DNA of 64,000 bases, taken from Candidatus Dadabacteria bacterium (GTDB lineage Bacteria; Desulfobacterota_D; UBA1144; Nemesobacterales; CSP1-2). Made by a program: the position numbers and the translations under genes. Positions 1 through 64,000 of this stretch are shown piece after piece. Position 1 is the stretch's first letter; every line of letters starts with the position of its first letter. Under the pieces are notes generated by a model, which saw nothing but the letters and a program-made list of their open reading frames with translations, was not told the DNA's origin and searched no databases. Location of the stretch: positions 800,001-864,000 of the forward strand of contig CAWDVW010000005.1 in the NCBI GenBank assembly GCA_963805855.1, in the 5' to 3' direction.

Positions 1-137
1 CCAAGATGCATGCAAATGTTGAGCATGGCTTTTGGCTTGCCTCCGACTTTGAGGATTAAAACCTCGCGACCGAAAAAGTCGATTTTCCTGCCTCCTTCCT
101 CGGGAATCTCATCCAGTTTGCAAAGTGGTACTTTCAT
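1..137 (-). CDS. Rieske (2Fe-2S) domain protein, N-terminal part (runs off window)
   Basis: Manual translation MKVPLCKLDEIPEEGGRKIDFFGREVLILKVGGKPKAMLNICMHLG has the Rieske CxH motif; GAGGAGGT RBS upstream. Confidence 0.8.
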   Translation of the reverse strand, partial: MKVPLCKLDEIPEEGGRKIDFFGREVLILKVGGKPKAMLNICMHL

Positions 138-171
138 ATTTGACCTCCTCAACATGGTTAATTCTCCCAAT

Positions 172-843
172 TTAGCTCCGTTTTATATTTCTTATAGTTT
201 CATCTGCTGTCCAAACCGCATTTGCAAGAAAGCGAAAATTGATGGTAGCCGATTGATAACCGTCTCCTTCCGGAACTCGTGCGGCAGCGGTAGCATCTTT
301 AACTACCGCAATCTCGAATCCTTGTTCTAATAGTTCCCGCAAATGAGATTCCACGCATAAATTAGCGGACATACCAGCCAGGATGAGCTTATCTATCCCA
401 CGCTTTCTTAACTGTAGAGTTAGATCGTTCGATTCCGGTCCATATACCTTATGCGGACTCACAACAATAGTTTTCCCATCATTAATATATGGCTTGTATT
501 GTTCAAGCCAGTCCGCACCCGAGCCCTCAAAATCTTCCAGGCTTAGTGGTCCCTTGCGATCAAACATATTAATGTCGTGCATCAACTTCTCGAGCGCTCC
601 CTCGAATTTCCATCCGTGATCAGCCGGATAATAGTAGTGAGGCGAGATGAAGACTTGAATACCATTTTGTTTGGCTGCTTTTAGCAATAGTTCTATGTTT
701 TCAACTGTGTTATTCTCAGTGACACTTTCACCGACGACTCCCCAGGCAACTCCTTTTGGGCTTAGAAAGTCATTTTGCGGATCTGTAATTACAAGTGCGG
801 TCCGCTCCTCGTCAACTTGTAATCCTGGGTTTGGTAATGCCAT
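172..843 (-). CDS. Cysteine hydrolase / isochorismatase family
   Basis: DPQNDF, K(VYG), AGMSANLCVESH motifs. Confidence 0.9.
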   Translation of the reverse strand: MALPNPGLQVDEERTALVITDPQNDFLSPKGVAWGVVGESVTENNTVENIELLLKAAKQNGIQVFISPHYYYPADHGWKFEGALEKLMHDINMFDRKGPLSLEDFEGSGADWLEQYKPYINDGKTIVVSPHKVYGPESNDLTLQLRKRGIDKLILAGMSANLCVESHLRELLEQGFEIAVVKDATAAARVPEGDGYQSATINFRFLANAVWTADETIRNIKRS

Positions 844-888
844 CGTACTAGCCTCCTTGCATCGAGATTTGATTTCACCAGTACTAGC

Positions 889-903
889 GCAACTCTTGTG
901 CCA
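889..903 (-). promoter_or_regulatory. Sigma-54 (-24/-12) promoter
   Basis: Minus strand TGGCAC-AAGAG-TTGC, ~45 bp upstream of the hydrolase start. Confidence 0.75.
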
Positions 904-1293
904 AACAAAAAAATGTTTCGTTTAACTAGATCTAATGTGCCGAAGTTTAAAGATTTTTTTCCAAGGTGCTTGTACGTAATGTATTCTCAGAGCGATAGAA
1001 GATTACTGTTACATATCGTGGGGCTGTGAAATATCAAAGCGGAGTAAGAAATGGATTTTGATTTTAAGGGTCGCTTGCCTTCTTACGTGCAATTTGACAT
1101 ACAAAATCAAATATCATAAAATGGTTTTTAGGGTCTTGTAAGCTCCCGATAAAAACCCTAATATGGAAAACGACTTATCAGACTCAAAACATTTAAGATT
1201 CGGTCGTCCCAAGAATCCAACCAGCTTTCTTATACCCATATTGATTAGACTAGATTCATGTAAAGGAGTTCCAGTCTCTGGTTCTTATCTAAA

Positions 1294-2277
1294 ATGATCG
1301 ATGAGCTTAGCGCTCTTGAAAGGATTAGAGTGCGATTTGAAAAGGTATCTAAAAGCGTTTTTCTAGGGATTGGTGACGATACAGCCGCGGTAAAAATTCA
1401 CGCTAAAAGACTCCTTCTCGCAACTACTGACTCACAGGTCGAGGATGTACACTTCATAAAAAGGCTTTTCTCAGCTACCGATCTTGCCAGGAGATCGGTC
1501 GCCGTTTCGGTGAGTGATATTGGTGCGATGGGGGGGATACCCAAATTTTTCCTAGCATCTATGGGATTCTCAAGTCAGGAAGATGAAGCATTTCTCGAAG
1601 AGTTAATGAATGGATTTGAGTCCGGAGCAAAGGAATTCGGGTTAGAATTGATAGGAGGTAACCTAAGTTCGTCAAATAAAATTTTCATAGATATAACTGT
1701 GCTCGGTGAAGTAGAGCCTCAATTAATAGTGAAAAGAAATGGAGCAAAACCGGGAGACTTCCTATACCTCAGCGGTTCGGTGGGAGATTCCGCTTTGGGC
1801 CAAAAGTTACTAGGAAGCAGTAAAATTGCAGAGTCCGACGAGTATTTAATAATGAGACATAAAAGACCTCAGCCAAGGCTTGACCTCGGCAGAGAACTCG
1901 CAAGAAAAAAACTCGCCAGTTCTATGATTGACATAAGCGACGGTCTTTTGCTTGACCTCGAACGAATATCTATCAAACAGGGTTTAGGTGCCACAATATA
2001 CCTTGATCGCATACCATTGTCATCCAACTATAAGAAGCGAATCTCAGATTTTTCAAAGGATCTTTATTCGATCGCAATCTCCGGAGGAGAAGACTATGAA
2101 CTACTTTTTTCTTCGTCTAAAGAAAATGAAGAAGCAATACAAGAACTGTCGAGAATTCAAAAAATAAAGATAACAAAAATAGGGCATATAACCGAACAAC
2201 CCTCAATTCATCTCCTGAACGAAGATGGAGAAGAAATTAGCTACGACGACAGGGGATTTGTTCATTTTGTTTCATAG
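1294..2277 (+). CDS. thiL: Thiamine-phosphate kinase
   Basis: GIGDDTA, SDIGAMGG, MIDISDGL, GGEDYEL motifs. Confidence 0.95.
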   Translation: MIDELSALERIRVRFEKVSKSVFLGIGDDTAAVKIHAKRLLLATTDSQVEDVHFIKRLFSATDLARRSVAVSVSDIGAMGGIPKFFLASMGFSSQEDEAFLEELMNGFESGAKEFGLELIGGNLSSSNKIFIDITVLGEVEPQLIVKRNGAKPGDFLYLSGSVGDSALGQKLLGSSKIAESDEYLIMRHKRPQPRLDLGRELARKKLASSMIDISDGLLLDLERISIKQGLGATIYLDRIPLSSNYKKRISDFSKDLYSIAISGGEDYELLFSSSKENEEAIQELSRIQKIKITKIGHITEQPSIHLLNEDGEEISYDDRGFVHFVS

Positions 2278-3630
2278 ATGCAAGATATAGCCTTTATACA
2301 AAATCTTTTTTTGCTTTTGATCTTTCTTTTTCTCTCGGGATTCTTTTCAATGTCTGAGGGGGCGCTTTTTTCACTTGGCAGGCACCATCGCGCTCAGATC
2401 AAAAAAGAGGGTAAAAAAAATGCCACACTGATTGAGAGACTTCTAAGGGAACCTTACAAATTAATAATTACAATTCATCTTTCAGATGAAATTCTTAACG
2501 TTGCCTACTCGAGCATAACAGCATTGACGGTTAGACAATTACTGGCAAATTACTGGAACGAAGGATTTCTCACCATATTATCAATTTGTATCGCATCTCC
2601 CAGTCTGCTGCTCCTCGGTGAGATAGGACCCAAGACAATTGGAGTCAAGTACCCTAGACTGATAGCTAGAATCATCTCCTATCCCTTAAATCTCTACCAC
2701 ATGCTAATAACCCCTCTTAGAGTAATAGTTATGGCACTTTCCATCGGTATAACATGGATTTTGGGAGGGGGGAAGATCGAGCATGAAAGTAAAGACGGTT
2801 TCTCACCGGAGGAGATGAAGGCGCTACTAGGACTAGGAACTCAAGAGGGTGTATTGACAGACATTGAAAGGAAACTGGTAAGCAGCTTATTTAAACTTGA
2901 GGACATACGCGTCGACAAACTCATGACCCCCGGAATAAACCTGTTCTCCCTTCCGGTAGACATAACCACTCATCAAGCTATTAACAGCATAAAAAAAAGT
3001 GGGTTCTCAAGGGTTCCTATTTATAATGAAGAAAAGGACAGCATAGTAGGGATCCTCTATGCGAAAGACCTTCTATCATCAAACTCTTCAAACGGACAGA
3101 ACAAGTTAGAAGGAATTTTAAGGCCACCATATTTCATTCCTAAGACAAAAAGGGCATTCGATCTCTTGAGGGAGTTTCAGCAGAAGAGAACTCAGATAGC
3201 AATAGTTGTAGACGAATACGGTAGGGTTGACGGCATAATAACAATGGAGGATATCCTCGAGGAGCTGTTCGGCGAGATTGAAGACGAGAGGAGAGCCATA
3301 AAGGACAGTAAAGTAGTTCGAGAGGGTGAGACTCTTATAATACCTGGGAGCATGAAGATAGAAGAATTCAACGATGGCTACATATTTACGGTACTCAGGC
3401 CCGGCGGCCTAAGTTCTTTAGCAGCTGACCTTGACGATTCAATTATACCGGCTCAGGAAGATCGTGAAACGCTTGGTGGATTCGTTTTTGATCTATTTGG
3501 ACGGTTCCCTCATGAGGGCGAACAAGTTAGATTCGGGAGTTTACTCCTCACAGTTAATAAGGTTAGCGGGAAAAGAATCTCAGAGGTTAAAGTCGAAAGA
3601 TACGAGCGGGAGGTGTCGAATGTCGCTTGA
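2278..3630 (+). CDS. CNNM/HlyC-CorC family transporter (CNNM + CBS pair + CorC domain)
   Basis: FSxSE, GEIGPK, FSRVPIY, VVDEYG...EDILEELFGEIEDE. Confidence 0.9.
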   Translation: MQDIAFIQNLFLLLIFLFLSGFFSMSEGALFSLGRHHRAQIKKEGKKNATLIERLLREPYKLIITIHLSDEILNVAYSSITALTVRQLLANYWNEGFLTILSICIASPSLLLLGEIGPKTIGVKYPRLIARIISYPLNLYHMLITPLRVIVMALSIGITWILGGGKIEHESKDGFSPEEMKALLGLGTQEGVLTDIERKLVSSLFKLEDIRVDKLMTPGINLFSLPVDITTHQAINSIKKSGFSRVPIYNEEKDSIVGILYAKDLLSSNSSNGQNKLEGILRPPYFIPKTKRAFDLLREFQQKRTQIAIVVDEYGRVDGIITMEDILEELFGEIEDERRAIKDSKVVREGETLIIPGSMKIEEFNDGYIFTVLRPGGLSSLAADLDDSIIPAQEDRETLGGFVFDLFGRFPHEGEQVRFGSLLLTVNKVSGKRISEVKVERYEREVSNVA

Positions 3631-4849
3631 GATCGTTATTCTTGTGGTTGTGATATGCCTCCTGCTTCAGGCTTTTTTTGCAGGATCCGAGATTGCGATT
3701 GTTTCCTGCGATAAGGTAAAGATGAAAGCCCTGGCAGAGAAGGGCTCTACGAGTGCAAAGCTGGTTTTAGACTCTTTCCTGAAGATCGAAAGATTCGTGA
3801 GCACATCTCTCGTCGGGATAAATCTCTCGCTCATAACAAGCACGATTGTACTAACTTTCTTCATACAGGATTATCTTGGCAAGGGGGGGGAATTGTACGC
3901 AATATTGATACTCTCTCCCTTGGTTGTGATATTCGGGCAGGTTGTTCCAAAGGCGGTGTTTCAGAGAAGAAGAAACACAATAGTTCTTTGGTCAATCTAT
4001 CCATTGTGGGTTGCGTCAAGGATATTTTCACCAATCTTATTTATGATCAACATTTTCGTGAGGGGCATGTTAAATCTTATTGGAAGCACGGAAAACCCAT
4101 TTATTACAAGGGAAGAACTACTACACGCCATCAATATAGGCAATAACAGGCTTCAGGCGGATTATAGTGAAAAAATAATCAGAAGAATATTTAGGTTCTC
4201 AGAAACTAAAATCGATGAAATCATGATCCCCTTAATTCAAGTCGTTGCGATCAGCGAGGATACAAAAGTTAGAGATGCTATAAAGATGATTAATGAAACC
4301 GGACACTCCAGAATCCCAATCTATAAAGATAGGGTGGACAATATAACTGGAATGTTGATAGCATTTTATTTGCTTGGAGCGAACCCTGAAGAACCGGTAA
4401 AGAACCACGCACGAACTCCATTCTATGTCCCCGAGACGAAACTTGTAGATGAACTCCTTGACGAGATGAAAAAAGGACGTGCCGGAATGGCTGTCGTCGT
4501 CGATGAATACGGAGGAGCTGTAGGAGTCATCACACTTGAAGACATCTTAGAAGAGGTGGTAGGGGAAATCGAAGACGAATACGACAAGGGAATAAAATTC
4601 TGGAGAAAGGTGTCAGAAAATGAATACCTCATAAACACCAAGATCGAGCTGGACGATTTAAACGAGGAGTTAAGGCTCAGCATACCTGAGGGTGATTACG
4701 ATACTCTGAGTGGTTTCCTTCTTACCGAGTTTGGATCAATACCAAATGTTGGAGACAAGATTTCGCATAGAAACTACACCTTCATCGTTACGAAAGCCTC
4801 TTCCCGCCTGATTGAGGAAGCGAAATTAATAATTAAAAATAAAGGGTAA
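3620..4849 (+). CDS. CNNM/HlyC-CorC family transporter (second paralog)
   Basis: ATG at 3620 after GGAGG, overlapping the upstream stop; HSRIPIY, VVDEYGG...[11 protein letters not shown]. Confidence 0.9.
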
Positions 4850-4895
4850 CGATTGGATACAGCCTGATTTCCTGATAAGATTCTAAGCATCGGAC

Positions 4896-5483
4896 ATGCC
4901 AAGAAAAGCAAAAGTAGAAAGAAAAACATCTGAAGTCACTGTATCGGTAGACATAAACCTCGATGGTAAAGGCAAGTATGAGATTGAAACCGGTATACCA
5001 TTTTTCAATCATATGCTATCGCAGTTTGCAAAACACGGTTTCTTCGATCTAAAAATTAAAGCTAAGGGAGACATCGATATCGATTTCCACCACACGGTTG
5101 AGGATGTCGGACTTGCTTTGGGGGAGGCATTTCTGAAAGCACTCGGAGACAAAAGGGGAATAGCCAGATTCGGAGAAGCCTTCGTTCCATTCGATGAAAC
5201 CCTTGTTTTTGCCTCAGTCGACCTTAGCGGTAGACCTTTTTTCGTCCATAAGGTCCTCAGGCAAAAGGGCAAAGTTGGTGATTTTGACGTTGAGCTCGAA
5301 AAAGAGTTTTTTAAATCACTATCTAATAGCCTCATGTGCAACCTGCACATTGAGCTAAAACACGGGGATAACATTCATCATATAATCGAAGCAGCCTTTA
5401 AGTCTGTAGGCCGGGCACTCGATCGAGCATCTATGATCGACGCACGCTCGAAGGGAGTACCTTCGACCAAGGGAAGACTCTGA
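4896..5483 (+). CDS. hisB: Imidazoleglycerol-phosphate dehydratase
   Basis: DFHHTVED, NIHHIIEA, PSTKG motifs. Confidence 0.97.
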   Translation: MPRKAKVERKTSEVTVSVDINLDGKGKYEIETGIPFFNHMLSQFAKHGFFDLKIKAKGDIDIDFHHTVEDVGLALGEAFLKALGDKRGIARFGEAFVPFDETLVFASVDLSGRPFFVHKVLRQKGKVGDFDVELEKEFFKSLSNSLMCNLHIELKHGDNIHHIIEAAFKSVGRALDRASMIDARSKGVPSTKGRL

Positions 5484-5487
5484 TCAC

Positions 5488-5578
5488 GATTCATGATACA
5501 CGATGCAGGATGCAAGATAAATGGAGCCTTTCAGATTCATCCTGTATCATGTATCGTGCATCGTGCATCTGGTATCAT
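5488..5578. repeat. Inverted arrays of heptamer repeats (GATGCAN / NTGCATC)
   Basis: gattcat-gatacac-gatgcag-gatgcaa then ctgtatc-atgtatc-gtgcatc-gtgcatc. Confidence 0.8.
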
Positions 5579-5638
5579 AATCTCGTTAATTTGTGTTTAT
5601 TCGTGTCTATTTGTGGCTGAACTTAATTGAGAAGCTAA

Positions 5639-6289
5639 ATGATTGCAATAATCGATTACGGAATGGGAAATCTCAGGAGTGTCAGCAAGGGGTTCCAAAG
5701 CCTTGGATATTCAACCTCTGTAACAAGAACCCCTGAGGAGATATTAAATTCGAGCGGTATTGTACTTCCCGGAGTCGGCGCGTTCGGTGATTGCATTAGA
5801 AACCTCGATGAATTTAACTTAATAGAACCTATTAAAAAATCCATTATACAAGAGAAACCTTTCTTGGGAATTTGTCTCGGACTGCAGGTGCTGTTTGAGG
5901 AAAGCGAGGAGTCACCAGGAATCAGAGGACTGGGAATCTTCAAGGGCAAGATTCTTAAATTTCCGAAATTCGACGACAAAAGGCTAAAAATACCTCACAT
6001 GGGCTGGAATCAAGTCGAATTTGCTAAAGAAACGCCTTTACTTAAAGGAATACCAAATAGGAGCTGGTTCTATTTTGTACACTCATACTATCCGGAACCC
6101 GACGATCAAGAAATTATCGCAGGGAGGACTACTTACGGCATAGATTTCACATGTGCCGTGAGTAGGGGAAACATCTTTGCGTGCCAATTCCACCCCGAAA
6201 AGAGCAGTAATCTGGGCCTCAGGATTCTAAGTAACTTTGCAAACTTGTTTGGAGAAAAAAACGAGCGTAGGGTTGAAAAAACCGCATAG
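5639..6289 (+). CDS. hisH: Imidazole glycerol phosphate synthase glutaminase subunit
   Basis: IDYGMGN, PGVG, GICLG, QFHPEKS. Confidence 0.97.
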   Translation: MIAIIDYGMGNLRSVSKGFQSLGYSTSVTRTPEEILNSSGIVLPGVGAFGDCIRNLDEFNLIEPIKKSIIQEKPFLGICLGLQVLFEESEESPGIRGLGIFKGKILKFPKFDDKRLKIPHMGWNQVEFAKETPLLKGIPNRSWFYFVHSYYPEPDDQEIIAGRTTYGIDFTCAVSRGNIFACQFHPEKSSNLGLRILSNFANLFGEKNERRVEKTA

Positions 6290-6405
6290 CCATCAAGGCC
6301 CAAACGATTAAACAATCTCCAAGCGCCAAATGTCAAACGTTTACGATTTTGAAATTGAAAATTGTTTGTAATTCGTGATTTGAGATTTGGGATTTATCTG
6401 TAATT
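6290..6405. repeat. Imperfect low-complexity inverted repeat between convergent genes
   Basis: caaac/caat-rich arm followed by ttgaaat/ttgagat/ttgggat arm. Confidence 0.45.
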
Positions 6406-6433
6406 TCTGCGGCTAATTAGTTAGAATGAGCTT

Positions 6434-8470
6434 TTAATCATAGATCGCTTTATATGCCCCGTAGCTCCTCAAAATCCTTCTTATGTAGTTTCTGGTCTCC
6501 CTGAAGGGAATTTCCTCGACAAACTCATCTTTTGGAAGATTTGGAAACATGATTAGCCAATCTTCTGCCCTATTCGGCCCTGCGTTATAACTTGCAAGGG
6601 CTAGATGAATATCACCATTAAACATATTCAACACCTTCTTAAAATAATAGATACCCAATTCAATATTGACCCTAGGGATATTCAGCATCCCCGTATTAAA
6701 ACCATTCATACCTACCTCCCCCGCAGTTAACTTCGCCGTTGATGGAAGCATCTGCATTAGTCCAATTGCATTGGCAGGAGAGCGAACATCCTTTTGAAAT
6801 CTGCTCTCCTCCCTCATTATCGAATAAACTAGGTATTCATCCACGTTATATTTTTTTGCATAGGCCTTTACAATCTCACTATACGCCCGCGGATAGGAAA
6901 GGCTAATCGCTACAGGTGAATTTAGGCCCTCAGCTACTTTTACAGAATTATAAAAGTCGTTCACTCGGGCATAAAGAAGACTCGCTTGGACAAGCTCTTT
7001 ATCGGTGTTGGATCGCTTGAGCATTTCATCTATTTCCAAGGATGCGTCATCAAACATTTCCAGCTCAGCTAATAAGTCGACCTTGAGTCTCTTCGAATCA
7101 TTATCGCCCGATTGAGCATAAGCCTCAGGCGTCAAACCTCCGAAGCTGGGTCTTTTACCTGTCTTGATTTGTGCAAGGTAGGAATGATAAGAAGGGGTTT
7201 GAGACGTTGCAAGCTCATCATAAATAGCAAAGGCTTCTGCTTTTTTCCCTTGCTTTTCTAGAACTCTAGCCTTCCAATATTTATTATTTGTCGAGTTGAA
7301 AGGCACCGAGGAATTTGTGAAGGCGGAAAAGGTAGACAGCGCTTGAATTAACTTTCCCCGGTTGTAATATATCCATCCAAGATTCCAGGCACCATCCTCC
7401 GCAAACTCGCTATTAGGGTACTTTCTTATGAGCTCGTCATATAAGTTTATAGCTCTATCTATGTTGTCGTTTATCTGATAGAGCCTGGCAGCAATATAAA
7501 GACCCTCCGGAGCCAGCGGACTGCTTGGATAAGTTAGATGAAGTGTTCTATAGAGTTCAGATGCCTCTCCATCACGACCTTGCTTAGCCCGGATTTTTGC
7601 CCTCCAATACAGGGAGTCGGGGGAATTGATCCCGGCCAGTGAATTTAAAGCTTCCTCGAGCCTACCAACATGAAACATCGCAATACCCATTTTAGTCTTC
7701 ACATCGCTTGTTTTTGCAACTTTATTAAAATCTTTGAGCGAAGAGCTCCACATTGAGTTATCAAATAATATCTGAGCCCTTTTTAGATAATCTGATTCAC
7801 TAACTGTGAATGGAATCCCCTGCTTACTACCTATGTAAATTGCATTGTTGTATGCGACATCCTCGAAAATACTGTCAGGATACTCTACCCAAAGCGATTT
7901 ATATATATTGGTAGCTTCCATATACTTACCCTGACTCTGCAATGAGTTCCCCAATTTACTTAAGAATAATGCCTTATCCTGTCGATCCGTCTCGTCATTG
8001 TATAAGTTTCTAAATACATTCTCGGCGCCATCATAATTACCGGTCTCAAGGTAGATATCGCCCAGAGCTATCAGGGTCCTTTTCCTGACCCCCGTCGAGG
8101 GATAGGAGCTTATAATTCGATTAAGAAGTTTTTCCGCGCCCGGCGAATTCCCCAAACCCTTCTGCCCAATGGCTTGATAATATAGAATGTAATCGGATAT
8201 GAGTGGCAATTCATTTTCAAGGCCGTCAAGCACTGAAACTCCCTCTTGAAACCTTCCTATTTTTATCAAACAGTATCCTCTCTTGTACCTCTCCTTGGCA
8301 CCCTTACTTACCTGTTGATTAGCCAGATAAGCGCAATTGATTTCTGCTTGGGATGTTTGGTTAACAAACGCTATGGTCACAAAAATCAAAACAATTGATA
8401 AGAGTGCTTTATGGTTCGAACTCAATACAGAATTGAAAAATCGCCCGATATTTAAAGCCAGACTATTCAT
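6434..8470 (-). CDS. slt: Soluble lytic transglycosylase with TPR repeats
   Basis: REESRF, AIGLMQM, ASYNAG, IPFRETRNY; TPR-rich N-terminus. Confidence 0.9.
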   Translation of the reverse strand: MNSLALNIGRFFNSVLSSNHKALLSIVLIFVTIAFVNQTSQAEINCAYLANQQVSKGAKERYKRGYCLIKIGRFQEGVSVLDGLENELPLISDYILYYQAIGQKGLGNSPGAEKLLNRIISSYPSTGVRKRTLIALGDIYLETGNYDGAENVFRNLYNDETDRQDKALFLSKLGNSLQSQGKYMEATNIYKSLWVEYPDSIFEDVAYNNAIYIGSKQGIPFTVSESDYLKRAQILFDNSMWSSSLKDFNKVAKTSDVKTKMGIAMFHVGRLEEALNSLAGINSPDSLYWRAKIRAKQGRDGEASELYRTLHLTYPSSPLAPEGLYIAARLYQINDNIDRAINLYDELIRKYPNSEFAEDGAWNLGWIYYNRGKLIQALSTFSAFTNSSVPFNSTNNKYWKARVLEKQGKKAEAFAIYDELATSQTPSYHSYLAQIKTGKRPSFGGLTPEAYAQSGDNDSKRLKVDLLAELEMFDDASLEIDEMLKRSNTDKELVQASLLYARVNDFYNSVKVAEGLNSPVAISLSYPRAYSEIVKAYAKKYNVDEYLVYSIMREESRFQKDVRSPANAIGLMQMLPSTAKLTAGEVGMNGFNTGMLNIPRVNIELGIYYFKKVLNMFNGDIHLALASYNAGPNRAEDWLIMFPNLPKDEFVEEIPFRETRNYIRRILRSYGAYKAIYD

Positions 8471-8473
8471 AGG

Positions 8474-9295
8474 TTACGTCCCGCTTAATTTCGGATCTAG
8501 CATATCTCTAATGCCTTCACCGAATAGATTAAAAGAGAATGCGGTTATGAAAATCGCAAGACTAGGAAAAACAATCAAATGAGGAAAAGTCCTGATTCCC
8601 TGCCAACCGGTGCTGGCAAGCGTGCCCCAGCTCGACTCGGGCGGAGAAATCCCTAACCCGAGGAAGCTTAATGTAGATTCGGCCAATATAGCATACGGAA
8701 CGGCAAAGGTAACAGTAATGATCAGTGGACTCAGTATGTTAGGAAAGATGTGAACGGTAAGTATTCTGAAGGGAGATGCGCCAAGACCTCGGGCCGACTC
8801 GACAAAATCCACTGCCTTAAGTTGCATGACCGTACCCCTTACAATTCTTGCAACTCTCATCCAGGCAGTAAGCCCAAGGGCAATTACGATGCCCAATACG
8901 CCTCGTCCGATTACCAAAGTAATGAGTACTATAAGCAGTAGATCCGGAAGAGAATAAAATACATCTACTATTCTCATCATCGCCTCGTCAAGCTTTCCCC
9001 CCACGTAACCGGATATAGCCCCGTAGATCGTACCTATAAAAAACGCAACAAATGCTGTTCCGAGAGCAACGAAGATGGATACCCTCGCCCCGTAAATAAC
9101 CCTGCTTAAAAGATCTCTCCCCTCCTCATCGGTTCCCATGAGATGATTCTTACTGGGCGATTTTAAAAGGTTATTAAAGTCTGCTTCATAATAAGCGTAA
9201 GGTGTGATATAAGGAGCAGCCACAGCTACGCCTATAATAGTGATGATAATGAAGCCGGTGAGAACTACTTGTAGCTTTAATAACATATCATTCAA
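8474..9295 (-). CDS. Peptide/nickel ABC transporter permease (OppC/DppC)
   Basis: HLMGTDEEGRDL, EAA-like VESARGLGAS, ESTLSFLGLG. Confidence 0.9.
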   Translation of the reverse strand: MNDMLLKLQVVLTGFIIITIIGVAVAAPYITPYAYYEADFNNLLKSPSKNHLMGTDEEGRDLLSRVIYGARVSIFVALGTAFVAFFIGTIYGAISGYVGGKLDEAMMRIVDVFYSLPDLLLIVLITLVIGRGVLGIVIALGLTAWMRVARIVRGTVMQLKAVDFVESARGLGASPFRILTVHIFPNILSPLIITVTFAVPYAILAESTLSFLGLGISPPESSWGTLASTGWQGIRTFPHLIVFPSLAIFITAFSFNLFGEGIRDMLDPKLSGT

Positions 9296-9448
9296 GAACT
9301 TAGGTTAATTAATTTTACTAATTCGATTACATGTATTACATTACCGCCATCACAACAGACACATAATAAGTCGATTGCCCGCAATAATTATCAATGATTT
9401 GGCTAGCGGTTATATAATTTTACAACTTTGAACGAAATAATCATCGAT

Positions 9449-9817
9449 TCAAATGGTTCTTCTCCGATTATTTTTTTTAGAGTACGTTGCCCTTACGATC
9501 GTTTTAATCCCGCCTCTTACGTTAAAATCGCCAATTACCTCAGCCCTCAATGGTTTGCAAGCACCCACGAGATCGTCAAGTATCTTATTGGTGACATGCT
9601 CGTGAAACTCTCCCACATTTCTGTAAGAGTGTATATAGAGCTTAAGAGACTTAAGCTCTATACAAAGTTTGTCAGGTACATACTTGATTCGTATTACAGC
9701 GAAATCAGGCTGCCGCGTCCTTGGGCATATCGAAGTAAATTCGGGGCATGTTATATCAATCTCATACTCCCTCCCCGAATATTGATTTTTAAATGTTTCA
9801 AGTATTTCGCTGCCCAT
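9449..9817 (-). CDS. queF: 7-cyano-7-deazaguanine reductase
   Basis: PEFTSICP, QPDF, ELKSLKLY, HE, RGG. Confidence 0.95.
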   Translation of the reverse strand: MGSEILETFKNQYSGREYEIDITCPEFTSICPRTRQPDFAVIRIKYVPDKLCIELKSLKLYIHSYRNVGEFHEHVTNKILDDLVGACKPLRAEVIGDFNVRGGIKTIVRATYSKKNNRRRTI

Positions 9818-9840
9818 AATCTAATCTTATGACTCGGATG

Positions 9841-10020
9841 CTATGAATGAACCGTAAGATCAATCTCATAAGCCCCCTTGATCCTTTTTACCCTGTTGTC
9901 ACTGTACCCCTGCGAAATATAGGTGAGTCCTTTCTTAGCCGCCTCCTTTAACTTCTTCGACACTTGTTTTTTGAGCTCCTCTTTAGTTTTAGCCCTGACA
10001 GTGATAATCTTTGCAGGCAT
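9841..10020 (-). CDS. Small basic hypothetical protein (59 aa, below ORF-track cutoff)
   Basis: MPAKIITVRAKTKEELKKQVSKKLKEAAKKGLTYISQGYSDNRVKRIKGAYEIDLTVHS; AGGAGG RBS. Confidence 0.7.
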   Translation of the reverse strand: MPAKIITVRAKTKEELKKQVSKKLKEAAKKGLTYISQGYSDNRVKRIKGAYEIDLTVHS

Positions 10021-10161
10021 ATGACATTAAATCCTCCTGTTTGGAAATTTTAGGCCTAGACAAAATTATTTTATGTATTATATACAAATATGCAATAGAA
10101 TAGATCACTAGACTAGATCTTGACTGAAATGATGATTTTATAAATACTAAAAACCTTCAAC

Positions 10162-10235
10162 TGGGGGATAGTCTAACGGCAGGACGATGGGCTCTGGACC
10201 CATAAGTCTAGGTTCGAATCCTAGTCCCCCAGCCA
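10162..10235 (+). tRNA. tRNA-Gln(CTG)
   Basis: Cloverleaf; ATGGG-CT-CTG-GA-CCCAT; GTTCGAATC; CCA end. Confidence 0.95.
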
Positions 10236-10300
10236 CATGAAACAATGCTGATCTAGGAAGATTCTGATTTCCAGAAAATAATATGTTCTATTCTGATTAA

Positions 10301-11059
10301 ATGCCACAGCTTAAAAAAATAGTCTACTTCCTTAACCAATATCTTAAAATAGGTGATATTAAAGACACTTGCTGGAATGGGCTTCAATTCGAGGGCAAAT
10401 CAGAGGTAAAGAAAATTGCCTTTGCGGTTGATGCAAGCATCGATACGTTTAAACTGGCCATCCAAAAACAAGCCGATTTAATAGTTGTACACCATGGGCA
10501 TTTTTGGGAGACCCAAAACCCTTCGATAGTCGGATGGGCAAAAGAACGGGTAGAAATCCTGTCCAAACACCAGACGTCGCTTTATGCCTGCCATCTCCCG
10601 TTGGACAGACACAGGATAGTAGGAAACAATGCCCAGCTATTGAAATTACTCGGAGCGAACATCACGAATGAATTTTTGTTACACGAGGGCAAAAATATCG
10701 GCTGGATCGGTACGACCAGAAGAGCAGTCTCATTGAAACAAATCGAGCGTAAACTAAACGCCAAATTGAATACAAATTGTATACCGCTTCCCTTTGGAAA
10801 TGAAAAAGTCAATACAATTGCCGTTTGCAGCGGCGGTGGAGGGTACGGAGGGTTTTACGAAGCATTGAATTCGTGTGTCGACTTATATATCACTGGCGAT
10901 GCAATTGAAGTCTATTATACAGCACAGGATTCAAAAATGAACGTAATCTTTGCAGGCCATCACGCCACGGAGACCTTAGGATTGAAGGCCCTCGCAGAAG
11001 TTGTTAAGCGAAAATTTAGAGTCCAATGCACGTTCATAGACTTGCCTACAGGGCTTTGA
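10301..11059 (+). CDS. Nif3-like dinuclear metal center protein
   Basis: NGLQ, VHHG, HLPLD, GHHATE. Confidence 0.92.
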   Translation: MPQLKKIVYFLNQYLKIGDIKDTCWNGLQFEGKSEVKKIAFAVDASIDTFKLAIQKQADLIVVHHGHFWETQNPSIVGWAKERVEILSKHQTSLYACHLPLDRHRIVGNNAQLLKLLGANITNEFLLHEGKNIGWIGTTRRAVSLKQIERKLNAKLNTNCIPLPFGNEKVNTIAVCSGGGGYGGFYEALNSCVDLYITGDAIEVYYTAQDSKMNVIFAGHHATETLGLKALAEVVKRKFRVQCTFIDLPTGL

Positions 11060-11111
11060 AGCTTACCTTAGTATTCTTTGGCAATCACGACTTTAATATT
11101 TTTCTTAATTC

Positions 11112-11450
11112 CTAAACCTTCTTTAACCACCCAACAAAGATATCATTACCTTCAATCTTAACATCGTAGGCCGAAACAGAATGGCCTCCCGGGTGGTCGG
11201 GCAAGCCAGTCCTGACATCGAATGTCCAACCGTGCCAGGGGCAGGATACAACATAACCGCTCAATTTCCCTTCCCCGAGAGGTCCCCCCATGTGGGGACA
11301 TATATAGTTAATAGCAAAAAAATCTCCATCAACATTAAAGAGCGCAATCGGTTTTTCAAAGGCTCCTATGACTAGTTTCCCGGTTCCAGAGGGAAGTTCG
11401 TCAATCGTCGCTACCTTTACATAACCAGGCCTTCCCATTTCCCAACCCAC
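11112..11450 (-). CDS. Rieske ferredoxin
   Basis: CPHMG...CPWHG. Confidence 0.9.
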   Translation of the reverse strand: MGWEMGRPGYVKVATIDELPSGTGKLVIGAFEKPIALFNVDGDFFAINYICPHMGGPLGEGKLSGYVVSCPWHGWTFDVRTGLPDHPGGHSVSAYDVKIEGNDIFVGWLKKV

Positions 11451-11555
11451 CTAAAGTTAATAATGCAATATCAGTTATCTACAATTAGCCGGACACTCAA
11501 ATCACGTTTATTTGAAGCCAATAATAAGGTTCAGGTCATAAGCGAATTCAAGATT

Positions 11556-12185
11556 CTATTGAACAGGAAGTGTCAAATAAACATTGTCCTTACGATCCAG
11601 AAACCTCTCGATAGCACCCTTGCCGCCTTCTAAAACAGATTCCCCGTCGCCGACAAGCACTATATCAAAATTATATTCGAGTAAGACCTTTATAGAATCC
11701 TTTGCCTTCCGAGGATCGGCATATTTACCCTCAGGAAGCAGCGAAAATTCCCCCTTTGGCCAGCCAATAATCGCATCCCCAATAAAAAGAACCCCTTTAC
11801 CTTTAGAAAGAAGAAGGGCTGATTCTCCCGGCGACTTGTTATTAGGAATGTTTATCACCTTAAGATCTCCTGGCAATTGATCTCTATCGCCAAATGTCTG
11901 GTCAGGAGAAGATTTAAGAAATGCAGAATCCATTTCATTGACGTAAATCTTTGCCGCATATCTATCCCTGAATTCATAGGCCATCCTCTCGTGATCCTTG
12001 TTTGTTAAGATAATGTATTTCGGGGTTCCGAGCCTGAGAATATCATCGAGCTCCTCTTCGCTCACAAGCGCAGGATCAATGATGATCAGACCATCCTCTC
12101 CCTTCAAAGCATACCCATTAAAGTTATATCCGTGCTTTGGAGATAACCAAGACCATGTATAAATGCCTGTATAGATTTCTTCCAT
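11556..12185 (-). CDS. MBL-fold metallo-hydrolase-like protein
   Basis: IIDP, TNKDHER, GDA, VGDG. Confidence 0.75.
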   Translation of the reverse strand: MEEIYTGIYTWSWLSPKHGYNFNGYALKGEDGLIIIDPALVSEEELDDILRLGTPKYIILTNKDHERMAYEFRDRYAAKIYVNEMDSAFLKSSPDQTFGDRDQLPGDLKVINIPNNKSPGESALLLSKGKGVLFIGDAIIGWPKGEFSLLPEGKYADPRKAKDSIKVLLEYNFDIVLVGDGESVLEGGKGAIERFLDRKDNVYLTLPVQ

Positions 12186-12414
12186 ATGAACACTTAATTT
12201 TGGATAATAGATTCAACCAAATATTATAGCTATTCGTACCAATGAAGCAAAAACTAATAACATTTTATCAAAAAAAGTATCTTTCCGTTACCCACACCAA
12301 ACCTCCGTTCGATAAATGCGAATCCAATCACAAACGACTTTGAGAACCGATTGACAAAATATGCTTCAGGTCTTACAATAATTTCGGTGGTTTTATTGAA
12401 CTGGAGCGGATTAA

Positions 12415-13959
12415 ATGAGTAGTGATATAGTTAAAATATTTGATACGACACTCAGAGACGGCGAGCAAGCCCCTGGATGTGGAATGACCGTAGAGGAAAA
12501 GCTCAGGGTTGCTTACCAGTTAGAAAAACTTGGTGTAGACATTATCGAAGCCGGCTTTCCTATCTCCTCGGAGGGTGATTTTCAATCAGTGAAAGTTATT
12601 GCCGATAAAATCAGGGGCTGTGAGATTGCTGGCCTCTGCAGGGCCAATTTCAATGATATAGATAGAGGTTGGGAAGCAATAAAAGGAGCTGAATATCCCA
12701 GGATTCATACCTTCATAGCGACCTCCGACATTCATCTCAAGCACAAACTCAGAAAAGACAAGGAAGAGGTCCTGGAAATAATCAGCGCCGCCGTTAAGCA
12801 CGCTAAGCGATATACTGACAACGTTGAATTCTCGACCGAAGATGCCACCAGAACGGATCTTGATTACCTCTGCCGCTCTGTGGATATAGCCATAAGAGCT
12901 GGTGCTACCACTATTAATATTCCGGATACGGTCGGATATACATTTCCCGAAGAGTTCGCACATATAATAAGAACATTGAAAGAGAAGGTTCCTGGCCTTG
13001 ATAATGTAACATTGAGCGTCCATTGCCATAACGATCTTGGACTGGCGGTCGCAAACTCAATTGCGGCAATTAAGGAGGGTGCGAGGCAGGTTGAATGCAC
13101 GATCAATGGGCTTGGCGAGCGGGCTGGAAATGCATCGCTTGAAGAAATCGTTATGGCACTTAAGGTACGAAGTGACAGACATCCGTATAAAACCCGAATC
13201 GTCACGGAGCAGATCTACCCAACAAGCAGAATAGTGTCACAGGTCACGGGGGTAAGTGTTCAGCCAAATAAAGCGATCGTAGGAGCTAATGCTTTTGCAC
13301 ATGAAGCAGGGATACATCAAGACGGAGTCCTAAAGGAAAGAATTACCTATGAAATAATGAAGGCCGAGGAAATTGGCATTCCTTCAAATAAAATAATCCT
13401 CGGAAAACACTCGGGCAGACATGCATTCAGAAAAAGGCTCGAAGAGTATGGCTATTTTCTAAACGAAGCGGATTTTCTCACCGCATTTAAAAAGTTTAAA
13501 GACCTCGCAGACAAGAAAAAGTACGTTTTTGACGAGGATATTGAAGCACTGATCAGTGAAGAGTTTGTTCGTTCTTCGGATTACTATAAGCTCATTTCGG
13601 CTAACTTTTCGGGCGGGACCGATATGAATCCAGTCGCAACTGTTAAGCTCGATATAGAAGGAGAGGAGGTAATAGTATCCGAGAGCGGTGGGGGCCCGGT
13701 AGATGCCGCCTATAAAGCCATTTCCAAGGCAACTGGTATAAATCCCAATCTTGAACATTACATGGTGGCTTCGATTACTGGTGGTACCGACGCACAAGGC
13801 GAAGTTACCGTAAGAATCGAAGATGATGGAATTTTCTCTCAGGGCCAAGGTTCGAGTACCGACATTGTGGTTGCTAGCGCAAAGGCTTATATAAATGCTC
13901 TCAATAAGCTTAGATGGAGAAAGGAGCACCCTAAAAGAGCAACAACAAGAGGACTTTAG
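12415..13959 (+). CDS. leuA: 2-isopropylmalate synthase
   Basis: [25 protein letters not shown]-terminal regulatory domain. Confidence 0.97.
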
Positions 13960-14092
13960 GTTCCGGTAACTCGCCATAGCTTGTTTGGACAAGACACATA
14001 GTATAACCTTCTTATATATAGGACTTTTCGGTTGACAATTGAACTATTGGAATAAGTAACACAAGTAAAGTAACTCCAGATTAAACATAGCC

Positions 14093-15580
14093 ATGGCATT
14101 TCCATCCGACAAAATAGCAAGTTGCATAAGGGCTGAATATCCACTTATCTACCTCATTAGTTGGGAAGAAGAACGTGTCGAAGAGTCGTTGAGACTACTT
14201 TCAAAGGAGTCGTTTCATGATGAATATGGTGTATACTCCTGGTCCTGTACCAACGGGTTTAGCGGAGGAAATGGGGTATCAGAAGGAATCGACGACGCCT
14301 TAAGTGCCTTGAAAAAGGTTCAGGAGACCAATCAAAAGGGGTTCTTTCTTTTTAAGGATCTTCACTTTTTTCTTAACGACCCAAAGATAATAAGAGAATT
14401 GAAGGACCTACATCAAACCCTGAAAAGTAGCTCTAAAACCCTGTTCATTATTTCCCCCTCTGCAGTCCTCCCACCTGAACTAGAAAAGGAAATAACAATA
14501 TTCGAAATCGGACTTCCAGATGCAGATGATGCCACGATGATATTTGACGAAGTTACAACTCCATTTAAAGATAGCAGCCGTCAAAATCATTATACCCCTG
14601 AGTTCAGGGAAAAATGCGTTCACGCTTTGCAGGGCCTAGGATCTTCCGAAATGAAATTTGCTCTGAGGAGGATTCTTCTGGATGGAGACGAAAAAAGTGA
14701 AGAAGAGATCGTTACATCCCTCATGGATGAGAAGGCTCTCCTAATAAATAGAACCGGAACGCTGGAGTATGTAAGGGGTAGGGTAGGCTTGGATGACATC
14801 GGTGGCCTGGAAAATCTAAAGGAATGGCTCAAAACCAGGGCATTAGCATTTGGCCCGGATGGCAGGAAACGTGGGCTTGACATGCCCAAGGGATTACTGA
14901 TAATGGGAATAAGCGGTTGTGGTAAGAGCCTATGTGCTAAATCCGTCGCTTCGGTTTGGAATTTACCGCTATTGAGGCTCGACCTAAATCAACTTTATAG
15001 CGGTGTATTTGGAACCCCCGAAGAAGCCTTTCGAAACACAATAAAGACCGTTGAAACAATTTCTCCCTGTGTGCTATGGATAGATGAGATCGAGGCCGGG
15101 ATCACAAGGAGCGGGGAGAAAACGGGCGATAGTCCTGCATCCAGGATATTCGGCTCTTTTCTTACCTGGATGCAAGAAAAGAAACACCCCGTATTTATAG
15201 CTGCCACTGCAAATCAAATCGACCTGCTACCGCCGGAGATCTTGAGAAAGGGCAGGTTCGATGAGATCTTCTTCGTATCCCTTCCATCAAAAATAGATCG
15301 AAAAGAGATATTCCGAATTCATCTTGTCAACCGCCATAAGGATCCCGACTCCTTCGATTTAGATTCCCTTGCCAAGAACACCGAAGGACTTTCCGGCTCA
15401 GAGATCGAACAGGTTGTGGTCTCCGCCCTTTTTGAAGCCTATTCAAAACAAAAGGAATTGGATGACAGAGAACTTATAATCGCAGCGTCTTCTATAGTTC
15501 CACTCTCTACAACGATGCGGGAGGAGATTTCTAGGCTAGAGAGATGGGCATCAGATCGAGCAGTAGCAGCATCAAAGTGA
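14093..15580 (+). CDS. Ycf46-like AAA+ ATPase
   Basis: GISGCGKS, WIDEIE, LRKGRFDE; Ycf46-type N-terminal domain. Confidence 0.88.
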   Translation: MAFPSDKIASCIRAEYPLIYLISWEEERVEESLRLLSKESFHDEYGVYSWSCTNGFSGGNGVSEGIDDALSALKKVQETNQKGFFLFKDLHFFLNDPKIIRELKDLHQTLKSSSKTLFIISPSAVLPPELEKEITIFEIGLPDADDATMIFDEVTTPFKDSSRQNHYTPEFREKCVHALQGLGSSEMKFALRRILLDGDEKSEEEIVTSLMDEKALLINRTGTLEYVRGRVGLDDIGGLENLKEWLKTRALAFGPDGRKRGLDMPKGLLIMGISGCGKSLCAKSVASVWNLPLLRLDLNQLYSGVFGTPEEAFRNTIKTVETISPCVLWIDEIEAGITRSGEKTGDSPASRIFGSFLTWMQEKKHPVFIAATANQIDLLPPEILRKGRFDEIFFVSLPSKIDRKEIFRIHLVNRHKDPDSFDLDSLAKNTEGLSGSEIEQVVVSALFEAYSKQKELDDRELIIAASSIVPLSTTMREEISRLERWASDRAVAASK

Positions 15581-15696
15581 ACCCTTAAGACGAAATTGAA
15601 ATCATTTCACCGGGAACATGGTGAAATGAATCAATCTCAGATGTTTTCTCGTCAATGATTACGATATAAATTCTCTATCAAGATAGTAAGTGGCAT

Positions 15697-15791
15697 AAAA
15701 AAGAAAAGTGGGAATGATCTAAAGGCTTTAGAAACATTCCCACTATCTTAAAGGAGGATGGAGGATGATTTAAGTTTTCAAATTAAATACA
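15697..15791 (-). ncRNA. Candidate sRNA copy 1 with UCCUCC (anti-SD) motif
   Basis: TTGACA-17-TATATT promoter (15826-15798), ATCCTCCATCCTCCTTT, GTGGGAATG/CATTCCCAC hairpin plus U-tract; paralog at ~21.9 kb. Confidence 0.65.
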
Positions 15792-15948
15792 ATTATTAAT
15801 ATAAAGCAATTTACTTAAGTTGTCAAGTAGTTTTTTAATTTAATTAATTAATTTGCTTTTGGTTAGTATTTTTTGGTAATTTTAGATAAAATTTTTAGTC
15901 GGCCATATTTAATGTACAGAGAAACTGAATGTTTTTCTTACAACAAGT

Positions 15949-16025
15949 GGGGATGTAGCTCAGACTGGGAGAGCGCCGCCTTCGCAAGGCGGAGGTCGGG
16001 GGTTCGAATCCCCTCATCTCCACCA
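15949..16025 (+). tRNA. tRNA-Ala(CGC)
   Basis: CCGCC-TT-CGC-AA-GGCGG anticodon arm; GTTCGAATC; CCA. Confidence 0.95.
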
Positions 16026-16082
16026 CTAAATTTTATATTAATTACCTTGAGTTAAAACAATTACATTAGTGTCCATAGTCTC

Positions 16083-16300
16083 TTAATTTGTGTCTGAGGT
16101 GTCCGAATAGGTGTCTATCGCAGCCGATTTTAAGCGATTTCCTGGCTTATAGATAGCGGATTTTTTAGCCTCTTCCCAGGTATGACTGTATCGCTGCAGC
16201 ATCCTCATATCTTTATGTCCAGATATAGCCATTACGGTTGCGTTATCTTCTTTTTCATCAACTATGAGGGTCGAGACAAAAGTATGTCTCATATCGTGAA
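16083..16300 (-). pseudogene. Tyrosine integrase C-terminal remnant
   Basis: FHDMRHTF...SGHKDMRMLQRYSH; C-terminus resembles the 22326-23369 integrase; N-terminus missing. Confidence 0.85.
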
Positions 16301-16306
16301 AGCTTC

Positions 16307-16392
16307 CGGGGTAAGGTGATCTTGTATTACTACAGGGAGAAAACGCCTTCACGCCTGATATAGCGGGGTTAAAATGGCTAAACTGCACGTCC
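16307..16392. repeat. Island repeat, copy 1 (truncated)
   Basis: cggggtaaggt...gagaaaacgcc...gttaaaatggctaaactgcac; homologous to 24754, 26750, 29542. Confidence 0.75.
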
Positions 16393-16406
16393 GATTAATT
16401 GCGTTG

Positions 16407-16727
16407 TTAGATGTCATTGGTTTGTTTCCGACCTTTTTGATAGGGAACAAGAATCACTTTCTTATTACCCCAATAGATGATTAGGCCTAAAAACGCATAA
16501 CTGACAAGCGCTGGGATAAGCCACTCAAGACCTCGGAAGTACAGCAACATTGTAAAAACCAACGAAATGACAGCTATAAAGATACAGAAGGCTTGTCTGT
16601 ATTTTGTATCGGTATCGACCATGAACCTCCCTCGGCAATTGGGGCATATTCTGTAATTCTTGAAGAGGCCTTGGTGGCGAAGCTCCCTTAAACAAATCTC
16701 AATCTCGCAGTATGGACATGTTGTCAT
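16407..16727 (-). CDS. Zn-ribbon membrane protein in a cassette-like unit
   Basis: CxxC...CxxC, two TM helices; flanked by GTTAGGTG and CATCTAAC. Confidence 0.75.
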   Translation of the reverse strand: MTTCPYCEIEICLRELRHQGLFKNYRICPNCRGRFMVDTDTKYRQAFCIFIAVISLVFTMLLYFRGLEWLIPALVSYAFLGLIIYWGNKKVILVPYQKGRKQTNDI

Positions 16728-16739
16728 CGAGAGATCACA

Positions 16740-16848
16740 CCTAACTGTTAATTAGACTGCAATAATGCAGCATAATTCCCTATGAGGGATTTTATCCTGC
16801 AAATCGCTCTTCTAGTTGATACTAAGATAAATGTAATTTCTAGTCAAT
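16740..16848 (-). promoter_or_regulatory. Pc-like promoter plus attI-like site (copy A)
   Basis: TTGACT-17-TAGTAT, then ~74 bp to GTTAGGT; homologous to 30356-30466. Confidence 0.65.
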
Positions 16849-16986
16849 ATGAATGTATAGGAAAAATGAGCTACCCCCATAATAAGTCCATAACGAGAAC
16901 TAGATTTTTGATGAGCAACGCTGTAGACAGGAACTCATCAGAGTAATTAGGAAGGATTACATTTGTGAAATTTATATAATTCCATA

Positions 16987-17826
16987 CTATGCCGCCTGCC
17001 ATCTAACCTCATACAGCCGCACAGGCTCATCGAAACCACGTAGCGGTATCTCACCCTGGTCGGAAAATGGCAATTTCTTGCCGATGCACAGATCTTGTAT
17101 TACACGTGTGACCAAAATCTGTTCAGGTTTAGCATGGTCACAGATGCGAGCAGCGAGTTGGACGGTGGAGCCAAATAGATCCTGGCCTCCCGTGACGGGC
17201 TCACCAGCAGTGATGCCAATGCGAAGGTGGATAGTAGCGATGGGCTCCTTATTATTACAAGAAGCAACAGCCCTTTGAATAGACATAGCACACTCTACAG
17301 CGCGAGAAACAGAGCAAAAGGAAACCATGAAACCGTCACCTGTGTGTTTAACTTCGTTGCCATCATGAGTCTTTATAACATCGCGAATAATGGCATCATG
17401 AGTACGAAGGAGTTCCATGGCTTTAGAGTCCCCGAGGCGTGTTGTTATAGTCGTGGAACCCTCCATATCCGTGAACATGATAGTGCGAAAGGCAGAGTCT
17501 ATTATTGGTACGTTACTGGTAGGCGCAGGCGACTTGGTTGGCATTGGCGGGTCCTCAATTCTTCCAAGGAACGCCTTCACGGCCCCAGGGTTGACTTCGA
17601 TGATTTCGCTGGGAACATGTCCATGAGCTTCATGGTGCATCTGCTCTACAGCTTGTTTTCTCGGAGCCTCTATTAAACAAAAAGTCGTACCATTTGCTTC
17701 ATCAAACCAATATGTCAGGGCCTTGCAACCATACTTGTCTTGGATTTCAAGATCTTTCTGATGGGCCTCTGCAACTTCAGTTGCAGTCGTGCCTTTGATG
17801 TCATGACGATCCATATAGATAGGCAT
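16987..17826 (-). CDS. DUF4242 domain + class III nucleotidyl cyclase
   Basis: AHQKDLEIQDKYG...CLIEAP...H.EAHG; FTDMEGST, KHTGDG, DLFGSTVQLAARI. Confidence 0.88.
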   Translation of the reverse strand: MPIYMDRHDIKGTTATEVAEAHQKDLEIQDKYGCKALTYWFDEANGTTFCLIEAPRKQAVEQMHHEAHGHVPSEIIEVNPGAVKAFLGRIEDPPMPTKSPAPTSNVPIIDSAFRTIMFTDMEGSTTITTRLGDSKAMELLRTHDAIIRDVIKTHDGNEVKHTGDGFMVSFCSVSRAVECAMSIQRAVASCNNKEPIATIHLRIGITAGEPVTGGQDLFGSTVQLAARICDHAKPEQILVTRVIQDLCIGKKLPFSDQGEIPLRGFDEPVRLYEVRWQAA

Positions 17827-18594
17827 TCGATCCTCCCTGTCTCAATAAAGGCGACCTGTCTAATTATTTTATACAGCTCAATTGGAAGCCTCACTTGCAT
17901 ATGCTCAATTTTTGCATTATCCAGTTTAGGTTGTTCCATAGTAGCTCATGATAATGTATGAGCGCATGTAGGTCAATGTCAGAGATAATAAATATAGAGT
18001 TTTAAAGCAACGCTTAAAATACAGTTTCGCTATTAACGCCGTAGAGATGTTTTAATCTGAAAAGTTACACTATAACCTCTCTTAAAAAAATCTTTTAACC
18101 TTGCTTTATAGACAAGCTATAACAAGCATTTCCAAGTCTTATTTTGAGTAGAAATATCTTACATTAAGTAGTACAATTGGTGGTTGAGATTTTAAGTCAG
18201 GGGAGAGCTACTATAGTGAATTGACCCATCTGTACTGATCCCCTTTTGTCAAGAAGGGTTTAAGTTGGAATTATGTGATTCATATCTCGTTCAAACTGGC
18301 TTTGCGAGCAAGAATCCGGGGAAATTGTACGGTTCCTATCGGTTTATATTGGTTTCTTTGCATTGTCCGTATTCTAAGAACCCGCGCTGCACACCATTTA
18401 GTATGGATTCAAGGTAAATAACTACTCCGGAAATGTATCATTAGCGATTCCCGCCCTAATGGTGTTTTCTATTTATTGTTAAGCTTCGTAGTTACGAAGG
18501 GGCAGTTCTTTTTTGATTCGTCAAATATTGTAATTCAAGGTATAAAACTTTAGTATACTTATATATAGCGTACAAAATCGTTAGGAGGATTGGA

Positions 18595-19638
18595 ATGAAA
18601 TTAACTAAACCGCATGTGTTCGCTTTTGTACTCCTCTTGTACCTTATGTCCATAGGGGGCTGTAACGATAGTGAGAATTCCGGTGATGCGAATGTTCCTG
18701 CTTTAGTACCTTTTGATTTGAATGTCGCTGTGGAGTTGGCGACCCTAAGCCTTGTAGCTTATGACCAGCGTCTTCAGTGTATTAGCGGAGGTAAGGATGC
18801 GATAACGGTACCGGAAGGTTTCAAATTACAGGAGGTAATTTATCAACAGGTCGATACTAGTACGGATAGTGGTTGTAAGGACGATCCTCAGATAATCCCC
18901 ATAGCATTTATCGCAACGAAAGATGATAAAATCTTTCTCTCTTTCAGAGGGACTGCAAGCGTTTCGGATGAACTTGCAGACGCGCTGATTGAGCAAGAGC
19001 CGTTTACGTTTTTTATGATGGCTCCAGCAACCAATGCAAAGGTACAGCAAGGTTTCAACGAAGTATACATGGAGATCCGGGGGCCTATATTTGAAAAGAT
19101 AGAAGCTTTATCGAATGAGATGCAAGACGATGTGTTCAAATACAATACCTTGTTTATTACCGGACACAGCCTGGGGGCCGCACTCGCGGTGCTTGCAGTA
19201 CCCGACCTTAAGGAGGGTATTGAAAATCTTCCTCCGGTGGTAATGTACAACTTTGCCGGACCGAGTGTAGGAAATCCTGATTTTGTAGATCTGTATATGC
19301 AATCTGTACGCTCAAGCTGGAGGGTGGTAAATACGAAAGACGTTATTCCGAAACTGCCCCCGACAACGCTGGATTGCGACAATTACAGGTATGAGCATGC
19401 AGCAGGTGAATGGGATATTAAATTCGGGCCTAATCTTCCAGCTCTGCCTAAATTCAGTTGCAAAAATATTGGTATTATACAAGCTCAGATTTTGGAATAT
19501 CTATCAGATAATGAAAAGAAGGTGGAGATAGATCACAGCATGTGTACGTACCATGACACTCTTTGTGAAGAGCTCGTGGGCAATGAAGATTGTGCGGATA
19601 CCACAGACAATTCGCTCCATTGCACCCAATCTGAGTAG
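18595..19638 (+). CDS. Lipase class 3, predicted lipoprotein
   Basis: Lipobox IGGC, FRGT, GHSLG, DVIP, C-terminal His. Confidence 0.88.
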   Translation: MKLTKPHVFAFVLLLYLMSIGGCNDSENSGDANVPALVPFDLNVAVELATLSLVAYDQRLQCISGGKDAITVPEGFKLQEVIYQQVDTSTDSGCKDDPQIIPIAFIATKDDKIFLSFRGTASVSDELADALIEQEPFTFFMMAPATNAKVQQGFNEVYMEIRGPIFEKIEALSNEMQDDVFKYNTLFITGHSLGAALAVLAVPDLKEGIENLPPVVMYNFAGPSVGNPDFVDLYMQSVRSSWRVVNTKDVIPKLPPTTLDCDNYRYEHAAGEWDIKFGPNLPALPKFSCKNIGIIQAQILEYLSDNEKKVEIDHSMCTYHDTLCEELVGNEDCADTTDNSLHCTQSE

Positions 19639-19686
19639 TCAGATCGAACTATCCCGAATTAATGTTGAAATAAGCGTTTACTTTTC

Positions 19687-20817
19687 TGTACTGCTTACTT
19701 TATTATCAAGCAGCGTTTAAATGTACAGTATGATTTTTGCAATAATCCTCTTCCACCTGAATCGGCGAGCGGTATCCAAGAGCTGAATGAAGGTAATTCC
19801 GGTTGTAATAATCAACCCATTTATCCAGTCCCTTATTTAACTCCGCTTCACCCTTCCATTCCGTTAGCCAAAAGAGCTCTTCTTTCATTGTTCTTATCAT
19901 TCTCTCTGTATCTGCGTTTCCTTTAGGGTTATTGTAGCTCGTAAATACTTGCTGAACTCCCAGATTAGAACAGGTTTTAATAAAGCTGAGTGAAGTAGGC
20001 TGACTCCCGTTATCACTCATAAGCTTAAGTCCATGTCCTCTTACTCCTCCAGGGAACTCCCTGTTTAGTCCTTTCTCTAAAGCTTCCAGCCATTCTCTAC
20101 TTGTAGCTCTTGTTCCACTGTAGTGACCTACTATCTTCTTCGTATATCAGTCTAGTACTATTACAACATATACCCAGCCGCTGTCAGTGATAACCTTTGT
20201 CATATCTATTCCCCACCACTGCTTAGGCTTATTCGGTTTAGGCTTTGGTCTTTCTGACACTCTATTTGCTATTAGTCTTGGGTTAGGTTTTACAGTAAGG
20301 TTATGCTCTCTCATTAACCTGTATATACGCTTCTTGTTTATTATTAATCCATCTACAAATCGAAGATATGCCCATACTCTCCTGTAACCCCAGAAGGGAT
20401 GTTCTGGTTTTATATCTTTTATCCTTTCAAGTAAGTATTCGTTACGGAGACTTACAGAGTTTGACGGCATTCTCATATAAACTCGTCGTCTGTTTTTTTT
20501 AATTCAACAGTGAGTGAGCCTATTATTTGTTTTAACTCTTTATTCTTCTGACGGAGGCGGTCTATTTCTCCAGTGTCTTTTTTAGAATCAAACGCCTTAT
20601 GAGCTTCGGATAGAAACTTGTCACGCCAAGTGTAGTATTGGTTTTGATGTATTCCGTACTCGTTACATATCTCTGAAACAGGTCGTCCTGACAAGCCTTC
20701 AAGTACTATCTTGGTCTTGGTTTTAGAATCCCATCTTCTTCGCTTCATTGCTCCCTCTCCTTTTACCATAAAATTTACTAGCTTAATTCTACTAGCTTCT
20801 TAATGGGGAGCAGTATA
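19687..20817 (-). mobile_element. IS3-family insertion sequence; orfB interrupted by one nonsense codon
   Basis: OrfA HTH 20473-20769; OrfB WGYRR, GIDMT, SDNG, ER.IRT.KEE with in-frame TGA at 20147-20149; ends tgtactgct / agcagtata. Confidence 0.9.
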
Positions 20818-21043
20818 AATCATCAAATGGCTCTTTTTTGAATCCATTTCTTTTTTTTAGCATGACGTATGGCCTGCAGTATACTTATGCGGGAGGAAAG
20901 TTTTAATTTCTTAGATTTGATATTGTAAATCTCTTTTGAAATATGTTATATTGCTTCCGAAAATTTAAAATCACAAACACATTCGCAAGATCAATCGCTT
21001 CATAGCTTGAACAAATTAATCGAGTCGTAAAGGAGGATAGGGT

Positions 21044-21877
21044 ATGACGCGGAAAGATTTCAAGATTCATTTTTTCAAATTTGAAAGCACAGTACCAAAA
21101 TTCCTTAATATCAAACTTTACCACATTAAAATAATCCTAATCTCATTTTTTGGACTCACGCTGGTATCACTTCTGTCGTTCGTTATTGCATACAAGTATT
21201 ACAAAAGAGCTGAAATAAGTACCAATCAGAAAAGAGAACTGGCCGACCAGCTAAAGAGTCAGTCAAACGTACTAGACGAAATGAGCAAGGATGAACTTGT
21301 ATTGAAATCCAGGTTAGTAGAAATCGAAAAGAAGCTCTTGGAAATGCAGGAGTTACTTGACAAAAAGGGGATAAACAAAGAATTGTCTGTCGGAGGTAAG
21401 TACATCCCGGCCGACGGACTGGAATTATCCTATCTTGATAACATGGAAAAGGATATATATGAGCTGTTTAATGTTATCAAGAGCTATCCCCTGGGTAAGC
21501 CCATGATACAGACCGCTATCAGATCGGGTTTTGGATATAGAAGGGATCCGTTCAAATCCAGACCGGCTTTTCACTCCGGAATAGACTTCGAAGCCAAACC
21601 TGGACAGCCAGTATTTGCGACGGCTGACGGATTAGTCGAAAAAGCGGGCTGGTACTATAGTTATGGCAACACGGTAATAATCAACCATGAAAACGGGTAC
21701 GAAACACTTTATGGACACTTAACAAGGGCAGATGTGAAAGAAGGACAAAGGGTGAAGAGTGGCGATCTTATTGGCAATGCAGGTTCCACTGGAAGGTCCA
21801 CTGGGACACACCTGCATTACGAAATAATAAAAAACGGCAAGAAGCTAAACCCCTCTAAGTACTTAAGTTTAAAGTAA
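21044..21877 (+). CDS. M23 family metallopeptidase
   Basis: HSGID, YGH, STGRSTGTHLHYE; N-terminal TM and coiled coil. Confidence 0.92.
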   Translation: MTRKDFKIHFFKFESTVPKFLNIKLYHIKIILISFFGLTLVSLLSFVIAYKYYKRAEISTNQKRELADQLKSQSNVLDEMSKDELVLKSRLVEIEKKLLEMQELLDKKGINKELSVGGKYIPADGLELSYLDNMEKDIYELFNVIKSYPLGKPMIQTAIRSGFGYRRDPFKSRPAFHSGIDFEAKPGQPVFATADGLVEKAGWYYSYGNTVIINHENGYETLYGHLTRADVKEGQRVKSGDLIGNAGSTGRSTGTHLHYEIIKNGKKLNPSKYLSLK

Positions 21878-21904
21878 CTTTATTCTCAGCAAACTTATTT
21901 CGTA

Positions 21905-21996
21905 AATTTCTAGAGGGAATGCTCCCGGGTTTAGAAACATTCCCACTTTAAAGGAGGATAAAGGATGAAATGCGTTAAGTTGAAGGGCTAAGTGTA
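21905..21996 (-). ncRNA. Candidate sRNA copy 2 with UCCUCC motif
   Basis: Consensus TTGACA-17-TATAAT (22031-22003), ATCCTTTATCCTCCTTT, GGGAATG/CATTCCC hairpin. Confidence 0.6.
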
Positions 21997-22210
21997 ATAT
22001 CGATTATAAAGTAAGTTACTTAATGTGTCAAGAGGAAAAGTTCTTTCTCTTCTAATACCCCTAACTCGTTACAAAAAAGCTAATTTCTTCTTGAAAGTTG
22101 AACCCGCCATGATATACTGACCAAATCAACATATAAAAATTAAACCCTGCATCGAAAAACTATTAACAATCCTCATGTCGGTTTGAAACATACTCCAAAA
22201 TAGTAACCTT

Positions 22211-22282
22211 GGCGGCGTAGCTCAGAGGTAGAGCAGGGCTCTCATAAGGCCTTTGTCGGAGGTTCGATTCCTCCCGCCGCCA
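22211..22282 (+). tRNA. tRNA(CAT), probably elongator Met (Ile2 not excluded); CCA not encoded
   Basis: GGCGGCG/CGCCGCC acceptor stem, CTCATAA loop, GTTCGATTC. Confidence 0.9.
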
Positions 22283-22325
22283 GTAATGATTTATCAATAC
22301 ATAAAGCTAGTTATATAGAAGTAGT

Positions 22326-23369
22326 TTAGAAATGAGTCTTGGGCATAACTAGCGAGGTGTCCGAGGAGGTGTCTATATCCGCTAATTCGACAGCCCTTTT
22401 CTTATGTTCTGGCGTCGGGTGAGAATACCGCTTTGTCATAGCTATTGTTTTATGTCCTAGCAACTCTTGAACCGTTACTATATCAACTCCAGCCATTATC
22501 CCTCTTGTAGCAAAGGTATGCCTCAAAGTATGGAATGTACAATGCGCGATTCCGGAACGCTTTAGAGCAGTTCCAAATGATCTATAAATATATTCTATTG
22601 GCTTTCCGTCCCTATAGGAGAATAGATATTCATCATCAGTATTATTTTTTAAGTCCACAAGAATCCTTGTTAGACGCTGGCTCATGGGAATAGCTCTTGA
22701 TTCATAGTTTTTACTATCCCTTACAATGATGTATCCATTCTCAAAGTCTATATCTTCCCACTTTAAGTTAAGAATCTCGCCTTTACGCATCCCCGTGGAT
22801 CTTGCTACAAAAAGTATCGGTTTCAGGTGAAGGGAAGCCGAATTATAAAGGAGTTGAAATTCTTCATCGCTAAGCACTCTAGGTTTCTCTAAAGGCGTCT
22901 TAAAAAACTTTACCCCCTTTACTGGGTTTTGATCTATTTTCCCCCAATGGATAGCCAGGTTAAATATCCTTTTGAAAACCGTCATCTCTCTATTTATTGT
23001 AGATAGAGCTTTACCTTCCTCTTTTCTAAAAGACTTATATTTCTCAACATGCCATGAAGTAATACTGCCAAGTGGCATTTTACCGAAATGTCTATTCAAT
23101 ACTTTACTTATGGTTATATCCCTCTTGTAGGAGCGATGATTGTCCTTTGCATAGTTTAAATATTCCTCCACGATCCGGCTAAATAGAATCGGCTTCATTA
23201 CTTTTTCTAACCCGAACTTACCTTGGACTATTTCCCCCACTCTTGCTTTTAGCGCTTTTTCTGCCGTTGATCTTGTTATCTTATCTATATGCCCTACGAC
23301 TTCTCTTTTACGTTTTCCATTATAGTAATAATCGATATACCAACGATTACCTTTAATATATACTCCCAT
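22326..23369 (-). CDS. int: Phage-type tyrosine integrase
   Basis: GMRKGE, K(NY), HTLRH, LGH, RYSH catalytic set; N-terminal arm-binding domain. Confidence 0.95.
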   Translation of the reverse strand: MGVYIKGNRWYIDYYYNGKRKREVVGHIDKITRSTAEKALKARVGEIVQGKFGLEKVMKPILFSRIVEEYLNYAKDNHRSYKRDITISKVLNRHFGKMPLGSITSWHVEKYKSFRKEEGKALSTINREMTVFKRIFNLAIHWGKIDQNPVKGVKFFKTPLEKPRVLSDEEFQLLYNSASLHLKPILFVARSTGMRKGEILNLKWEDIDFENGYIIVRDSKNYESRAIPMSQRLTRILVDLKNNTDDEYLFSYRDGKPIEYIYRSFGTALKRSGIAHCTFHTLRHTFATRGIMAGVDIVTVQELLGHKTIAMTKRYSHPTPEHKKRAVELADIDTSSDTSLVMPKTHF

Positions 23370-23578
23370 TACTTAGACCTCCTACTTTTTATTTTTTGTA
23401 TTGGCAAAGAAGGCTCTTTAATTTCGTGGCCTTCTTGTTTCATTAATTCGTGGATTAAAGCCCTGATTACCTCGGATGCCGTTAACATGCTATCTTCAGC
23501 ATATTTATTCAGAAATTCCAACTCCTTTTCATGTAGCCAAACCCTAAATAATTTGGTTCTTAATCTCTTCTGTCTCAT
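23369..23578 (-). CDS. Ribbon-helix-helix DNA-binding protein (possible Xis/regulator)
   Basis: FRVWL..KE.E.L..YA......SEVIRALI; TAATG overlap with int. Confidence 0.7.
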   Translation of the reverse strand: MRQKRLRTKLFRVWLHEKELEFLNKYAEDSMLTASEVIRALIHELMKQEGHEIKEPSLPIQKIKSRRSK

Positions 23579-23586
23579 GTAACGAT

Positions 23587-23615
23587 ATTATAGCTACATA
23601 TCTTATGGTAGTCAA
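23587..23615 (-). promoter_or_regulatory. Sigma-70 promoter for RHH-int operon
   Basis: TTGACT-17-TATAAT ending 8 nt before the ATG. Confidence 0.7.
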
Positions 23616-23735
23616 GTGTTGTTTTGAACCTTTCAACTAATAAGGGAATATACTTTATTGTGAGATGTAAACAATCTGAAAGAACGGCGATGTAATGTCT
23701 TTTCAAACTTCAAACAGTTAAACAAAAATGATATA

Positions 23736-24212
23736 ATGTACACCATGAAAGAAATAGCTAAAACCGATATAAAACTGTCAGATTTTCCACCTAAATTGAG
23801 GAAAATTATCGATTATATAGTAGAAAATAAGGATTTTTATGACTTGGATGAAGCTATCAGTCAACTTGGCTTGAATCCTCATTCTATATCTACTATGAAA
23901 AGCAGGTTGAAGAAAAAGGGAATAGTTTTAGAAGATTATATCTACAATAAGAGAAATGAGAGGATAAAAAAGTATGTCCCTTACGTTGATAATAGTTTGG
24001 TAAATAGGGCTATCTCAGGATCGGCTAAGCACCAGGAATTATTTTATAAGAGAACCGGTGAACTGGTAAACAAACATGAAATAGACTACAGGGTAACTGG
24101 CCTATTCGCAGTATTTAGTCCTGGCACTAAAATGCCAGCGAAATTGATAGAAGAGGATAAGGTCCTTAAACCTAATGGAGTGCAGATTATAGATGCAGAG
24201 ATTGAGGATTGA
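23736..24212 (+). CDS. HTH protein, terminase small subunit-like
   Basis: N-terminal HTH, 'L.NRA.SG.AKH.ELFY..TG' segment and acidic tail (IDAEIED) recall TerS proteins. Confidence 0.5.
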   Translation: MYTMKEIAKTDIKLSDFPPKLRKIIDYIVENKDFYDLDEAISQLGLNPHSISTMKSRLKKKGIVLEDYIYNKRNERIKKYVPYVDNSLVNRAISGSAKHQELFYKRTGELVNKHEIDYRVTGLFAVFSPGTKMPAKLIEEDKVLKPNGVQIIDAEIED

Positions 24213-24239
24213 GGCCACTATATCTAGTAATTCAATCCA

Positions 24240-24268
24240 GGTTCGTATAAGAATCAATTATGTAAACT
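24240..24268 (+). other. dif-like XerC/XerD site
   Basis: GGTTCGTATAA-gaatcaa-TTATGTAAACT versus E. coli dif GGTGCGCATAA-N6-TTATGTTAAAT. Confidence 0.7.
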
Positions 24269-24753
24269 TTCCCCTCCCCTAACTTGCCTTAATTCCTACT
24301 AAATAAAAGTGGCATAAAATACCCTCAATATAATCATTGGTTCTAATGTATATTAATACGTTCTTATAGGATCAATACACCCTAGAATGGGTATTTATTA
24401 GCTGTAAAGGTATGTTCTTTTGATGATCTATGCCTTAAATAAACATAACTGACTATTATCTCTTTCCCTTCCAGAATCCTTAAACCCCAATATGTTGTGT
24501 TATATATCCCCAAATGCACATCACCTTATGACTCTATGCTATGATGCAACCACCATTTAAATTAAGGATTGAAGTAAAATTGTAGAGGATTTTTAATTGA
24601 AATGAATGATAAAGTGTTCCGGAAAATGAAGGGCGGGGGAGGGTATGAGAAGAAGCCACCGGAGTCTATGCGCCCATCCCCCTGGGGGTTGCCACCCCCT
24701 CCCCCCTCCCGTATACGCTATACCCCACCTCTTGATTAGGGCAAAAAAATTCT

Positions 24754-24874
24754 CGGGGTAAGGTTATGTATCAAATCAACGAGAAAACGCCTCTACGTCG
24801 GTTACAGCGGCGTTAAAATGGCTAAATTGCACATGCCAATACTTCACCTGGCGAACAATGTGAGATAGGTTTTT
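24754..24874. repeat. Island repeat, copy 2
   Basis: gagaaaacgcc...ggctaaattgcacatgccaatacTTCACCTG-N8-TGTGAGATA. Confidence 0.8.
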
Positions 24875-25387
24875 CATCACCGATTGTTAACGTTTTAGTC
24901 CGGATTAGTCACAGTATTCTAACTCTGCAAAATTTTACCTCCTTTCTTGTCTTGACCTCGTACGTGATGCTAATTGAAATATGCTTAATTCAGATATTTG
25001 CACGACAATTTGTTTGCCACAAAAAACACACCCAACATTCCTATTGACTCATAAGATTTAACTGTGATATAGTCTAGTTTCCGAAACGGGTATGCAGTAA
25101 TCATATAATCTAGTGGAGATGGGGGTAAAGTGATGATGTGGCAATTACTTGTGGTTACATTTCAGTGGATAGACCCTTCTAGTTTTATACCAATTCCAAG
25201 TCGTATCAACAAGCCCCACAAAAATATTAGGAAAGTTTTGTTCAAAACCAATCCTGTTAATACCTGTAGCACTTGGGGGGTGATTCCAATCGACAATGTT
25301 AGCCCCTAAGTTTGGTGACAACCAAACCGACGGGGATTACGAAGTCAGATGTAAAACTATGTAAAAAAATGATAGGAGGTGTATACC

Positions 25388-25804
25388 ATGAATCAATTTC
25401 CAAAGTGGCTTTTACATCGTGTGTTCTTTCCGTTGACCCTAGTGATGTTAACTAATTTGGGTGCTATATCAGGCGAACTACATGCATCTGTTGTCAACTT
25501 CGAACCAGGAGCCGTTCCAAGGGATAGAACGGCTGAATGTATGGTCACGAATGTAGGGAGCTCGACCAGGGAGGTCGGAGTACAAATCACCTCACTGCCC
25601 GAGACAATGGTACCTTTACTTACTGTAACGTTAGAACCGGGAGAAATAAGCGGTCTAGTAGTTGATATTTCCCCAGCATTTTCAGTTCTAGCTTATTGCA
25701 GCTTTTATTTTTCGGGTTCCAATTCTGATATGCGAGGCATAATTAGAGCGGTGGATCGATCAACCGGAGAGGCCATTGTTTTAGAACGTGCAGAGGCGCG
25801 GTGA
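25388..25804 (+). CDS. Secreted hypothetical protein (small beta-rich domain, 2 Cys)
   Basis: AGGAGG RBS, signal-peptide-like N-terminus, downstream terminator. Confidence 0.7.
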   Translation: MNQFPKWLLHRVFFPLTLVMLTNLGAISGELHASVVNFEPGAVPRDRTAECMVTNVGSSTREVGVQITSLPETMVPLLTVTLEPGEISGLVVDISPAFSVLAYCSFYFSGSNSDMRGIIRAVDRSTGEAIVLERAEAR

Positions 25805-25814
25805 TGAGATTTTG

Positions 25815-25838
25815 AAAGGGGGCCTCGGCCCCCTTTTT
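25815..25838 (+). terminator. Intrinsic terminator
   Basis: aaagggggcc-tc-ggcccccttttt. Confidence 0.85.
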
Positions 25839-26091
25839 GTTCGGTCTGATTATTAATTAAGGCAACTTAAAGAAGTCATTATAAAAGAGGAATGTACTGC
25901 TCCCCTTTTGTCAAGATGGGTTTAAGTTGGAAACATAAAGAATAAATGCTTTCAATAATCCATTTCCGAACTCATCTCGACCATTGACTATTACTTTCGA
26001 AATATTGTATTGTACTTGCGATGACGACGAGTGTAATTCATCCCTCTAGTCTCACCAAGTAAGTGTTGTTACATTTTCAAGGAGGAGAAAA

Positions 26092-26658
26092 ATGGGCTAC
26101 GGCAGAATACTTGCAAGCCTCACATTGACCGGGATTTTACTTGTTTTTTGCAGCCAGGCTGTCCTGGCTGGTCAGCAAGTCTTTGCAGCACGAGTGTGCG
26201 CAGGAGACGATACGGTCTTAGAGCCTTGCGACACCGGCGTGGATGTGAGCTCGGATTTCCTGGTAACAGGTTGGGACCAAGCTGAAGTGTATGCCTCGTC
26301 CGGAAAGCGGATCGTTCCGGAATCAGACGGAATTCGCATCAACAAGACGGGATTTTATCGGGTTGTGTTTGAGACCACGGTGTTATATAGCGCGAACGCC
26401 GTGGAACAGACTCCAGACACAGCGGGTAACCTTTATTTGCGCGACAGTGATGACCAATTCCTTGGTTCTTGCAGCACGGCCCCAGCGAAAGCGGCATCGC
26501 TGTTGGAGTGGGCCCAGGGATTCTTCGTAACAGAGTGCATCTGGTCAGGAACGCTTAAATTCGAGAAAGGTGATGTATTCAAGCTGTACTTTGTCTTGGG
26601 CAGTGAGCCCGGAGCGCCAAGCTCCGTTCAGGTTCGCCTCGATGTTAGTCGCTTGTAA
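26092..26658 (+). CDS. Secreted protein, C1q/TNF-like beta-sandwich possible
   Basis: Signal peptide; 'GIRINKTGFYRVVF...LKFEKGDVF.LY' pattern. Confidence 0.65.
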   Translation: MGYGRILASLTLTGILLVFCSQAVLAGQQVFAARVCAGDDTVLEPCDTGVDVSSDFLVTGWDQAEVYASSGKRIVPESDGIRINKTGFYRVVFETTVLYSANAVEQTPDTAGNLYLRDSDDQFLGSCSTAPAKAASLLEWAQGFFVTECIWSGTLKFEKGDVFKLYFVLGSEPGAPSSVQVRLDVSRL

Positions 26659-26749
26659 GCAGCGCAATTAGTGAATACGAACCGGGAGGACACTCCTCCC
26701 TCCGGCTCTTGCTCATAAAGCCCGCTGGCACGCTAACGAAAGTTTTCTA

Positions 26750-26888
26750 TATCTCACAGCCTCTGACAGGTGAAATCATGGTTGTTAAAGATTTCTCCAG
26801 GGAGAAAACACCTCCACGCCCTTCACAGCAGCGTAAAAACGGCTAAATTGCACATGCCAATACTTCACCTGACAGTCAACGTCAGTTA
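26750..26888. repeat. Island repeat, copy 3 (most complete, with terminal inverted boxes)
   Basis: TATCTCACA-N8-CAGGTGAA ... TTCACCTG. Confidence 0.8.
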
Positions 26889-27042
26889 ATAATTGGATGA
26901 CTCACCAAACAGAAAAGCCTTTCTTAATCTTCTATACCAAAATCGAGGGTTATTCATATTAGATATAAATAATTTAAAACTTCTCTTGACAAGCGTACCC
27001 GCAGCCTGTATTAGACTTATATAGGGAATAAACATAAATAAT

Positions 27043-27128
27043 AGTTCTAAACGATGAGGGCTACCCCGTTAGGGGACGCAAAGCCGTAGGTCTTAAGCAT
27101 TTGCTTAAGGTAGCTTGGTTGCCGAACT
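27043..27128 (+). ncRNA. c-di-GMP-I (GEMM) riboswitch
   Basis: GGGC..CCCC-GTTA-GGGG-ACGCAAAGCC..GGTCTTAAG..GGTAGC..GTTGCCG; P1 AGTT..CG/CGAACT. Confidence 0.85.
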
Positions 27129-27319
27129 TAGAGCTATTGCCTTTCTTAGTTCTTCCTTCCCAATCAGCTCCCGGCTTTTCTTTCAATTAACAGCCCTTAT
27201 CAATTGGAAATGCGATTGGGGAGGTAATGCCTATTGAAAACTAAACGATTTAGGAGTGATAAGATCCGTAAGTGTGACTTGCCGAATTTTTCTTAATTTA
27301 ACAATGGGGGTATGGTTAC

Positions 27320-28270
27320 ATGTTAAATAAAAATTTAAAGTTTATTTTGATATTAGTCGCCAGTCTGGTTTTCCCGATTAAAGGTTGGGGAGGTGCTGTC
27401 CCTGCGTTTTTTAATGCTAAGACAGATGACGCCTCTTTCCAGCTTTATTATGTCTGGGACTTAAGGAATAGGGATAGTTATTTTCAGGTTTTTAATACTA
27501 GTGAGCTTCAGTCCGTTACAGTACATATCCAAGTATTTGATGCGACAGATGGGACCGAATCCAGTTGTGAAATTCGCGATTACTATGACACGTATACACC
27601 CAGGGACACTCATGTCTACAACCTTCGTAATTTAGATAGAAATAATGGGCACTTCTTGTTTCCCCCTTTTCCCGCGGACGGGTTCGGTTTTGTTGTGGTA
27701 ACTGTTGTTACAGGTGAGGAAGGCGTCGCTGTTCAGAATCCGGTCCTGATAGGTAACTTCAGGATAATAGATAATGCTGGCTATGAGTACAGATCAAATG
27801 CGGCAGGCTATCCTAATACCCTAGGCGAGGTGGCGCTACCTCCCCCAATTAGCACATATTCGTTCAACTTTAACAATGCTGATGGTAAGACATTTGCAGA
27901 TGTAGTTGGTATTGCAGTTTTTCATGCCGGTCCTGGTCCTGGGTTCAATCGTGTCATTGCAAATCCGACATATCGTGCGAATTTTGATGAAGTAACCATC
28001 ACTGATGAGAATGAAGACGCTGATATTTGTCCACCAGTTACATTTGCATGCGGGGCAGGGGCAGACTTTGATCTAGGTATTGACACTGCTGTCAAGAACA
28101 GCAAGGGTGTGAGCGTTATTTGCCCTGAGTCCCATATAGAAGATGTAGGTTTTGTTAAGCTCGAAGAAACCGAATCTAGTTCAACAACGGCAGACTTCTT
28201 TGTTGGATTTATAGGGCTTAACAACGGAGGTCGCACCGGAAGCATGGATTCTTTCACCGCGGTGCCGTAA
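27320..28270 (+). CDS. Secreted hypothetical protein
   Basis: Signal peptide; WDLRNRDSYFQVFNT...C...DTYTPRDTHVYNL. Confidence 0.8.
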   Translation: MLNKNLKFILILVASLVFPIKGWGGAVPAFFNAKTDDASFQLYYVWDLRNRDSYFQVFNTSELQSVTVHIQVFDATDGTESSCEIRDYYDTYTPRDTHVYNLRNLDRNNGHFLFPPFPADGFGFVVVTVVTGEEGVAVQNPVLIGNFRIIDNAGYEYRSNAAGYPNTLGEVALPPPISTYSFNFNNADGKTFADVVGIAVFHAGPGPGFNRVIANPTYRANFDEVTITDENEDADICPPVTFACGAGADFDLGIDTAVKNSKGVSVICPESHIEDVGFVKLEETESSSTTADFFVGFIGLNNGGRTGSMDSFTAVP

Positions 28271-28321
28271 AAATTGTTCAGAGTTTATGTTTCAGAAGAT
28301 TTAAGAAGAGGAGAAATAACC

Positions 28322-29341
28322 ATGTTAAAAAATTCGAAAATAAAATCAATCGCTTTTGCGAGTATACTGGTTTTAATTATTGGATTTAGCCATTCTTATG
28401 AGGCCCGAGCACTGGAGCTATGTCCTGTTGGTTCGTTTGCGAATGGGGCAATAACTATTAACGTAGCGCCCGGCGTCTCTGATGTTGATTTTGTGGGTGG
28501 GCTTTTAGGCACGTTTGAAAGCAGTGGTAAAGGAAAGGTAGTTGGGGGTATTGATTGGCTATACAACAAAGATAATGAAAGTAGTTTTGAGACTTCTTCA
28601 ACTGCACCGCAACTTATTGGATATTGGAATCAAGATAAGAGGAGGAACACTTTTATTCAGGTTACAAATACCAATCAAGGCAGCCCCGTTTCACTTTCTA
28701 TAGAACTTTTGGATGAGAACTGCTTAGATCCCTTAAGTTTTTGTGATACGCTTTCGCCCGGAGACACACATGTCTATAACTTAGGGGGAATTAAGGTAAA
28801 AGAATTCAAAGAACCTATAATGATCACCAATGACGGAAGCGTTCTTGTAGATAATATTCAAGGGCATGAGGGGATTTTTGTGGTGACTCCGATTATTGAA
28901 TGTGGTGTAGACAGAAGGGCAATTGAGTTTCCGTTTTTGCATGGTGATATTCGAGTAATAGATGACAAAAATAAATTTGACTACGGAGCCAAAATGTGGG
29001 CGAGGGGCGCCAATACCTCTGGTTGCGAAGACCAAACCGGGGGGTTTAACATTTTAGATGGAACGGAATATTGTAAATTTCGAGACGTCCTGCCATCCAA
29101 ACTGAGTCAGGTCTTTTCGACTATTTCAAACCCGGTAAATGCTAGGTCTGATATAATTTTATTTGCCCTGACCGATTCATATTCGGACGATATTTACACC
29201 CCTTCTTCAAATTCATCATTTGTAACTTTTAACCCAGCTATTCTTGATGAGGACGAGCTTTCTTTGAGCTGTCTTGGAGAGACTGTGTGTTTTGCGAGAT
29301 TTGGATTAAATGAGACGATCCCAATAAGTAAGAAAAAGTAA
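28322..29341 (+). CDS. Secreted hypothetical protein, paralog of the upstream gene
   Basis: ATG after AGGAG; shares RNTFIQVTNT...C...DTLSPGDTHVYNL and G.IR.ID motifs. Confidence 0.8.
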   Translation: MLKNSKIKSIAFASILVLIIGFSHSYEARALELCPVGSFANGAITINVAPGVSDVDFVGGLLGTFESSGKGKVVGGIDWLYNKDNESSFETSSTAPQLIGYWNQDKRRNTFIQVTNTNQGSPVSLSIELLDENCLDPLSFCDTLSPGDTHVYNLGGIKVKEFKEPIMITNDGSVLVDNIQGHEGIFVVTPIIECGVDRRAIEFPFLHGDIRVIDDKNKFDYGAKMWARGANTSGCEDQTGGFNILDGTEYCKFRDVLPSKLSQVFSTISNPVNARSDIILFALTDSYSDDIYTPSSNSSFVTFNPAILDEDELSLSCLGETVCFARFGLNETIPISKKK

Positions 29342-29541
29342 GATAGTCAGAAGGAGTGGGAAGGTTAGTCCTAGACCCTATACTCAAATGCCTTGCTTCT
29401 TGAGTTCTAATTTTATATTTATTGGATTTCTTATACTGCTCCCCACTGACACCCTTCAATATTTACCAACAACTCATCTCAAATAGGCTGTATACTATTA
29501 TTAGAATGAAATTAGTATGTGCATGGTGTGAGAGAGTTATT

Positions 29542-29610
29542 GCAGCGTTAAAATGGGCTAATTTCCACCTACCAATACTTCACCTGACGGACAATGTGAG
29601 ATAGGTTTTG
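29542..29610. repeat. Island repeat, copy 4 (right half)
   Basis: gcagcgttaaaatggg...ccaatacTTCACCTG-N8-TGTGAGATAgg. Confidence 0.8.
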
Positions 29611-29714
29611 ATTCCCCTTTCGTTAAGATTGGGTTAAGTCGGGTTTAATACACATTAATGCTATTGACTTAAACAAGTGAATTATGATATAGTGGTATCC
29701 ATAACGTCACAGAC

Positions 29715-30068
29715 ATGAAAAAGAAAGTCGAGCGTAAATTCCTAACAGGTCTAAAATTAAAGCCCTTAAAGTTGGTTGCTGCAACTCCTGTCGAGCTCTT
29801 TGGACATGTTACTTTAGTTGAAGGGTACGACCTACCGAGCTATATCGGTTGCCATGCACTAGTGGCCCTGCGTGACACACCTGGAAAAACAGTTGCAGTA
29901 CTGACTTCAGAGCATCGGCTGCAGACTCTATTAGAATCAGCCCTCGTCAGCGGTAACCTGATAGCTTTTTGGGGACAGAAACTATCTAGTCCTCCAACTC
30001 CTGCTGGGGGTACATGGATAGTGGACGTATACAGTATTGACCGTGTGATACTTTACAACTTCGTGTAA
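29715..30068 (+). CDS. Hypothetical protein
   Basis: 117-aa ORF with TTGACT..GATAT promoter-like sequence upstream. Confidence 0.6.
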   Translation: MKKKVERKFLTGLKLKPLKLVAATPVELFGHVTLVEGYDLPSYIGCHALVALRDTPGKTVAVLTSEHRLQTLLESALVSGNLIAFWGQKLSSPPTPAGGTWIVDVYSIDRVILYNFV

Positions 30069-30195
30069 TTATCTTTTAAGTACTACAAAGCAGCAAGTGA
30101 GCAGTACTACTGCCGTCCTACCTATCAAAATTCCTCCTCATAGAGAAAATGCGTATCTAAAAGGTGGAATGCCTATTGGGATGGGAGCACAGAGT

Positions 30196-30331
30196 TGTAC
30201 TGCTCCCCTTTTATCAAGTTCGAGTTATGAAGAATGTAGTGTTTCCTCCGTTTCTCATCCGCCCGTTTCCGATTATGCCCACTAAGCCTATCTATTGCTT
30301 TACTCATGGTCTTACTATAGGGGATAGGCCA
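30196..30331. mobile_element. MITE-like remnant with IS3-type ends
   Basis: tgtactgctccccttttatcaag ... atggtcttactataggggataggcca; ends match other IS termini in the window. Confidence 0.55.
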
Positions 30332-30355
30332 TTTTTGGTTTTTCCATATTTTCCC

Positions 30356-30466
30356 ATTGACTAGAAATTACATTTATCTTAGTATTAAAAACAAGAGCGA
30401 TTTGCAGTATAACACCCCTCATGGGAAATCATACTACATTTTCTCACTGTAATTAATAAGTTATGT
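30356..30466 (+). promoter_or_regulatory. Pc-like promoter plus attI-like site (copy B)
   Basis: 30-bp identity with 16819-16848 (reverse complement); TTGACT-17-TAGTAT; GTTATGT core at 30460. Confidence 0.7.
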
Positions 30467-30511
30467 GGCGGAGAGCGCGTCGCAACAACCGGATGATGAG
30501 GATAAGGTTAC

Positions 30512-31204
30512 GTGAAGTCTAACAGTGAAAGACACTTTTCGCAAAGGATCGGCTGGCTACGGGCGGCGGTACTGGGCGCCAACGACGGCATCGTATCTAC
30601 GGCGAGCTTAGTAATGGGCGTCGCAGCCGCCGATGCCGCGCGTGGAAATGTATTAATTGCAGGTGTCGCGGGGCTGGTTGCTGGTGCAATGTCAATGGCC
30701 GCTGGTGAGTATGTCTCGGTTAGCTCACAAGCCGACACGGAGAAAGCTGACTTACACCGAGAGCGACTTGAGCTTGAATCTAACCCTGAGTTTGAACGCC
30801 GAGAATTGGCTCGAATATACGTTGAAAGGGGCCTGGATTCTTCCCTTGCCAGCCAAGTAGCTGAGCAACTAATGAAACACGACCCACTAGCAGCCCACGC
30901 GCGCGATGAATTGGGCCTATCGGAGGCGCATTCTGCGCGCCCCGTTCAAGCGGCTTTAGCTTCAGCCGGCACCTTCGCCGTGGGTGCTGCTCTACCTCTC
31001 TTGATGGTGTTGATTGCACCGCCGAGATTACTCATGGCTTCTGTAGCAGGGAGTTCGTTGGTCTTTCTTGCCCTTTTGGGGTGCTTGGCTGCGCGTGCTG
31101 GTGGTGCCAACATGGTAATTAGCGCAGGTCGCGTTACTTTCTGGGGCGCACTGGCTATGGCCCTCACTGCCGGAATTGGAGCGCTGTTCGGAGCCGTAAT
31201 TTGA
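30512..31204 (+). CDS. VIT1/CCC1 family Fe/Mn transporter (integron gene cassette)
   Basis: LRAAVLGANDGIVS, AMSMAAGEYVSV; higher GC than surroundings; flanked by core site and attC. Confidence 0.93.
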   Translation: MKSNSERHFSQRIGWLRAAVLGANDGIVSTASLVMGVAAADAARGNVLIAGVAGLVAGAMSMAAGEYVSVSSQADTEKADLHRERLELESNPEFERRELARIYVERGLDSSLASQVAEQLMKHDPLAAHARDELGLSEAHSARPVQAALASAGTFAVGAALPLLMVLIAPPRLLMASVAGSSLVFLALLGCLAARAGGANMVISAGRVTFWGALAMALTAGIGALFGAVI

Positions 31205-31221
31205 AAAGGAACAGGGCGGCC

Positions 31222-31280
31222 ACATAACAAGTCGCTGCAACAGACCAGCTAACGCTAGCTGCTGAACTCTGTCGTTATAC
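31222..31280 (+). other. attC site (59-base element)
   Basis: R'' ACATAAC, L'' GCTGCAAC, stem CAGCTA/TAGCTG, L' GCTGAAC, R' GTTATAC. Confidence 0.85.
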
Positions 31281-31457
31281 GACTTAATTTGCAAATTATA
31301 AGGGTCAAACTAAAGGTATTAACCCCACACTCGCCCTACCCGAAAATTCTCAAGCCATCCCTCAAACTCAGGTGGTGAAATATATACCCGCTTGCAAGTT
31401 TTATGCTTTGAAATTTAATCCCAATTGAGAAGAAAATGGCCGTATACTTTTATTAGG

Positions 31458-31646
31458 ATGAAATTAGTCTGTGCCTGGTGTGAGAGTGTTATAGCAGGGC
31501 CAATAATAGGTATTGAGGGTGGTGATGAGGTAGCCCCTTTCATCTGCAAAGGCTGTTTCTACGAGGTGTTTGAGGAAGGCGATAAGGCAGATATTTCCGA
31601 GCTATATGCAGCGATACAGGCTAAGAGTGGAAGATATGAGAATTAG
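31458..31646 (+). CDS. Small Zn-binding phage-type protein
   Basis: MKLVCAWC...ICKGC; truncated second copy at 29506. Confidence 0.6.
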   Translation: MKLVCAWCESVIAGPIIGIEGGDEVAPFICKGCFYEVFEEGDKADISELYAAIQAKSGRYEN

Positions 31647-31670
31647 GTCAGAGTATGAACGACATAATAA

Positions 31671-31874
31671 TTAGTTTCCGCAATTCGAGCATTTAAAATG
31701 GTTGGGATTCGATTTTATAAAATCTAGTAACTCATTAAGATCATCTATGGTTGGGATATCGTCTCGCAGGTGAACAGGTTTTTTGCACACGTTGCGATAT
31801 CTCGCTATTTCAATTTGATCTCTACCTCCCATTTCTGGAGAACTAACTCTAATTAAAAATTTATCAGCAGACAT
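31671..31874 (-). CDS. Small hypothetical protein
   Basis: 67-aa ORF, GGGGGAAG RBS-like sequence, C-terminal CxxC. Confidence 0.45.
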   Translation of the reverse strand: MSADKFLIRVSSPEMGGRDQIEIARYRNVCKKPVHLRDDIPTIDDLNELLDFIKSNPNHFKCSNCGN

Positions 31875-31948
31875 GATTTACTTCCCCCCAAGTAAGTAGG
31901 ACCAAAGCAGATTGTTGCTATATTATTACCTAATCGGGTTCATTGGGT

Positions 31949-32090
31949 CTACCCCTCTCTGTCAAGCCCAGCCTAAGTTGAAATCATAGAGAATGTAACC
32001 CTTCATAGCCACTCTGACGACCTACTGTCTACAGGTCAGCTCATCAAAAATCTAACTTAGACTATGGTCCTATTATAGGGGGGCAGGCCA
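31949..32090. mobile_element. MITE-like IS3 end remnant
   Basis: 32046-32090 nearly identical to IS end 34603-34646. Confidence 0.65.
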
Positions 32091-32227
32091 TAGGTTAGGT
32101 CTCTAGGTGATCGCGGTTTCCGGGGGCTTGACAACTTCTCATAAAATTGATCCTTGACATTAGTATATGGTTATGAGAAATTAGTATATGGTTATGAGAA
32201 AATAGAAAAATGAGGGAGGTAAATGAT

Positions 32228-33172
32228 ATGGGTAAATTCATAATAGTCTTTTTAACAATCATTTCTTCTATTGTAATAATCTCCTGTACAACTTACAAAC
32301 AACCAGCGGCTGTGAATTTCGTAGATCAATCACAAATAGTCGGAACACAACCTATACCAAATGATAGTTGCGCACGTATAAATGATGGGGTTACTCAGTG
32401 CAGATCACAGAATGGACAGTCAATGTGCCAGGCATGTTGTAGCGGGGCATGGCAGCAACTAACTCTCGGCTCGGGAAATATTGAATGCCCGTATAGACCC
32501 ACTGATACCACATTTGAATGTAACTCGAATAAGTATTATATAAGTTGTAATTATTATGAGCAACAGCCTCTGTCACAGCAGCAGCAACAACAGCTTATTA
32601 ATCAGCAGCAACAGCGCCTGGCGCAGTATCGTCAAAAACTGCAAGAGCAGGAGCGTCTCGCGGAACAGCGTAAAGAACAGCTACAGCAGCAACAGCGCCT
32701 GGCGCAGTATCGTTACCAGCAACAGTATCTAGATCGCTTGAGTCAGCAGCAGAAAAGTCTCCCGAATGAGCAGAACTACAATTACAATAATGATCCCTAT
32801 TTCAACACGGCTCCGAATTATCGTTACTCTCGTAGCGGCAATTACTATGAAACAAATCAATATGGTGCAAATTTACTCAAGAAGGCCGTAAACTACGGCT
32901 ATGAGCAGGGCTTCCGCGCCGGACAGGCGGACCGGGAGGATGGCTGGGGCTACAACTATAAAGACTCTTATGCCTATCAGGACGCGAACTACGGCTATAA
33001 TGGCTTTTACGTAGACCAGAACGATTACAACTACTACTACCGCGAGGGCTTCAGTCGCGGCTACGATGATGGCTACAATAACCGCTATCAATATGGTAGC
33101 TACTCTAACGGCAACTATTCTGTCCAGGACGCTGTAATGTCGCAGATCCTCAACTTGCAGTCGCTTCGCTAA
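32228..33172 (+). CDS. Lipoprotein with Cys-rich, Gln-rich and Tyr/Gly-rich regions
   Basis: Lipobox IISC; QQQRLAQYR repeat; YxxGYxxG-rich C-terminus. Confidence 0.75.
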   Translation: MGKFIIVFLTIISSIVIISCTTYKQPAAVNFVDQSQIVGTQPIPNDSCARINDGVTQCRSQNGQSMCQACCSGAWQQLTLGSGNIECPYRPTDTTFECNSNKYYISCNYYEQQPLSQQQQQQLINQQQQRLAQYRQKLQEQERLAEQRKEQLQQQQRLAQYRYQQQYLDRLSQQQKSLPNEQNYNYNNDPYFNTAPNYRYSRSGNYYETNQYGANLLKKAVNYGYEQGFRAGQADREDGWGYNYKDSYAYQDANYGYNGFYVDQNDYNYYYREGFSRGYDDGYNNRYQYGSYSNGNYSVQDAVMSQILNLQSLR

Positions 33173-33359
33173 AGACTGAGGGATGCTGATTTTGCCGAAG
33201 TGCAACTGCAGGATGGGGTGGATCCCCCGAAGATCCGCCTGGATGTTGAATATGCAAAAGAATACTTCAGAATCAACGAACTTGCTCAGAGGGACATGGA
33301 TTTGATTATTGAAGAGTTAAGAGAGGTAGGTGTTCTTGATGAGAGTTAATCTGCAAAAG

Positions 33360-34646
33360 TGTCAAGCCCCCGAAAGGTCCACCTTTTAAGTTAGATTTTT
33401 CATATTTTCCTCTAATGAGTTGAAAGAAATATGCCTTCATTTTTCTTGGTTTTATTACTGGATACGATAGCCTGTGGAGCAGGAGGTCTGTATCCAAGTG
33501 AACTGTGTGGTCTTACTTCATTGTAGTGTCTTCTCCACTGCTCAATCAGTACTTGTGCTTCCTTCAGACTGTAAAATATCTCCCGTGTTTAACAGCTCAT
33601 CCCTAAGCTTTCCATTAAAGCTCTCATTGTATCCATTCTCCCAGGGTGACCCAGGCTCTATATATGCTGTCTTTACTCCAAGACTCCCAATCCACTCCCT
33701 TGTAGCTCTTTGCAGTAAACTCACTCCCATTATCTGAACGTATATAATCAGGAACCCCTTCTGTGATGAACAGAGTACTTAATGTTTCCAATACATCATC
33801 AGCTTTTAAGTGAAGACCCCACACGGATTGCAAGACACTTCCTCGTGTATTCATCTATCACAGTCAACATCCTTATCTTCTTTCCATTATGAAGTCTGTC
33901 GGAAACAAAGTCGTAGCTCCAGACATGGTTCTTAAAACAGGGACGAAGCCTTATGCAGGAACCATCATTAAGGTAAAGCCTTCCCCTTTTTGGTTGTTTT
34001 ACAGGAACTCTTAAGCCCTTCCTCTCTCCATATCCTCTCCACACGCTTATGATTCACTACTCCAGCCCTCAGCTCTAAGAAGTGCTGTAATACGCCTGTA
34101 TCCGTACCTGCCGTAATTACTCGGCAAGACGAACTATATCCCCTCGCAGTACCTCTTCTTCCCCTGATTTGTTTGATTGATAACGCTGCACCGAACGTGG
34201 TTGGTTCAAGTACTCTACATGCTCTACGCTCAGATACTCCCAGCTTTTGCTGTATCATGTACCACACATCTGCGTCTACGTTCGGTGCTTAGAAGTTTCC
34301 CTCCGATGCTTCCTTAAGTATCAGGTTATCCAGTGTTAGGTCTGCTACTGCTCTCTTGAGTCTCGAGTTCTCTCGCTCCAGTTCCTTTAATCGTCTTGCC
34401 TGGTCTGATCCGCATACCTCCGTATTCCTTCCTCCAGCGGTAATACGTGTTCTCCGTTACTCCTATCTCCCTGCATATCTCTGATACATTCCTGCCCTGA
34501 GACGAAAGAACTTCTGCCTGTCGAAGTAGCCTTATTATCTGCTCTGGGGTGTAGCGTTTCCTGCCCATTATACATGACCTCCTATATATAGGGTTTTCTA
34601 TCAAAAATCTAACTTAACTATGGTCCTATTATAGGGGGGCAGGCCA
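33360..34646 (-). mobile_element. IS3-family (IS407-like) element with multiply frameshifted transposase
   Basis: OrfA RYTPEQII..YYRWRKEYGG; OrfB fragments [34 protein letters not shown]; ends share ttaagttagattttt. Confidence 0.9.
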
Positions 34647-35122
34647 CTTAGACTTATAGAGCCTCCTTTTATTTTTTCCCAAGCATGAAGCAGATGATCC
34701 GATGTATAAAAATAAACGCGGCCTCTTCCACCAACCCGTACGCGTCGATCAAATAGGGTGGGGGCAACCTTGTTTAAATAGGATAATGCTAAGTTAGACA
34801 TATCGTCGTTAATGTCCGAACTTAAGTCTTTCCAATGAAATAATGTCTCCCATACTACGGCTGCCGGGGGTATCTTGCTTGGAAAGTATTCGTTTAATTT
34901 TGTGTAGTATTCTTTCCCAACTTCTAATACATAAGAGTCGGTCCATCGAAATTCACGTTCTTCAAGACCACCAGACCCACTAGATGAATCCAAGGATTTT
35001 GAAAATTCCTCCTGAAGGTTTTGCCAAAATTCTATATATTGTTTGGAACTTCTTCCGAACCATAGAACGAAATCATTAATTTTCAGTGCTTCAATAAGAA
35101 GATTCGGATCTTTGGAGTCCAT
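34601..35122 (-). CDS. Hypothetical protein; C-terminus truncated by the IS end
   Basis: Last residues (GLPPYNRTIVKLDF) read through the IS terminal repeat. Confidence 0.55.
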   Translation of the reverse strand: MDSKDPNLLIEALKINDFVLWFGRSSKQYIEFWQNLQEEFSKSLDSSSGSGGLEEREFRWTDSYVLEVGKEYYTKLNEYFPSKIPPAAVVWETLFHWKDLSSDINDDMSNLALSYLNKVAPTLFDRRVRVGGRGRVYFYTSDHLLHAWEKIKGGSISLSGLPPYNRTIVKLDF

Positions 35123-35385
35123 TTATTTATCAAGTGTCTCTACAAAATCGTCATAGGAGCCATCATACGGAATTTCATTAAAGCTATAATTTTTTAGTAC
35201 TTTTCTACCCTCAAAAAATGGGGGGAATAATATTGAGGTGTCCGAGGAGGTGTCTATATTGTCCCGTTTAGGATGGGTTTGTTTGCGTTTGGACACTAAT
35301 ATAGTATTGATATAAGTGCCTAGAATTTCAAGGGAATATAGTTAGTTGTGCTTTGTACGGTTTTGTATCCTTTTGAGGCCTAAAC

Positions 35386-35433
35386 GCTCTCATAAGGCCT
35401 TTGTCGGAGGTTCGATTCCTCCCGCCGCCAGTA
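35386..35433 (+). repeat. attR: duplicated 3' part of tRNA(CAT)
   Basis: Identical to 22238-22285. Confidence 0.95.
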
Positions 35434-35528
35434 GGAATTTATGAATATATTTGATGAGAAAATACCTTTAGAAGGAATTCAGGTCAGTGTGAAACCCTGA
35501 AGCAGGTTTAGAAGTCGAATCCACAGAA

Positions 35529-36710
35529 TTAATTCATAAAACTTCTAAGTACATCCCTCATGTCCGAGTCGGATAGTTTTGCCAGCGCGGCCTTTTCGAT
35601 CTGCCTAATTCGTTCACGCGTAAGATTAAATATCTTCCCAATTTCATCCAGCGTGTAAGTTGTATTCTGGTCTATTCCGAATCTCAACCTGAGTATCTCT
35701 TCTTCTCTAGGAGTAAGCAATGTTAAAGCCTGCCTTATCCTTTCAAAAAGCATCACCTTTGTCCTAACGAATTCAGGGGCGGGAGATCCCTCATCGATAA
35801 TGAAATCGAGGAGAGTTGTCTTCTCGCCTCGAATAATTGGTGAATCTAAGCTAACAGCATCATTAGTTGATTTCAAAATACGCTTTATGACATCTACAGA
35901 AACCCTTGAGATCTTAGATATTTCTTCCGGCGTGGGACTCCTCCCATATTTCTTACGTAAATTTGAACTTATTCTCGATATCTTATTAGTTTGCTCCAAC
36001 AAATATGCCGGCACCTTTATTGTCCTGGTTTGCTCTTGCAGAGACCTGAACATAGCTTGACGGATCCACCACGAAGCGTATGTCGAAAACTTAAACCCTT
36101 TGGTATGATCGAATCTGTCCACAGCCCTCATCAGCCCGACATTACCCTCCTGTATAAGGTCCGAAATCGGAAGACCCACGCTGATATATCTCTTAGCCAT
36201 TGACACAACTAATCTCAAGTTCGATTTAATGAATCTACATTTAAGGACTCTAGCCTTTTCGGAATACGCCTTATCAAGGGCATTCAATATTATGATCTTC
36301 CTGGAAAGGTCACTTCGCCTAAATTTCTGATGCTTAATCCTTTTATTGTTCCTTAATTCGATCTTGTTCTGAAGCCTCTTAACAACCAGCTTTATTTCTT
36401 TGGACTTCTCGTCACATCTTTTTATCTTAGCCGAAACCTCTATCTCCTCTTTCGGTTTTAACAGGGGTTCATTTGCCATATCCCTGAAATAATAATACAT
36501 GAGTCTATACTGTTCATCCGGAACCCTACTGCGCTGCTCGAAATCTAACGAATCTGAGTCATTGGATTCAATATCAGACTCAGAATCGTCAACATCAATT
36601 AATTTCCCTTTGAAATCTGTAGACCTATAGGTTTCTAAATCATTTGTAAAACCCATATGATCATTGACAGATGAAATTGCGTCGTCGGAATCCAAGTTTT
36701 TACTTCCCAA
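35529..36710 (-). CDS. RpoD/SigA-family sigma factor (no region 1.1)
   Basis: [38 protein letters not shown]. Confidence 0.9.
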
Positions 36711-37028
36711 TATAATTCACCCGTTCTACTTTTCTTCGATTACGAAATACTTAAAACAAGTCTTGTATTGTAGCTTAGCGAGCTTACCGCTCTCAATCGG
36801 GATCTTACACAGAAACAATACAAACACACGAGCACTTTTTTTAAATAACCTCAATCTAATAGGTAAGCGCCCTTGCTTAAGATTTTGTGTGTAACAGGAT
36901 CAAAAGATACACTTAATCCGTTAACAAACAGTGAGTGAGCTTGATACACCTCACCACTCATAATAAAGCAACCAATTACAAAAACCTTCCGGTCACCGCT
37001 GATTTATCGGACTTCTAACCCAAAACAC

Positions 37029-37640
37029 CTATTTCGCGGCAGAATAATTCTTTGCCACCTGTTTCCAATTGACAACGCTCCACCATGCCGAAATATATTC
37101 CGGTCTCCTGTTTTGATATTTAAGATAATACGCATGTTCCCAAACATCGAGGCCTAGAACCGGCCTTAATCCATCGGACACCGGATTATCTTGATTTGGT
37201 GTAGAAGTTATTGTCAGTTTCCCGCCTCGATCGACGCAAAGCCATGCCCATCCGCTTCCAAACCTGCCCGCTGCTGCTTTTGAAAATTGGTCTTTGAAAT
37301 CTGAGAAACTACCAAACGACGAATTTATAGCATCGGCCAACTTCCCCTCAGGCTCACCACCGCCATCTGGACTCATAATTGGCCAAAACATCGAGTGATT
37401 GGCATGCCCACCGCCGTTGTTTCTAACCGCGGTTCGTATGTCTTCAGGAATAGAATTTAAATCCTTCAACAAATCTTCAACACTTTTTTTGTCAAGCTCA
37501 GGATGCTTTTCCAGAGCGGCGTTTAAGTTGTTCACATATCCCTGATGGTGCTTCGTATGATGGATCTCCATCGTACGAGCATCGATGTGAGGTTCCAAGG
37601 CATCATATCCGTATGGTAGTCGCGGCAACTCATGTGGCAT
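37029..37640 (-). CDS. sodA: Superoxide dismutase, Mn-type signature
   Basis: [23 protein letters not shown]. Confidence 0.93.
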
Positions 37641-37932
37641 TTAATAGCCTCCTTTTAGCGATTGAATATTATGAAATTACTTATTAATCTTGAATTCGTA
37701 ATCGTTAATAGAGATTTTTTTCTCGATATTTTAACGTGTTCTTCAACTTATGGTATTGTAACGCTTAAATTTGTGAGTGTCAAAATGATTCGACGTTTTC
37801 ATCATACTTTTACAAGTATATACAAGTTATTTATCATGTAGGTAACAAAAATCCCAATATAATCAATTACTATTATAAGAATGGATCTAGGTCCGATATC
37901 ACGAAAAGCTAAAAACATCTAATTTCTCGGCA

Positions 37933-38685
37933 ATGAATAAAAATTACATAATAGAGCTAAAAAACGTTTATAAGTCATTTGATTCAAAGCAGGTACACAC
38001 TGGCGTCAATCTTTCCATAAGAAGCGGAGAAAACATTACGGTGCTGGGAGGAAGCGGATCCGGGAAAAGTGTTTTGCTCAAAGAGATCATCGGTCTAATC
38101 AAGCCAGATGAAGGAGATGTTATTATAGAAAATGAAAACATAGTGCCAATGGATGAGAGTGAATTAGTTCACGTCAGAAAAAAAATGGGTATGCTATTCC
38201 AAGGCGCTGCACTTTTCGATTCCCTCACGGTCGCCGAAAACATCGCATATCCCCTGAGGGAAGGCAATAACCATTCAGAAGAAGAAATCAACGAAATTAT
38301 CTCAACGAACCTAGAGCTTGTGGGACTTCCCGGAATTGAAGATAAACTTCCTTCAGATCTAAGCGGTGGTATGAAAAAGAGGGTGGGGCTTGCAAGGGCT
38401 ATGGCCATGAACCCCAAGATCTTACTCTATGACGAGCCGACAACGGGACTGGATCCTCCAAATATCAGCAGAATAAACCACCTTATTAGAAACATGCAGG
38501 AGAAATTCGGGATCACCGGGGTCATAATTACGCACGATGTGAAGAGCGCACTTGAAATTTCGGACAGGATTGCATTCCTTTACAACGGAAGGATAATCTT
38601 TGAGGGTACCGTTACCGAAGCACAAAATACCGATATAGAACTGTTAAATGATTTTATACTTGGAAGATTAGAATACATAGATTAG
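37933..38685 (+). CDS. mlaF: MlaF-like ABC ATP-binding protein
   Basis: GGSGSGKS, FQGAALFDS, LSGGMKKRV, DEPTTGLDP. Confidence 0.85.
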   Translation: MNKNYIIELKNVYKSFDSKQVHTGVNLSIRSGENITVLGGSGSGKSVLLKEIIGLIKPDEGDVIIENENIVPMDESELVHVRKKMGMLFQGAALFDSLTVAENIAYPLREGNNHSEEEINEIISTNLELVGLPGIEDKLPSDLSGGMKKRVGLARAMAMNPKILLYDEPTTGLDPPNISRINHLIRNMQEKFGITGVIITHDVKSALEISDRIAFLYNGRIIFEGTVTEAQNTDIELLNDFILGRLEYID

Positions 38686-38718
38686 AACAGCGACCTCGAA
38701 TCATTTTACCAGAGTCGC

Positions 38719-39183
38719 CTATTCATCGATCCTAACGCCCTCGATTTCCTTTATCTTCCAGGCGCGCAACGTAGTCTTTTCAAGGGTAACGATGATATTC
38801 TCAGGTGATAACTCACTCCCAATTATAGGAAATGATTTACCGGTCTTGATGCCGCTAACATAAAAATCAAGGCTTGCCACTGCTACTTGTTCTTCACCTG
38901 AATCATTAATCGAAACCTTTAAGGCACTATAATTACAGTCAAACCCGTCATAAATAGAGAAGAAATTCGTAACGATGCCTTTTACAACAGGATAAGTTGC
39001 GCCGTTTTCATCCCTATAGTGGATCGAAAAGTGATCCATTACACCGTCTATGTCTTTTTTCCTCCCCGCCATCATAATCTCATCAATCGTAGATTCTATC
39101 TCTCTTGTGTCTTCCCCGGACGATAAGAAAAAAATCATTATCAGGACTACCAAGACTATTAAACCAAGAACAACCTTTTTCAT
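38719..39183 (-). CDS. Membrane-anchored NTF2-like hypothetical protein
   Basis: N-terminal TM; 'DIDGVM..FS..Y.D'...WKI pattern. Confidence 0.6.
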   Translation of the reverse strand: MKKVVLGLIVLVVLIMIFFLSSGEDTREIESTIDEIMMAGRKKDIDGVMDHFSIHYRDENGATYPVVKGIVTNFFSIYDGFDCNYSALKVSINDSGEEQVAVASLDFYVSGIKTGKSFPIIGSELSPENIIVTLEKTTLRAWKIKEIEGVRIDE

Positions 39184-39312
39184 TACTCTCGGCCCACTCT
39201 ATTTGCTGAATCGTATAATACGTCTTACTAATTTGATCAAAATCAGTTTCGTACCCTTTACGCCGTTACGGTACATTTAGAAACATGAGAGGATATACAG
39301 CCTACGGAAAAT

Positions 39313-41685
39313 CTACAACAAATCGCCATTATTGAAAGTCCTAACCCTAAGATCTATGCCATCTGTACGTATGGCAACCATCCCTTCCTTTCCAGTTTCA
39401 ATCAATTTCGATTTCGTATGATGGTTAAAATCTGAAGCGCCTCTTTCATACAACGTTTTAATACCTTCAAATGCACCATTAACTACTACAATCTCGGGCG
39501 ACAAAGTATTCAAAAAATCATTAGTTACCGGGAAACCGCCTTTAAATGCAGGTACATAAACCACCTTAGATTGAATCCGACTATGATAGGTATCTATCAA
39601 TTCCCTTTGCACAGACGGGTCTCCTAAGGACTCTCCCAACAGGAAATTCATTTGTCCAAACCTCAAGTTTAGTATGAGTGGATAGGGTCTGGAAGAATCT
39701 GTTATTTTATAATAACCCCTGGGCTTATAAAACTCGATCCTAACGCCCTCTACTTCAAAATTTTCTACTTCATCCATTATATTCTTCCAGCCTATATTTT
39801 TGCTTCTGACTAAATTCCAGAGCTCCCCGTCCAATTTCGCTCCATTTGTCCAGAGTCTTTTAACATTAAATCTCCGCAGCAGGTATTTGACACCCTCTAA
39901 ATGATCCTTGTCCAATGCACTTAAAATCAGATAATCGATCGTCTTAATGTCGGTATTTAGAAGAAATGGGGAAATTACGCTCCTTTCCATATAGCCGCCC
40001 ATATCGAAGAGCGAATAACCTCCATCGACGAGAATTGTCTTCTTTTGAGGAAGCTTAACAAAGGCTACATTCCTATTTGAAATGTCTAACAAATCTAATT
40101 CCAGATGCCCACTGTTAGACCCACTCACTGGGCTAATTGTCATCTCCATAATCAGCCCCAGAACAAAAAATGGCAAAATATATTTGAGATTTGGGAAAGC
40201 CATCTTAAAGCAAATAACCAGAATTATCAATATATAGAGAACCCAACCCGTAATTCCTAACGGTGTAACCGTTAGAGAAGAAAAGGGTATCTCAACGAGC
40301 TTTTCTATTCCAAAGATAAGAATTCTAATCAGATAAACATTTAGGCTGAGAAATGGCAGTGCTAAATACTGATTTACAGAGAACACCGAAAATGAAATCA
40401 ACCCTAGGGGAACTATTAAGAACTCAACCAGGGGAACAAATATTAAATTGGCGGGCAGTGATATCAACGATAATATACCAAAGGAATTCACGATTAATGG
40501 TGTAGTCGCAAAAGAGGCCCCCATCGTGATCTTAGCACTTGAGATTATCTTTTCGGAGAAGCTGCCGAATTTTAATGGATAAAACTTATTGATAAATATA
40601 ATTCCCAGAACTGCGGAAAAAGAGAGTTGGAATGAAAGTTCAAAAAACGCCCATGGCTGCCACAGCAGAATTATAAACGCAGAAACACCTAGCGTATTTA
40701 ATTTATTTTCCTCTTTACCAAGCACCACCGACATAAGATACACCGCGATCATTAAAAATGCCCTTAGTACGGGGGTAGCAAATCCCGCTACTGCCATGTA
40801 GATGAATAAAGGTATCATGGTTAGTCCAGCAGTAACCCTTGGGACCTGCAATCTAATTAAAAGATACTCCGACCTCTTCAGAATCCATTTTATCGCCAAA
40901 TAGAAAACAAGCGCTATACCCCCTACATGGAGTCCGGATATAGCGAGAAGATGTGCTATACCAGCTTCTGAGAAAAGGTCTTTCAGCCGGTTTGGCATCC
41001 CCCCCTTATCGCCAACTGTAATTGCCTTCAGTATCTCCCCCTCAAATTGAGGAAACCTGTGTTTTACAAAATACCCAAACCTGGTTCTGCACATATCTAT
41101 TAACCTAAGAAAGTAAAAGGGCGTGGGTTTTGGCTCGAATAAAATTATCGAATCCATTCCGGATACGAATCCATAGACATATATCTTCTGTCTTCCATAA
41201 TAGCGTTTGATATCAAAATTTCCGGGATTCTTAAATGCTCTATATGGCTTTAAAACAGTATCTATAACCCTTACATAATCCCCTCGAGATAAACCCTGGA
41301 TTGACTGCTTAGTATTGATGATCGCCCTTCCTGTCGCCGACTTTTTCCTACCGCTTACTATTAGCTCATCAACAGCAACAAACAACCTTGAACCCTCTTT
41401 TCTACTCTGTGGGGATCTATACAACGTTCCCGAAAGGTCAATTTCCTTTCCAACAAAGTTTGCAATGTGATTTTCGGGTAGGGTGAGACTTATCGAAAAT
41501 AGAACTCCGAGGGGCAAAAATAAAAGAAACCTAAGATCCGCCCAAAATAATGACAGCAACCCGAGTATTGGTGAGATAATAAGGACAAAAATCCACTCGT
41601 AGCCCAAATTTTCCGCTATAAATATCCCTGCTATATAACCGATTAGTGGGGGGAGTATAGGATACTTTAAGAAAACCGAGTTCAT
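39313..41685 (-). CDS. comEC: ComEC/Rec2 competence protein
   Basis: HLLAISGLH, SFQLSF, C-terminal MBL-like domain. Confidence 0.92.
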   Translation of the reverse strand: MNSVFLKYPILPPLIGYIAGIFIAENLGYEWIFVLIISPILGLLSLFWADLRFLLFLPLGVLFSISLTLPENHIANFVGKEIDLSGTLYRSPQSRKEGSRLFVAVDELIVSGRKKSATGRAIINTKQSIQGLSRGDYVRVIDTVLKPYRAFKNPGNFDIKRYYGRQKIYVYGFVSGMDSIILFEPKPTPFYFLRLIDMCRTRFGYFVKHRFPQFEGEILKAITVGDKGGMPNRLKDLFSEAGIAHLLAISGLHVGGIALVFYLAIKWILKRSEYLLIRLQVPRVTAGLTMIPLFIYMAVAGFATPVLRAFLMIAVYLMSVVLGKEENKLNTLGVSAFIILLWQPWAFFELSFQLSFSAVLGIIFINKFYPLKFGSFSEKIISSAKITMGASFATTPLIVNSFGILSLISLPANLIFVPLVEFLIVPLGLISFSVFSVNQYLALPFLSLNVYLIRILIFGIEKLVEIPFSSLTVTPLGITGWVLYILIILVICFKMAFPNLKYILPFFVLGLIMEMTISPVSGSNSGHLELDLLDISNRNVAFVKLPQKKTILVDGGYSLFDMGGYMERSVISPFLLNTDIKTIDYLILSALDKDHLEGVKYLLRRFNVKRLWTNGAKLDGELWNLVRSKNIGWKNIMDEVENFEVEGVRIEFYKPRGYYKITDSSRPYPLILNLRFGQMNFLLGESLGDPSVQRELIDTYHSRIQSKVVYVPAFKGGFPVTNDFLNTLSPEIVVVNGAFEGIKTLYERGASDFNHHTKSKLIETGKEGMVAIRTDGIDLRVRTFNNGDLL

Positions 41686-41692
41686 TTGAACA

Positions 41693-42181
41693 TCAAATTT
41701 TCTTAATCAGAACAACCGCATGGGCAGCAATGCCTTCAACCCTTCCCGTAAAACCGATGCCATCTGTGGTTGTTGCCTTTACTCCCATACAATCTTCTGA
41801 TATTTCAAGAATCGACGATAGGTTTCCTCTGATTTGTGAAACGTACTTACCGATCTTAGGCTTTTCACAAACAACTACACAATCCACATTTTCAATAAGG
41901 AAACCCTTTGATTTGGATAATACAACAGTTTCCCTTAACAGAATTGAACTCGAAATGTTCCTGTATCTTGGGTCATTATCAGGAAATTTACTACCAATAT
42001 CGGGCTCTCCAAGTGCACCAAGTATGGCATCACATATCGAATGAGTAAGAACATCGGCGTCTGAGTATCCTTGAAGTCCCAGTTCAAACGGTATCTCGAC
42101 TCCTCCGAGAATAAGTTTCCTTCCCTTGGAAAATTTATGAACGTCATAACCAATACCTACACGAATCATCGAATACCTCAC
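41693..42181 (-). CDS. ispF: 2-C-methyl-D-erythritol 2,4-cyclodiphosphate synthase
   Basis: GYDVH, SDADV, DIG..FPD, KATT. Confidence 0.93.
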   Translation of the reverse strand: MRYSMIRVGIGYDVHKFSKGRKLILGGVEIPFELGLQGYSDADVLTHSICDAILGALGEPDIGSKFPDNDPRYRNISSSILLRETVVLSKSKGFLIENVDCVVVCEKPKIGKYVSQIRGNLSSILEISEDCMGVKATTTDGIGFTGRVEGIAAHAVVLIKKI

Positions 42182-42432
42182 TAGTTAACATGACTAAAGT
42201 ATACTGCCAAAGTCCGCGACTTTTCCAATTAATGTCATATAATCAGTCGTCATCACTCGAACCGGCTCCTTCCCTACCCTACTCCACCATACAATCGAAC
42301 GTTTTTAATTTCTTGGTTAAATATGACCGGTTTCTGAAACGAACAAATCGCTCGATCCAAGGTGATCGAGAATTTGTCTAGATGCTGGCGATCATTTTGG
42401 GAAATTAGGAAAGTGAAATGGTTGTAATTAGT

Positions 42433-43440
42433 TCAGGCTTTTAATCTAGAGACCATACCTCGTTCAATAACCTTGGAGAATATCATACGTCCTGTAGGGG
42501 TCTGAAGGACACTGGTAACAGAAACCTCTATATCTTTACCTACGTATCTTTTACCATCGTCAACGACAACCATAGTTCCATCTTCAAGATAACCTATACC
42601 TTGATTTTCCTCCTTTCCTTCCTTGACAACACTTATCCTCAGAGCCTCTCCAGGCAGTACCACTGGCTTGAGGGCACTGGATAACTGATTGAGGTTAAGC
42701 ACCTTTACCCCATGAAGTCCCGCAACCTTATTCAGATTATAATCATTAGTGACTATTACCCCTTTTAACCTCTTTGCGAGTTCAACGAGTTTTAAATCAG
42801 CTTCATTAATTTTCGGAAAATCGTGGCTTGTTATCTTTATGACAACGTTTGGAATCTCTTGCTGCATCCTTTTAAGAACATCGAGTCCTCGCCTGCCTCT
42901 GACGCGTTTTATAGGATCAGTGGAATCAGCTATATACTGGAGTTCTTTTATTATGAATTTTGGCACTATCAGAACCCCATCGATAAACCCGGCTTCAGCC
43001 ACATCTGCGATTCTTCCATCGATGATAGCACTAGTGTCTAGAATCTTTGTGCTCGATGGTCCGCTCTTCGCAGTAGTCCTTCTTCCCTGTCGATCAGCTT
43101 CATAGCCTTTTTTTATCCCCTGAGATATGCCTAGGTAAAAAAGCAATATAAAAATGAACACATATATGTACTTAGATATATCCGTTGAAACGTTCAATGC
43201 GTGTATAACCTCTACGATCGCAAAGAAGGTAAGCGAGGCTGTTACGATACCTATTGCTAATCCTAAAGTTGAATTTGTTGGGAAATTTTTAATAACTAGC
43301 TCTATTCCGATCATTACAGCAAGGGTAATGGCACCTATAACAGCGGTGATCATCAAGGAAGTCGTAAGGCTATAGGCTGGATAACTAACCCAAAATCCCG
43401 TTACGATGGACAATAAAAAGAAGAGAAGTTTTAGTTTCAT
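42433..43440 (-). CDS. Membrane PIN/TRAM domain protein (YacL family)
   Basis: LDTSAIIDGR, RGRRGLD, TNDYNL, GYLEDGTMVVV. Confidence 0.92.
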   Translation of the reverse strand: MKLKLLFFLLSIVTGFWVSYPAYSLTTSLMITAVIGAITLAVMIGIELVIKNFPTNSTLGLAIGIVTASLTFFAIVEVIHALNVSTDISKYIYVFIFILLFYLGISQGIKKGYEADRQGRRTTAKSGPSSTKILDTSAIIDGRIADVAEAGFIDGVLIVPKFIIKELQYIADSTDPIKRVRGRRGLDVLKRMQQEIPNVVIKITSHDFPKINEADLKLVELAKRLKGVIVTNDYNLNKVAGLHGVKVLNLNQLSSALKPVVLPGEALRISVVKEGKEENQGIGYLEDGTMVVVDDGKRYVGKDIEVSVTSVLQTPTGRMIFSKVIERGMVSRLKA

Positions 43441-43646
43441 ATCTTCCTCGCCCCGTTCCCTGATCCCTTAACGTTAATGGAATTAAAATGGTAATTATAA
43501 ATCCGAAAAGGTGTTTTAACAAGAAGCAAGCTCGATTTTTATTTTCATAGTAGATACTGACAGAAATCCACACCTGTAAATAATATGGATTATGCCACCC
43601 CGTCTATCAAGACGGGGCAGCTTGTAGTTTAGAGTTAAATTATGCT

Positions 43647-44105
43647 TTAGTTAACTTCCACTTTAACTGGCTTGGCTGCCGCTTCTTCTCTCTTCGGAAT
43701 CTTGATCTCCAGTACACCATCGTTATAACTGGCCTTGATCTTCCCCGCCTCAACATTATCCGAGAGGCTAAAGCTTCTTACAAACTTTCCATATTTTCGC
43801 TCTACTCTCACATAATTATCCTTATCAGACTTCTCTTCAAATTTCTTTTCACCCCTTACTGTCAGTATGTTATCTTTGTAATCGATGTCAATGTCCTCTT
43901 TCTTTATACCTGGAAGGTCGGCACTTACCATATAATTATCTTTAGTCTCATATATATCTACCCTTGGTGCCCAGCTACCGGCGCCGAGATCTTCAACCCC
44001 AAATGTAGAAAGAGTCCTGGCTGTATCGTCAAATATTTTGTGAAAAGTTTCACTAAATAAATTTAGACCCTTATAGGGTTCCCAAACGGATAATCCTAAT
44101 CTCAT
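43647..44105 (-). CDS. Hsp20 small heat shock protein
   Basis: PRVDIYE, DLPG, ER.YG.F.RSF, A.Y.DGVL. Confidence 0.93.
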   Translation of the reverse strand: MRLGLSVWEPYKGLNLFSETFHKIFDDTARTLSTFGVEDLGAGSWAPRVDIYETKDNYMVSADLPGIKKEDIDIDYKDNILTVRGEKKFEEKSDKDNYVRVERKYGKFVRSFSLSDNVEAGKIKASYNDGVLEIKIPKREEAAAKPVKVEVN

Positions 44106-44399
44106 GCTAACTACCTCCTAAATTGGTTTTTTTGTTATGGGTAGAAATTAATCACGGTCTAGTGGAAGTCAAGGACAATTTTTAATGGATCCGAATAAAT
44201 CACTGGTGGCAGTTTTGTAATACATTAAGCAGATTACATCAAGTTTTCACTTGAATAAAAAATATTCTTACACGGCACTGAAACAACTTAGAATTCTCCA
44301 GCGCTCGATAGCCGGGGTTTTCCAACCCCGGTTTTAGGAAAGATTTAGAATGCGGGACAATAATGTCCCGTCTATCCTTTGTTCGGTTTAAGACGGACT

Positions 44400-44490
44400 T
44401 CATACAGAGAATTAAGTGGTCTATTGAGTCATAATAAGACATAACATCCGTTTTGCAGAAAAATTCGTGGTTGGGATATGGTGTTATCAC
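44400..44490 (-). pseudogene. Reverse transcriptase fragment
   Basis: FFCKTDVMSYYDSIDHLIL matches RT motif 3 (D-h-x-x-Y/F-Y/F-x-S-I-D-H). Confidence 0.55.
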
Positions 44491-44595
44491 TTCCCTTACC
44501 GCAACTACTCTGAAAAAACTTAGTATCTATCTTCAACAAGGAAGAAATATGTTGTAAGATAAAACACACCAATAATTAGTCAAAAGGGGGTACTA

Positions 44596-45228
44596 ATGTA
44601 CAAGCTCATGTTAATTCTCGTTGTTTTGACAATCGGTTTTTTCTATGCCGGGTGTAAGACTCAGGAAAGTCCAACTGAGGGCGGTGAAGATACCGAAATT
44701 AACGAGGAGAAATCAGAGGGCGTGGTTCCTGAAATTGAACAGACGATTGAGAAGATGCACGAAGAGCAGGAAAAGAAAGAACAATCAAAGGCTCCCGAAG
44801 AGATAGCCGCTGATCTCTGGAATCTTATGAAGACGGAGAATTACAGAGATCGCTGGCAAATGTGGCCACGGAAGGAACCTCTATACAAAGGGTCAGACCC
44901 GCACGGTGCCCTACTTACCACATATATAAATTCCATCGGTTATGAAGCGGTTGTCAAAAGGGAAAAAGAGCTGCCAGCTGGAACAATTATTGCAATGGAA
45001 AATTACATGGAGGATAAAACGCTTGAAGCCATTGCTGTTATGTATAACCTGGTGCCGTTTGACCCTGAATACGGAAACTGGTTCTGGGTAAAATTTGCGC
45101 CGGATGGTAAGCCAATGAAAGTGGAAAGGGATGGAGAGACGATAACTCTAGCCGGTAAAGTTACCGAATGCATAGAATGCCACTCCGCATCATCGTCTGG
45201 TACTCAATATATCATGACTAACCCTTAA
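44596..45228 (+). CDS. Cytochrome P460 / c'-beta family lipoprotein
   Basis: Lipobox AGC; P.GTII..E; GNWFW; C-terminal CIECH. Confidence 0.8.
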   Translation: MYKLMLILVVLTIGFFYAGCKTQESPTEGGEDTEINEEKSEGVVPEIEQTIEKMHEEQEKKEQSKAPEEIAADLWNLMKTENYRDRWQMWPRKEPLYKGSDPHGALLTTYINSIGYEAVVKREKELPAGTIIAMENYMEDKTLEAIAVMYNLVPFDPEYGNWFWVKFAPDGKPMKVERDGETITLAGKVTECIECHSASSSGTQYIMTNP

Positions 45229-45283
45229 TTATCAACGTTGTGATCAATTGTGGCTTTGTATCACGAAGACCATCGGTCTGGGG

Positions 45284-46207
45284 CTACAGAGTTGGTATTA
45301 TGCTGCTTCTCGACCTTATTACAAAATAATTGGAAAGTAGTATAAGCGCACCTCCCAAGATAATATCTAGGCCAATGGGTTGATCGAAGAATAAAGCTGC
45401 GAGTATAGAAGCACTAATAGGCTCCAGTAATAAAAGTATCCCTGCAACAGAGGCTTCTATCTTTTTGAAGCCTCTGTAAAATAATAAATGTGGTATTACC
45501 CCACCAATCGCGGCATATATCACGAGATAGAGCAGAAATACTATTGGCAAATTAACACTTATCCCTGTTATAACGGCGTATGGGAAAAAATAATAAAAGA
45601 TCGGCCAGAGTAACATAAGCCAAATTACGGAGAAGCCGGTCCAGCCAATCGTGGTTGTTACAAAATGCTGTTTTTGAAGTACACTTTTTCTTCCCCATAT
45701 TACCCACAGTGACAATAGAACACCTGAGACCAAGGAAACAACAATCCCAGTTAAAGATTTGGCATTTTTTATTCCCCAGGGTCTAACGAGCAAAATAATT
45801 CCGGACATCGCTATTACAACTGCTATCAATTTCTTAGTTGTTATCCCTTCCCTAAGCAATAATCTTCCGAATATAATGGTCCATATGGGCTGCGTGTAAA
45901 GGAGAAGTGCAACGACAGCAACATGCACACCTAATGCTATACCCCCGAACATCGCTAATTCTAAGAGCCCTCCAATTAATCCGTACACAACGAAGAAGAA
46001 GAGCATTTCTTTTTTGATCAGATATTCACGTTTTATCAGAACGACAGGAAGAAGCATTAAACTCGTTAACAATGCGCGGTAAATAGAAATTTCAAAGAGC
46101 GATAGACCCAGATTAACAAAAAATTGTCCTCCCGCGGTAATCGTACCGTACAGAACTGCAGCTACAATCACGTACCAGTAATGATTATCTGTAGACAATA
46201 AATTCAC
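45284..46207 (-). CDS. EamA/DMT transporter
   Basis: About 10 TM segments; LLYTQP, LLEPI. Confidence 0.88.
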   Translation of the reverse strand: MNLLSTDNHYWYVIVAAVLYGTITAGGQFFVNLGLSLFEISIYRALLTSLMLLPVVLIKREYLIKKEMLFFFVVYGLIGGLLELAMFGGIALGVHVAVVALLLYTQPIWTIIFGRLLLREGITTKKLIAVVIAMSGIILLVRPWGIKNAKSLTGIVVSLVSGVLLSLWVIWGRKSVLQKQHFVTTTIGWTGFSVIWLMLLWPIFYYFFPYAVITGISVNLPIVFLLYLVIYAAIGGVIPHLLFYRGFKKIEASVAGILLLLEPISASILAALFFDQPIGLDIILGGALILLSNYFVIRSRSSIIPTL

Positions 46208-46336
46208 TAACCCTTTTTCTTAATTTCCGAAGAATAACTTATTCCAAATTGCGGAAGTGATGAGGTGGTATTATAATTGAGAAAATCCTGATTGTTTACA
46301 TATTATATTTTAACGATCATTAAAGGATAGCTGATC

Positions 46337-47041
46337 ATGAACGGCTTAAAGACTGTCGGTAACTTCATTAGACACTGGGTATTTGGTCACAGGGCACCTC
46401 AATTGTTCTTAAACGGCTTGAGATCGGAAATTAGGACACGTCTCAACAAAAATCCGTCGCCCATGATTAGAGAGATTAGAGAAGAGGCCCGCAAAATTCA
46501 GTTATGTGATAAAAAACTCATAGAGGACGCGCCCTCCAGATGTCATCTTGAATTGACTTCACACATAGTCGCGGCATACAGGGTTTTGTTGCCGGAGGTC
46601 GGTATTGAAAAAGCGACGATACAGTTACTCGAACATGCCATGATGGAAGGTGTTAATACGATGTCGATGCGTTTTTCACTAAAATCAATGTTAACCAGCA
46701 GTCAAAATAACGCTGACCGTCTTTATAACATCTTCACATGGCTGATGAAACAGTATGGAACAACGTTTAAATGGACAGCCCCACACAAGCACAGAAAGGA
46801 AGGAAGTAGCTTTTCAAGTGAGATTCAAAGTTGCTTTTATCATAGCTTTTTTACCGTGCATAATGCTCCATTTCTTACTCCTGTCCTTTGTAAGATTGAC
46901 TCGATTTGGTTCAATATGATTGATCCCCAAAAGCACGGGTTTAGTTTTGATAAATCGCGATACAGAACCCAGGGTTACGGAGCTCCAACGTGCATATTTC
47001 CGATTGTTGAGGCGGTAAAAAAGAAACAGAAGAAGGATTAA
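46337..47041 (+). CDS. L-2-amino-thiazoline-4-carboxylic acid hydrolase-like protein
   Basis: C.Y...F, LC.ID, T...GA..C.F motifs. Confidence 0.7.
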   Translation: MNGLKTVGNFIRHWVFGHRAPQLFLNGLRSEIRTRLNKNPSPMIREIREEARKIQLCDKKLIEDAPSRCHLELTSHIVAAYRVLLPEVGIEKATIQLLEHAMMEGVNTMSMRFSLKSMLTSSQNNADRLYNIFTWLMKQYGTTFKWTAPHKHRKEGSSFSSEIQSCFYHSFFTVHNAPFLTPVLCKIDSIWFNMIDPQKHGFSFDKSRYRTQGYGAPTCIFPIVEAVKKKQKKD

Positions 47042-47087
47042 AACATTGGAATCTGAGTCGTTTAATGTCTTATACGTTTAAGCCACG

Positions 47088-47723
47088 ATGAAAAATTCAA
47101 CAAAACTTCTCAAGAAAGCAGAAAAAGAATGGAAAAGGATGATCTCGCATCCCTTCCTGATACAGGTTGGAAACGGAACAATCGAGAGAGAAATCTTTGA
47201 CTTCTGGGTGACCCAGGATTACATTTTTGTTCGAGAGGCAATTAGGTTTCTTGGAGCGCTTCAACTAAAGTCACCTGATTATGAGATATCTCTTGTGCTC
47301 GCCGATTCATTCGTGGCTTTAAAGAATGAGCTCGAAATGTTTGAAGGATATAAAAGCGGGCTTTCGCCGCGTGTTGAACCGACCAATATTTGTAGATCGT
47401 ATATAGACTTCCTAATCAGTACAGCACTCACAAAAGGTTTTGAAGAATCCTTTGCCGCCCTCTGGTGCGCAGAGAAGGCGTATTTCGATTCATGGAGCAG
47501 TGCAAAAAGATTGTCAAAAAAGAATAATCCCTATAAAGCTTTTATCGACCGGTGGACCAGCGATGAATTTAAAAAATACGTTAGCTGGATCGAGAAGACG
47601 CTTAATCGACTTTTAAAAGGTATCTCGAAACGGAAGTTAAGATCTGTGGAGAAAACATTTCTAATTACTGCAAATTATGAGTACCAATTTTGGGATATGG
47701 CATATTCAGAAAATAGAGAATGA
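47088..47723 (+). CDS. tenA: TenA family protein
   Basis: HPF, QDYIF, W.S.EF, E..FWDMA. Confidence 0.85.
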   Translation: MKNSTKLLKKAEKEWKRMISHPFLIQVGNGTIEREIFDFWVTQDYIFVREAIRFLGALQLKSPDYEISLVLADSFVALKNELEMFEGYKSGLSPRVEPTNICRSYIDFLISTALTKGFEESFAALWCAEKAYFDSWSSAKRLSKKNNPYKAFIDRWTSDEFKKYVSWIEKTLNRLLKGISKRKLRSVEKTFLITANYEYQFWDMAYSENRE

Positions 47724-48403
47724 CCTACGTTACTTCAGTAAATTTGGTACTTGTTATGAGCATGAGCGCCCAAGCACGTAAAATAAGCAAAAAAGAATTA
47801 GGGTTCATTCACCATTTCATACCTTCTTCAAGAAAGATAAATGACGTGATTTTACTATTACATGGAACTGGTGGAGACGAAAACTATTTGCTTAATATTG
47901 GCAGAAGAATTTCTCCTGGGGCCGCCATTCTCAGCCCAAGAGGAAATGTTTTTGAAAACGGGTCGAATAGATTCTGTTTGAGATCGCCCAATGGCGTTTT
48001 CAATATTGATGACTTAAAACTAAGAACAGAGGAGTTAGCTGATTTTATAATAAAAGCCTCTGAGCGCTATAAATTTGATTTGAACAGGCTTTCAGTTATT
48101 GGTTATTCAAACGGAGCGAGCATTGCTGCTAGCGTTATTCTGACGCACCCCGTCATTATCAAAAGAGCCGTTCTATTTCATCCGGGATTACCATTCATAC
48201 CGCGAACACCGCTGGATTTAGTAAACAATAGGGTGTTGATTACATGTGGTAGGCATGACACTATCGTTAAGGCGGGTGAATCTGTAGAGTTAGCCAAACT
48301 CTTGAAACAATGTGGAGCCAACGTTGAAATATATAGGCATGGTAGAGATCACGAGCTTGTGAAGAATGAGATAATGACCGCAAAGAGATTTTTGGAATCC
48401 TAG
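47720..48403 (+). CDS. Alpha/beta hydrolase (carboxylesterase)
   Basis: LLHGTGG, SPRG, GYSNGA, D and H of triad. Confidence 0.88.
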   Translation: MTYVTSVNLVLVMSMSAQARKISKKELGFIHHFIPSSRKINDVILLLHGTGGDENYLLNIGRRISPGAAILSPRGNVFENGSNRFCLRSPNGVFNIDDLKLRTEELADFIIKASERYKFDLNRLSVIGYSNGASIAASVILTHPVIIKRAVLFHPGLPFIPRTPLDLVNNRVLITCGRHDTIVKAGESVELAKLLKQCGANVEIYRHGRDHELVKNEIMTAKRFLES

Positions 48404-48447
48404 GTCCATTTAGTATATTATTAAGACTTATCACTAACTGATATACA

Positions 48448-48765
48448 ATGTCTTCAGAAAGAAGTCCGAAATTCTCTATTGGTCAAACAGTACACCATAA
48501 GATGTTTGATTACCGTGGTGTGATTATAGACGTAGACGAAGTTTTTAAGGGATCGGAAGAATGGTATGCGATAGTGGCACGTTCCCGTCCCCCGAAAAAC
48601 AAGCCTTGGTATCACGTATTGGTGCATGATTCCTCGGACCGAACCTACGTCGCAGAGCGAAATCTAGAGCCTGATGAATCAGACGAACCAATTAACCATC
48701 CCGAGATATATGACTTCTTTTCTGATCTCGTTGAGGGCTTATATCTCCCTAAAAGCATTAATTAG
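48448..48765 (+). CDS. hspQ: Heat shock protein HspQ (YccV-like)
   Basis: KF.IGQ.V.H..F.YRGVI.DVD, PWYHVL, YVAE.NL. Confidence 0.9.
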   Translation: MSSERSPKFSIGQTVHHKMFDYRGVIIDVDEVFKGSEEWYAIVARSRPPKNKPWYHVLVHDSSDRTYVAERNLEPDESDEPINHPEIYDFFSDLVEGLYLPKSIN

Positions 48766-48845
48766 TGACGCAAATCCTGATCTATTTGTGAACAAATATT
48801 ATCTCAATATCGATAATTGAAAGCGAGTAAAAAGGAGTTGAGAAC

Positions 48846-49247
48846 ATGACAAAAAAGATTATAAAATCAGATGAGGAGTGGAAGAGCATGCTCACACCGG
48901 AGCAGTACCATATCACTAGGGAAAGAGGAACGGAAAGACCATTCTCAGGTGAATATAACGACTCAAAAGAAAAGGGTATCTACAGGTGTGTATGCTGCGG
49001 TGCTGAACTTTTCAGCTCTGAGACCAAATTTGAATCGGGAACAGGGTGGCCCAGTTTTTGGGCTCCCGTTAATGAGGAAAACATTAAAGAGGAAACAGAT
49101 AATAGCTTGGGAATGCAAAGAATAGGACTAATGTGCAATATGTGCGATGCCCATTTAGGGCATGTCTTCCCGGATGGACCCAAACCAACAAATCTGCGTT
49201 ACTGTATCAATTCAGCCGCGCTGGAGCTTGAAAAAGAAGAATCGTAA
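48846..49247 (+). CDS. msrB: Methionine-R-sulfoxide reductase
   Basis: GTERPF, GWPSF, HLGHVF.DGP, RYCINS. Confidence 0.96.
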
Positions 49248-49266
49248 TCCCCTTAAAAGCGGTCTT

Positions 49267-50133
49267 TTAAATTGAACTCCCACCAACCATTGCCTCAAGT
49301 CTTGCTATCCTATCTTCGATAGGTGGGTGCGTACTAAACAGTGACGCAAAACCGCCGCCGAAAAGTGGACTAACGATGAGCATATGAGCAGTGGATTCAG
49401 CTACTTGTTCGTTGACTTGCATAGGTATTCTGCCTGAAACCTGGCCTAGTTTTCTCAGTGCATTTGCTAGATATAAAGGATTACCACAGATCTGTGCACC
49501 GCCTTTGTCGGCTCCATATTCTCTGGTCCGTGATATTGCCATACGTATAATCATCGCCGCTAGAGGAGCAACTATCATCATGATTAGAAGCGTAAATATA
49601 TTTCCTCTACCCCTCTGGTTACCGCCAACTCCTCCGAATATAGCCGCCCACTGCGCCATATAGGCAAGATAGCTGATTGCACCCGCAATTGTCGCAGCAA
49701 TTGTACCAATTAAAATATCCCGATTCTTTACATGGGTTAACTCGTGTGCCAGAACACCCTTTAGTTCTTCGCGGCTGAGTAGTTTCAAGATACCGTTTGT
49801 TACAGCTACGGCCGAATGCTCAGGATTCCTACCTGTTGCAAATGCATTAGGCGCTTCTTGTGGCGTGATGTAAACTTTGGGCATGGGAAGCCCGGCGTTT
49901 TGTGCCAGTTCCTGCACCGTACTATACAGTTCTGGTGCTTCATCATGGGTAACCTCTTTTGCACCATACATTGACAGTACAATCTTGTCACTCCACCAAT
50001 AACTGATGAAGTTCATAACTCCAGCAATCATTAATGCGATTAGAGCCCCGTTTTTACCCCCTATTGCACCGCCTGCCCATATTAGTATGGCGGAAAGTAC
50101 CGCCAAGAGCATAACGCTTTTTAATGTATTCAT
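49267..50133 (-). CDS. htpX: Zinc metalloprotease HtpX
   Basis: PNAFATG, HELTH, SRTRE..AD, STHPP. Confidence 0.95.
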
Positions 50134-50489
50134 AAACTATCTCCTCAAAATCTAAAGGAACTTAAAATCAAACACATTAAAAAAGATTAATCACTTTGTA
50201 TTTGTTTTCAAGCGTTCACCAAGATAATTCTAATGATTTCAATGAAATAGAATTTAGCTATTTTAAAGCCTTGGGGTTTCCTAATCACTTTGGATTGATC
50301 TCTGACAAGGTCGGGATTATAACAAGGACTCGCTGGATTAAAACCTATGGTTCTCTGGCGCAAATTATATCGATTATTGAACGTGCAACATTACAGCGAT
50401 GCTTCTGACCCCTATGTCTGAAAGTTAATGAACACCTTATGAACGTATAAAAATTTAGATTCTTTATTTGATCCCGGGGTCTTAATTAT

Positions 50490-51317
50490 CTAGTTTTGGT
50501 CTTGCTTCTTGTCATTACTATATCCAGAAATTCTGGCTAGTTCCTTCAGGGATTTTGCTCCAAGATAATATTTGCCGCCTATTTCCCACGTGGGATAACT
50601 TGTTACGCTCTTAGATATGCAAAGTGAGGGATCGGAATTCTTTCCTTTTGGATCACACTCGACATAGTTGATAAAATTAAAAGCCGTTCCGAAAAAGTGC
50701 TTCTGTGCCAGGCAATGAGGACACTGGAATGACCCGTACATGGTGGCACCAATTTCTCTAAGGTGAATGGCAAGCCCTACTTGATAACTATTCGCGGTAG
50801 TGGCCCTAAGCTCACCGCTATTGTTAAAAAAGAAAGAACCTAAAATAACGAGGACGACTATAAAGATGCTAATTGGTATGATTTTTGAAACATTTGCCCG
50901 AAGGTCTATGGGCTTCTTAAACAAAATTAAGATAAAAATAGCTGTTATAACGATCGCCGAAAGTAAGCAGAAAGAACATATGGCTTTTAAAACGAACACC
51001 TCCACGTATGTAAGATAAATTGAAAAAACCAAACCGGGCAAGGATATGAAATAGAGCGTCAGCCATTTTGTTCGTTCTGATATATTTGAAACTGTGATAA
51101 TAAATAACCCAAAATACCCGACTAAACCTATCAGCGGTACAGGTATGCCATCAATCGAGGAATAACCGCTCAATCTTACAATATCGCAGCTCGAGCCTGT
51201 GACGCAAAAGCTTGTTTCCGCCTGGTTATAGTAGACGTAAGTAAGGTAAGCCGCAACCATGAAACCAATAAGAGAGAGAACTGTAATAACCGCACTTGAT
51301 CTGTCCTTGCCGTTCAT
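50490..51317 (-). CDS. VKOR family protein fused to thioredoxin-like domain
   Basis: C....SC..V..S.Y, CSFC; MYG...CPHC..QK, YPTW. Confidence 0.9.
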   Translation of the reverse strand: MNGKDRSSAVITVLSLIGFMVAAYLTYVYYNQAETSFCVTGSSCDIVRLSGYSSIDGIPVPLIGLVGYFGLFIITVSNISERTKWLTLYFISLPGLVFSIYLTYVEVFVLKAICSFCLLSAIVITAIFILILFKKPIDLRANVSKIIPISIFIVVLVILGSFFFNNSGELRATTANSYQVGLAIHLREIGATMYGSFQCPHCLAQKHFFGTAFNFINYVECDPKGKNSDPSLCISKSVTSYPTWEIGGKYYLGAKSLKELARISGYSNDKKQDQN

Positions 51318-51342
51318 ACCTATGCAACATTATATATAGAAA

Positions 51343-53496
51343 TTATTCATCGTAAAACTTTTTCCCCTGGCCCATATAATCTTGGAGGAGGTTGGATGGT
51401 ATAAAAAGTTGATCGTGTTTCGATGATAGAAACTCCAGCTTTTTGATCGTGTTTTCGATACCTAAGTTATCGATAAACTTGAAAGGCCCGCCCAGAAACG
51501 ATGGAAATCCAATCCCAATTACAGCACCAATGTCTCCGTCCCTTGGACTGCTTATAATCCCATCTTCAAGACATTTTACCGCTTCATTTATGATAGCGAA
51601 TGAGAGTCTCTCCTGTATCTCAAGCCTTGGGAAGTGTTCTCTAGATTTTCTAAAAGGTAGTAATTTGTATATGGATTTATTCACTATTTTTTTATCATTA
51701 TAGTATGAGTAGAAGGCTTTTCTGTTTTTTAACTGTTTATCCGTCCCTTCAAATAGGATATCAAGCTTTGAAGCAGCCTTAAATCTCTCCCCAAAAGCCT
51801 CATACATTGTGTTTGACCAGCCGATAACTTCATCGATTCCCATTTTGTCCATGAATATAAAGGGACCTTCCCGATATCCCAATTCAATCATTGCATTATC
51901 GATTTCCTCTAATGACCCTACTTCGCTGAGGAGGCGTATGGCTTCATTTATATACGCAAGTATTACCCTGTTGGTGAAAAAGCCTGTCCCCTCCTTTACT
52001 ACTATCGGAATCTTCCCAATGTGCTTAGAAAAATCAAGTACCGTAGCAATGGTAGAGTCCGAAGTATGTTGTGTTATAACAATTTCAGTTAGAGGGTTTT
52101 CGTACATTGGCAGTGAAAAATGAATTCCAACGATTTTATCCAATCGTTTCAGGCGATTGCATGCCTTATTTAATTGAGCCGCACTAACGTTCGAGGCAAT
52201 AACGCATCCCTCACTTATCACGGATTCAACCTCATCCAAGATATTTAGTTTCAGATCTGATTCATCTCGAGTAGTATCGAATACAATGTCTGCCCTTTTA
52301 AATCCTGAATAATCACTGGTACAACTAACCAATTCGAATCCGTTTTCCAATTCAAACTTTGGAGGTTCGTCCCTATTGTATTTATCTTTAAAGTATTCAT
52401 GACAGTCCTTTAGTGCCCTACCTATGCTTGATTCATCTTTATCCATCAGCCTAACTGTAAAACCATTATCGGCAGCCAGCGCTGCAAGAACAGAGCCAAT
52501 TTGCGCTGCACCAACTATACCGACCTTTCTAATCTTCTTTGGTTTGATACCATTTGCTCGAACGACGGGATCGTGTTTTATATCGTCCGAAGCAAGGGAC
52601 AGATGAATCAGATTGTGAGATACCTCACCAGAAGCAAGCTCGCCAAAGTAAACCGACTCGACATGTAGTCCTCTACTGAAGCTGGAGTTTAGTCCAACTT
52701 CCATTGCTTCAATTGACATTATCGGAGCCAGATTTCTATTGTTTGTCTTAACCAATGCCTTTTTTCTTTTCTTTTTAAGCAGAAGATTCCTTAGAACGGA
52801 ATTGCTATAATAAAACGTTTTTAGTCGGTTACTTGCTCGTGAACGCTTTGATCTAATCTTTCCCTTTATTAATTCGAGCGCTCGCATTTTCCCAATTTCC
52901 AATAATGCCTCATTGGGTACTATTTCGTCTATGATCCTAATTGCCCTGGCCTCCTGAGAATTTATGGTCTTTCCTGTGGTCATTAAATCAATAGCACACG
53001 ATGTACCTACTTGGAGTGGTAGTCTTTGCGTTCCACCTCCGCCGCATATTAAACCCAGCTTTATATCGGGGAATCCAAATAGGGTATTTGGCCCATCTGT
53101 CGCAATTCTATATTTGGATGCGAGGCATATTTCTAACCCTATACCAAAACAGCCTCCATTTATCGCTGCTAAAAATGGAATCCTGGATCTCTCAATTTTT
53201 TCTATTACTTCCTGTATTCTAAGGCTATAAGATCGACCTTCGTCGGCTGCCTTGAATTTAAAGAGCTCTCTGAGATCCAATCCTGAAATAAAATAATCCT
53301 GCTTCCCGCTTATGAGAACTATTGCTTTGGTTTCATTTCCTCCCTCTATCTTACTTTTTTCATTTTCTAGCTCGTTTAATAAGCTTTCGATTTCTATTAT
53401 ATGCTCCAGGGAAAGTCTGTTTTCCATCACATCGGGAGCTTCAATTGTCACTATCCCGATTTGTTTATCGTCTACTTCAAAGGAACATATTTTCAT
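51343..53496 (-). CDS. fadJ: Fatty acid oxidation complex alpha subunit (divergent)
   Basis: Crotonase plus 3-hydroxyacyl-CoA dehydrogenase domains; GIGFP.F.GGPF. Confidence 0.85.
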   Translation of the reverse strand: MKICSFEVDDKQIGIVTIEAPDVMENRLSLEHIIEIESLLNELENEKSKIEGGNETKAIVLISGKQDYFISGLDLRELFKFKAADEGRSYSLRIQEVIEKIERSRIPFLAAINGGCFGIGLEICLASKYRIATDGPNTLFGFPDIKLGLICGGGGTQRLPLQVGTSCAIDLMTTGKTINSQEARAIRIIDEIVPNEALLEIGKMRALELIKGKIRSKRSRASNRLKTFYYSNSVLRNLLLKKKRKKALVKTNNRNLAPIMSIEAMEVGLNSSFSRGLHVESVYFGELASGEVSHNLIHLSLASDDIKHDPVVRANGIKPKKIRKVGIVGAAQIGSVLAALAADNGFTVRLMDKDESSIGRALKDCHEYFKDKYNRDEPPKFELENGFELVSCTSDYSGFKRADIVFDTTRDESDLKLNILDEVESVISEGCVIASNVSAAQLNKACNRLKRLDKIVGIHFSLPMYENPLTEIVITQHTSDSTIATVLDFSKHIGKIPIVVKEGTGFFTNRVILAYINEAIRLLSEVGSLEEIDNAMIELGYREGPFIFMDKMGIDEVIGWSNTMYEAFGERFKAASKLDILFEGTDKQLKNRKAFYSYYNDKKIVNKSIYKLLPFRKSREHFPRLEIQERLSFAIINEAVKCLEDGIISSPRDGDIGAVIGIGFPSFLGGPFKFIDNLGIENTIKKLEFLSSKHDQLFIPSNLLQDYMGQGKKFYDE

Positions 53497-53514
53497 TTAA
53501 CTTTCCTGACTTAA

Positions 53515-54822
53515 TTAATCTCTCTCGAGAATCATAGTGGCGCCTAGTCCACCGGCTGCACAGGATGTAGCCATACCGAAGTTTTTACCACGCCTCTTCA
53601 GCTCATTCAAAAGGGTGATAGTTAGCCTGATTCCCGTAGAACCAGACGGGTGACCAATTGCAATCGAGCCGCCCAGTACGTTTAGCTTATCAAGATCAAT
53701 TTCTCCAATGGGTGAGCTTTTCCCAAGTCTATCTGCAGCGAATTTTTTAGATGAAAATGCATTTAAGTTTGAAAGAACTTGGGATGCGGATGCCTCGTGC
53801 ATCTCTATTAAATCGACATCACGCAAACCAAGACCGGCCCTCTCCAAAGCGATCGCGGTTGCATAGACAGGACCCATGAGCACTTGATCTTTTGGAGATT
53901 GTGCAGAATAGGCGAATGACTTGATATACCCCAGCGGGTCGTATCCCATCTCTTTTGCCTTTTCCTCCGACATCATAAGTACTACACTCGCACCATCTGA
54001 AAGTGGCGAAGAATTGCCTTCTGTGACAGTACCATAAATTTTATCGGAAATCGGTCTTAGCTTCGCCAGATCTTCTATTCTTATATCTTTGCGAACTCCG
54101 TTGTCAAACCTCACTGCAGTTGAAAAATTGGGTGGGACAAACAGGCTAATGACTTCGTTTTGAAGCCTTGCATCCTCTGTAGCCTGAAAGGCAAGCCTGT
54201 GGCTGCGCAATGAAAATGCATCCTGATCATTACGGCTTATGTGGTTTTCTTTAGCGATTTGTTCGGCATATTTAGCCATGGATATCCCCCCGGATAATTC
54301 GGCGATCTCTCGGGGATTTGGGACAATATCTCGAATTCGCAGCTTAATTAATTGCTGAAGTTTTCTCATAGGGTTGCGGGTCTTCGCGTACTCTTTGAAT
54401 ATTTTTCTAGATCTCTTGTTATACAAAATCGGCAGGCTGGATATCGACTCTGTTCCTCCTGCCAAAACGACGTCATAATTCCCTAACATTATACCCTCGG
54501 CGGCGTTTGTAACGGCTCGGAATGATGATAAGCACGCGCTTGAGAGGGTATAAGCTGGAACATCGATTGGCATGCCAGCACCAAGTGCGATCTCTCTGGA
54601 AAGATTCAATGTTTTTATGATTGGTATTGCCGTACCAAAAATTACTTCTTCTATGCTTTCAGGATCTATTTCAGAGCGGTTTAAGAGTTCGGTTGTAACC
54701 TTTTTACCTAAATCTAAAGAAGATAGATTTTCTATTAGCGTACCAGCTTTTATGAACGGGGTCCTGAGTCCATAAACAATAGCCGCTCGCCTCCCGTTTC
54801 GGTAGAGCTTATTCAAACGCAA
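53515..54822 (-). CDS. fadI: 3-ketoacyl-CoA thiolase
   Basis: RTPF, ACLS, HEA, GHP, CAAGGLG. Confidence 0.88.
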   Translation of the reverse strand: MRLNKLYRNGRRAAIVYGLRTPFIKAGTLIENLSSLDLGKKVTTELLNRSEIDPESIEEVIFGTAIPIIKTLNLSREIALGAGMPIDVPAYTLSSACLSSFRAVTNAAEGIMLGNYDVVLAGGTESISSLPILYNKRSRKIFKEYAKTRNPMRKLQQLIKLRIRDIVPNPREIAELSGGISMAKYAEQIAKENHISRNDQDAFSLRSHRLAFQATEDARLQNEVISLFVPPNFSTAVRFDNGVRKDIRIEDLAKLRPISDKIYGTVTEGNSSPLSDGASVVLMMSEEKAKEMGYDPLGYIKSFAYSAQSPKDQVLMGPVYATAIALERAGLGLRDVDLIEMHEASASQVLSNLNAFSSKKFAADRLGKSSPIGEIDLDKLNVLGGSIAIGHPSGSTGIRLTITLLNELKRRGKNFGMATSCAAGGLGATMILERD

Positions 54823-55059
54823 CTCCCTTGAGAATAACGTATTATTTTATACACACTTGAGGATAGAACAAATGATATTTAAAGATAAAGCTAAAATTTA
54901 CATGAATTAAGACCAGTTTTGAAAAAAATCTCTATTTGACTATAATGTATGAAGGTAAATGCTCTATCGGCAAAGGAGAGAAATTTGTCGCTAGAGCATT
55001 TAGTTTTAATTGCCTTATTAATTCCAGTATTAAGAACTTGATTCAAAGGTATCATAAAA

Positions 55060-56364
55060 ATGAGAAATAATAGCGAGCTTGAACGAGCGAACCAAAGTGA
55101 ATCATTCAATACTGCGCTTTCAAACGGCTACAGAAGAGTCAGGAAATTTTCCGAAGAACTAACTACGCCCCTTGAAACTGAAGATTATGTTATTCAGTCG
55201 ATGCCGGAGGTTAGTCCAACCAAGTGGCACCTAGCTCATACCAGCTGGTTTTTTGAGACATTTGTTCTATCCGAAGTAACCTCCAATTACAGATCACCTC
55301 ATCCACAGTTTAATTTTCTTTTCAATTCATACTATGTTCAAGTCGGTGAACGGCATTGTCGTCCAAAGCGAGGGCTTATATCGAGGCCTACAGTTGCGGA
55401 GGTTTTCGAATACAGACGCCACGTCGATCAGAAAATTTTGGAATTTCTTGAAATTGCAAATGAGGAGCGACTGAGAGAGATCGCTCCGGTTATTGAAATA
55501 GGTCTTCATCATGAACAGCAACATCAGGAATTAATGCTGACCGATATAAAACATGTATTTTCTGAAAATCCGCTTCGACCTGCTTACATGGGTAATGAGA
55601 AGAAACCTTCGGATCGACTACTACCTGACATTTATTGGATAGAATATCCAGAGGGTGTGTATGCAATCGGTCACAATGGGGGAGGTTTTTCATTTGATAA
55701 TGAAACTCCGATGCATAAGGAATATGCTAATCCATTTAAACTTGCCTCTAGGCTTGTTACCAATCGCGAATATCTCGAGTTCATAGAGAATGGAGGTTAT
55801 GAAAGACCTGAGATTTGGCTTTCAGACGGATGGAGCACAGTTGAGGCAAATGACTGGAATGCCCCATTATATTGGGAGAAAAAGAACGGCAGTTGGCAGT
55901 ATTTTACACTTTCGGGTATTCGCAAAATAGCGCTAGATGAACCAGTATGTCATGTGAGTTACTACGAGGCTGATGCATATGCCCGCTGGGCCGGTGCACG
56001 GCTTCCTACTGAGTCGGAATGGGAAATTGCCGCATCTAATCTATCAATAAAAGGAAATTTTGTAGAAAATGAGAATTATCATCCTATGGTTATATCGGTA
56101 GAGACAAATAATCGAGAGCCTGAGCAGATGTTCGGAGACGTATGGGAATGGACACGAAGTCCATACGGACCCTACCCAGGTTACACGACACTTCCCGGCG
56201 CACTAGGTGAATACAACGGGAAATTCATGTGTAATCAGATCGTACTTCGTGGCGGTTCTTGTGCTACTTCCAGGTCGCATATTAGAAAAACATACAGAAA
56301 TTTCTTCCCACCAAACGCAAGATGGCAATTCATGGGAATCCGGCTTGCAAAAGATGCAAAATAA
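55060..56364 (+). CDS. egtB: Ergothioneine sulfoxide synthase
   Basis: KWHLAHTSWFFE, FNSYY, HEQQHQEL, FGE-like C-terminal domain. Confidence 0.95.
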   Translation: MRNNSELERANQSESFNTALSNGYRRVRKFSEELTTPLETEDYVIQSMPEVSPTKWHLAHTSWFFETFVLSEVTSNYRSPHPQFNFLFNSYYVQVGERHCRPKRGLISRPTVAEVFEYRRHVDQKILEFLEIANEERLREIAPVIEIGLHHEQQHQELMLTDIKHVFSENPLRPAYMGNEKKPSDRLLPDIYWIEYPEGVYAIGHNGGGFSFDNETPMHKEYANPFKLASRLVTNREYLEFIENGGYERPEIWLSDGWSTVEANDWNAPLYWEKKNGSWQYFTLSGIRKIALDEPVCHVSYYEADAYARWAGARLPTESEWEIAASNLSIKGNFVENENYHPMVISVETNNREPEQMFGDVWEWTRSPYGPYPGYTTLPGALGEYNGKFMCNQIVLRGGSCATSRSHIRKTYRNFFPPNARWQFMGIRLAKDAK

Positions 56365-57316
56365 CCTTCATGAATTAAATAAAATTGATCCACAGGAAAA
56401 AGATCTTTTATCCGAAGTCATCGAAGGTCTAGGACAGCCGCAGAAGAAACTCCCTTCTAAGCTCTTTTACGATCAAAGAGGCTCTGAACTGTTTGATCAG
56501 ATTTGTAACCTCGACGAGTATTATCTGACTAGGACTGAGATGTGGATTATGAATCATTATATTGACGAAATTGCGGAATTGATCGGGAAGAAGTGTTTAC
56601 TGATAGAGTTGGGCAGCGGCAGCAGCACGAAGGTTCGATTGCTCCTAGACCATCTAATCGATCCCGTTGGTTATGTACCTATAGATATTTCTTCCGAGCA
56701 TTTGATTAAAGCTTCAGATTCACTCGCCGCGGATTACCCAAGTATTAAGATTATTCCCGTCTATGCCGATTACACACAGCCATTCGATTTCCCAGATATT
56801 ACATTTAGTTACTCCAAAAAGGTTGTGTACTACCCGGGCTCTACGATTGGAAATTTCACACCCAGATATGCGGCACGTTTCATCAGTCGCATTGCAAACA
56901 GGTCCGGCAAAGGGAGCGGGCTGCTTATCGGAATCGATCTAAAAAAGGATAAAGATACCTTAGAGGCTGCTTATAATGACAGGTATGGGGTTACCGCAGC
57001 ATTCAACCTGAATATTCTTGAAAGACTCAATAGAGAGCTTGGAGCAGACTTTGATACGAGCCAGTGGAAACACCGCGCTTTTTATAATGATGACGAAGGT
57101 AGAATAGAAATGCACTTGGTAAGCCTGGAGCATCAACGAGTAAATGTGAACGGAACGCCGATAAAATTGAAAAAAGATGAAACAATATTGACAGAATTTT
57201 CTTATAAATATACAAACGAAGAATTCGAAAATCTGGTCAGCAATAGTTTTGAATTAGTTAAGGTCTGGACAGACCAAGATGAAAAGTTCAGCATACAATA
57301 TCTAATGGCTCGTTAA
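56354..57316 (+). CDS. egtD: Histidine N-alpha-trimethyltransferase
   Basis: K.FYD..GS.LF.QI..L.EYY.TRTE, ELGSG, GSTIGN, TE.SYKY; ATG overlaps egtB end. Confidence 0.95.
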   Translation: MQNNLHELNKIDPQEKDLLSEVIEGLGQPQKKLPSKLFYDQRGSELFDQICNLDEYYLTRTEMWIMNHYIDEIAELIGKKCLLIELGSGSSTKVRLLLDHLIDPVGYVPIDISSEHLIKASDSLAADYPSIKIIPVYADYTQPFDFPDITFSYSKKVVYYPGSTIGNFTPRYAARFISRIANRSGKGSGLLIGIDLKKDKDTLEAAYNDRYGVTAAFNLNILERLNRELGADFDTSQWKHRAFYNDDEGRIEMHLVSLEHQRVNVNGTPIKLKKDETILTEFSYKYTNEEFENLVSNSFELVKVWTDQDEKFSIQYLMAR

Positions 57317-57500
57317 CCATCTATTAATCCACCAAACCTTCAAGCTACGGATGGCAGAAATGTTCAAGAAAGATTAAATACTAGCAAAAATGTCATCCTG
57401 GAATCCTTTGGGCGAGACCCCCACCTTCTAAAGCCAAACCAAGTTTAACCTGATGTTGTCGAATGGGAATTGTTCCTATAGTATTTACTGATCGAAAGCA

Positions 57501-58799
57501 ATGCCTATCCAAAAGAATAGAAAAGATTTAAATGACCTCATTCGTGATGAGTACGGGGAAATTTTATCCACGTTTACGAGACTATTTGGCATTGAATACC
57601 TGGAGCTGGCAGAAAAAATCATTGACGAGGCCTATGCCAAGGCAAGGTCTAATTCTCAATCCAAGGGTATTCCAAAAAACATTAAAGGCTGGCTTTGGAA
57701 TATAGCAAAGATTAGAGGCAGTGAAATTCTTAGGCGCGAAAACAAACTGTATGATTATGGTCTCACTATGAACCAGATAAGCGGAGAGGAGTTCAAGAAA
57801 CTCATCAAACTTGACGATGAACTACTCATAGATAATCAGCTTAGAATGTTATTTGTCTGCTGCCATCCATCGATCCCCAGGGGATCACAGGTTACGCTTA
57901 CACTTAAATTTTTGCGCGGTCTTAATAATCGAGAAATTGCAACTGTTCTCCTCGCGAATGAATCGACTATTGCAAGAAGATTAGAGGAAGGTAGACTGAC
58001 GGTTAAGAAGCTTAGGATTCACTATGAACTCCCAGAAACATCTGAACAATGTCAAAGACTCGAATCAGTGCTTTCGACTCTAAATCACATATTCAAGCTT
58101 GGATACGACCATTATGGTGGCAAAAGTCAGAACAAGATCGAGTTATGCCAAGAATCAATCAAACTAACAACCCTTCTGACCAATCATAAAAAAACCAACA
58201 GACCAGAGACACACGCGCTTCTGTCACTTATGCTGTTTGAAACCTCAAGGTTGCCAGGGAGATTTCATGAGGAAGGAAGACTCTTGGATCTGCGAGAACA
58301 AGATCGTTCGCTTTGGGATAGAAAAATGATAAATAAAGGGCTATATCATCTCGATATATCCACCAATAGTAAATATGTTTCTGAATATCACCTGCGGGCC
58401 GGAATTTCAGCTTGCCACGCAATCGCGGACAGTTATGAGAAAACCGACTGGAGGAGAATCCTTTTACTCTATGAGAACTACTTGAAGCTGAATGACGATC
58501 CCGAAGTTCACCTTGAGAGAGCCATAGTTTTTTCCAGTATTTTTGGGGCGGGGGAAGACATTAATGAAATAAAAAGAATTCGCAGATCAAAACAACTCCA
58601 ATCAAACCATAGACTTTACTCAATATTGGGCGATCTACATTTACGGTTAAACAACTTCAAAGAGGCACTAGAGAATTATAAGACTGCCATGAAACATGCA
58701 AACGCAAAAGATGATCAATCATTTTACCGGAAAAGAATTGAAATTTGCCAAAATCGACTAAGAATCACAAATAGATACAAACATCAAAAGTCCTTCTGA
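57501..58799 (+). CDS. ECF sigma factor with C-terminal TPR extension (DUF6596-type), divergent
   Basis: LRMLF.CCHP, L.EQDRSLWD, Y.L.A.I.A.H. Confidence 0.8.
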   Translation: MPIQKNRKDLNDLIRDEYGEILSTFTRLFGIEYLELAEKIIDEAYAKARSNSQSKGIPKNIKGWLWNIAKIRGSEILRRENKLYDYGLTMNQISGEEFKKLIKLDDELLIDNQLRMLFVCCHPSIPRGSQVTLTLKFLRGLNNREIATVLLANESTIARRLEEGRLTVKKLRIHYELPETSEQCQRLESVLSTLNHIFKLGYDHYGGKSQNKIELCQESIKLTTLLTNHKKTNRPETHALLSLMLFETSRLPGRFHEEGRLLDLREQDRSLWDRKMINKGLYHLDISTNSKYVSEYHLRAGISACHAIADSYEKTDWRRILLLYENYLKLNDDPEVHLERAIVFSSIFGAGEDINEIKRIRRSKQLQSNHRLYSILGDLHLRLNNFKEALENYKTAMKHANAKDDQSFYRKRIEICQNRLRITNRYKHQKSF

Positions 58800-58815
58800 A
58801 AAATCTGTCGACTCA

Positions 58816-59565
58816 ATGATTAAGCTTCATAACATTTCAAAAACATTTGGCAAAACCAAAGCACTTCATACTACTACTTTAGATCTCCAACCCCGAAGCA
58901 CGACTGTTATTATTGGTCCAAGCGGTTGTGGTAAATCTACCCTCCTGAGGCTGATAATAGGACTCATAAAACCGGATAATGGAAATATCTACGTAGAAGG
59001 AGAAATGATTAGTCCCCAGAATTTATATTCAATTAGGCATAAGGTGGGTTATGTAATTCAGGATGGGGGTCTTTTTGCGCATCTCAATGCACGAGAAAAC
59101 ATTTCACTGCTGGGCACTTACTTAGGTCATGAGAAATCGCAGATCGAGAGTCGAATAAACGAGCTTTGTGAATTAACGAAATACCCCGTTGATGCATTGG
59201 ATAGGTATCCATCACAAATCTCAGGTGGACAGCGGCAGCGTGTGAGCCTAATGAGAGCGCTTATGTTGGATCCCGTCATACTCTTGCTTGATGAACCCCT
59301 TGGAGCCCTAGATCCATTAATACGTTTTGAGCTTCAAAACGATTTAAAGGAAATATTTAAGATATTGGGTAAGACTGTGGTAATGGTTACGCATGATATA
59401 GGTGAAGCTGGATTTTTTGGACACAAGATTGTCTTACTTAGGGATGGGATAATCATCCAAGAAGGAACAATAAATGACTTAGTGAATAATCCATCTGAAA
59501 CTTTTGTAACTGAATTTATTAAAGCGCAAAGAAGTCCATTGGAATCTATGAATCAGGATTCATGA
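58816..59565 (+). CDS. Betaine/osmoprotectant-type ABC ATP-binding protein
   Basis: GPSGCGKS, GYVIQ.GGLF.H, SGGQRQR, DEP.GALDP. Confidence 0.9.
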   Translation: MIKLHNISKTFGKTKALHTTTLDLQPRSTTVIIGPSGCGKSTLLRLIIGLIKPDNGNIYVEGEMISPQNLYSIRHKVGYVIQDGGLFAHLNARENISLLGTYLGHEKSQIESRINELCELTKYPVDALDRYPSQISGGQRQRVSLMRALMLDPVILLLDEPLGALDPLIRFELQNDLKEIFKILGKTVVMVTHDIGEAGFFGHKIVLLRDGIIIQEGTINDLVNNPSETFVTEFIKAQRSPLESMNQDS

Positions 59566-59599
59566 TGCAGGATGCATGATGCAAGATACAGGATGCAGG
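59557..59599 (+). repeat. Heptamer array (GATGCAN) x6
   Basis: gattcat-gatgcag-gatgcat-gatgcaa-gatacag-gatgcag. Confidence 0.8.
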
Positions 59600-59672
59600 T
59601 AACAGGTAGGAGCGGACACCTTCGATGCATTCAGCACAGGCTTGCTGGTACATCTATTTGAAAAATAAACCG

Positions 59673-61250
59673 ATGAAAATCCTCATATCATTAGTGTCGT
59701 TCGAATTCGATTCTCGTTTGTCACTGCGAGCCGCTTATGGCGGCGCGGCAATCTCATTCTTAAGGATTAGGTATTTATTATTTATTCTGTTAGCGGTGTT
59801 CGCTGCTGAGGCTTTTGCAAAAAGTGAAATAAAGGTGGGTTCAAAAAAGTTCACAGAATCCGTGATATTAGGAGAATTAGTATCTCAACTGGCTCGGAAT
59901 GCTGGAATTGACGTTCAATACAGAGAGGAGCTTGGAGGAACCAGGGTGCTTTGGAACGCCCTTCTAAGAGGAGATATTGATATTTACCCCGAATACACGG
60001 GAACTATCATTGAGGAGATACTATCCAAAGAGAATGTTTCCGACGAGGAAGAACTAAGAAATGCTCTGTCCGAAAAAGGCATTCTCGTAAGCGAACCGTT
60101 AGGGTTTAATAACACGTATGCGCTGGGAATGAAGGAGGAGGTTGCTGAAAAACTGGGCATCACAACGATATCGGACTTGCGCAGGTACCCCAACCTGAAA
60201 TTTGGTTTTACAAATGAATTTATGAATCGCCGGGATGGCTGGCAAAGTCTAAAAACCGTGTATCACTTGCCGCAGAGGAATGTTACGGGATTGGACCACG
60301 ACCTTGCCTACCGGGGAGTTGAAAGCGGTGATATCGATGTAGTTGATCTGTATTCGACTGATGCAGAGATCGAATACTATAATTTGAGACGGTTGAAGGA
60401 CGATCGGAACCACTTCACGAACTATAACGCAGTCCTACTTTACCGTTCTGAACTTAAGGAACAAACCCCGGAGGCGCTCAAAATGATATCGAAGCTTCAG
60501 GGTAAAATCTCTGAAGAAGATATGATTAAGATGAATGCACTGGTAAAGATAGATGGAGAGCCCGAGTCTGTGGTTGCGGCGAAGTTCTTGAAGAAGAATT
60601 TACACACAATTACACATCCAATAAAGTACTCATTTTTGATACGGCTTTGGCATAATACACTACAGCATCTTTTTCTCGTCGCGGTCTCCCTTTCGGCTGC
60701 GATTCTGATATCAATACCGCTAGGAATTTGGGCTCACCAAAACGAGAGGCTAGGTCAAGCGATTTTGGGCATTGTCGGGATAATTCAGACTATTCCATCC
60801 CTCGCATTGCTTGTTTTTATGATTCCGCTTCTAGGAATAGGTGCTACACCCGCAATTGTTGCACTATTTCTATATAGCCTGCTCCCGATCGTCCGTAACA
60901 CTTACACCGGCCTACATGATATCCCATCCAATATCCGGGAATCCGCCGAGGCCCTGGGGTTACCGTATTTTGCCAGGCTCAGACTTGTGGAATTGCCAAT
61001 GGCATCCAGGTCCATAATAGGTGGAATCAAAACCTCTGCAGTGATAAATGTTGGGACCGCCACGCTTGGTGCTTTAATAGGCGCGGGTGGATATGGCGAA
61101 CCAATCCTCACAGGAATTCGTCTTGATAACATCCCCCTTATCCTTGAAGGAGCCGTCCCCGCCGCCATTTTAGCACTTCTCGTGCAAGGGTTATTTGATT
61201 TATCAGAATTCGTTTTCGTGCCAAAGGGGTTGCGAATGAAGTCTGAATAA
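59673..61250 (+). CDS. Fused betaine-type substrate-binding protein and permease
   Basis: VGSKKFTE, YPEYTGT, NTYAL, YSTD, QTIPSLALL; start uncertain. Confidence 0.9.
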   Translation: MKILISLVSFEFDSRLSLRAAYGGAAISFLRIRYLLFILLAVFAAEAFAKSEIKVGSKKFTESVILGELVSQLARNAGIDVQYREELGGTRVLWNALLRGDIDIYPEYTGTIIEEILSKENVSDEEELRNALSEKGILVSEPLGFNNTYALGMKEEVAEKLGITTISDLRRYPNLKFGFTNEFMNRRDGWQSLKTVYHLPQRNVTGLDHDLAYRGVESGDIDVVDLYSTDAEIEYYNLRRLKDDRNHFTNYNAVLLYRSELKEQTPEALKMISKLQGKISEEDMIKMNALVKIDGEPESVVAAKFLKKNLHTITHPIKYSFLIRLWHNTLQHLFLVAVSLSAAILISIPLGIWAHQNERLGQAILGIVGIIQTIPSLALLVFMIPLLGIGATPAIVALFLYSLLPIVRNTYTGLHDIPSNIRESAEALGLPYFARLRLVELPMASRSIIGGIKTSAVINVGTATLGALIGAGGYGEPILTGIRLDNIPLILEGAVPAAILALLVQGLFDLSEFVFVPKGLRMKSE

Positions 61251-61282
61251 ACTCTTTTTTAACCTCCCGAAGTTAGATCTTT

Positions 61283-61319
61283 ATCATGCATCTTGCATCG
61301 TGTATCCTGCATACTGCAT
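61283..61319 (-). repeat. Heptamer array, inverted relative to 59557-59599
   Basis: atgcatc-ttgcatc-gtgtatc-ctgcata-ctgcat. Confidence 0.75.
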
Positions 61320-61474
61320 TTTTGCAGCCTAATTAAAGCCAGGCTCATAGATGGGCTGTATAACATGCTTCCAACCGGGAGACGAAATCATGCAGATCAG
61401 ACAGGCTCCTGATCATCCTGTTCATCGCAGTGGGCTGTCAGGTAGCTGATAAACACAAGGAGGTTTGAAAACCC

Positions 61475-62026
61475 ATGAACAGTAGTAAACTTACTCCGAA
61501 GCAACAGGCAATGGTCAAGATTTGGGAGCAGCACATGGCCGCTGAGTTCGAGGAGAAGAGTATCGATGCGACGATGGCGACAATGACGGCTGATCCCTTC
61601 GTCAATCATGTCCCCGTCATGACAGGTGGCGTAGGTTCCAGTGAAGTCCGCCACTTCTATAGCACGTATTTCATCCCGGGTCATCCACCGGACACCGAAG
61701 TCGTACCGGTCGCTCGCACGGTCGGAGAGGACCGCATAGTGGACGAATTGATTCACAGGTTCACCCACACGATCGAGATGCCGTGGATCCTCCCCGGCGT
61801 ACCGCCTACGGGCAAGCGGGTCGAAGTTGGCGTCATTGTGGTTGTGCAGTTTAAAGACGGGAAAATCGCAGGTGAGCGGATCTACTGGGACCAAGCCTCT
61901 GTACTTGCGCAGATCGGCTTGATCGATGCGGAGAAGCTACCAGCGACGGGTATCGAGGCCTCTCGCAAAGTCGTCGATCCCGCACAGGAACCATCCAACA
62001 GGTTAATCAAGCGGATTGAAGAATAA
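61475..62026 (+). CDS. SnoaL-like / ester cyclase family protein
   Basis: H..AEF, VNHVP..TGG, LPGVPPTG, ERIYWDQASVL. Confidence 0.88.
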   Translation: MNSSKLTPKQQAMVKIWEQHMAAEFEEKSIDATMATMTADPFVNHVPVMTGGVGSSEVRHFYSTYFIPGHPPDTEVVPVARTVGEDRIVDELIHRFTHTIEMPWILPGVPPTGKRVEVGVIVVVQFKDGKIAGERIYWDQASVLAQIGLIDAEKLPATGIEASRKVVDPAQEPSNRLIKRIEE

Positions 62027-62394
62027 CGAAAATAATTGGATTGTTAGAATGATCTCGTTAAATCTATAACGAAGAGCTGCAAAAAAATAGGATTTGCATA
62101 ATGTAGAATTGTGAACTTATAATCATGAATACAAGACAATTTTGTTTTTCAGCTATATAATTAATTCAATAAATAAACATAAAATTATTCTATATAAGTT
62201 AAATTGTTCATTGAGTAAATAATTACGATACATTTTTTTGATACTTTGAAAAAACTAAACTCACTTTTGGTAATTGTATAATGAGTGCGATGAGATCAAC
62301 AAATGTAGTTCGAGAAGGGAGTGCACAATTTAGGCACAAAATTAGAATTAATCATACAAAGATTTGTAACTGCCCGAACTCACATATAAATTGC

Positions 62395-62837
62395 ATGACC
62401 GCTAAAGATTGGCTAAAGAGTCAACTCGGGGTATGGCAATTTACTTATGAAGCTCGCGATATAAGAAAAAAAGAAGTACAGATTCTGAGTCACTGGCCAA
62501 ATCCCGTGAGCTACTGGAGATGTTTGACCAGCCTACCGATCCACCGGATGATGTATTTATATCTGATCAAGTAGCTTGCTTTCCGACCAAATGGGAAGTT
62601 GACCTCGCTGATGAAATTCCGGATCTAGATAGACTTACAGCCGAAGCCCGCAGCAAACTTGGATTGAAAAGCGATACTGGAAAACCTTTGATCGCTCGAT
62701 ATGTCGCCAAGACTCTGACTGCAAGAACTCCGCCTGAAATACCATCTTCATTGCGCACGATCATTGATAAAGCTGTCAATGTCTCGTGGACAAAGTCTTG
62801 CTTGGCCGGAGATGAGTCCAAGGTGGAAGGTAATTAA
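62395..62837 (+). pseudogene. Possible frameshifted hypothetical gene
   Basis: Two overlapping short ORFs in different frames near an A-run. Confidence 0.3.
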
Positions 62838-62961
62838 TCGCCGAAGCAGATCAAAAGGTTAGTTCTCCATGTGTCCTTTCGGCTCGCGATCTCCAGTATT
62901 GTACATATACTATTCGTGGTACTAAGAAAAATGACTAGGAGGTATTGAAAAGTATTACAAT

Positions 62962-63150
62962 TTGGGGTTGCAGGAGGGCGCTAAAAAGATAGCAGATGCA
63001 GAAAACATCATAGAAGTCCAGCTTTTTCCTGATAGCACTCCATACGAGTACCTTATGCGTTTCCTTAACAACGTCATGCTTGGAGTTCATGAGACAATAA
63101 CTGTGAAAGAAAGCGTCGTTGTCATTAAGATGAGTAACAATGGTAACTGA
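62962..63150 (+). CDS. Small hypothetical protein
   Basis: 62-aa ORF with AGGAGG upstream. Confidence 0.35.
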   Translation: MGLQEGAKKIADAENIIEVQLFPDSTPYEYLMRFLNNVMLGVHETITVKESVVVIKMSNNGN

Positions 63151-63219
63151 AAAGACTACAGAACTTCGTTTCCTTACATTTCATTATTGTGAACTCTAGC
63201 CGTGTAGCGCTAAGCTCCG

Positions 63220-63903
63220 TTAATAGAATAAGGCAGCCCAAGGTCTTAAAAGGACCCAGTATTCGGAGGGCCTAAGAATTGTTATTCCAAGTTTATTAAG
63301 CCTGTCTCGATAGACCCATATCGATCTGCGATCCATTGTCATAAAAGAATCACATTCTAAACCAACCGATTCGGATACAAGTTTTCTGTCCATCTCATCT
63401 GGCAGAAAATCTAGCAATCCTGAATTATATAATCGTACACCCCGACCAACTGATATGCCTTCTAAACTGATAAATTTATGATCTTCCATTCTAGTCATAC
63501 AATAATCTAATAATTCACAGCCCCATCGAACAAGAGTGTGCTTTTTCTTTAAGTTGGCAATTCCTGAGAACTCGACAACTGACAGGGGAGACGTCACAAA
63601 CTCGAAGGATGCCCTTTGTGCAATTTGGAAAACCGAGGGTAGCGCTTCAATATCGGCTTTAGTCTCTGAATCAAGCGTGTCAAATTTTTCATATTCCTCA
63701 TCATCCATAAAATTATCGCACATAAGTGAAGAGAATGAAGATAGGTTTTGAATTACATTTGTGTCCAAGAATACGCGGCGAGCTAATTTGGTAACTCTTT
63801 CAAATGCCCCACCATCATTTAATGACTCATTAGACATAAAATTCAAGATAGAGTTTGTATCTATTTTGTAAGAATTATCGATGTCACGCAGGCTTCTGTT
63901 CAC
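63220..63903 (-). CDS. PIN-domain-like protein (start probably 63837)
   Basis: VFLDTNV, E, D...V, FMTMD, I.RP motifs. Confidence 0.7.
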   Translation of the reverse strand: MNRSLRDIDNSYKIDTNSILNFMSNESLNDGGAFERVTKLARRVFLDTNVIQNLSSFSSLMCDNFMDDEEYEKFDTLDSETKADIEALPSVFQIAQRASFEFVTSPLSVVEFSGIANLKKKHTLVRWGCELLDYCMTRMEDHKFISLEGISVGRGVRLYNSGLLDFLPDEMDRKLVSESVGLECDSFMTMDRRSIWVYRDRLNKLGITILRPSEYWVLLRPWAALFY

Positions 63904-64000
63904 CCGAGATTTCAGCGATTTCTTCGGGTTTTAACCTCCTGATCCGGACTCTACGTACCCTTGTCGGATCGGCCTCCAGCACGGTGACCTCATGCTCCCC
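63884..64000 (-). CDS. C-terminus of a CorC/HlyC-domain protein (enters from beyond the window)
   Basis: GEHEVTVLEADPTRVRRVRIRRL...PA* resembles the transporter-associated domain end. Confidence 0.65.
   Translation of the reverse strand, partial: GEHEVTVLEADPTRVRRVRIRRLKPEEIAEISGEQKPA

Follow-up and report, generated by a model that had tools for sequence, protein, structure and literature searches.

In enterobacteria, the sigma-E small RNAs MicA, RybB and MicL form an RNA arm that reduces how much envelope protein is made, and the protein arm of the response (DegP/HtrA and assembly machinery) rises at the same time. These RNAs depend on Hfq and on transcription by an ECF sigma factor, and they are not siblings. 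To our knowledge, regulatory RNAs of uncultured phyla are almost unknown. According to the available text of PMC3091779, the cia-dependent small RNAs (csRNAs) of Streptococcus are encoded by two to six sibling genes per genome with strong intergenic promoters and terminators, expose unpaired anti-Shine-Dalgarno (anti-SD) and anti-AUG sequence, and all stand under one regulator, the response regulator CiaR, which activates them by way of direct repeats (NTTAAG-N5-TTTAAG) located before the -10 element. LhrC1-5 of Listeria monocytogenes are multicopy, CU-rich RNAs of 111-114 nt, which block translation of a surface-protein mRNA without Hfq as part of an envelope-stress response; they are induced by the two-component system LisRK, and their loops and linker hold three redundant UCCC sites, while streptococci are given in the same source as lacking Hfq (available text of PMC4132741). 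The csRNAs and LhrC provide a precedent for the mechanism proposed below.

The window analysed here is a stretch of 64,000 nucleotides from a Candidatus Dadabacteria genome (contig CAWDVW010000005.1, forward-strand positions 800,001 to 864,000). A first-pass annotation had proposed that it contains two paralogous sRNA-like elements with a shared hairpin arm, near-consensus sigma-70 promoters and, in copy 1, a terminal U-tract, and all of these points are borne out. The 17-nt arm common to both copies has two exact occurrences, where 0.38 would be expected even at three mismatches. The RNA predicted for copy 1 is about 95 nt long (15697-15791, minus strand) and scores 84.9 bits with the covariance model of the family; its 5' end was placed 7 nt past the -10 hexamer. 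The -35 hexamer TTGACA (15821-15826, minus) and the -10 hexamer TATATT (15798-15803, minus) together match the consensus at 11 of 12 positions. Two palindromic sites, both putative operators, accompany this promoter: site 1 (15802-15818), of the form TTAAG-N7-CTT[T/A]A, lies within the -35/-10 spacer, and site 2 (15770-15786), 32 bp from it, lies just within the predicted transcript. Downstream are the core seed UCAUCCUCCAUCCUCCUUUAA (15748-15768, minus), which is anti-AUG and anti-SD and predicted to be single-stranded, and an intrinsic terminator (15697-15743, minus) made up of a hairpin (15743-15708) and the U-tract (15707-15697).

Copy 2, the most diverged of the genome's four copies, has a predicted RNA of about 92 nt (21905-21996, minus; 64.2 bits with the same model). 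Its -35 hexamer TTGACA (22026-22031, minus) and -10 hexamer TATAAT (22003-22008, minus) agree with the consensus at 12 of 12 positions. Palindromic site 1 (22007-22023) is again a putative operator, and site 2 (21975-21991) has a degenerate left half and a matrix score of 4.1. The core seed (21948-21968, minus) carries two C-to-U changes with respect to the family consensus, and the terminator hairpin (21913-21946, minus) is without a clean U-tract. Folding z-scores are -4.27 (copy 1) and -2.50 (copy 2) for the ~95-nt units and -6.28 and -4.39, respectively, for the hairpins alone. Assembled contigs from four RNA runs (out of five with small shares returned by one search) cover the tRNA and a few genes and neither copy; such contigs and ordinary libraries lose RNAs shorter than 100 nt.

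Of 61 relatives, 58 have the family according to the covariance model, and several copies are kept across the order. Records of these relatives are mostly labelled Dadabacteria. Each copy has the same architecture, in which a sigma-70 promoter overlapped by the twin palindromes is followed by an unpaired, near-invariant core and a covarying terminator. In the terminator, 12 of 13 pairs have changed on both sides and 88.2% of the cells are paired, a covariation score reached by 0 of 500 shuffles; the stem varies freely in sequence and keeps its pairing. The core is unpaired with a median of 0.88 across 60 sequences. Besides this covariation, the first-pass annotation had suggested an Rfam search, and in Rfam 15 no family reaches the gathering threshold over the elements (best E = 0.71, far below gathering), the matches elsewhere being tRNAs and a c-di-GMP riboswitch only. 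The proposal of an undescribed sibling family with an anti-SD seed is thus supported by the conservation, the covarying terminator, the unpaired core and the lack of an Rfam match, and the elements are best read as an undescribed family of sibling RNAs in the class of trans-acting base-pairing sRNAs, with predicted transcripts. As in that class, the elements are stand-alone genes with their own promoter, a covarying intrinsic terminator and no conserved ORF, and they have conserved complementarity in trans to the pilQ mRNA. Features of CsrB/RsmY-type sponges were not found: the GGA motifs are on the non-transcribed strand, and CsrA was not found in 5 of 5 genomes.

The likeness to csRNAs lies in the several siblings with their own promoter and terminator, the unpaired anti-SD/anti-AUG sequence, control by one regulator (here putative) and a host without detected Hfq (available text of PMC3091779 and PMC4132741). 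However, the repeats here are inverted, with one in the spacer and the other past the start, which is the geometry of a repressor (compared with the available text of PMC3091779); the CiaR direct repeat is absent from these promoters, and the second site is inside the predicted transcript. The present family also belongs to a Gram-negative lineage and is co-regulated with type II secretion, and csRNA models gave no Rfam or sequence match to the elements. With LhrC, as far as described in the available text of PMC4132741, the family shares a multicopy, CU-rich, Hfq-independent design that blocks translation in an envelope response (here predicted), but it has one linear 21-nt seed and a single conserved hairpin, without redundant UCCC motifs in two loops and a linker; no homology to LhrC was found. 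The proposed logic, an RNA arm down on envelope proteins and the protein arm of the regulon up, resembles that of the sigma-E sRNAs, whereas here twin palindromes accompany a sigma-70 promoter, and Hfq was not found in 5 of 5 genomes.

The twin 17-bp palindromes, 32 bp apart, are present in 32 of 33 elements; genus g18 and the other order have lost the operator. No useful covariation was seen in the 5' palindrome among the aligned family sequences, which fits a DNA site over an RNA helix. We also rejected a 5' hairpin formed in the RNA by site 2, whose inner pairs fail in 36, 30 and 40 of the 59 sequences. The pattern of -35 hexamer plus site 1 occurs at exactly five places in this genome, the four sRNA copies and gspC, which heads the type II secretion operon gspC-K. 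Each of the 30 best gspC loci has the twin-site promoter ahead of the gene (25 of them from one scan, the remaining five by coordinates), and in some relatives this promoter also heads htrA-containing operons; neither htrA homologue of this genome carries the palindromic sites. At the level of sequence, comparison of these promoter patterns shows that the predicted sRNA genes, the gspC-K operon and the htrA operons of some relatives stand under the same promoter. The gspC leader is without an SD in 24 of 24 cases located. The idea that the whole regulon escapes the sRNA was rejected, since htrA and the gene for a ~209-aa regulon protein have strong SDs and only gspC is SD-less. This ~209-aa protein has no Pfam family, and its atlas leads are all below 0.85. 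In family f7, gspC was not found in 6 of 6 genomes; a co-loss of sRNA and gspC was rejected there, because all six match the sRNA family (five with promoter and diverged core, one with the hairpin only).

A matrix scan of the intergenic sites of this genome gave no evident regulator gene, and no regulator was identified among five regulator families profiled in five genomes. One gene, presumably DtxR-like from its sequence, has the expected presence pattern, yet its own promoter has a different palindrome. For a conserved XRE gene close to the pil operon, which may still be a candidate, the upstream region carries no site. The boxes described for HspR, GacA, NrdR, DdrO, BlaI and LexA do not appear to match the palindromes.

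We propose that Hfq-independent sibling sRNAs, as predicted here, probably damp the synthesis of exported proteins in an envelope or secretion response. The window copies would be two of four sibling trans-acting small RNAs. A putative dimeric repressor would occupy both sites, one in the promoter spacer and the other at about +6 to +22, and its release would raise the output of secretion machinery, periplasmic protease and the sRNAs alike. These RNAs would pair without Hfq over the SD and start codon of mRNAs with a AGGAGGAU(GG) start region, mostly encoding exported proteins, with the type IV pilus secretin PilQ as the most consistent case, and translation of these mRNAs would fall. The gspC leader, being without an SD, would escape the sRNA. 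Judged solely from the co-regulated genes, the most likely trigger is envelope or secretion load. If this is true, the envelope-response design of csRNAs, LhrC and the sigma-E sRNAs would have arisen independently in a Gram-negative lineage without Hfq.

The most consistent predicted target of the family is pilQ (identified by Pfam). Over 35 distinct pilQ start regions, the predicted core duplex has a median of -23.2 kcal/mol, and one start is complementary to the core without mismatch over 21 nt; in this genome, the duplex reaches -23.9 in only 5 of 2467 genes. The sequence AGGAGGAT is found in 20 of the 35 pilQ start regions and in 11 of 19 for the gene after pilQ, against 1 of 120 in the other 11 ortholog groups. 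Against this, in genus g16, which keeps a variant sRNA, pilQ was not found in 14 of 14 genomes with the query used. The pilQ starts of family f7 are also without an SD, and a compensatory change between these starts and the f7 cores was sought and not found. A candidate local target is the start region (21027-21046, plus; predicted duplex -22.9 kcal/mol) of an M23 peptidase gene (21044-21877, plus), which is convergent with copy 2.

Of the gene-starting sites in relatives that have the extended match, 39 of 42 belong to genes for exported proteins; as this pattern was derived from pilQ start regions, the share of pilQ within the matches is circular, and the related genomes in these counts are not independent samples. 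In this genome, export signals are present in 20 of 29 AGGAGGAT genes against 136 of 443 other GGAGG genes, in a post hoc test that was one among about a dozen splits, with gene starts and export signals called by crude rules (longest ORFs, best SD, hydrophobicity) and not by trained predictors. The bias held in one of two further genomes, with 19/23 against 10/19 in G057 (p = 0.049) and no replication in G022 (11/16 against 20/25); pooled, p = 0.46. The failure in G022 would suit the view that the RNAs are real and broadly damp all strong-SD mRNAs without selected targets, SD strength alone placing pilQ and exported proteins high in the ranking. Strong SDs alone predict export signals about threefold (74/203 against 97/824), in an SD-matched ranking of targets duplex energy brought no further enrichment, and the core has CCUCCUUU in common with the 3' tail of this genome's 16S rRNA. 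However, AU(GG) after the SD is kept in 19 of the 35 pilQ start regions, from several families, and is missing from other SD-bearing ortholog groups; the perfect 21-nt complement and the lack of export enrichment where AAGGAGG is not followed by AT (40/115) also argue for selected targets. We regard such unselective damping as unlikely.

The near-invariant, unpaired core and its overlap with the 16S tail could also belong to a decoy, which mimics this tail or a C/U-rich protein site and so draws off a protein, either a ribosomal factor or a nuclease, with no mRNA pairing. Several copies per genome would suit titration, as would the failure to find Hfq, but CsrA was not found either and the matching conservation on the mRNA side, in pilQ, is left unexplained, which makes a decoy improbable. 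Nor is it more credible that the elements work in cis as leaders or attenuators, or that they are cassettes of promoter and terminator which do no more than titrate the repressor, their core having no RNA function. Across 49 loci, an orthologous copy lies upstream of a same-strand ORF that is presumably SCO-like in 12 and presumably lipoprotein-like in 13, judged from sequence. However, the genes facing both window copies are convergent, the terminator stem retains its pairing through free sequence change, and the invariant core, placed after the operator and before the terminator, is missing from the gspC and htrA promoters, where only the operators are present.

Divergent tRNA genes adjoin both window copies, as had been noted earlier, namely tRNA-Ala(CGC) (15949-16025, plus) beside copy 1 and tRNA-Met(CAT) (22210-22283, plus) beside copy 2, both outside the elements. 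This is not a trait of the family: a tRNA is present at 12 of 30 loci and near two of the four copies of this genome, the two copies outside the window having none, and the association is incidental. Integrase genes come after the tRNAs at both window copies. The tRNA-Met gene is the integration site of a downstream island with a duplicated tRNA end at 35394-35433. That the plus-strand AAGGAGG..ATG, a perfect SD and start, begins a small peptide, as the first-pass annotation had considered, or that the elements are cargo linked to these tRNAs and integrases, is already largely refuted, as plus-strand frames in 33 elements (1 to >30 codons) share nothing except core-fixed codons, promoter and U-tract are on the minus strand, both copies lie upstream of the tRNAs and outside the island, 18 of 30 loci are without a tRNA, and viral contigs gave 0 family matches.

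The proposed pairing sRNAs thus come with a regulon that can be read from sequence, comprising the twin operator, type II secretion and HtrA, and with pilQ as a conserved predicted target, which makes them testable with simple E. coli reporters. We suggest only tentatively that they form part of an RNA-based secretin switch, in which one repressor would release both the type II secretion operon, with its SD-less, immune leader, and the sRNAs that shut off PilQ and exported proteins, so that pili are traded for secretion, and in which some relatives would gate HtrA through an export-monitoring LRSPP arrest peptide. If so, a small RNA would tie type II secretion and type IV pili, which are related machines, in opposite directions; our literature search found no small-RNA link that sets one against the other. 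The LRSPP sequence is the invariant C-terminal motif (11 of 11) of the first ORF in the htrA-type operon of relatives, which encodes 132-147 aa with a hydrophobic N-terminal segment; no such ORF was found in the genome that the window comes from. RSPP has been reported as partly arrest-permissive (available text of PMC12992588). In its N-terminal hydrophobic segment and C-terminal motif the ORF resembles the RAPP-like arrest peptides ApdA and ApdP, but the putative arrest ORF is followed by an uncharacterised gene and htrA, and not by sec or yidC (available text of PMC12992588 and bioRxiv 10.1101/2023.09.02.556018).

Both minus-strand elements lie where the first-pass annotation had placed them, at 15697-15826 (copy 1) and 21905-22031 (copy 2), and the sigma-70 promoter proposed for each is borne out: on that strand it reads TTGACA-17-TATA(T/A)T, matching the consensus at 11/12 positions in copy 1 and 12/12 in copy 2. 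Both carry the core UCAUCCU(CC/UU)AUCCUCCUUUAA, the 21-nt anti-SD plus anti-AUG seed of a predicted ~95-nt sRNA, and then a hairpin; the U-tract reported for the end of copy 1 is present there and absent from copy 2. The 17-mer common to the two copies has 2 exact occurrences, against 0.38 expected at ≤3 mismatches. Folding z-scores of the minus strand are -4.27 (copy 1) and -2.50 (copy 2), and the plus strand of copy 2 scores +0.63.

Across the family the core is almost invariant and unpaired (median 0.88; ≥0.8 in 46/60 sequences). Comparison of relatives reveals covariation in the terminator helix, where both partners have changed in 12 of the 13 pairs and pairing holds in 88.2% of cells; the whole-structure score was reached by 0/500 shuffles and by no slid register, a result which kinship inflates. 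Analysis of 33 elements further reveals two 17-bp palindromes, site 1 between -35 and -10 and site 2 at about +6 to +22, spaced by 32 bp in 32 elements and by 33 bp in one. Considered as a helix, site 2 has invariant ends and broken inner pairs, and it therefore reads as a DNA site. The three helical turns between the sites, both of which overlap the consensus promoter, suggest a cooperative repressor at this twin site.

Two further copies are present in this genome (E 6.8e-18 and 2.5e-14), both away from tRNAs. The earlier association with tRNA genes does not extend to the family, as 12/30 loci have a tRNA within 1.5 kb. A DNA search with copy 1 matched 47/61 relatives, and a covariance model built from 60 sequences matched 58/61 relatives and 99/120 genomes of the phylum (E ≤0.01, weak matches counted in); the matches in 3/19 genomes of another order, every one at E ≥0.002, are put down to chance. 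An exact search for the 19-nt core across 185,579 genomes gave 115 stretches. The titles of 80 listed matches are mostly Dadabacteria, Thermodesulfobacteriota, Deltaproteobacteria or uncultured bacterium; seven Spirochaetia titles and one Brocadia title are taken as labelling differences, because their visible rows have the same architecture. Among the matches listed, a twin site lies within 85 nt in 102/116. Several of those without one are window-edge effects, two seem to be chance matches (loci L113 and L120), and one (L136) has the hairpin and lacks a promoter of the twin-site type. In some relatives the gene occurs in tandem pairs 270-370 bases apart (L078 and contigs G088:C203, G093:C15 and G099:C32).

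At the level of sequence this is a real, lineage-wide family of predicted sibling sRNAs, with demonstrated gene anatomy, conservation, shared promoter and conserved complementarity; its regulon is traced here for the first time, and its predicted target is conserved. It is not in Rfam, where neither the gathering threshold nor a limit of E ≤10 gave a match to the window elements, in agreement with the claim of an undescribed family. No earlier description was found in a literature search that lay mostly outside subscription papers and supplements, and a genome-wide motif catalogue could list the RNA in a table. The sigma-E sRNAs provide a parallel. The family would work like the csRNAs (PMC3091779) and LhrC (PMC4132741) but belongs to neither.

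The pattern of -35 plus site 1 occurs at five places in this genome. Four belong to the sRNA genes and the fifth is the gspC promoter; gspC opens a type II secretion operon. A twin-site promoter precedes gspC in 30/30 of the best gspC loci (5 of these by coordinates). Of eight more distant gspC regions, 2 have it in clear form, and in the other 6 it is degenerate or absent. A reversed control pattern gave 1 match in 61 genomes. Site 2 is followed directly by the gspC start; an SD is absent in 24/24 located, and the predicted pairing of the start with the core is poor (median duplex -2.4 kcal/mol, genome-wide -9.8). Among 20 regions around further twin sites, 11 have the site ahead of an operon that begins with an ORF ending in LRSPP; an uncharacterised ~209-aa gene comes next and then, in regions long enough to show it, an HtrA-like gene (identity confirmed by Pfam for L184 and L193 only). 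In 3 regions the site heads htrA directly and in 2 a type III polyketide synthase, 3 are additional sRNA copies, and the last is probably a chance match. In this genome the LRSPP leader ORF was not found and the htrA genes are without twin sites. An intergenic site scan of this genome and profiling of regulator families in 5 genomes identified no regulator of the twin site. Searches for Hfq and CsrA gave no match in 5/5 genomes, where controls matched.

The LRSPP ORF (L180-L190, e.g. L184:1483-1884, plus strand) encodes 132-147 aa with an N-terminal hydrophobic segment, and its C-terminal LRSPP is invariant in 11/11. Placed ahead of the uncharacterised gene and htrA, it may monitor secretion by ribosome arrest, and it resembles RAPP-like arrest peptides (PMC12992588; bioRxiv 10.1101/2023.09.02.556018). 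The ~209-aa protein (L184:2017-2646, plus strand) has no Pfam family; homologues in this genome lie at C5:341426-341974, C5:~996500 and C6:~92100, one being convergent to the third sRNA copy. The polyketide synthase operons of two relatives (L195:1403-2578, L196:1880-3055) include an aminotransferase.

The core is complementary to AAGGAGG-N7-AUGA, and one gene reaches about -27 kcal/mol with it in all three genomes, namely pilQ, the secretin of the pilMNOPQ operon. The median duplex of 30 pilQ orthologues is -23.95 kcal/mol, and in G005 the start is a perfect 21-nt complement, with the start codon opposite the anti-AUG. The motif AGGAGGAT is present in 18/30 pilQ against 1/28 pilP and 0/16 pilO; across the 13 ortholog groups represented by 6 or more distinct start regions, it occurs in pilQ (20/35), in the lipoprotein gene after it (11/19) and in 1/120 start regions of the other 11 groups. 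Evidence against a role confined to pilQ comes from one genus (g16), which retains a variant sRNA copy though pilQ was not found with the query used, and from one family (f7) with diverged cores and an SD-less pilQ. An XRE-type regulator gene of ~140 aa (G000:C5:59590-60004, minus strand; L344-L347), found in 4/5 genomes tested, is separated from the pil operon by a few kb here and in two or more of the other genomes; its own promoter is without a twin site.

Export signals in this genome mark 20/29 genes with AGGAGGAT start regions against 136/443 of the remaining genes with GGAGG (post hoc p=5e-5). A strong SD alone gives about threefold enrichment by crude rules (74/203 against 97/824 weak-SD genes), and duplex energy added nothing once SD was matched. 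Replication against a near control was mixed (pooled p=0.46): 19/23 against 10/19 in G057 (first 30 of 42 matches and of 105 control matches; 7 and 11 rows dropped), and 11/16 against 20/25 in G022 (21/21 matches and 30/67 control; 5 and 5 dropped), where one paralog family dominates the control. An extended-match scan of 61 genomes gave 48 non-sRNA sites by our own count, 17 being pilQ starts by coordinates and 2 the gene after pilQ; 23 of the remaining 29 start ORFs, 20 with export signals (one another pilQ), so that exported proteins account for 39/42 gene-starting sites. Since the search pattern was derived from pilQ, its pilQ share is circular; the export bias of the other sites is not.

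We consider it probable that a repressor acts at the twin site, that the sibling sRNAs are transcribed and by pairing block translation initiation of their targets, and that the trigger is an envelope or secretion condition. A generic damper of strong-SD mRNAs, which would suit the enrichment given by SD strength and sit poorly with the concentration of the motif in pilQ, is unlikely. A protein decoy would suit the exposed core but is improbable. Slightly more improbable is a cis or DNA-only role, against which the covarying helix speaks. A peptide or mobile cargo is very improbable: 33 elements compared on either strand gave no conserved peptide, against the plus-strand alternative raised earlier, and viral contigs searched for the family gave 0 matches.

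A c-di-GMP-I riboswitch (27049-27126) precedes two exported proteins (the first at 27320-28270 and of no Pfam family; the second an ORF from 28322). In relatives they have tandemly expanded paralogues, with start regions potentially able to pair with each half of the core. An integrated island (22283-35433) lies at tRNA-Met, with a tyrosine integrase at 22326-23369 and a duplicated tRNA 3' end at 35394-35433. What is left of a similar integrase (16083-16388) follows tRNA-Ala, and a short sequence is common to both ends. Between the two copies lies a transposase region in three pieces (19706-20769; HTH_Tnp_1, HTH_21 and integrase-core ORFs). ARAGORN predicts two tmRNA genes in this genome (C5:1042821-1043204, C7:669041-669397), one with an unusual tag.

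Follow-up and report, generated by a model that had tools for sequence, protein, structure and literature searches.

The window, a stretch of 64,000 nt from the genome of an uncultured, Candidatus Dadabacteria-like salt-marsh bacterium (3.1 Mb in 9 contigs, 93.8% complete), contains two of the five genome copies of a unit composed of a promoter and a site of ~70 bp, one at 16739-16866 on the minus strand (copy A) and one at 30332-30466 on the plus strand (copy B) (Table 1). The repeat finder returned the pair as inverted arms of 118 nt (16748-16865 and 30339-30456) that are 81% complementary. Pairwise alignment revealed 30 nt that are identical in A and B, ATTGACTAGAAATTACATTTATCTTAGTAT, corresponding to TTGACT-17-TAGTAT, followed in both by AAGAGCGATTTGCAG..CCCTCAT..GG.AAT..CATT..TAATTAA and then by a GTT, whose G lies 75 nt past the −10 box in copy B (30460) and 74 nt past it in copy A (16745). 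At this GTT the similarity stops, and a Zn-ribbon ORF (16407-16727, minus strand) follows in copy A and VIT1 (30512-31204, plus strand) in copy B. An earlier reading of the letters without database searches (the sequence-only reading) had claimed the homology of the blocks and the different genes behind them, and both are real. Since a genome search found five copies (A, B, C6, C2, and C4) at E ≤ 2e-22, the likeness of A and B is far beyond chance; the downstream genes differ at all five. The covariance model scores of 85.9 bits (copy A) and 69.9 bits (copy B) come from a model of 20 copies that include both window copies, so that the window matches by construction. A pattern scan of genome contigs gave 11 matches; three of them (Lachnospiraceae, Clostridia, and Wolbachia), in which the flanking motif is absent, are chance hits.

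Table 1. Features around the two promoter-site units, in window coordinates
Feature	Position	Strand	Remarks
tRNA-Ala(CGC)	15949..16025	+	720 nt from platform A; ARAGORN, Rfam
Phage-type tyrosine integrase fragment, 101 aa	16083..16388	-	3' of cassette A; PF00589 28.6 bits, catalytic end only
attC 5' half	16385..16412	-	R'' ATCTAAC 16412-16406, then AACGCAATTAATCGGAC; overlaps Zn-ribbon ORF stop codon
Cassette A ORF, 106-aa Zn-ribbon membrane protein	16407..16727	-	no Pfam family
Putative attI, copy A	16739..16809	-	four core-like boxes; model 85.9 bits
Copy A crossover heptamer GTTAGGT	16745-16739	-	G|TT between 16745 and 16744
Pc-type promoter, copy A, TTGACT-17-TAGTAT	16819..16847	-	points at cassette; position conserved in all copies
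intI start remnant, copy A	16857..16866	+	start codon mutated and small deletion; from alignments
Miniature element M, inner part, beside copy A	16874..16963		IS3-type terminal repeat missing
tRNA-Met	22210..22283	+	3' 48 nt (22238-22285) repeated at 35386-35433
Intact phage-type integrase, tRNA-Met island	22326..23369	-	Pfam; PHROG 1; TIGR02249 49.5 bits, below cutoff
Miniature element M	30196..30331	+	IS3-type terminal repeats TGTACTGCTCCCC ... GGGGATAGGCCA; replaces intI from ~codon 6
intI stub, copy B, ATGGAAAAACCAAAAA, five codons, 16 nt	30332..30347	-	relatives' homology begins exactly here; IntI N-terminus in relatives
Pc-type promoter, copy B, TTGACT-17-TAGTAT	30357..30385	+	conserved across copies
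Putative attI, copy B	30397..30466	+	crossover heptamer GTTATGT 30460-30466; model 69.9 bits
VIT1 cassette	30461..31274	+	ORF 30512-31204, Fe/Mn transporter family; PF01988 232 bits
VIT1 attC, 59 nt	31222..31280	+	R'' ACATAAC; R' GTTATAC

In the genomes of relatives and in contigs from metagenomes, the unit adjoins, in divergent orientation, a true integron integrase gene. ORF clustering of 65 instances placed a divergent protein, starting ~82 nt from the anchor, at the top of the families near the unit, and a conserved box, TTTTCCAT, reads as the intI start codon in reverse. The protein at locus L055 scores 456.1 bits with TIGR02249 (cutoff, 265), and L061 has a full-length intI beside the unit. 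The sequence-only reading had suggested looking for an intI with a matching attI, and L055 is such a case; its claim of a Pc-attI platform without IntI likewise agrees with the intI-linked sites elsewhere and with the lack of an intI in this genome. The G014 IntI is 76% identical to that of L055, and its alignment with the Vibrio IntI4 structure 2A3V runs from end to end. Among the 37 instances with at least 1,100 nt upstream, two have a full-length intI, nine a stub, and 26 no detectable homology; for most units, the orphan state is the only one known.

Orientation alternates among the four integrase-core-like boxes of the site itself: box 1 (GTATAAC), box 2 (TTATAC), and boxes 3 and 4, which form the simple site CTAAT-5 nt-GTTAGGC. 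In a comparison, the box variants change in concert with the intI lineage within the same architecture, reading TTCGTATAAC / ATTATGCGAA / TTCGTATAAT..GTTAGGC beside the intact intI of G014 and GCTGTATAAT / ATTAGACAGC / GCTGTCTAAT..GTTAGCC beside those of G007 and G012. The box assignment, derived from this comparison, is putative, and IntI would probably bind all four. An inverted core-like pair beside intI and a G|TT crossover, the marks of an attI, are both present in the unit. The junction heptamer begins with GTT in 53/62 instances and fits GTTRRRY in 26/62; in the window, GTTAGGT fits and GTTATGT has one mismatch. Downstream sequences are distinct in 57 of the 62 instances. Identity ends at the GTT between L092 and L093 (98.5% over 137 nt) and between L081 and L109 (100% over 66 nt), and in five relatives the homology is confined to window positions 30332-30466. 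That identity would end at the GTT with variable genes after it was thus correctly anticipated, and the sequence findings named beforehand as fatal to the idea (the same gene behind every copy, no breakpoint at the GTT, no match to an intI-linked site) are not what we observed. The promoter at 30357-30385, predicted to be of the sigma-70 type with a 9/12 consensus match and conserved in position across the copies, probably drives the cassettes.

Beyond the junction, the reverse complement of the junction heptamer was found downstream in 21/62 loci (200 permutations: mean, 7.4; maximum, 14), and canonical attC sites begin with these complements. In 12 of these 21 loci, the scan found a matching R' partner, which closes an attC-like hairpin of 56 to 105 nt; in the other nine, where none was found, the sites are short or truncated or the contig ends. 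Thirteen aligned attC sites (11 of the 12 found by the scan and two picked by eye) have the motif RYYYAAC-AA..TGCACCCGAC...GCGTTAGGC in common. In the window, the VIT1 attC lies 18 nt past the VIT1 stop codon, and its R'' ACATAAC matches the reverse complement of the junction GTTATGT at every position (7/7). No other full attC-like site was found genome-wide (1/231 half-signature matches), as judged with a signature built from 13 sites including the window's own, and other attC types would therefore be missed. Contigs bridge the attI-VIT1 junction in four of four DNA runs, and the cassette is absent from five relatives. Judged by its sequence, VIT1 is a complete cassette with an undamaged attI junction and an attC. 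Cassette A has half an attC, with no matching 3' half found, and no attC was detected after the first gene of copies C6, C2, and C4, whose first genes may not be cassettes at all. No second attC or cassette was found downstream of VIT1. Only the junction-complement test and the family-specific signature were informative: a generic attC scan (RYYYAAC..GTTRRRY plus hairpin) gave no candidates in four arrays under strict rules, counts equal to shuffled sequence under looser rules, and 161 scattered matches genome-wide. The cassettes are ordinary environmental genes, with no resistance gene among them.

At both window platforms, the adjacent divergent intI is absent; a 16-nt stub remains at copy B and a mutated start remnant at copy A. 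Two whole-genome searches found no integron integrase above the TIGR02249 cutoff (best, 88.3 bits); because the genome is 93.8% complete and in 9 contigs, unassembled DNA may hold an intI. Within the window range, these searches matched the gene at 22326-23369 only, to which Pfam adds the 101-aa fragment, in line with the earlier statement that the only intact tyrosine recombinase here is phage-type. Element M, present in at least 11 copies in the genome, abuts the same intI-stub position clearly in copies B, C6, and C4; in copy A, a deletion runs across the M/stub junction, and in copy C2, the end of M has diverged. Relatives have no M at this position. The IS3-type end described upstream of both promoters is there at copy B (terminal repeat of the D3 family, 30196-30235, 70% to the reference copy) and missing at copy A, where just the inner part of M is left. 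The contigs of the DNA runs contain joints from 30222 to 30346 and from 30222 to 32043, which link copies of M. With intI reduced to about five codons beside a miniature element, the platforms are orphaned, and what had been called a minimal platform is instead a decayed integron whose 16-nt intI stub is joined to a miniature IS3-type element. The five copies form one clade (support, 99/98) together with two intI-stub platforms of relatives. A sixth platform in the genome (C5:443440-443810) has another attI variant and a 73-aa intI stub; hence, this genome has been home to more than one integron lineage.

The repeated 3' end of tRNA-Met bounds a 13-kb island that holds platform B. The sequence-only reading took the islands for phage-satellite-like, a view that found no backing, for among the 10 ORFs of this island PHROGs matched only the integrase and, weakly, a repressor-like protein (E = 3e-4), and Pfam found nothing in eight of the 10. 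No integrase was found near three of the five copies, and no tRNA lies beside an intI-linked platform in the 20 loci scanned, the two tRNAs of L151 being more than 10 kb away.

In our view, the blocks are chromosomal integron platforms (Pc plus attI) of a lineage-specific class in uncultured Ca. Dadabacteria-like bacteria that have lost intI (probability, about 0.88). On the opposite strand, the cognate intI would normally start ~10 bp upstream of the −35 box, and cassettes would enter the simple site (boxes 3 and 4) at G|TT. In this genome, intI would have been lost from all five copies, leaving about five codons joined to the IS3-type miniature element. The cassettes probably entered by IntI-mediated attI × attC recombination, either before intI was lost or via an IntI supplied in trans. 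The blocks represent a new attI/IntI class together with an unusual multicopy orphan state of a known system.

Whether the orphaned platforms still work is a separate matter. A single truncation of intI could have been followed by multiplication of the platform and by loading of the copies in trans with different cassettes, a scenario we hold only tentatively. It agrees with M abutting the same stub position in the copies (and with relatives that lack M there), with the common clade of the five copies and two stub platforms of relatives, with five different downstream genes, with the intact attI junction and attC of VIT1, and with a sixth platform of another attI variant. However, the genome has no intI now, and a complete attC-bounded cassette is present at one of the five copies only. 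Furthermore, a swap of the promoter-side module can leave the cassette untouched: from box 1 to +470, C4 is 90% identical to its G006 counterpart, whereas upstream the two are unrelated, and L081 and L109 share the 66-nt attI core only. Conversion between platforms that were already loaded could therefore have spread the shared truncation. No joint skipping exactly the VIT1 cassette was found in the contigs of the four DNA runs, a weak point because contigs hide rare forms. Loading in trans after the loss of intI is thus possible and reasonably suggested by the shared truncation, but platforms may instead have exchanged their promoter-side modules.

Somewhat more speculatively still, the Pc-attI module may be an entity in its own right, which outlives its integrase, is exchanged with two recurrent breakpoints (G|TT and the left edge of box 1), multiplies (six platforms in 3.1 Mb, and tandem platform-gene repeats in metagenome contigs), often lies in islands near tRNA genes, and offers distributed, expression-ready pads that any compatible passing IntI could load. 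Against the integron reading itself stands that arrays contain the unit more than once (three copies within 4.2 kb of L064, and pairs in L046, L052, and L110), a recurrence that an integron with a single attI does not predict.

We consider it improbable that the unit is a small mobile element (a MITE or a hairpin-ended peel-and-paste element) with an outward promoter that inserts upstream of genes. The 66-nt core that is 100% identical between L081 and L109 has unrelated flanks on both sides, and a true miniature element, M, abuts the unit in this genome; however, relatives have the unit without M, no terminal repeats or target duplications surround it, its orientation is fixed relative to intI and the downstream genes, and its right edge is the integron crossover heptamer, the complement of which recurs in the attC of the cassettes. 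No pair of empty and filled sites differing by the 66-nt core alone was found.

Least credible is that the unit is the regulatory 5' leader (riboswitch, attenuator, or operator) of a stress regulon rather than a recombination site: of the 22 instances examined, 21 have a sense-oriented ORF starting no more than ~150 nt downstream, some of these ORFs resembling Hsp20, DinB, or toxin-antitoxin proteins (named by eye from their N-termini), and a 10-bp hairpin is followed by a T run and accompanied by an alternative hairpin, but the adjacency of intI, boxes that vary together with the IntI lineage, and attC-bounded cassettes speak against it. The eight predicted pairs have no compensatory changes, the stems being conserved in sequence and the loop variable; Rfam gave no match for 16400-17100 at E ≤ 10 and, in the whole window, none at the blocks at gathering score. 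For lack of covariation and of an Rfam match, a structured leader RNA, be it a riboswitch or a terminator-antiterminator pair, was rejected. A Q-type pause site, a CIRCE-like operator, abutted IS3 ends, and a PeSL-like phage regulatory cassette were dropped once the adjacency of intI was found. The transcribed attI may have a secondary part in expression.

How do these integron platforms compare with known systems? In class 1 integrons, Pc lies within intI1, whereas here the promoter is in the spacer between intI and attI. Shared with class 1 are a divergent intI, a predicted promoter into the cassettes, two core-like heptamers in inverse orientation, a G|TT crossover within GTTRRRY, and additional core-like boxes upstream; in contrast, the platforms described here are chromosomal, come from an uncultured lineage, and lack intI. 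According to the available part of PMC3146285 (citing Partridge 2000), attI1 consists of a simple site and two direct-repeat IntI1-binding sites, DR1 and DR2; here, the extra boxes are an inverted pair 16 to 17 nt apart, and the sequence is unrelated. The G014 integrase (residues 12 to 323) aligns with residues 6 to 318 of the Vibrio cholerae IntI4 (VchIntIA) chain in 2A3V with 321 bits, unbroken across query positions ~205 to 240, a stretch missing from the XerA, XerC-like, and XerD matches. Unlike in Vibrio, no long homogeneous cassette array was seen, with one attC in the window and few in relatives.

Integron remnants without one component are known as CALIN and In0 (IntegronFinder, Cury et al. 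2016, PMC4889954), and for 15 of 279 CALINs that paper reports an intI pseudogene nearby. As given there, neither definition fits a platform that keeps attI and Pc, has at most one attC, and retains five codons of intI; a CALIN comprises two or more attC without a nearby intI, and our signature scan gave one full attC-like site genome-wide. The marine-sediment attI families of Elsaied et al. 2011 (PMC3146285) are likewise lineage specific, with a simple site by intI and diverse first cassettes. In the portion of that paper at hand, most sites are without accessory repeats, whereas here three attI variants all keep the four boxes, and there are ~60 natural junctions to draw on. ΔattI-type cassettes (attI1-gene-attI1, PMC12901181) illustrate that attI-type sites can bound cassettes and be recombined by IntI1, and by analogy may bear on tandem platform-gene-platform arrays such as L064; as far as the excerpt goes, those elements are clinical class 1 and 2 and were tested in vivo, whereas ours are known from sequence alone. 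We found no paper joining truncated intI1, attI1, and IS26, and among the matches listed for Dadabacteria together with integron, neither word was in a title or abstract.

In sum, our analysis yields a defined attI family with four boxes, three variants that change with IntI, ~60 attI-cassette junctions, and cognate attC, and thereby material for studying how IntI reads its attI. As stated in the part of PMC4889954 at hand, for the majority of integrons attI is unknown, and therefore software cannot search for it and remnants are counted via attC clusters or intI only. The platforms of this genome represent a state outside the current categories, in which, once intI has decayed, promoter and attI remain, increase in number, and lie in genomic islands. 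Should such platforms still be loaded in trans, the capture of cassettes would not be bound to the locus that encodes the integrase, and surveys based on intI or attC would therefore undercount capture sites.

A repeat finder returned two inverted arms of 118 nt (81% complementary) that lie in copies A and B of the unit, and pairwise alignment placed TTGACT-17-TAGTAT inside a 30-nt stretch identical in both copies. Their similarity stops at a GTT, 74 nt (A) and 75 nt (B) past the -10 box, and the gene that follows is a 106-aa Zn-ribbon membrane ORF after copy A and a member of the VIT1 family (PF01988, 232 bits) after copy B. The sequence-only reading had described the two blocks as homologous, with shared motifs, a common end at GTT, and different genes behind it, and both methods confirmed this. 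Five copies were found at E <= 2e-22 in the window's own assembly (3.1 Mb, 9 contigs, 93.8% complete), where the window spans C5:800001-864000. Among 15 genomes from this family, 7 contain matches, often restricted to the part downstream of the predicted promoter. A 26-nt pattern run over metagenomes retrieved 68 contigs, which together with the earlier loci gave 65 unit instances, 63 of them unique. Among 11 pattern hits in named records, 8 have the motif, and their records are MAGs of Candidatus Dadabacteria or Thermodesulfobacteriota/Desulfobacterota, with one entry each under the labels Deltaproteobacteria and Ignavibacteriales; the remaining 3, lacking the flanking motif, were discarded as chance matches.

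Prompted by the relatives that match the post-promoter part only, we first read the unit as a leader RNA, a reading since abandoned. In the unit, a 10-bp hairpin (TGCAGTATAA..TTATACTGCA) precedes a T run; the arm is also present as a third direct copy. RNAalifold on 20 copies gave only 8 pairs and 0 compensatory changes, with arms conserved in sequence and a variable loop, and Rfam had no match at E <= 10. This pattern of conservation points to protein-binding boxes rather than an aptamer.

When all ORFs up to 4 kb from the unit instances were clustered, the most widespread family proved to lie on the opposite strand and to start ~82 nt ahead of the anchor. This divergent family is an integron integrase (intI); the copy at unit locus L055 reaches 456.1 bits on the integron integrase profile TIGR02249 (cut-off, 265 bits), and the TTTTCCAT box found ~10 nt upstream of the -35 box in nearly all units is the reverse of the intI start codon. 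Of 65 instances, 28 are too short upstream to be judged; the 37 with at least 1100 nt comprise 2 with full-length intI, 9 with stubs (22 to 113 aligned residues), and 26 with no detectable homology. TIGR02249 was matched above cut-off in 4 of the 15 family genomes, with G014 having the sole intact gene (484.5 bits, 325 aa); the G007 gene has three stop codons, and those of G009 and G012 are partial. The G014 IntI is 76% identical to that of L055, and its alignment with Vibrio IntI4 (PDB 2A3V, 321 bits) spans the entire G014 protein.

Furthermore, sites of the same layout with different box sequences occupy the same divergent position beside the intI genes of the family. The G014-type attI reads TTCGTATAAC - 16 nt - ATTATGCGAA - TTCGTATAAT - TAAGAGTTAGGC, the G007/G012-type GCTGTATAAT - ATTAGACAGC - GCTGTCTAAT - ATATAGTTAGCC, and the window type TTGCAGTATAAC - TTATACTGCA - TTGCAGNCTAAT - TAATAGTTAGGC. 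Within each variant all boxes differ in concert, as expected if the cognate recombinase recognizes them. In 7-mer form, boxes 1 and 3 are inverse (GTTATAC and ATTAGNC) and boxes 2 and 4 direct (TTATAC and GTTAGGC). Boxes 3 and 4 make up the predicted simple site; boxes 1 and 2 would take the role of DR1/DR2 in attI1, as outlined in parts of PMC3146285, but they form an inverted pair here. Two natural rearrangements between direct boxes are listed in the table.

The right boundary of the unit is, from the alignments, the presumed integron crossover. Loci L092 and L093 have 137 nt in common at 98.5% identity, L081 and L109 exactly 66 nt at 100%, and both pairs part at the GTT. Five relatives match window 30150-31330 at the DNA level over positions 183-317 (30332-30466) only, and neither element M on the left nor VIT1 on the right is matched. 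Over 62 instances, the junction heptamer starts with GTT in 53 and fits GTTRRRY in 26, the commonest being GTTAGGC (13 instances), and the downstream sequences are distinct in 57. The two pairs, the five relatives, and these 57 distinct sequences bear out the earlier claim that identity ends at GTT with variable genes after it.

Since the first bases of an integrated cassette derive from its own attC, one expects the R'' at the 3' end to be the reverse complement of the heptamer at the junction. Such an exact reverse complement was present downstream in 21 of 62 loci, a lower bound because many loci have scant downstream sequence; 200 permutations of the heptamers among loci gave a mean of 7.4 and a maximum of 14, none reaching 21. 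At 12 of the 21 an R' partner closes an attC-like hairpin of 56 to 105 nt; at the other 9 (short or truncated sites or contig ends) the scan found none. Thirteen aligned attC-like sites, namely 11 of the 12 closed ones and two others chosen by eye (L096 and L150), have in common the motif RYYYAAC-AA-....TGCACCCGAC ... GCGTTAGGC. The site behind VIT1 (59 nt) begins 18 nt past the stop codon, its R'' (ACATAAC) complements the junction GTTATGT at 7/7 positions, and its R' is GTTATAC. It is the sole complete attC-like site genome-wide (1 of 231 hits to the half-signature from the 13 sites), a scan that informs only on the absence of others, since the VIT1 site was included in the signature. No second attC was found after VIT1. 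Four DNA runs, drawn from 4 studies, all yielded short contigs that span the attI-VIT1 junction, which is therefore not an assembly artifact. At copy A, an R'' (ATCTAAC) overlaps the Zn-ribbon stop codon with one G-T mismatch to the junction GTTAGGT and is followed by an L''-like AACGCAATTAATCGGAC; the 3' half of the attC is gone, and an integrase fragment comes next. Copies C6, C2, and C4, which lie outside the window, have no detectable attC. The sites identify the downstream genes as probable cassettes, and the window has one complete cassette (VIT1) and one decayed cassette (copy A).

The genome itself has no TIGR02249 match above cut-off, the best being a Xer-like gene at 88.3 bits, and tblastn with the L055 IntI hit only Xer- and phage-type genes plus one N-terminal fragment of 72 residues. 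The fragment is part of a sixth platform (locus L157, outside the window), which has the G007/G012-type attI variant and a 73-aa intI stub; the cupin-like gene after it resembles gene 2 of metagenome locus L064. The five window-type copies retain TTTTTGGTTTTTCCAT (ATG plus four codons), and immediately beyond lies the end of M, a repeat of ~140 to 200 bp that occurs 11 or more times in the genome and has IS3-like terminal repeats (TGTACTGCTCCCC ... GGGG.GCAGGCCA). M abuts copies B, C6, and C4 at the same position; a small deletion crosses the junction in copy A, and the M end is diverged in C2. Of the IS3-type ends claimed upstream of both promoters, the one at copy B stood and the one at copy A did not.

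It is conceivable, if rather doubtful, that the platforms were loaded in trans after intI had been truncated. The truncation is common to the copies, all five group with two platforms of relatives that have intI stubs in a single clade (99/98), and the genes downstream of the five differ. However, no IntI is encoded in the genome today, and re-assortment is possible between the promoter-side module and the attI-cassette part: C4 matches its counterpart in G006 at 90% identity between box 1 and +470, with unrelated sequence upstream, and L081 and L109 have nothing in common beyond the 66-nt core. Hence, the module of M, stub, and promoter may have spread by conversion between platforms already loaded. 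Platforms also occur in tandem. A 4.2-kb stretch of L064 contains three promoter-attI units, every one with a gene of its own and a TTCCAT remnant, and a truncated attC comes after the first gene; the genes are Hsp20-like, bicupin-like, and a third ORF of which the start is present, with HigBA-like and ParDE-like pairs between (names read from translations, without family searches). Two units each are present in L046, L052, and L110, and in the G007 array a window-type unit lies 6 kb from a G007-type attI. By analogy, the attI-bounded cassettes known in clinical integrons, as far as PMC12901181 describes them, may offer the closest parallel.

A 13-kb segment contains copy B; its two limits are tRNA-Met, which a phage-type integrase adjoins, and a 48-nt repeat of the tRNA 3' end. 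Copy A is 720 nt from tRNA-Ala beside the integrase fragment, C6 is 190 nt past tRNA-Asn, and C2 is 180 nt past a 36-nt repeat of the tRNA-Thr 3' end; no tRNA is near C4. That 3 of 5 copies lie within ~1.2 kb of a tRNA or tRNA repeat by chance is unlikely (p of order 1e-3, a rough estimate from 46 tRNAs in 3.1 Mb with no formal test). None of 20 scanned loci (intI-linked platforms and cassette arrays in relatives and metagenome contigs) has a tRNA beside the platform, the two tRNAs of L151 being >10 kb away. The proposed phage-satellite-like nature of the islands found no support: of 10 ORFs compared with PHROGs, two matched, namely the integrase and, weakly, a repressor-like ORF. C6, C2, and C4 are surrounded by ordinary genes (peroxiredoxin, DJ-1/PfpI, aldo-keto reductase, radical SAM), with no integrase near them. 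Further features of the window are included in the table.

Positions of the platforms and of other features in the window, the genome, and related loci
Feature	Position	Strand	Remark
Platform copy A	16739-16866	-
Platform copy B	30332-30466	+
Inverted arms	16748-16865 / 30339-30456
IS3-type end upstream of copy B	30196-30235
VIT1 attC-like site	31222-31280
Sixth platform	C5:443440-443810		L157
N-terminal IntI fragment	C5:443598-443810
Tandem platforms	L064:3230-7500
attI rearrangement, G009	L019:1501-1590		stretch from box 1 to box 3 lost
attI rearrangement, G013	L021:1476-1569		box 3 duplicated
c-di-GMP-I riboswitch	27049-27126	+	RF01051, 43.5 bits (gathering score 35); inside tRNA-Met island
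ORFs downstream of riboswitch	27320-28270, 28274-29341		no Pfam or PHROG family
SCO4226-like adenylate/guanylate cyclase gene	16987-17826	-	just upstream of platform A
Cyclase homologue, G005	L017:614-1447		64% identical; first gene past attI unit
87-nt direct-repeat family	16337-16423, 24781-24867, 26802-26888, 29517-29603	+	61-82% identity; one copy overlaps integrase-fragment start, one directly adjoins IS3-type terminal repeat
Tandem 7-nt units (GATGCAG/GATTCAT-like)	5488-5521, 59543-59601, 61280-61312	both
Decayed IS3-family element	18231-20828		terminal repeats 18231-18270, 20804-20828
orfA/orfB fragments of this element	19706-20769	-
Class-3 lipase gene	18595-19638		between ends of the IS3-family element

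In sum, we conclude that the unit, a predicted Pc promoter with its attI, is very probably a true integron platform that represents a new class and that occurs here in several orphaned copies. The standard integron categories, as set out in parts of PMC4889954, do not cover attI-only remnants, and among the titles and abstracts listed we found no paper that ties integrons to the Candidatus Dadabacteria lineage. The system itself is of a known kind; what is unusual is its state in this genome, with orphaned platforms in multiple copies.
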